DNA from: Candidatus Hydrogenedentota bacterium
Lineage (GTDB): Bacteria; Hydrogenedentota; Hydrogenedentia; Hydrogenedentales; SLHB01
DNA: 22,948 bases
Direction: 5' to 3'
NCBI GenBank assembly: GCA_034408725.1
Contig: JAWXCN010000217.1
Span: forward strand, 1-22,948
Positions 1-22,948 of the stretch are shown here, one piece after another (the stretch's first letter is position 1; each line of letters opens with the position of its first letter). The translations under genes were made by a program, and so were the position numbers. The notes below the pieces were generated by a model. The model was not told where the DNA came from and ran no database searches. It saw nothing but the letters and a program-made list of their open reading frames with translations.

Positions 1-1
1 A

Positions 2-103
2 GCGGAGCAGGTTCGGAATTGCGATTGCGGCGATGATCGCGATGATCGCAACGACGATCATCAATTCGATCAGGGTAAATCCAGAATTCTTACGCAGTTT
101 CAT
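2..103 (-). CDS. Type IV pilin / prepilin-type N-terminal cleavage-methylation domain protein (5' part only, runs off the window)
   Basis: Manual translation (absent from the ORF track): MKLRKNSG^FTLIELMIVVAIIAIIAAIAIPNLLR, a class III signal peptide G|FTLIE followed by a hydrophobic helix. SD AGGAGG on the minus strand at 113-118. Confidence 0.93.
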   Translation of the reverse strand, partial: MKLRKNSGFTLIELMIVVAIIAIIAAIAIPNLLR

Positions 104-191
104 TGTCGATACCCTCCTAAAGGTGTTTCGGTTGTCCACGATCCGGTGTGTGATACCGGATCGATTCACTCAAACTATCCGCAACGGTATA

Positions 192-208
192 GGCAACCCG
201 CATGCCAA
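192..208 (-). promoter_or_regulatory. Putative sigma54 (-24/-12) promoter of the pilin gene
   Basis: Minus strand reads TTGGCATGCGGGTTGCC: GG-N10-GC spacing, matching TGGCAY-N5-TTGC, about 90 nt upstream of the ATG. Confidence 0.75.
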
Positions 209-815
209 ACTATTGCCATGCCGGGTAACTAATTGCAGCGGGAAGGGTTATGTCAATATTGGCGAGGATTGTAGATGCTCAAAAAAGTACAGAGCGCGTA
301 GTTCTACGACAATTTTGGTCGCGTGGTGCATCACGGGACCGGCAAATGTAGCTCAAGGACCGGCAGTCTCGAATTTGGAAACTCATGCTTGGGCCGTGCA
401 ACGATTTGCAGATTGCTTTTTGTCTATCTGACGAATATCCGTCGAATTCCATTTGCCACCTGACGCCGAGAATTCACACTACGCTCAAGATTCTTCCTGC
501 TTCCATTCCGTCTTCCTTTAAGTTTCTACCACTCTTGGATGCTGATTCTGCATTTCGGATCGTTGCACAAAAACTGAGGCCAATTGTAACGACGTGGAGA
601 TGGAGTCTATACGAATGCCGTCAAGCGCACGGCGGCGAATACTACACAAGACTATGGTGTATACAGGCGATTCGTATTCCGCCGGCAAACATTAAAATGC
701 GCGCTTAGGCCGGCGTGCGCGCATTCCGATGCAAGTATTCTCTCCTGCCTTGCAGCAAATATTTTTGCCTGCGATCCGCTGTGGCTCTCGTAGTCCACTT
801 ACGGTTCCTGCCGCA

Positions 816-831
816 TGGCACGGTTCTGGCT
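816..831 (+). promoter_or_regulatory. Putative sigma54 (-24/-12) promoter of the EPS operon
   Basis: TGGCACGGTTCTGGCT: TGGCAC-N5-TGGC with GG-N10-GC spacing and one mismatch to TTGC. Lies about 50 nt before ATG 882, which has an SD-like GGAGAGGT. Confidence 0.65.
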
Positions 832-881
832 ATAAGGAAGTCGCGTTACGTGGGTGACGCGGCGGAATGGAGAGGTGACCG

Positions 882-1837
882 ATGCTGTCTGAATTACCAG
901 GGGTCGTGAGTATGCCCAATGCAGATCACGAATCAATTCCACTGTTATCCGAAGGGACGAATCCCGTGTTTGCGCTTGTATCGATCCTTCCGAAAAGCAT
1001 GTCCAAATCAACTCCGAGCGATCCGCGAAATGTGGTAGCGCGCATTACACGCGCATCGGCCGGCGCGGCGATGTTCATTGTGATGCAAGTATGCACTGGT
1101 TGCTTGACCACCCCGCCGTCATCGGAGTCATTTCCCGTGGCGTCGGAACCGAAAGTGGTTTTACAACCTGGCGACGTGCTGCAGGTGAAGTTCCTGTACT
1201 GGCCGGAACTGAATGAAGAAAAGCAGGCGATTCGTCCCGTGGAAAGATTTCGCTGCAACTTGTTGGCGATGTTCAAGCCGAAGGGCGCACCCCGGATGAA
1301 TTGCGCACCGAACTTTTAACCATCTATCAAGACAAGCTGATTGAACCGGAAATAGCCGTTGTCGTGAACTCTCTGGACAGCCATCGCGTATATATCGGTG
1401 GCGAAGTGATGCAACCTGGCCTTGTCATGATCAACGGCCGCCTCAGTGCGTTGGAAGCGATCATGCAAGCAGGCGGGTTCAAGAAGCAAAGCGCGAAGAT
1501 GGCAAGCGTCGTGGTTATCCGGCAGCGCGAAGGCAAACAGTACGCCCAGTCGATTGACCTGCGCAGCGCGATTGAATCGCCAGAGAGCAAACCGTTTCTG
1601 CTTGAACCGTATGACATCGTGTTTGTGCCGCGATCCAACATTGACCAAATCGATCAGTGGGTGGATCAGTACATCAACCAGATTGTTCCGCGGTCCGTGC
1701 ATTACAGCTTCAGCCATGAGGTCAATCCTCCTGAGTATTCCAACGGCAATAGCGGCGTTGCGTCGCAATTGCTGAACAACATTGGGACCATCAACTCGGC
1801 GATGCCGCGCCTGGGAGAACTCCAATCAGCCAGGTAA
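882..1837 (+). pseudogene. wza: Polysaccharide export protein (Wza/OPX, poly_export + SLBB) split by a 1-nt deletion near 1239/1240 (real mutation or sequencing error)
   Basis: The first frame gives a possible lipobox (VCTGC) and LQPGDVLQVKF...LNEEKQAIRP. The -1 frame continues GKISLQLVGDVQAEGRTPDELRTEL...VYIGGEVMQPG...LEAIMQAGGF...LEPYDIVFVPRS. Adding one A (ccc gAt gga) restores RPDGKISL. Start could be 882, 912 or 999. Confidence 0.85.
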
Positions 1838-3408
1838 TGAACAATTCATTGCGCGACCTGCTGTACATGGCATTTCGCCACAAGACGAAGATCATGTCGG
1901 TTTTCGTGGTCGTGATGGGCGTGGTGGTCTTGTACACCTATCTTGTGCAGGAGATCTACCGGTCCGACGCAAAAATCCTGATTCGTCTCGGGCGAGAGAA
2001 CCTGTCGGTTGACCCCACCGTTTCCGGCCCGACGCTGTTTCCGTCGCGGGATCGCGCAAATGAAGTGAATTCCGAACTGTCGATCATCAAGAGCCGGGCA
2101 ATCGCGGAAAAGGTCGTCGACGAGATTGGACCGGCGGCATTTCTTGAGAAGCCCGATGAAACTGCCAACATCGAGCCCATATCCCCATCGATGAAAGAGG
2201 CGCAGCAGGAGTTACGCAAGGTCCGGAGGGAAGTTCGCGAAGTGGAGGAGAAAGGAAAGGGGTTGCTCGTCGCGCTTGACCTGACTACGCCGCTGACTGC
2301 ACGCGAGCGGGCTGTTAAGACGCTGATGGATAACCTAGACGTGAGCGTGGAAGCGAAAACAGACATCATCGCATTGTCTTTCGACGCGCCGAGCCGGCCG
2401 TTGGCGCAACGCACGCTCGAACTTCTTCTCACACGCTACCTTGAAGAGCATATCAGGGTGCACTCCGCGCAGGCCACGCCACAGTTCTTCGAGCAGCAAA
2501 CGGAAGAGTTCCGAAACATTCTCGATGACCGCGAAAAAAAGCTTGACACGTTCCGCCGTGAGTTTGGCATTACGACAATGGAACGGCAGAAGGAAGTCCT
2601 CCTGAACCAAATCAGTGGTCTCGAAGCGCAGCTTTCCAATACGCAGGCCAATGCAATGGCGGCGGCCCGGCGAGTCACCGCGCTGGATGGCTCGCTCAAA
2701 GGAAGATCAAAGACACTTGAGGTAAGCCGCACGACGGGTGTAACCAACTTTGCCGCAGACGCATTGAAGGAAAAATTGCTCGACCTGCGCCTGCGTGAGA
2801 CGGACCTTGCCGCGCGGTATCCTGAGACGCACCGGCCTTTGATTGACGTGCGCGGACAAATCGAGGAGGCGGAGTCCACGCTGGCCACGGAAAACGAAAC
2901 GCACACCGAAGTCACAACGGGTGTAGACGATACCTACCAGCAAGTGCAGCTTGCACTGGTCAATGAGCGCGCGAACATGGAGGCGTTGGGTGCGCAGCAG
3001 GCGTCGCTCCAGATCGAACTTGAGAAACAACGCGAAGGACTCGCAGCGCTGTCGAGCCGCGAAATCGAATTGCAAACCTTGGTGCGAGAAGTGGACCTTG
3101 CGGTGAAAGATTACGAGCAATATCGCGACAGTCTTCAGCGCGCCCGTATTTCGTCCGCACTGGATGTTGACAAGGTGTCCAACGTGGGTGTCGTTCAGCC
3201 GGCCACACTTCCGATGGCGCCGGTGCGGCCAAACAAACTGATCAATCTTTTTCTCGGCCTTTTTGTCGCGCTGTTTGCAAGCCTCAGCTTTGCGTTCATC
3301 CTGGATTACTTCGACGATTCGGTGAACACACCGCAACAGGTTGAGCGTTGGGTTGGCGTACCGGTCCTCGTGACGGTTTCCGAAAAGGAGTTTAGAGCAT
3401 GTATCTAA
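1837..3408 (+). CDS. Polysaccharide co-polymerase / chain-length determinant (GumC/Wzc membrane-periplasmic part, no fused kinase)
   Basis: N-terminal TM, SELSIIKSRAIAEKVV motif, long coiled coil, proline-rich VVQPATLPMAPVRPNK before the second TM, then YFDDSVNTPQQVE..GVPVL tail. TAATG overlap with wza. Confidence 0.9.
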   Translation: MNNSLRDLLYMAFRHKTKIMSVFVVVMGVVVLYTYLVQEIYRSDAKILIRLGRENLSVDPTVSGPTLFPSRDRANEVNSELSIIKSRAIAEKVVDEIGPAAFLEKPDETANIEPISPSMKEAQQELRKVRREVREVEEKGKGLLVALDLTTPLTARERAVKTLMDNLDVSVEAKTDIIALSFDAPSRPLAQRTLELLLTRYLEEHIRVHSAQATPQFFEQQTEEFRNILDDREKKLDTFRREFGITTMERQKEVLLNQISGLEAQLSNTQANAMAAARRVTALDGSLKGRSKTLEVSRTTGVTNFAADALKEKLLDLRLRETDLAARYPETHRPLIDVRGQIEEAESTLATENETHTEVTTGVDDTYQQVQLALVNERANMEALGAQQASLQIELEKQREGLAALSSREIELQTLVREVDLAVKDYEQYRDSLQRARISSALDVDKVSNVGVVQPATLPMAPVRPNKLINLFLGLFVALFASLSFAFILDYFDDSVNTPQQVERWVGVPVLVTVSEKEFRACI

Positions 3409-4430
3409 GTTATTACGGGTTCAGCAAAGAGCCATTCCACATTACGCCGGATCCTGAGTTCTTCTTTATGAGTCCGAGCCACAAAGAGGCGCTCGCCGCG
3501 GTGGTGTATGGGGTTGAAAAAGGCCTGGGCTTTGTCGCGATGACGGGCGAAGTGGGGACCGGGAAAACGACCATTTTGCGGGCGTATCTCGAACGTATCC
3601 GCCGTACGCGCATCCGCCCAATTTTTATGTTCAATCCCAACGTCACATTTGAGGCGCTGCTTGTACACCTACTGCGCGAGATGGGCATCGACGGCCGTGG
3701 GAAGTCCGAACGCTGGATGCTGCACTACCTGATGCGCTCGCTGGTCCACGAAGTGGGAAAAGACCGTCGCGTCGTCCTGATCATAGACGAAGCGCAACAC
3801 ATGCCGAACCAGACGCTGGAAAAGCTCCGTTTGATATCGAACCTCGAAACGATGGACTACAAGTTGATGCAGATTGTCCTCGTGGGCCAGCCCGAACTGG
3901 ACGTGAAGCTTGGCGATTACACGATGCGCCAGATTCGGCAGCGGGTCGCGGTGCGCGCAAAACTTCGCGCGCTGACACCAAAAGAAGGCATTGAATACAT
4001 CAAGCATCGTATGGCGCACGCTGGCGCAAACCCCGATAGCGTGTTTACCCCCGCGGCGATCAAAGCAATTGTAAAGGCGTCCGAAGGGTATCCCCGCGCG
4101 ATCAATATCCTCTGTGACAACGCGCTTGTTACCGGTTTGGGCTATCAATGCAAGCCGATTCCGCCGAAGATTGCGCGCGAGGTCATTCGTGAATTCCGCG
4201 GGGCGCGGCACCTGCCGAACCTTCGCTGGATTGGGGCGACTGCCGCTGGGGCGGCCATCGCATCGGCGGCATTTATGGCACCGATGTTTTGGAACCCGAC
4301 AACTTCCGAGGCCTCCGCAGCGCCGCATACAAATGTAGTGCATCCTGTTGAAAGCACGCAGGAAGTTGTGCGCACCGTCGAGCCAGTGGCGATGAAGCTG
4401 AACACCACCGGTTATGAGGTGGTTCAATGA
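3399..4430 (+). CDS. ExeA/GspA-family AAA ATPase (EPS-locus-associated type)
   Basis: MYLSYYGFSKEPFHITPDP N-terminus, Walker A GEVGTGKT, Walker B VLIIDEAQ, LVGQPEL, GYPRAINILCDNAL, and a C-terminal hydrophobic segment. Confidence 0.92.
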   Translation: MYLSYYGFSKEPFHITPDPEFFFMSPSHKEALAAVVYGVEKGLGFVAMTGEVGTGKTTILRAYLERIRRTRIRPIFMFNPNVTFEALLVHLLREMGIDGRGKSERWMLHYLMRSLVHEVGKDRRVVLIIDEAQHMPNQTLEKLRLISNLETMDYKLMQIVLVGQPELDVKLGDYTMRQIRQRVAVRAKLRALTPKEGIEYIKHRMAHAGANPDSVFTPAAIKAIVKASEGYPRAINILCDNALVTGLGYQCKPIPPKIAREVIREFRGARHLPNLRWIGATAAGAAIASAAFMAPMFWNPTTSEASAAPHTNVVHPVESTQEVVRTVEPVAMKLNTTGYEVVQ

Positions 4431-5149
4431 GCCGCATTTACGAAGCGCTGGAGTATGCCGGCCTTGCACCGGTCGAAGAACCGGCCAACGAAGTAGAAGT
4501 AAAACTTTCTCTTCCGCGACCGTTGCCGGCATTCGAGGAGAAGTTGCTTGGTCTGTTTCAGAGGATCGAAGGTTTGCTCGACAGCAGAAGTGGGAGAGTT
4601 GTTTCCTTTGCTGGGCTGAGCGATAGCGATGACAGCTCGACCTATGTGTTGGAGATGGCCCGTGTCGGAGCCAACCGGCTGAACAAGCGCGTACTGGTGT
4701 TGGCGACGTACCAATCCGGGTGCGCCAGGAAGTTACAAGAATGCGGACTGTCGAACGGATGGGAAGGAATTACCCACAGCGCCCGTTCGATCAATGAAGC
4801 CGTATTCCAGATTTCAGACCCGGCCATTGCGATCAGCCAGCTCACGACTTCAAAGGACAGCCTGTCCACCTTGCTTACGTCCCCGCGCTTCATGAACACG
4901 CTGCGACTGATGCGCAAACGGTACGACTGGATTCTTGTCGATACACCGGCGCTTGGCAATGGCCTTGACGCCGCGCTTGTATCGCCCATCGCAGACGGCA
5001 CTGTCGTTGTGGTCAATGCCGGCAAAACGCGCTGGCAAGTCATTCGGCACGCCGTGGATCAGATTGCGGCGCAGCAGGGGAACGTTCTTGGGGTCGCGTT
5101 GAACCGTCGGCGCTACATGATTCCCGATTTCATCTACCGGCAACTCTAA
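4427..5149 (+). CDS. CpsD/CapB-like BY-kinase-fold protein with degenerate Walker A/A'
   Basis: MSRIYEALE start, Walker B region YDWILVDTPA, ADGTVVVVNAGKTR, NVLGVALNRRRYMIPDFIY end. No GEGKS/T. ATGA overlap with the ATPase. Confidence 0.8.
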   Translation: MSRIYEALEYAGLAPVEEPANEVEVKLSLPRPLPAFEEKLLGLFQRIEGLLDSRSGRVVSFAGLSDSDDSSTYVLEMARVGANRLNKRVLVLATYQSGCARKLQECGLSNGWEGITHSARSINEAVFQISDPAIAISQLTTSKDSLSTLLTSPRFMNTLRLMRKRYDWILVDTPALGNGLDAALVSPIADGTVVVVNAGKTRWQVIRHAVDQIAAQQGNVLGVALNRRRYMIPDFIYRQL

Positions 5150-5178
5150 GTCACGCCGTCAGCAGGGGAGAACTAATC

Positions 5179-5700
5179 ATGGTTGCAAAACCACAAACCG
5201 ATTCCGCGTTGGTACGGCTGTACCGTTTAATGGCGCGCGTGCGCGAAGCCGAAAAGGCGCGGGCGACTGGTCTTTTGGCAGAAGACGCGTTTGAGGAGCA
5301 ACTGACGCTCGAACGCGCGCGCGCCGATCGTTCCGGTCAGCCGTTCGTTCTGATTATTTTCACGGTACACGGTGTCGATAACGAGGCGCAGGCCAACCTC
5401 GCCGAACGCGCATTGGCTGGAGCGCTATTCGAGCGCACGCGCATAAGCGATGCTAAAGGCTACTACGGAGGGCAGGTCGCGGCAATTCTTCCCTACACCA
5501 CGAAACACGATGCGGCCCACGTGCTCGATCCGCTCGATGGCGTATTCCGTAAACAACTCGCGGCAGAGGGCCTTCAAACGCTTCCGGGACCGCGGTTGTC
5601 CTTTGTCATCTATGAATACCCCGACGACGAACGGAAGCGGTCTGGCACGCGCGCCGTGCGCGGCCACGAATCAGTAGTGAGGTTGCACCATGTCTCCTAG
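5179..5700 (+). CDS. Degenerate GGDEF-like domain protein
   Basis: TGLLAEDAFEEQLTLERARADRSGQPFVLIIF resembles the GGDEF N-terminal helices. RISD-AKGYY-GGQVAAILPYT aligns with RxxD-x5-GGDEFxxLLPxT. SD GGGGAG upstream. Confidence 0.7.
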   Translation: MVAKPQTDSALVRLYRLMARVREAEKARATGLLAEDAFEEQLTLERARADRSGQPFVLIIFTVHGVDNEAQANLAERALAGALFERTRISDAKGYYGGQVAAILPYTTKHDAAHVLDPLDGVFRKQLAAEGLQTLPGPRLSFVIYEYPDDERKRSGTRAVRGHESVVRLHHVS

Positions 5701-6400
5701 TTACGAAATGGCGTTGAGGAATGACGATCCGCTAATGGTGGCCGCGATACAGCAACGCGAGGATGTATTGGCGGAATGTGGTCATGCGTTGTTTGCCCGG
5801 CCATTTCCGCTGTGGAAACGCGCAATGGACATTGCGGGCGCGTTGGCGGGCATCGCTGCATTTGGTCCAGTGATGATAGCGGTTGCGTTAATCATCAAAA
5901 TTACATCTCCAGGGCCAGTCCTGTTCACGCAAAAGCGGGGCGGCATGGCGGGGAAGGTGTTCGACCTTTACAAATTCCGCAGCATGTCGCTTGACGCGGA
6001 GGCGCGCAAAGCCGAGTTGATGAAATTCAACGAACGCAGCGGCGTTGCGTTCAAAATGACCAACGATCCACGCATTACGTCCGTGGGGAAATTCCTCCGC
6101 AAAACGAGTCTTGACGAATTGCCGCAACTTTTCAATGTGCTAAAAGGTGACATGAGTATTGTCGGACCGCGGCCATTGCCTGTCAGCGAAGAGGAAGCCT
6201 ATTCATTCTGGCACTGGCGAAGGGTGGACGTGAAGCCTGGCCTAACGTGCATCTGGCAGGTGACAAGCCGGCATGATAAAGATTTTGATCGCTGGGTTCG
6301 CCTCGACCTCGAATATATCCGAAAGCGTTCTTTGGTGCTCGATGTATCGCTCATCCTGCGCACCATTCCTGCAGTGTTGTTTCAGCGCGGCGCTCACTAG
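5690..6400 (+). CDS. Priming sugar (phosphoglycosyl) transferase, Bac_transf family, small form
   Basis: KRAMDI, SPGPVLFTQKRGG, LYKFRSM, NDPRITSVGKFLRKTSLDELPQLFNVLKGDMSIVGPRP, VKPGLT..WQV. Confidence 0.95.
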   Translation: MSPSYEMALRNDDPLMVAAIQQREDVLAECGHALFARPFPLWKRAMDIAGALAGIAAFGPVMIAVALIIKITSPGPVLFTQKRGGMAGKVFDLYKFRSMSLDAEARKAELMKFNERSGVAFKMTNDPRITSVGKFLRKTSLDELPQLFNVLKGDMSIVGPRPLPVSEEEAYSFWHWRRVDVKPGLTCIWQVTSRHDKDFDRWVRLDLEYIRKRSLVLDVSLILRTIPAVLFQRGAH

Positions 6401-6410
6401 CGGGTATCCG

Positions 6411-7727
6411 ATGGGACAGGCAGCGGAAATAGGTCTCGTATCCACAGGTCGCACGAATTGGCTGGCGCGCACGGCGGATTCCAATCCACTTATGTCCAGG
6501 GGGATGCTAAGTATTACCGACCAGATAATTGCCAGCGCGACGACGTTTCTTACGGGAGCAGTGATTGCTCGACTGTGCGCGAAAGAAGAGTTTGGGCTCT
6601 ATGCGTTGGGGTTTAGCCTGCTTGCATTGCTCATGACGCTCCAATCGTCGCTCATTACAACTCCCCTGATGATTGGCATGCCGCGGCTCGCCGGGGATTC
6701 ACTTCGCAGGTTTTCGGGCAGTTCTCTTCTGCACCAAGGCGTGTTCGGTATCGCAGCAACGATAGCCGTGCTAATCGCCGCGGCTTGTGTCTCTGCATGG
6801 AACCCTTCACTTGGGGTGACGCTCGCCGCTGTTGGCGCCGTACTTTCATTCCTGCTGCTTCGAGACTACATCCGCCAGGCATGCTTCGCACGGCTGGCCT
6901 TCGGGCAGGCGCTGGTTTCAGATATCGCGCTTGCCTTATTGCAGATCGGCGCACTGGGTCTGCTTGTATTCACTGGCACGTTAAACGCCGCAAGCGCGTT
7001 TATTGCGTTCGGTATATCCTGCGCGATTTCCTCCGCGTTTTGGCTGGCGCGCACGCGCTCTGAGCGTATCGTCGAACCCGGCGTGGCAGTGATAGATTTC
7101 CAACGCACATGGTCCTCCGGTAAATGGCTGGTGGCGAGTGGATTGGTCTGGGCGGTCAGCATGAACCTGTATGCGTGGATCGTCGCGGCGTTTCACGGCA
7201 CGGCTTCCGCTGGAGTATGGGCGGCTGCGTTTGGCGTGATGACGCTAGTTAACCCGCTTATGCTGGGTATACAAAATTTTCTTGGGCCGCGCATCCTTCA
7301 TGCATTGCCGCTGGGCGGCATTTCGATGCTGAGCCGCGTTGTGCGTGATTCTGCCGTCGTGTTTTGCGCCGCGCTCCTTGTATTCAGCATGTGCATGTGG
7401 TTTTTCGGCGATGCTCTCATTGCGAACATTTATGGCGCAAAGTATGCCGGCAACGGTTTACTGGTTTTTGTGCTTGCGCTGAATGCTTCTGTTTTGACAG
7501 TTGGATTCGCCGTGTCCCGGGGACTGTTCGCGCTCGAACTGGCACACACCGATTTTTACGTCAACCTGATTGCGTTTGTGTGCTTTCTGGCGCTTGGGGT
7601 TGCATTCGTCCGGGTTGCCGGCCCGCTTGGGGCTGCAATCGCGCAATTGCTGACCAACGCAGTCGCGTCCGGCGCGCGCGTTCTGGTTTTCGCGCGCCAT
7701 ACGCGGCTTGCCGGGGCGGCAGCATAG
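6411..7727 (+). CDS. wzx: Wzx-type oligosaccharide flippase
   Basis: Many hydrophobic segments, with DQIIASATTFLTGAVIARLCAKEEFGLYAL typical of MOP/PST flippases. Start set at ATG 6411, just after the upstream stop; the track start at 6273 overlaps the transferase. Confidence 0.82.
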   Translation: MGQAAEIGLVSTGRTNWLARTADSNPLMSRGMLSITDQIIASATTFLTGAVIARLCAKEEFGLYALGFSLLALLMTLQSSLITTPLMIGMPRLAGDSLRRFSGSSLLHQGVFGIAATIAVLIAAACVSAWNPSLGVTLAAVGAVLSFLLLRDYIRQACFARLAFGQALVSDIALALLQIGALGLLVFTGTLNAASAFIAFGISCAISSAFWLARTRSERIVEPGVAVIDFQRTWSSGKWLVASGLVWAVSMNLYAWIVAAFHGTASAGVWAAAFGVMTLVNPLMLGIQNFLGPRILHALPLGGISMLSRVVRDSAVVFCAALLVFSMCMWFFGDALIANIYGAKYAGNGLLVFVLALNASVLTVGFAVSRGLFALELAHTDFYVNLIAFVCFLALGVAFVRVAGPLGAAIAQLLTNAVASGARVLVFARHTRLAGAAA

Positions 7728-9119
7728 ATGAATCCTTCGGTGGCACACCTCGTTGACTCTGAATCTCGGCGCATGCCCTGGGTCATGTTTGTCTTGCTGA
7801 CGGTGGCTTTTTTTATTGCGTTGCACGATCCTGTGCGTTCCTATTCGATTGGCGATGATTACCTGCCTTCCGAAGACACGCTGCAACACGATGCTTCCGA
7901 AGGAAACGCGAAGCGCCAGGTCGGTTTTCTCATGGTAGGCGCGTTCGGATTGATGATGTTGGCGATGCCCGGGCGGCGTCCCATTCAGACGAATGGTTTG
8001 CTCGCCGGACTGATTGTGTTCTTTTGCGCATGGCTTGTGCTGAGTATTACATGGTCGGATGATCGCAGTCTTACGGCGCGCCGGCTCGTCGTTATCGCCA
8101 CACTCACTTCCGGGGCACTTGGCGTAGCGGCGCGCATGTCTCCCCGCGAAATCATGCATCTCGTGTTGTTCAGCTCGATGGCTTATCTTCTTGCCGGCAT
8201 CGCCTCTGAGATCGCGCTCGGCTCATTCACACCGACGACCGAGCGTTACCGCTTCGCCGGCACGATTCATCCGAATAACCAGGGCGTCAACTGTTCGCTG
8301 ATTGTGTTGTCATCGATTGCCGCGTTCCAGACCGAAAAACGCTGGCGCGGGTTGTATGTTGCTTGCGCGGCATTCGCAATGGTTTTCCTGATGCTGACGA
8401 AATCGCGCACTTCATTGCTCAGCTTTCTTGTAACGCTCGCGCTATACCTGATCGTGGTGTATGCCGGCTCTCCCCGGTTCATGTTTGCCTGCTGCGTTGC
8501 CGCGACCGCCGGGTTTACGGTGTTGCTCGTCGCCAACGGCTCGGTTTTGCCGGCATTACAGCAGGGCATTCTTCTCGGCAGAAGCGATCAGGACCTTGAT
8601 GGCGCGATGGCGCTCACGGGCCGGTTGCCGCTGTGGGAACAACTGATCGAGTATGCGTCCGTCCGCCCGATCCAGGGCTACGGTTATGGAAGCTTCTTTA
8701 CGGTCGAACACATCCGCGAAATTACCGCGCGCCAGGGCTGGCCAATTGCGGAATGCCACAACGTGTTTCTTGAAGTGCTCATGGGCCTTGGCCTTGTCGG
8801 TATGTGTACCTACGCCGTCATTCAGGTCGTGGGATACGCGAAATCTATTTCGTATTTCCGCGGCACGGGGGATCCGCGCTATGCGTTTCTGGGAAGTCTG
8901 CTGATGTTGGGAGTGGTGGGTGGTTTGACAGAATCGACACTTCTGGTTCCCACCATGCAGACGTTCGTGCAGTTTCTCACACTATCGGTATTCGGATTGC
9001 AGGCGCTCCCGGACGCGATGCGCGGGAAAGTCCGCGGAATCGACACCGGTAAATTCAGTGCGCCACGCATGCACACAACCGGCGGACGCATTGTCCCATT
9101 TCCGGTGGAGCATACATGA
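7728..9119 (+). CDS. O-antigen ligase family / Wzy-like polysaccharide polymerase
   Basis: Multi-TM protein with LSITWS, GTIHPNNQG, LTKSRTS, LTGRLPLW, RPIQGYGYGSF and HNVFLEVL..LGLVG (Wzy_C motifs). Confidence 0.88.
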   Translation: MNPSVAHLVDSESRRMPWVMFVLLTVAFFIALHDPVRSYSIGDDYLPSEDTLQHDASEGNAKRQVGFLMVGAFGLMMLAMPGRRPIQTNGLLAGLIVFFCAWLVLSITWSDDRSLTARRLVVIATLTSGALGVAARMSPREIMHLVLFSSMAYLLAGIASEIALGSFTPTTERYRFAGTIHPNNQGVNCSLIVLSSIAAFQTEKRWRGLYVACAAFAMVFLMLTKSRTSLLSFLVTLALYLIVVYAGSPRFMFACCVAATAGFTVLLVANGSVLPALQQGILLGRSDQDLDGAMALTGRLPLWEQLIEYASVRPIQGYGYGSFFTVEHIREITARQGWPIAECHNVFLEVLMGLGLVGMCTYAVIQVVGYAKSISYFRGTGDPRYAFLGSLLMLGVVGGLTESTLLVPTMQTFVQFLTLSVFGLQALPDAMRGKVRGIDTGKFSAPRMHTTGGRIVPFPVEHT

Positions 9120-10318
9120 ACACTGCGGCAAGCTATAGCGTATTGGAGGCGGCCTCCGTAACGTCGCGGACGGCCGCGCCTCGATTGATCCTCGCAAGCG
9201 GGTTCCAGCCAGATTACGTGCGCGAGATCGCCAACGCGCACGCCCGCCTTGGTTCTACTGTTCATGTCGTGGGCGGAGACATGCATGAGCAACAGACTTA
9301 CCACCCCAACGTTTCTTTATTGAACCTGCGCGGGCGCGACGAGCGAGAAAACAGTACCTTGCGCGAAATCGCGAAGCTTGCGGGGTACTTATCGCGACTT
9401 GTTCGTACTGTTTGCACGTCTGATGCACCCATTGTGTACGACGTGAGTATCGGACGGCCACTGTTGCGGTGCTTGTTGATGTATCCACTTTTCCGCCTGG
9501 CCGGCAAGCGGATTGTGTACACCGCGCACAACGTGTTGCCGCATGACGCGGACACTTTTGCTAACCGGATGGTGTACTGGTTTATCTACCGCCTGCTGGC
9601 AGACTCTATTGTCGTTCATGGGCAATCGTTGAAAGAGCGATTAATAACGGAATTTAATGTTCAGCCCGAGCGTGTCCATACCGTGGCGCACGGAACCTAT
9701 CATCCCCGCGACACCGAGGCGATCACCAAGGCAACCGCGCGCAAGCAACTAGGCATCGCGCCAAGAGAGCGCGTGTTGCTCTGTTTCGGACTTCAACGCC
9801 ATTACAAGGGGACTCATTTTGTCCTCGAAGCATTGAACGACTACTGCGCAGCGGACCTGGTTTTGGTTGTGCGTGGACATGCGCCGGACGAGGCGTACAA
9901 GGAGTTTCTTACGGCACAAGTGCGACGCCACTGCGGTGGCCTGCGCATCAATGCCCGGCTAAAAGCTGTCTCAGACGCGGAGATGGAAGTGGTTTTCAAG
10001 GCCGCGGACATTGTGTTGCTGCCCTATCTTGAAGGCAGCCAGAGCGGCATCAAATTCATGGCATACGCCTATGGACGCCCGGTACTCGCCAGCGAAACCG
10101 GCAGTCTGCGCGAGTACATCCAACCCGGTATCTCTGGCGAGACATTCACCATGGCAGACCCCGTGGCGTTTCGGACTGCTCTCGAGCGCATGCTCGCGCA
10201 CCTTGCGGACTACAGCGACGAAAAAATACTTGCGTATGCGCGTGAACACTGTTCGTTCGACGCGGCGGCGACACAGGTCGCCGCGCTTTGTGGCCGGCTG
10301 TCTAAAGAAGGAGGGTGA
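9116..10318 (+). CDS. Glycosyltransferase family 4
   Basis: VYTAHNVLPH, FGLQRHYKG, AADIVLLPYLEGSQSG, AYAYGRPVLAS. ATGA overlap with the polymerase. Confidence 0.88.
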   Translation: MNTAASYSVLEAASVTSRTAAPRLILASGFQPDYVREIANAHARLGSTVHVVGGDMHEQQTYHPNVSLLNLRGRDERENSTLREIAKLAGYLSRLVRTVCTSDAPIVYDVSIGRPLLRCLLMYPLFRLAGKRIVYTAHNVLPHDADTFANRMVYWFIYRLLADSIVVHGQSLKERLITEFNVQPERVHTVAHGTYHPRDTEAITKATARKQLGIAPRERVLLCFGLQRHYKGTHFVLEALNDYCAADLVLVVRGHAPDEAYKEFLTAQVRRHCGGLRINARLKAVSDAEMEVVFKAADIVLLPYLEGSQSGIKFMAYAYGRPVLASETGSLREYIQPGISGETFTMADPVAFRTALERMLAHLADYSDEKILAYAREHCSFDAAATQVAALCGRLSKEGG

Positions 10319-10319
10319 T

Positions 10320-11516
10320 ATGAAAGCCCTGCACATTCACAACCATTATCGCTACCGTGGCGGCGAAGATGTCATGTTCGAGCGTATTGGCAACCTTCTA
10401 CGGGCAAACGGGCATAAGGTCGTAACATTCGAGCGGCGCAGCAGTGATATCGCCGGTATTTCCGGGAAAATGCAGGCGCTTGCGTCCAGCGTGTATTCGT
10501 TGCGCGCAAAAGCCAGTGTGAAGGAATTGCTTGCCGCCGAAGAGCTTGACGTCGTTCACGTACATAATCTTTATCCGCTCATTTCCCCGTCCGTGTTGGA
10601 AGCGTGTGCCGAACGCGGGGTCCCCGTTGTCATGCGCTGCCCCAACTACCGCCTTGAATGTCCGACGGGTGTACTCATGCGCAAGGGACGCGTGTGTACT
10701 GAATGCAGCGGCGGCCGGGAGTACCGTTGCGCAGTGAACAACTGCCGCGGCAATGTGCTGGAGAGCGTTGCGTTCGCCGCTCGCAATACGTTGACCCGCA
10801 CGCTGGGTCTGTTCAAAAAGCACGTGAGTGTGTTTGCACCTCCGAGCCATTTTGTGAAATCTCGCCTTGTCGCTGCGGGCTTTCCGGAGGACCGGATTAC
10901 CGTTGTGCCGAACATGGTTCCAATCCCGCGGACGTTCGGGAATGCGGCGCAGGGCGAATACATTGCGTTGGCCGGACGATTCAGCGAAGAGAAGGGTATC
11001 GAAACGCTGATAGAAGCGGCGAAGCGTTTGCCGAAGGTTCCAATACGCATTGCAGGAGAAGGCCCGCTTGGGGAGCGCCTGCGCGCAGGAGCACCCTCCA
11101 ATGTTACTTTCGTTGGCCAACTTTCGCGCGAGGACCTCGGTGAGTTCTATTCCCATGCGCGTGCCTGCGTCGTCCCCAGCCGCTGGTATGAAGCATTTGG
11201 CCTCGTCGCGGCAGAGGCCATGAGCTACGCGGTCCCCGTCATCGCAACCAACATGGCGGGTCTGGCGGAAATCGTGGATCACGGCGAAACCGGTTTTCAT
11301 TTTACCGCTGACAATGCAGCCGAACTTGCCGGACACATTGACACCCTTTGGAATCAGCCTGCGCTGGCGCGGGCGATGGGAATGGCCGGCCGCAAAAAGG
11401 TGGAACGCGAGTACAGCGAACAATCGTATTACCTGCGCCTAATGGGTGTTTATGAAACTGCGTTGGGCACAAAGGCCGCGGTGGCGCCGTCCGCCGAACT
11501 GGCCAAAAGCGCGTAA
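10320..11516 (+). CDS. Glycosyltransferase family 4 with Cys-rich insert
   Basis: Start [17 protein letters not shown] (SD AAGGAGG), [37 protein letters not shown] (E-x7-E). The track's extension to 10011 overlaps the previous gene. Confidence 0.92.
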
Positions 11517-11545
11517 TGGCCAATGCGAAACAAGGAGTGCGCAAG

Positions 11546-12619
11546 ATGAAAGTGGCAATTATCACGGGGTCCGGAGGCCTTATCGGGGCGGAAGCGGCCC
11601 GCTTTTTCAGCAAGCGCGGATTCTATATTGTCGGCATTGACAACAACATGCGCGCAGAATTTTTCGGCGAGGAAGCGTCCACTGCCTGGTCCGTTGACCA
11701 GCTTAAATCAACTTTGTTGAATTACAGACACTACTGCGCCGATATTCGCGACATCGCGGCAATTCGGCTCATCTTCGAAGAGTACGGCTCGGACATTGCT
11801 CTCGTCGTACACACTGCCGCACAGCCGTCGCACGATTGGGCAGCGCGCGCACCGCTCGTTGATTTTGGCGTCAATGCTTGCGGCACTATCAATCTGCTTG
11901 AATGCACGCGCCAATGCGCGCCGGACGCGGTCTTTATTTTCACTTCGACAAACAAGGTGTACGGCGACCGGCCGAACACTTTGCCACTGCGCGAACTGGA
12001 CGAGCGCTGGGAAATTGCGCTGGGCCACGAATACGAGGATGGCATTCGCGAGTGCATGTCCATAGACAACAGCACGCACTCCGTTTTCGGCGCATCGAAA
12101 GTCGCCGCTGACATCATGGTCCAGGAGTATGGCCGGTATTTCAATATGAAGACGGGGGTGTTCCGTGGCGGATGCCTCACGGGTCCGGGCCATTCCGGCG
12201 CGGAACTGCATGGATTTCTTGCATACCTCATGAAATGTTGCGTCGCGGGCCGGACGTACAAGATTTACGGCTACAAGGGCAAACAGGTCCGGGACAACAT
12301 TCACAGCTACGATCTCATTCAAGCGTTCTACGAGTTCTATAAACGCCCGCGACGAGGCGAGGTCTACAACATCGGCGGTGGCCGCTACAGCAACTGCTCG
12401 ATGCGGGAAGCCATCGCCCGCTGCGAATCCATTTGTGGTAAGAAAATGGACACGGTTTATTTGGATGATAACCGGGTTGGGGACCATATTTGGTGGGTAT
12501 CCGGTCTGCAGAAATTCGAATCGCATTTCCCCGATTGGCGTATCACTTACGATGTCCCGCAGATCCTTAAAGAAGTCTATGCTGCCAATATCGAACAGCG
12601 CGAAGCGATTCCCGCATGA
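11546..12619 (+). CDS. NAD-dependent epimerase/dehydratase (extended SDR), CDP-paratose 2-epimerase-like
   Basis: [51 protein letters not shown] 8 nt before ATG 11546 (alternative start 11516). YxxxK appears as FGASK. Confidence 0.88.
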
Positions 12620-13908
12620 TTCCAGCACGCAAAAAGCGAGCTCTTCGTATTCTGTTGGTCTCGAATCACCGGCGCTTCAAAATTAATTTCCGCGCACACC
12701 CGTGGGCCAGTGAACTTGCGGCGCGGGGACACGATGTGGACGTCATGTGCCACGCGAACACGGAGCGGTGGCGCACGAAGATTGAAAAGGTTGAGAACTT
12801 TCGAATCATCGAAAGCCCCGATCTGCTTATCGGTGCGCTTCGGCAAGGCTGGGACCCGGTGTGCGCCTACCGGCGGCTGCGTTTCCTTCGCCAGGAAAAC
12901 AAACAGTACGACCTCATTCACTGTCTTGACACCAGGCTTGCAGTTGTTTGGCCCGCGCTCGCATATGCGCGCGAAAAGAAGATTCCCATTGTCAGCGACT
13001 GGATCGATTGGTGGGGGCACGGGGGGCTTATCAAGGAACGGCGTCCGCTCTGGTATCAATGGCTGTTTGCGGGAGTCGAAGTTTTTTTTGAGGAATACTA
13101 TCGGAACAAGCTCGACGGACTCACCACCATCAGCCATGCCCTCGCCGAGCGTGGCGCAGGGCTGGGCGTGCCCCGTGAACGTTGCGTGGTCGTCCCCGGC
13201 GGCGCAAACCTCCGCAATTTTGCGCGCGTGCCGAATCAAGCACAAAGCCGTCGCATGCTCGGGATCGCCGAGGATGCGCCCGTGGTGTGCTTTTCAGGGC
13301 TTGACGTTTTGATTGATCTTCCAATGGCGGTCAAAGCGTTCGAGATTTTGCGCGAGACTGACAAACGCATAGTCTTGCTCTTGGTCGGGCCAACGGAGCG
13401 CGACGCACGCAACATGGTCTCCAATCGCGACTCGCTTAAGGGCATCAAAGCCGTTGGGCCGGTTGCGTACAAGGAACTGCCAAGCTATTTGTCCGCCGCC
13501 GACGTATTTCTCATGCCCTACACCCAGAAAGTCAGCAATGTTGGCCGTTGGCCCAACAAGATTGGCGACTACATGTGCATTGGCCGGCCGACGATCTCGA
13601 ATCCAGTGGGAGAAGTGAAACGGCTTTTCGAGCGGTTTCCCATCGGCGGGCTCTGCGAAGAAACACCCGAGGGAATGGCCGCGGCGGCGCGGGACTATCT
13701 TGATGATGGGGCGCGCGCAGTGCGAACGGGGATGTACGCGCGAGAGGTGGCTGAAAAAGTCTTCTCATGGGAAAAACTTATTGTCGGACTTGAGAATTGG
13801 TACTACGCGCTCGTCGAAGGGCGCTTGGGTGCGGCGCGACAGCCGAAACCCGCGTCACCAGCATTACTGGTTCATCACCCCATAAACACCGCCGGCGCGC
13901 GGCGATAA
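12616..13908 (+). CDS. Glycosyltransferase family 4 (divergent)
   Basis: [57 protein letters not shown] overlap with the SDR gene. Confidence 0.85.
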
Positions 13909-13923
13909 GAAAGGATTGCGTTC

Positions 13924-15297
13924 ATGAAGATTGCCGTCATCGGGAGCGGATACGTTGGGCTCGTCACCGGAACGTGTTTCAGCGAAGTGGGGCACGAAGT
14001 CACCTGCGTTGACATTGATGCCGCGAAGATTGAAGCGCTTCGGTTTGGACGGATACCGATTTACGAACCCGGGCTCGACGAAATGGTTGCGCTCAACGTT
14101 GAGCAAGGGCGTCTGTCATTCACGACGGATCTGAAAGCGGCCATCGAACGCGCGCTCTTTATTTTCATTGCGGTAGGCACGCCGCCACTGGAGGATGGCA
14201 CTGCCGACCTCAAACATGTTCTCGCCGCCGCTGGTTCCATCGGCGAGTACATCAACGGGTACAAAATTGTGGTCAACAAATCGACCGTACCGGTTGGCAC
14301 CGCGGACAAGGTACGCAACACCATTGAAGCAAAGTTGCGCGAGCGGACCATGCGGCTGGACTTTGATGTTGTCTCGAATCCTGAGTTCCTTCGCGAAGGT
14401 TGCGCGATCGATGACTTTATGAATCCAGACCGCATTGTGATCGGGTGTGGCGATTGCCGCACCGAAGTCTTGATGAAGGAGCTGTATGCAAGCTTTATCC
14501 GCGACGGCCACCCGGTATTGACCATGGACCCGATGTCAGCGGAAATGACCAAGTACGCCGCGAACGCCATGCTGGCTATGAAGATTTCGTTTATCAACGA
14601 GATTGCAACGATATGCGAGCGCGTAGGAGCGAACGTCGAGGACGTGCGCAACGGCATCGGCGCGGACAGCCGCATCGGGTATCAATTTATTTTCCCCGGC
14701 ATCGGCTATGGCGGCTCCTGTTTCCCGAAAGACGTGCAGGCCCTCGTCAGCACGGCGCGCGGCGCGGGGTACGATCCGCAGATTCTGAGGGCAGTCGAAG
14801 AAGTTAATTCCAGCCAGAAAACCTCGCTCATGCGTAAGGTGATGGCGTATTACAACAATGATCTTTCGGGCAAACGCTTCGCGCTTTGGGGCCTGTCGTT
14901 CAAACCGGAAACGGACGATGTCCGCGAGGCGCCGTCGCTCGTGTTGATTGATTCCTTGTTGAAAGCCGGCGCCGAAGTTCAGGTGTACGATCCGAAAGCG
15001 GCGCGTGAAACACAACGGTACCTGGGTCCTCGCGCCGGTATCACATACGCAGAAGACAGTTATAGCGCACTTCAAAGCTGCGACGCGCTGCTATTGGTGA
15101 CCGAGTGGTCCTATTTCAAAAACCCAGATTTTGATCGAATGAAGGCGTTGTTAAACACGCCCGTAATATTCGATGGCCGCAACGTATTTTCGACCGAACT
15201 GATGAAGATGCTTGGCTACGACTATTTCTCAATTGGACGCCCGCCAGTTTTGTCGCACTCACAAGCGTGGGCATCACGGACGAAAGCGGCTGTATAG
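13924..15297 (+). CDS. ugd: UDP-glucose 6-dehydrogenase
   Basis: GSGYVG, FIAVGTP, NKSTVPVGT, SNPEFLREG, AEMTKYAAN, GYGGSCFPKD (catalytic Cys), FKPETDDVREAPS, IFDGRN. Confidence 0.96.
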   Translation: MKIAVIGSGYVGLVTGTCFSEVGHEVTCVDIDAAKIEALRFGRIPIYEPGLDEMVALNVEQGRLSFTTDLKAAIERALFIFIAVGTPPLEDGTADLKHVLAAAGSIGEYINGYKIVVNKSTVPVGTADKVRNTIEAKLRERTMRLDFDVVSNPEFLREGCAIDDFMNPDRIVIGCGDCRTEVLMKELYASFIRDGHPVLTMDPMSAEMTKYAANAMLAMKISFINEIATICERVGANVEDVRNGIGADSRIGYQFIFPGIGYGGSCFPKDVQALVSTARGAGYDPQILRAVEEVNSSQKTSLMRKVMAYYNNDLSGKRFALWGLSFKPETDDVREAPSLVLIDSLLKAGAEVQVYDPKAARETQRYLGPRAGITYAEDSYSALQSCDALLLVTEWSYFKNPDFDRMKALLNTPVIFDGRNVFSTELMKMLGYDYFSIGRPPVLSHSQAWASRTKAAV

Positions 15298-15321
15298 CGG
15301 GCATTGTAAGGCTACGCGAAC

Positions 15322-16308
15322 ATGAAAAACCGGCCAACCATAAGTGTTGTTTTGTGTACCTATAACCGGGCAGACATTCTGCAACGCGCGTTGGACTCCT
15401 TGTCGTTTCAACGATGCTGCGGCGACATGTCTTACGAAATTATAGTCGTAGACGATGGTTCGACGGACGCGACGGAAGATGTCGTGCGCGAAGCCCGCAG
15501 GTGTACCAGCCATCCAGTCGCGTACATCCGGGAAAATGGAATCGGGATTGCGGCAGCGCGCAATGCAGCGGTCCGGCATGCGCGAGGCGAATGGCTGGCC
15601 TTTACCGACGATGATCAAATAACTGAACCGGCATGGTTGACAAACCTGTTGCGTGCGCAGAAGCAAACCGGCGCGGATGTTGTTGGTGGAGCCCGCAGGT
15701 TAGAACTTCCCGATCATGTTCTCGATCAGATACCGACCCGCATACGCCTTATCCTTGGCGAGATCGCTCCTGACGGCGCGGTCCGCGAGTGTTCCCGGAA
15801 CGATCTCGTATGCACTGGCAACTTGTTGGTCCGCAAGGGCGTGGTTGATGAACTCGGCGGGTTCGATGCCGCCCTTACGCAGGGTGGTGAGGACACCGAT
15901 CTTCTCATGCGGCTACGGCGCGCAGGGTACGCCTGTTGGTTTACACCACACGCAATCGTGCGCCATATCATCCCTCAGTATCGCCTGGAGCCGGCATACC
16001 TGCTCTGGGCATCGCTCCGTGGTGGCGACTGTTATGCGCATCGCGACGTTCGTGAATGGGGATTGCCCTGGACGTGGCTGGTATGTGTTCTTCGTATTGC
16101 CCATACAGCGACGAACCATGTCCCCGCGTTAATAATTGCCTTGCTGCTAAGGCGTTCACATGAGGTGCTTTCACGCCGCTGCAGCCTGTGGCGTACGTGG
16201 GGATATGCGAACCGCGTACTGCGGATGAGCATACCGCGATTTCCGCAACGTGCCAGTTCGACCAGCCCCATCGACTTTCGCAACGAGCGAAAGCTCTTTA
16301 ACGGTTAG
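15322..16308 (+). CDS. Glycosyltransferase family 2
   Basis: SVVLCTYNRA, IIVVDDGSTD, AARNAA, AFTDDD, GGFD...GEDTDL. Confidence 0.93.
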   Translation: MKNRPTISVVLCTYNRADILQRALDSLSFQRCCGDMSYEIIVVDDGSTDATEDVVREARRCTSHPVAYIRENGIGIAAARNAAVRHARGEWLAFTDDDQITEPAWLTNLLRAQKQTGADVVGGARRLELPDHVLDQIPTRIRLILGEIAPDGAVRECSRNDLVCTGNLLVRKGVVDELGGFDAALTQGGEDTDLLMRLRRAGYACWFTPHAIVRHIIPQYRLEPAYLLWASLRGGDCYAHRDVREWGLPWTWLVCVLRIAHTATNHVPALIIALLLRRSHEVLSRRCSLWRTWGYANRVLRMSIPRFPQRASSTSPIDFRNERKLFNG

Positions 16309-16323
16309 GAGTACGGAATTCTC

Positions 16324-17520
16324 ATGCGCGTCGTTCAGATCATGAATTGGCACCGGTTCGGAGGCGGGTCCGATTTTATGGCGCGCGCCACGGCTGACGT
16401 TCTCCGTGCCAACGGTCACGATGTTTTCATGATGACCAGTGACAGTAGCGTATACGACCAATCCATCGTGGGTCGCGCCGCGGCCTCGGTGCGCGGGGTG
16501 TACTCTTTCGCGAGCCGCAAAGAGATGCGCGAAATTCTTAGGGATTTTATTCCTGACATCGTTCACGTCCATGAAGTCTATCCCGCGCACTCGCCCTGGG
16601 TTTTGCGCGACTGCAAGGAAGCCGGGGTGCCCGTGGTAATGACATGCCACGATTTCCGCTTGACCTGCCCTGTGGCGACGCATATCAGCAATGGACAACC
16701 CTGTGATCGATGCGTTCAGAACTCGACACTCTCCTGCTTTACCCAAAACTGCCGTGGTAACAGGGTGGAAAGCGCCGCCTTTGCTTTGCGCGGTGGCATA
16801 GCGAAATCCCTTCGGCTATTCGAAGGTAACATCGATTTGTTTTGCGCGCCGAGCCAGTTTGTCCAGGAGAAATTAATTGGTAGCGGATTTCCGCGCGACA
16901 AGTTTCGGGTAGTCCCAAATATGGTGCGCGCGACATCGCGCACCGTGGACGCCGGTTTGGGCCGCTATGCTGCTTTCGCGGGGCGCGTTGCACCTGAAAA
17001 GGGCATCGGCACGCTCATGGAGGCTGCATGGCGCACGGCCATGCCGCTGCACATCGCCGGCCACGCTACCGTATCAGGGTTGTCCGTCCCGCCGAACGTG
17101 CAGTGGTTGGGCCATCTCGAGGGAGTACAACTCGCGGAGTTTTATGGTGGCGCGCGTTTTCTGGTGGTACCGAGTCCGTGGTTCGAAGCCTTCGGATTGG
17201 TCGTGGCCGAGGCCATGATGATGGGTCTCCCCGTTATCGCCGCGAACGCGGGCGCACTACCCGAATTGGTCGAGCACGGCGTCACCGGCTATTTATTCCG
17301 GCCCGGCGACGCGCAGGACTTGGCGCGTCTAATGCTCACGCTCTGGCGGGACGCGGGTCTGTGCCGCAGTCTCGGGCTGGCAGGTCGCGCAAAAGCGTTG
17401 CGCACCTACACTGCAAGCCGGTACTACGCGAACCTCGTTGCGGCATACAAAGCTGCCGCGCAATGCGCGCACGCGCAAGCGCCACACGGCGCCAACACGC
17501 GCAAACCGCAGGTAGTATAA
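16324..17520 (+). CDS. Glycosyltransferase family 4 with Cys-rich insert (paralog of 10320-11516)
   Basis: PDIVHVHEVYP, GRVAPEKG, PSPWFEAFGLVVAEA, GLPVIA, ELVEHGVTGYLF. SD AGGAG. Confidence 0.92.
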   Translation: MRVVQIMNWHRFGGGSDFMARATADVLRANGHDVFMMTSDSSVYDQSIVGRAAASVRGVYSFASRKEMREILRDFIPDIVHVHEVYPAHSPWVLRDCKEAGVPVVMTCHDFRLTCPVATHISNGQPCDRCVQNSTLSCFTQNCRGNRVESAAFALRGGIAKSLRLFEGNIDLFCAPSQFVQEKLIGSGFPRDKFRVVPNMVRATSRTVDAGLGRYAAFAGRVAPEKGIGTLMEAAWRTAMPLHIAGHATVSGLSVPPNVQWLGHLEGVQLAEFYGGARFLVVPSPWFEAFGLVVAEAMMMGLPVIAANAGALPELVEHGVTGYLFRPGDAQDLARLMLTLWRDAGLCRSLGLAGRAKALRTYTASRYYANLVAAYKAAAQCAHAQAPHGANTRKPQVV

Positions 17521-18321
17521 GTGCGCGGCCCAGAACATACCCCTCCACACGACTTCAGCATGGGCGGCATCAAGTGTTCAACACACACCATTCTTCAACT
17601 GCTCGACGAAGTGCGTTCGTTGCTTGCCCAAAAATATGCGCAGCCGCGTTCGTTATTGTGTATGAACGCGCACATTTACAACATCGCATTTGCCGACCAT
17701 GCGCTGCGCGACGCGCTCAACAGCGCGCGGGTGGTTACCGCGGATGGCATGTCGATAGTATGGTTGGCGCGTCTGTGGAACGCGAGCATCCCCGAACGAT
17801 GCAATATGACAGAGGCGTTTCGCGCGTTTCTGAATTCTGGCGGTATTCGGCCGAACACCGCGGTGCTCGTTGGCCTTACCAAGGAGGAAGCGGAAACCGC
17901 GGCGCGCCGCATCAGCTCATCCTCCGCGCACTGCAAAATTGTCGCGGCGCACTCCGGCTTTCTCAGTGAACAGGAGTATGAAGGCCTTTTCAGCCGTATG
18001 GACAAGGTGGATTTCATTTTCGTCGGTATGAGCACGCCGCGCACGGAGCGGGTTTGCGAGATCGCCAGGAAACGATGTCCCGACGCCATTGTGTGGGGGA
18101 TTGGCGCTGGCACCATCCGCATTTACGCGGGCACGATGAAGGAGGCATCGGAATTTTGGCGGAGACACGGGCTTCAATGGCTTCATCGGCTTGTCAACGA
18201 GCCGTTCGCATTGTGGCGGCGCTATCTGATCGGTAATCCCTTGTTTCTTTATCGCGCGCTAAAAGTGAGCATGACCGCGCGACGCGGCAGCATGACCGCG
18301 CCACCCGCCTTCCGCGGTTAG
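17521..18321 (+). CDS. WecB/TagA/CpsF-family (GT26) glycosyltransferase, divergent
   Basis: MNAH, VVTADGMSIVW, IVAAHSGF, DFIFVGM, GIGAG, GLQWLHRLVNEPFALWRRYLIGNPLF. Start is GTG 17521 or ATG 17560. Confidence 0.85.
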   Translation: MRGPEHTPPHDFSMGGIKCSTHTILQLLDEVRSLLAQKYAQPRSLLCMNAHIYNIAFADHALRDALNSARVVTADGMSIVWLARLWNASIPERCNMTEAFRAFLNSGGIRPNTAVLVGLTKEEAETAARRISSSSAHCKIVAAHSGFLSEQEYEGLFSRMDKVDFIFVGMSTPRTERVCEIARKRCPDAIVWGIGAGTIRIYAGTMKEASEFWRRHGLQWLHRLVNEPFALWRRYLIGNPLFLYRALKVSMTARRGSMTAPPAFRG

Positions 18322-18470
18322 GAATTCTTCTTCAAACCCAGGCATCGATTGGCGCGACTCGCCGACAAGGCAAGTAGCCATTGTCTGACGCTTGCTTTTG
18401 CGTCAGCGTGTTACAGTCCAATCACAAACCTCCAGATAAGGCAGGGATCACGAAGCAAAGGAAATGCGCC

Positions 18471-18938
18471 ATGAATGATACATTCACAACTACGACCATC
18501 ATTAAGCAACCCGTCGCGGACGTATTTGCAAAATGGGCGGAAATAGAACATTTTCCAGAGTTCATGGAAAACATTGTCTCCGTCGAGCGGTATGATGACA
18601 CGACCTCTCATTGGGTCGTCAAAGGTCCATTGGACCGGGAGATCGAGTGGGTCGCGGAAACAACTTTGCTCGAACCCAATCAGCGTATTGCCTGGAAGGC
18701 GGCTGGTGATACCGTAAAGACCAGCGGACAGGCCACATTTACCGCATTACCAAACGACGCGACGCAAATCACGCTTACCGTGCACTATGTTCCAACCGGT
18801 GGCATTGCGGGAAAGCTGACAGCGCGGGTGTTCGGCAACGTGGAGGAGCGAATCGTTGCCGATCTCGGGAACTTCAAGAAATTCTGTGAGGGTATGCATG
18901 ATCGACTGTCCTTCGCTCGTGAGCGTTCATCGGATTAG
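18471..18938 (+). CDS. SRPBCC family (cyclase/dehydrase-like) protein
   Basis: PVADVFAKWAEIEHFPEFMENIVSVE, SHWVVKGP, EW.AE...EPNQRIAW, DLGNFKKF. ATG 18471 has an AAGGA SD. Confidence 0.88.
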   Translation: MNDTFTTTTIIKQPVADVFAKWAEIEHFPEFMENIVSVERYDDTTSHWVVKGPLDREIEWVAETTLLEPNQRIAWKAAGDTVKTSGQATFTALPNDATQITLTVHYVPTGGIAGKLTARVFGNVEERIVADLGNFKKFCEGMHDRLSFARERSSD

Positions 18939-19266
18939 TTTACACACGATTATCTGAATAGCTGGCACCGAACGGTGCCATCTGATCGTCCGATGTGGGG
19001 AGAGCATGGACATGCATACTGCCCCCCCGCGTATGCAGGTCGCGCCCATTGCGCGGAACGTTGCGCAAGGTCTCGCTTCCCGGTAACGGCACTTCGCCGC
19101 GTTTGACCGCTATTCCCTCGAATCCCGGTCCTTGGCGATTGATGATTTTCTGGAGAGCACTCTCGCCGTTCCCGGCTAGCATCGAAACTCATTGAGGTCC
19201 AGTTGGCGACAACCCGCCACGTATGCGTTACAATCTGAGGCCATTGGTATCTTGGGGGAAGTTGCG

Positions 19267-20829
19267 ATGCAAGATGGACGGTTGCGTTGGTTGCCGGGTG
19301 TTTCACTCTGCATAATCGCGCTTGCACTTGGTGTTGGGTGTCCTCAAGACACGCCAGACGAATTACCTCTCGTGGAAGGCGAGCATCTGATGCGGTTCGT
19401 ACACCTGTCCGACACGCAAATTGTCGATCAGGAAAGCCCCGCGCGACTTGTTCGATTTTCTCCATTCGCATTGAGCGCATGGAGGCCACAGGAAGCCTAT
19501 GGCGTGCAAACGCTGGACGCGACCCTTCGCATCATAAATGATTACGCTGATCGCAAGGGCGACGAAGATTTCCCCATCGATTTTCTGATCGCCACCGGTG
19601 ATCTCACAGACGGCTGCCAGCACAACGAACTGCGCTGGTTCCTCGATACGATGGACGGCAAAAATTTGTCTATCGATTCGGGTGAACTGGACGGTGCGGA
19701 CCGGGTCCAGAATCCGTTGGACAATCCTACTTTAACGTATGAAGCTGAGGGAATCAGCCCTATGATTCCGTGGTACACCGTGTTTGGAAACCATGATGGT
19801 CTCGCTTCGGGTGTCTTTAGTATCGACCGTGACGCGGAGGACCCGGCAGATTGGACCGCGCAATTGTTGCGGCCAATTTCCGCGATCATCGGGCTGCACA
19901 GGCAATTTCCGCCTCGCAATGAATTTAACCCGATCACCGCGTTCAGCCCGGCGATTATCACTGCGGCGAAGGAATCGGCGAATGCGGAAACGCTGGAATT
20001 AGACCTTTGGCAGTTGCGGGCCGGCGCCATCGCGGCAGACGCGGATCGGCGATTTATAGATCGCCATGAATTTATCCATGAACATTTTCAAACGGCGTCA
20101 CTTCCAGAGGGTCATGGCTTTACCGAGTCGAACAAGGCGACAGGATTGGCGCGGTATTCTGTTAGGCCCAAGGCCGATGTTCCCATTCGCGTCATCGTGC
20201 TCGACACTGTCCCACCGAGTTCGAGACCTGGATTGCCCGCGCACTACGGAGTGATGACACGCGAGCAAATGGACGATTTCCTGGCGCCCGAAATTGAAAT
20301 TGCGGAAGAAGCAAACGAATTTGTGATTGTCGCCACACACCATCCCAGCGCGGACTTTGATTTGCCATACTTTGGCGAAAAAGTTGGAACCCAGAAGTTC
20401 CGGGAGTTCCTCGCCACCCGGCCCAACGTCATCGCGCATATATGCGGACATACGCACCGCAATTTCGTGCGCAGGATTGAGGGGGCCAATCCCTACTATG
20501 AAATCGAAACGGGTTCAATTATTGATTATCCGCAGGAAGCCCGCATCCTCGATATATACTACGACGCGGAAACCGGCATGGTGCGTCTGAAGAGTCAAAT
20601 GATTAGCCACATGGAGAATCCGACACGGCTGTCGGCAGAATCGTTTCGCCGCTCGGAAATCCACGCGAGCTTCTACGCCTCCGTAAAATTGCAGGGCGAC
20701 GCGCAGTTGTTGCAAGGTCAACTTGAAGAAGGGCTGTTTGCTGGATGGCCCGAACAAATACCGAGTAAAACGGAACGGTTTGGGCTGGAATCGGATCGCA
20801 ATTTCGATGTTGTGATCTTCCGCGACTGA
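19267..20829 (+). CDS. Calcineurin-like metallophosphoesterase, predicted lipoprotein
   Basis: Signal peptide with lipobox LGVG-C, then motifs HLSDTQ, ATGDLTD, GNHD, THHP and CGHTH. ATG 19267 is preceded by GGGGGA. Confidence 0.85.
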   Translation: MQDGRLRWLPGVSLCIIALALGVGCPQDTPDELPLVEGEHLMRFVHLSDTQIVDQESPARLVRFSPFALSAWRPQEAYGVQTLDATLRIINDYADRKGDEDFPIDFLIATGDLTDGCQHNELRWFLDTMDGKNLSIDSGELDGADRVQNPLDNPTLTYEAEGISPMIPWYTVFGNHDGLASGVFSIDRDAEDPADWTAQLLRPISAIIGLHRQFPPRNEFNPITAFSPAIITAAKESANAETLELDLWQLRAGAIAADADRRFIDRHEFIHEHFQTASLPEGHGFTESNKATGLARYSVRPKADVPIRVIVLDTVPPSSRPGLPAHYGVMTREQMDDFLAPEIEIAEEANEFVIVATHHPSADFDLPYFGEKVGTQKFREFLATRPNVIAHICGHTHRNFVRRIEGANPYYEIETGSIIDYPQEARILDIYYDAETGMVRLKSQMISHMENPTRLSAESFRRSEIHASFYASVKLQGDAQLLQGQLEEGLFAGWPEQIPSKTERFGLESDRNFDVVIFRD

Positions 20830-20850
20830 CCGCGCGCGAGACTTGTGGGA

Positions 20851-21501
20851 TTATTTTTTCTCCTCGTCACCGCCTTTAGATTGAACTTGCGCGCGGAGAC
20901 CTTTGAACACTTTTGGAATCGCGATTTCCGTCGCGGCATTATTTGCCCAAGCTGGAATCGAGCCGCCCGGGTCCGTAAACACCGTGTACCGCACAAACGA
21001 CCGTTTCCCATCATATGCGCGCACTTCCCACGAGCCGTGGGAATCTTTTATGTTTCCACTCTCCTTTTCATACGTCCAGCTACTCGTGTACACCGTGGTT
21101 CCCGATACGTCATCAGAAGAATCCGTGAGGTTCAGAACATAATGCCGATCGCCTATCGGCCAGGGAAAATCCAGCGCAAAATAAACTGAAGACTTCTGGT
21201 CTTCGCTTTCCTTAACCTGGACCGTCTTGCAATACGGCATGAACGACGTGAAACTGTTGTAGTCCGTGAGCACCAAAAACACATCTTCCGGCAGCGCGTC
21301 TATCAATCCAACCGCCACGGCCTTCTTCGTGCCAGTGTCCGTAACTTCGGTGAGTTCGACCAAAAGTTCGCCTTTTTCCAATATTGTCCGGTCAGGTTCG
21401 CTTATCGGGAGCCCGTTTGGCGCCAATAATCCGGAAGCAGGGGGCGCCTCCGCCAAACCCGCCAGCGGGAAAAACATAGAAAGAATTAGAAACCTATTCA
21501 T
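20851..21501 (-). CDS. SRPBCC/START-like protein with signal peptide
   Basis: MNRFLILSMFFPLAGLA signal-like start, IDALPEDVFLVLTDYNSFTSFMPY, FPWPIGDRHY, GSWEV, DPGGSIPAWANN. Confidence 0.82.
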   Translation of the reverse strand: MNRFLILSMFFPLAGLAEAPPASGLLAPNGLPISEPDRTILEKGELLVELTEVTDTGTKKAVAVGLIDALPEDVFLVLTDYNSFTSFMPYCKTVQVKESEDQKSSVYFALDFPWPIGDRHYVLNLTDSSDDVSGTTVYTSSWTYEKESGNIKDSHGSWEVRAYDGKRSFVRYTVFTDPGGSIPAWANNAATEIAIPKVFKGLRAQVQSKGGDEEKK

Positions 21502-21557
21502 GAAAATAATTTTACCATGCTTTATCGGTGACAGGCGACTATTGGCTTGGATCACAC

Positions 21558-21589
21558 AAAAAAACAGGCACTTTCACAAAGTGCCTGTT
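21558..21589 (-). terminator. Rho-independent terminator downstream of tRNA-Pro
   Basis: Minus strand: AACAGGCACTTT-GTG-AAAGTGCCTGTT, a perfect 12-bp stem running into a 7-T tract. Confidence 0.88.
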
Positions 21590-21604
21590 GATTTAGGATA
21601 TAAA

Positions 21605-21682
21605 TGGTCGGGGTGAGAGGATTCGAACCTCCGGCCTCTTCGTCCCGAACGAAGCGCGCTAACCGGGCTGCGCTACACCCCG
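21605..21682 (-). tRNA. tRNA-Pro (anticodon CGG)
   Basis: CGGGGTGTAGCGCAGCCCGGTTAGCGCG-CTTCG-TTCGGGA-CGAAG-AGGCCGGAGGTTCGAATCCTCTCACCCCGACCA: cloverleaf, TTCGAA T-loop, encoded CCA. Confidence 0.97.
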
Positions 21683-21694
21683 ACGCAAAGGAAT

Positions 21695-21724
21695 AGTGTA
21701 CGTTTCGCTTGGTGCTGGTGTCAA
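21695..21724 (-). promoter_or_regulatory. Sigma70-type promoter for tRNA-Pro
   Basis: Minus strand TTGACA-N18-TACACT, ending 12 nt before the tRNA 5' end. Confidence 0.75.
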
Positions 21725-21793
21725 ACGCGTGATATCAATGCGGGCGTTCGGGTAGGATGTTGCGGCTCGAATTCCGGTGCGCAACAACACGCC

Positions 21794-22948
21794 ATGAATC
21801 GCTATAAAACGACCAAGCCGTCTGCGGTCTCACGCGAGATTTCAAAGTTTCCCTGGAGCGCCGCGTGTTGTATCGGGCTCTTGGCATTGCTGGCTCATGC
21901 GCCTGGATTTCTCAACGGCTTTATCGCCGCATACGATGACGACATGTATGTACTGCAGAATTCCGCGGTGCAAGGTGGGTTGTCAGTCCGGGGCCTGGTC
22001 TACGCCTTTACGGAGACCTGCGCCGGGAACTGGCATCCGCTTACCATGCTGTCTCACATGGCCGATACAACGTTTTTTGGATTGTGGGCGCCTGGCCATC
22101 ACGCGGTCAGCATACTTTTCCACGCGTGCAATTCCGTGCTCCTCCTTCTATTACTGTATGCAATGACGGGCCCCGATGGGCGGAGCGCCGCGGTTGCTTG
22201 TTTATTCGCGGTCCATCCAATTCACGTGGAATCAGTGGCGCACGTTTCCCAGCGAAAAGACGTGCTTTGCGGATTTTTCTTTCTATTGTGTTTGCTGGCT
22301 TATGTGGGCTATGCGCGCACGAACTCCGGCCGGCAGTATGCGCAGGTAATTTTATTTACCATCTTGGCGGTGCTATCGAAACCGGTCGCCGTCACGTTAC
22401 CGTTTGTACTGTTGTTGCTCGATTACTGGACATTGGGCCGGCTTGGGAACCGCGCCGAATGGAAGCGCGCGTGCGTTGAAAAATTGCCCATCTTTGCGAT
22501 TGTCGCTGTTCTGTCCGTCGTCACTTACCTGGTTCAACGCGCGTCGGGCGCCGTCCAATCGACGGATTTTTTCCCCATGTCACTGCGATTTTCCAATGCG
22601 TCGCTCGCGTATCCAGCGTACATTGGAAAGACGCTTTGGGCCGTCGGGCTGTCCCCGTTTTATGCAATGCCGTTCACAATTGCAATTTGGAAGACGGTGC
22701 TTGCGGTGGTTTTTCTGTTTGTGGTTAGCGTTGCCGCCATTGCGGGTAGACGCGGATATCCATGGTTCATTATCGGTTGGTTGTGGTTCCTGGGGACACT
22801 GTTTCCCATGATCGGCATTGTGCAGGTGGGGTCGCAGTCATTGGCCGACCGCTACGCTTACATCACATTTATCGGTCTGTACATTGTATTGGTTTGGGGG
22901 GCGTCCGAGGTCCTTGTGCGATTCATTCCCGGATTGCGCATTGCCGCT
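21794..22948 (+). CDS. TMTC-like GT-C fold membrane glycosyltransferase (N-terminal 385 aa, runs off the window; such proteins usually have C-terminal TPRs)
   Basis: Manual translation, open to the window end and absent from the ORF track: F..YDDDMYVLQN, NWHPLTMLSH, FAVHPIHVESVAHVSQRKDVL, LSKPVAVTLP..LLLLDYW, EKLP, QVGSQSLADRYAYI. Confidence 0.85.
   Translation, partial: MNRYKTTKPSAVSREISKFPWSAACCIGLLALLAHAPGFLNGFIAAYDDDMYVLQNSAVQGGLSVRGLVYAFTETCAGNWHPLTMLSHMADTTFFGLWAPGHHAVSILFHACNSVLLLLLLYAMTGPDGRSAAVACLFAVHPIHVESVAHVSQRKDVLCGFFFLLCLLAYVGYARTNSGRQYAQVILFTILAVLSKPVAVTLPFVLLLLDYWTLGRLGNRAEWKRACVEKLPIFAIVAVLSVVTYLVQRASGAVQSTDFFPMSLRFSNASLAYPAYIGKTLWAVGLSPFYAMPFTIAIWKTVLAVVFLFVVSVAAIAGRRGYPWFIIGWLWFLGTLFPMIGIVQVGSQSLADRYAYITFIGLYIVLVWGASEVLVRFIPGLRIAA

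Follow-up and report, generated by a model that had tools for sequence, protein, structure and literature searches.

The locus described here raises the question of whether c-di-GMP can act on the very first step of a Wzx/Wzy-type exopolysaccharide (EPS) pathway. Control of synthase-type polysaccharide systems by c-di-GMP is textbook knowledge, and the window analysed here, the whole stretch of 22,948 nucleotides from a Candidatus Hydrogenedentota bacterium, holds a gene for a small GGDEF-like protein that runs into the gene for a priming phosphoglycosyl transferase (PGT). A 2025 paper (PMC12802240, which, like PMC2270323 and PMC11481889, is cited throughout from excerpts of the article) calls the post-translational control of Wzx/Wzy-dependent pathways poorly understood. 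An earlier note on this DNA had read the small protein as a catalytically dead GGDEF domain with an intact I-site that gates the transferase, and we followed up that reading with profile searches, structure prediction and comparison of related loci.

Gene pair and operon context

Both reading frames were found as the earlier note had claimed them. P0001 (5179..5700, forward strand) encodes a degenerate and truncated GGDEF-like protein of 173 aa, referred to here as GGDEF*, and P0002 (5690..6400, forward strand) encodes a small monotopic PGT of 236 aa with a Bac_transf domain (PF02397). The GGDEF* stop and the PGT start overlap by 11 nt (5690..5700, forward strand), which couples the two genes translationally, and a Shine–Dalgarno-like GAGG lies within the last GGDEF* codons at 5679-5682, 7 nt ahead of the PGT ATG. 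Use of an in-frame alternative ATG at 5708 would replace the overlap with a 7-nt gap; the first ATG is common to all three loci that we compared, and the second is absent from L001. A search of genome contigs with patterns from the close clade returned two related Hydrogenedentota loci, and the adjacency with Bac_transf recurred in both with an overlap of again 11 nt (L001, 5511-6050 and 6040-6747; L002, ending at 6119 and 6109-6825). This neighbourhood evidence covers the Hydrogenedentota loci, and approximately 115 stand-alone representatives lie outside that phylum. A single gene split by a sequencing frameshift was ruled out, since L001 and L002 keep the two-gene layout and the overlap at 50-70% identity.

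The pair sits within a tightly packed operon on the forward strand. Upstream lie genes for a Wza-like SLBB export protein (1301-1837; SLBB E=6.2e-14), a Wzz/GNVR chain-length protein (1837-3408; Wzz E=1.6e-8, with GNVR), an AAA ATPase resembling the PEP-CTERM-associated ATPase (3399-4430; profile match) and a BY-kinase-like P-loop protein (4427-5149; profile match), in an order that is identical in L001 and L002. Downstream follow a multi-TM protein that is a possible Wzx (MOP-family) flippase, with a Polysacc_synt_3 match of only E=0.11 (6411-7727), a Wzy_C polymerase (7728-9119; E=1.2e-16) and, by domain and profile matches within 6411..18321, GT4, GT2 and WecG glycosyltransferases and an epimerase, together with a UDP-glucose 6-dehydrogenase (13924-15297). 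The presence of a Wzy, a co-polymerase (PCP, Wzz) and an export protein (OPX, Wza) beside a PGT identifies the locus as a Wza/Wzz/Wzy-type EPS operon. Domain and profile scans found no diguanylate cyclase or phosphodiesterase within the window, an Rfam scan found no c-di-GMP riboswitch there (its sole match was a tRNA at 21608-21682), and a promoter and terminator scan of positions 1-9200 gave nothing above the shuffled expectation.

GGDEF descent of the 173-residue protein

Pfam returned no family for P0001 at E<=10, the gathering score of PF00990 was not reached, and NCBIfam returned SiaD alone (E=0.0038, 16.6 bits against a cut-off of 290). Because Pfam was silent, homology was taken from profiles and folds. 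A profile of alignment A1 matched nine PDB chains, all of them GGDEF, and a profile of alignment A2 matched 3ign best (E=1.4e-14), followed by GcbC (5euh, 5e-11) and WspR (~1e-9). At E<=0.01, 18 of the 22 A2 matches are named diguanylate cyclase, GGDEF or WspR; the remainder include 4wxo, which is SadC, and 5xgb, the PAS-GGDEF-EAL domain of PA0861 (both identified by Foldseek), and the unnamed 4wxw, while two 'ammonium transporter' chains among the 22 are aligned in their C-terminal part. The AlphaFold2 (AF2) model of P0001 (pLDDT 80.7, pTM 0.73) retrieved GGDEF or diguanylate cyclase structures in 37 of 37 PDB matches listed by Foldseek, with E-values of 5.5e-7 to 2.7e-4 and query TM-scores of 0.45-0.61 among these. 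The predicted fold that the earlier note had called for was thus found by both routes. That the reading frame itself is beyond chance follows from 17 close homologues with 43-87% identity, two of which JGI labels 'GGDEF domain-containing protein', and from 222 similar library representatives at E<=0.001. A Pfam scan took in the 149 listed representatives of these 222, and 113 of the 149 matched no Pfam family at E<=0.001. Taken from profiles and predicted structure, P0001 is a GGDEF domain by descent, with a beta-alpha-beta-beta-alpha-beta core of ~120 residues that Pfam does not see.

A predicted N-terminal helix (residues 7-30; 5197..5268, forward strand; AF2 secondary structure) precedes this palm domain. 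The best Foldseek match, SiaD (7e6g), and the coiled-coil DgcB (6ttr) were aligned over 176-189 columns, and the helix is a possible stalk or dimerisation helix. At the other end, a tail of residues 152-173 (5632..5697, forward strand) is predicted to be disordered (pLDDT <50); its R168, L169 and S173 are invariant in A1, a conservation that may in part reflect the overlapping translation signals. A single tblastn match of P0001 on an Azospirillum plasmid (E=8e-4) was set aside as outside the family, being a cyclase of canonical Hpt-receiver-GGDEF type whose GGEEF motif is intact.

Loss of the catalytic elements

In alignments to 3ign and WspR the metal-binding DxD site falls on T62-V63-H64 at the end of strand beta1 (5362..5370, forward strand). 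Both DxD positions are aspartate in 12 of 13 canonical cyclase domains and variable in the P0001 family, so that alignments and tallies uphold the loss of the metal-binding Asp that had been claimed. F61-T62-V63-H64-G65 lies where canonical cyclases carry a hydrophobic residue and then DxD, and the register that the earlier note proposed is off by one residue. The same alignments place a 6-residue deletion after beta1. The GG(D/E)EF active-site hairpin survives as G97-G98-Q99-V100 (5467..5478, forward strand), which in HMMER alignments is one residue shorter than GGEEF in the clade of P0001. Positions 97-99 are unconserved across the family, in keeping with the proposed loss of the catalytic DEF, and the GG pair cannot be kept as a feature, as its second glycine varies even among close homologues. 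In the AF2 model the chain stops after beta4 and passes into the disordered tail. The domain is truncated, where the earlier note had it just mutated: it has lost the metal Asp and the guanine-binding segment as well as the GG(D/E)EF loop and the C-terminal part that binds phosphate. The roles of the guanine-binding segment and of the C-terminal phosphate-binding helix are known from work on PleD and WspR. Judged by alignment and model, P0001 is catalytically dead as a diguanylate cyclase.

Conservation of the I-site

The primary I-site is R88-I-S-D91 (5440..5451, forward strand), which aligns with the RxxD of 3ign and WspR; residues 88-101, at 5440-5481, read RISDAKGYYGGQVA as the earlier note had described, and the RxxD-x5-G spacing is that of WspR. 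RxxD is invariant in A1, and 117 of 118 stand-alone domains keep it; in domains fused to Bac_transf its arginine is kept in 30 of 31 and its aspartate in 31 of 31, and all 37 fusions of the PGT clade have R..D..G and none has GGDEF. A second arginine, which the earlier note had passed over, is conserved too. It is R51 (5329-5331), at the end of the helix segment E45-R46-A-R48-A-D50-R51 (5311..5331, forward strand). All 117 rows of A2 have it, as do 117 of 118 stand-alone domains, 29 of 31 fusion domains and 36 of 37 PGT-clade fusions. Across the 149 non-cyclase family domains the four most conserved non-gap positions are D91 (0.99), G94 (0.99), R88 (0.99) and R51 (0.98), counts that are biased upward because members were recruited by their resemblance to P0001, which is itself most conserved around RxxD. 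The same search drew in 13 canonical cyclase domains, all with RxxD. Outside the conserved sites the domain drifts to 23-35% identity (A2). At position 95 tryptophan prevails (97 of 118 stand-alone domains, 26 of 31 fusion domains), the clade of P0001 has tyrosine, and 12 of 13 cyclases have arginine. Neither of the sequence-level observations that would speak against the earlier proposal, the lack of a GGDEF fold and an unconserved RxxD, was made.

The A2 profile alignment places R51 on chain residue 30 of 3i5b_A, which corresponds to R198 of WspR if chain residue 74, the RxxD arginine, is taken as R242 in the numbering used in the excerpts of PMC2270323. In that account R242xxD245 of WspR binds c-di-GMP together with R198 of the neighbouring GGDEF domain, and the R242A and R198A variants are nucleotide-free on purification (PMC2270323). 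By alignment, R51 is the equivalent of this secondary, trans-acting I-site arginine.

The priming transferase and its fusions

P0002 matches PF02397 over residues 43-230 of 236 (E=6.3e-66; 221.7 bits against a cut-off of 27) and TIGR03025 with E=1.1e-83, restricted to profile positions 256-444. It covers just the C-terminal ~190 positions of the WbaP, WcaJ and EpsZ profiles, which are 445-476 positions long; as the earlier note had stated, it is a small PGT that lacks the WbaP-type multi-TM part, and it also lacks a CoA_binding_3 N-terminal part. A small PGT of this kind is ordinary in itself. The protein opens with a cytosolic extension (residues 1-40); a hydrophobic helix follows from ~43, and then the catalytic domain, in which D142-E143 of DELPQ (6113-6118) are invariant in the 74 rows of alignment A3; from the work on PglC, we take them to be the catalytic dyad.

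Fusions of the two proteins, for which the earlier note had suggested a search, do exist. A GGDEF*-like domain stands N-terminal to Bac_transf in 22 of the 149 listed family representatives, in two to three copies in 8 of these 22, and the fusion partner is Bac_transf in all 22. Approached from the transferase, 7949 relatives of P0002 were found at E<=1e-20; 41 of the best 120 exceed 300 aa, and 37 of these 41 carry a GGDEF*-like domain. Only 6 of the 22 fusions have a Pfam match to GGDEF or GGDEF_2. Among the 149 listed representatives scanned, none was fused to a kinase, ATPase or Wzz domain. A search for longer fused relatives of P0001 gave none among 5681 candidates at E<=0.001, a result that carries little weight; fusions were found by other searches. 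The named family members belong to Hydrogenedentota and Planctomycetota; leads from the Atlas suggest Acidobacteriota, Thermodesulfobacteriota and Bacillota as well. One fusion, P0236, is collinear with the split pair of P0001 and P0002. In its AF2 model (pLDDT 81.9, pTM 0.73) a 52-residue linker of low confidence (residues 135-186) connects the domains, which leaves the model neutral as to a fixed docking surface between them.

Prediction of the complex

Complex prediction for P0001 and P0002 with c-di-GMP included gave a score of 0.45 (runs 0.45, 0.45 and 0.24), against 0.03 for the best of three controls. The pass mark was calibrated on runs in which 116 of 157 solved complexes and 2 of 215 mismatched pairs reached it, and those that reached it at a score of 0.60 or below were just 18 of the 157 solved complexes and both of the mismatches. 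Unlike in the calibration, the score was obtained with alignments made for this analysis and with the ligand, and the placement of c-di-GMP does not enter into it. The runs share at least 53% of their contacts, with a partner pLDDT of at least 76. The pair that the earlier note wanted modelled thus passes weakly, and the prediction lends weak support to the pairing of P0001 with the PGT. Each computational check that the note had suggested came out on its side.

Proposed mechanism and alternative explanations

We propose, with a probability of roughly 55%, that P0001 is an I-site-only c-di-GMP receptor subunit that physically partners the priming PGT and gates EPS initiation. GGDEF* would be a minimal, dead descendant of a diguanylate cyclase domain that retains the I-site R88xxD91 and the trans-acting R51, with its synthesis coupled stoichiometrically to that of the small monotopic PGT that would move the first sugar phosphate onto the lipid carrier of a Wzx/Wzy-type pathway. 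It most likely binds intercalated c-di-GMP. As happens in product-inhibited WspR and PleD, the ligand may be clamped between RxxD on one domain and the arginine on another, and would thereby bridge two GGDEF* domains. These could be two subunits in the present case and, where the domain is fused, either tandem copies or separate chains, and the rearranged domains would signal to the PGT and gate initiation. We infer that c-di-GMP probably switches the first EPS step on or off through P0001 by acting directly on the catalytic subunit; by analogy with other polysaccharides under c-di-GMP control, activation at high c-di-GMP is the likely sign of the effect.

The same domain could instead serve the PGT independently of any nucleotide, as a dead palm domain turned into a structural or oligomerisation module that, for instance, anchors the transferase to the polymerase, co-polymerase or export machinery, with R51, R88 and D91 kept for protein-protein contacts or fold stability. 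The loss of every catalytic part would suit such a module, as would the fact that fusion and coupling to the PGT are observed where ligand binding is predicted from sequence, and the pair prediction passes weakly with the contribution of the ligand outside its score. RxxD, however, is dispensable for the GGDEF fold, as many active cyclases do without it, and the best-conserved positions of a domain that otherwise drifts to 23-35% identity include exactly the three residues with which WspR binds c-di-GMP. The tandem domains in 8 of 22 fusions also suit ligand-bridged pairs better than a simple anchor, and we regard a nucleotide-independent role as rather unlikely. Distinctly unlikely, in our view, is a site that has been turned to a different anionic ligand, such as pGpG, GTP, (p)ppGpp, another cyclic dinucleotide, a UDP-sugar or a polyprenyl phosphate head group, which would make P0001 a feedback or substrate sensor in place of a c-di-GMP signalling protein. 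The remodelling at position 95, the truncation of the domain and the absence of c-di-GMP enzymes from the window would be in keeping with such a change. Against this, we know of no case in which the constellation of RxxD and trans-acting arginine binds another ligand, and PopA, PssE, CdgA and BcsE are further I-site receptors for c-di-GMP built on degenerate GGDEF domains. The constellation is documented as a c-di-GMP site in the excerpts of PMC2270323, and PelD of the Pel system, with an intact RxxD, is cited as a degenerate-GGDEF receptor in those of PMC12802240.

Gene order by itself would also allow P0001 to act elsewhere in the operon, for instance on the BY-kinase-like protein, on the AAA ATPase or on the chain-length or export complex, given that its gene lies between the BY-kinase-like gene and that of the PGT. 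We consider this highly improbable: the overlap is with the PGT gene and a 29-nt gap separates P0001 from the gene upstream, while Bac_transf is the partner in every independent fusion (22 of 22 representatives, and 37 among the best 120 PGT relatives), with no kinase, ATPase or Wzz domain as a partner among the 149 listed representatives.

Relation to known systems

An I-site receptor subunit of the priming PGT would have relatives of several kinds. Like P0001, receptors of the PelD type are GGDEF-derived, have no working active site and keep RxxD, and they act as non-catalytic partners that couple c-di-GMP to a polysaccharide glycosyltransferase, the role proposed for P0001. They serve synthase-dependent systems or other targets and carry extra domains (TM/GAF or receiver), whereas P0001 is reduced to a core of ~120 residues, also keeps the trans-acting arginine and would have as its partner the priming PGT of a Wzx/Wzy-type pathway. 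The I-site of WspR and PleD, as described in the excerpts of PMC2270323, has the same RxxD five residues before the hairpin and, from the preceding helix, an arginine that acts in trans to complete it, such that c-di-GMP bridges two GGDEF domains. Those proteins are active enzymes that use the site for feedback; P0001 has nothing left to inhibit, and the site would be its sole function.

A small partner protein that activates a PGT is described for EpsW and EpsZ of Myxococcus xanthus (PMC12802240, in excerpt). EpsW resembles P0001 as a small single-domain signalling protein that binds an initiating monotopic PGT and controls EPS post-translationally, but it is a phosphorylated receiver domain, acts on a large WbaP-like PGT and is proposed to promote a PGT dimer (PMC12802240), in contrast to the GGDEF-derived P0001 with its presumed nucleotide signal and small-class PGT. 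According to the same excerpts, a small-class PGT functions as a monomer, and small monoPGT fusions to regulatory domains, with receiver domains mentioned, were reported by O'Toole, Imperiali and Allen in 2021 (via PMC12802240). A Pfam-based census of PGT fusions would mostly overlook the GGDEF*-like domain, as Pfam misses it in most of the fusions found here. In Caulobacter crescentus the holdfast glycosyltransferase HfsJ is bound by c-di-GMP, which likewise works after translation, on a glycosyltransferase step in an adhesin pathway that uses a lipid carrier (PMC11481889, in excerpt). HfsJ binds the nucleotide itself, is not a priming PGT and, in that account, involves no GGDEF-derived receptor, whereas P0001 is a separate candidate receptor. 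A literature search judged by titles and abstracts found no published account of a GGDEF-like domain paired with a phosphoglycosyl transferase.

Significance

The priming PGT is a logical control point because it commits scarce undecaprenyl phosphate. If the proposed mechanism is true, c-di-GMP control extends to the first committed step in what is the commonest polysaccharide pathway, and a compact candidate receptor, found in several phyla either in one chain with small PGTs or co-translated with them, offers a concrete mechanism for it, with three sites for point mutation (R51, R88 and D91) and natural single-chain versions. P0001 could then be the first case of a widespread class of I-site receptors that are associated with PGTs and have gone unannotated: minimal GGDEF-derived domains, standing alone or fused in one to three copies, through which c-di-GMP would act directly and post-translationally on the priming PGT of Wzx/Wzy-type pathways by ligand-bridged domain pairing. 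We advance this broader proposition tentatively and at somewhat less than even odds. The signature ER.R..R ... R..D..G[WY], which standard domain libraries miss, would allow many 'hypothetical proteins' adjoining PGT genes to be re-annotated.

Results

The 173-aa protein P0001 (5179-5700, + strand) and the 236-aa phosphoglycosyl transferase (PGT) P0002 (5690-6400, +) were delineated by ORF and translation, and the two genes share the 11-nt overlap that had been claimed for them, with an SD-like GAGG at 5679-5682, 7 nt ahead of the P0002 ATG. P0002 matches Bac_transf (PF02397, E=6.3e-66) over residues 43-230 and aligns with the WbaP, WcaJ and EpsZ profiles (445-476 positions) solely in their final ~190 positions, which identifies it as a small PGT with a ~40-residue cytosolic extension and agrees with the earlier description of an enzyme lacking the WcaJ/WbaP N-terminal part. 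The neighbours of the pair form a single + strand gene cluster, with a Wza-like SLBB protein, a Wzz/GNVR chain-length protein, an AAA ATPase and a BY-kinase-like protein upstream, and a multi-TM protein, a Wzy_C polymerase, several GT4, GT2 and WecG transferases, an epimerase and a UDP-glucose dehydrogenase downstream. Close homologues of both P0001 and P0002 carry the name Candidatus Hydrogenedentes.

Several features of this cluster merit separate description. The Wza-like export gene (882-1837, +) apparently lies in two frames (882-1319 and 1301-1837); intact homologues in two related Hydrogenedentota loci (L001, 319 aa; L002, 273 aa) match both pieces, with the frame switch near 1241-1286, and a frameshift, a misassembly or pseudogene formation may account for the split. 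The AAA ATPase (3399-4430, +) resembles the ATPase associated with the XrtA/PEP-CTERM system (TIGR03015, E=4.9e-73, below cut-off); neither an exosortase nor a PEP-CTERM protein was recognised within the window. Directly upstream of P0001, a 240-aa protein (4427-5149, +) has weak BY-kinase and BcsQ-type P-loop matches (TIGR01007, E=3.3e-15, below cut-off; CBP_BcsQ, E=0.0023) and by eye shows neither a GK[ST] Walker A motif nor a tyrosine cluster at its C-terminus, so that it may be a pseudo-kinase; it is kept in L001 and L002 at 53-68% identity. Taken at its longest, the ORF of the multi-TM protein (6273-7727, +) shares 128 nt with the PGT gene, an in-frame ATG at 6411, 11 nt past the PGT stop, being the more likely start; its product occupies the position expected of a flippase and has no significant Pfam match (best Polysacc_synt_3, E=0.11). 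Downstream of the cluster lie a metallophosphoesterase (19192-20829, +) of the TIGR03768 family (E=7.4e-59, below cut-off) with marginal likeness to the cyclic-nucleotide phosphodiesterase SpdA (E=0.0067), and a tRNA gene (21608-21682, -).

P0001 itself matches no Pfam family even at E<=10, and in NCBIfam has a single sub-threshold match, to the cyclase SiaD (E=0.0038). A profile of its 18 close homologues returned nine PDB matches at E<=10, each of them a diguanylate cyclase or GGDEF domain, with 3ign the strongest (E=7.6e-6), and one built from 117 stand-alone members of the family reached 3ign at E=1.4e-14, GcbC at 5e-11 and WspR at about 1e-9. The AF2 model (pLDDT 80.7, pTM 0.73) gave 65 Foldseek matches in the PDB at E<=0.001, with 37 of 37 among the matches listed being GGDEF proteins. 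On these profile and structural matches, P0001 descends from a GGDEF domain; its membership of the superfamily holds on fold and profile, below the Pfam threshold, and the fold proposed in the earlier note stands.

In active cyclases, the DxD motif, the segment after beta1, the GG(D/E)EF hairpin and the C-terminal part bind metal, guanine and phosphates. P0001 has T62 and H64 at the metal-binding DxD positions, a six-residue deletion after beta1, an unconserved hairpin that reads GGQV and is one residue shorter, and no order past beta4 (~residue 150). It thus departs from the active-cyclase class on every catalytic feature, and the prior description of the protein as catalytically dead is a well-founded prediction.

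Residues 88-101 (RISDAKGYYGGQVA) are encoded by 5440-5481, where the RxxD-GG stretch had been placed, and the close clade shows no variation at R88 or D91. When all domains picked out in library representatives by the close-homologue model were aligned, both residues occurred in 117 of 118 stand-alone domains, with G94 equally constant, while Bac_transf-fusion domains kept R88 in 30/31 and D91 in 31/31, counts somewhat inflated because the query from which the family was gathered by similarity is itself most conserved at this motif. The four most conserved non-gap positions in 149 non-cyclase domains are D91 (0.99), G94 (0.99), R88 (0.99) and R51 (0.98), and R51 is invariant among the 117 stand-alone members. 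RxxD is also present in 13/13 canonical cyclase domains at the weak end of the family. Conservation of RxxD, a check named in the earlier note, is borne out; the GG that the note stressed is not conserved, and G98 differs even among close homologues. HMMER alignment to WspR chain 3i5b_A places the RxxD arginine at chain residue 74 and R51 at chain residue 30; residue 74 being R242 of R242xxD245, R51 corresponds to R198. De et al. (2008, PMC2270323) describe I-site c-di-GMP in WspR as held by R242 and by R198 of a neighbouring GGDEF domain, and R242A and R198A as purifying nucleotide-free. Since the same residues are conserved here, both halves of the I-site are kept and all else lost, so that, judged by sequence, the domain has the hallmarks of an I-site c-di-GMP receptor.

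Two further positions stand out. Position 95 (5461-5463), ahead of the GG(D/E)EF hairpin, is Arg in 12/13 cyclases, Trp in 97/118 stand-alone and 26/31 fusion domains, and Tyr in the Hydrogenedentota clade; this aromatic residue adjoins the I-site. At the extreme C-terminus (5632-5700, +), R168, L169 and S173 are invariant in the clade and coincide with the GAGG and the PGT ATG, so the overlapping translation signals, and not the function of the protein, may account for their conservation.

Three independent lines link the degenerate domain to the PGT: fusions within its family, fusions among PGT relatives, and gene order. A Pfam scan of 149 representatives (from the best 150 of 222, one close homologue left out) found Bac_transf C-terminal to the domain in 22; the others were 12 ordinary cyclases at the weak end, two short proteins with marginal GGDEF matches and 113 without a Pfam family. 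Eight of the 22 fusions (P0043, P0060, P0070, P0072, P0075, P0078, P0116 and P0159) contain two or three copies, and RxxD is retained in every copy. P0067, P0073 and P0095 (242-283 aa) have two copies and no PGT, and may be fragments. Also among the 22, P0133 joins an N-terminal degenerate domain to CoA_binding_3 and a truncated Bac_transf, a large WbaP-like layout which suggests that the domain may partner PGTs other than the small ones.

From the opposite direction, 41 of the best 120 of 7949 P0002 relatives (E<=1e-20) exceed 300 aa, and 37 of these 41 carry the domain N-terminally (family HMM, E 1e-17 to 1e-42), compared with 0/79 shorter proteins in the same set. R..D..G is retained throughout these 37 and GGDEF is absent from every one; three are named Tepidisphaeraceae or Phycisphaerales, the former belonging to Planctomycetota, a separate phylum from Hydrogenedentota. 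The fused homologue P0236 is collinear with the split pair (P0001 10-150 with P0236 2-131; P0002 34-235 with P0236 198-399). A genome scan returned just two related loci, L001 and L002, both Hydrogenedentota MAGs, and in both the genes between wza and the first GT4 follow the order seen here, with an identical 11-nt overlap (identity 50-70% for the degenerate protein, 74-75% for the PGT). Fusion and adjacency, raised as possibilities in the earlier note, thus both occur. As a weaker hint of linkage, four homologues of each protein share longest-contig sizes (69453, 13059, 4632 and 5935).

Predicting P0001 and P0002 together with two c-di-GMP gave a score of 0.45 (runs 0.45, 0.45 and 0.24) against 0.03 for the best of three controls; the calibration, roughly applicable given the custom alignments and ligand, has its mark reached in 116/157 solved complexes and 2/215 mismatched pairs, and at scores of 0.60 or under in 18 of those 157 and both mismatched pairs. 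The runs share at least 53% of contacts, partner pLDDT is at least 76, and no interface was reported. This lends weak support to the proposed pairing and adds a little to a prior already high from the fusions. In the AF2 model of P0236, a 52-residue low-confidence linker separates two well-folded domains, which suggests that the degenerate domain may be tethered to the PGT rather than rigidly docked.

Discussion

These loci and fusions share a GGDEF domain that is dead, retains its I-site alone, and is either co-translated with a small PGT or part of the same chain. We consider it somewhat better than an even chance (about 0.55) that this domain is a c-di-GMP receptor subunit of the PGT. Intercalated c-di-GMP would bind through R88/D91 and, in trans, R51, pairing two domains: two P0001 subunits in the window, perhaps aided by a helix at the N-terminus (residues 7-30) that looks like the SiaD, DgcB and WspR stalks in Foldseek alignments, or tandem copies in multi-copy fusions. 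Pairing would alter how the attached PGT is arranged, or how accessible it is, and so gate the first sugar phosphate transfer.

Among rival readings, a nucleotide-independent scaffold is unlikely, and a receptor for another anionic ligand slightly more so. Action on another operon component is highly improbable, as all fusions seen are to Bac_transf. No c-di-GMP-making or -degrading enzyme and no c-di-GMP riboswitch lies within the window, which is neutral for a 23-kb contig. If the domain is a c-di-GMP receptor subunit, activation of the PGT is the favoured effect, a guess by analogy with other c-di-GMP-controlled polysaccharides.

Synthase-type systems have further degenerate-GGDEF I-site receptors besides PelD. 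PelD is presented as such a receptor in PMC12802240, which also describes post-translational control of Wzx/Wzy pathways as incompletely understood and notes, with reference to O'Toole et al. 2021, that regulatory domains, receivers among them, can occur on small PGTs. Among the full texts searched for GGDEF or c-di-GMP together with PGT terms, a set without O'Toole et al. 2021, no paper on the architecture described here came up. As proposed, the degenerate domain would work much as PelD-type receptors do, and the holdfast transferase HfsJ, reported to bind c-di-GMP (PMC11481889), provides a precedent for direct c-di-GMP control of a carrier-lipid pathway.
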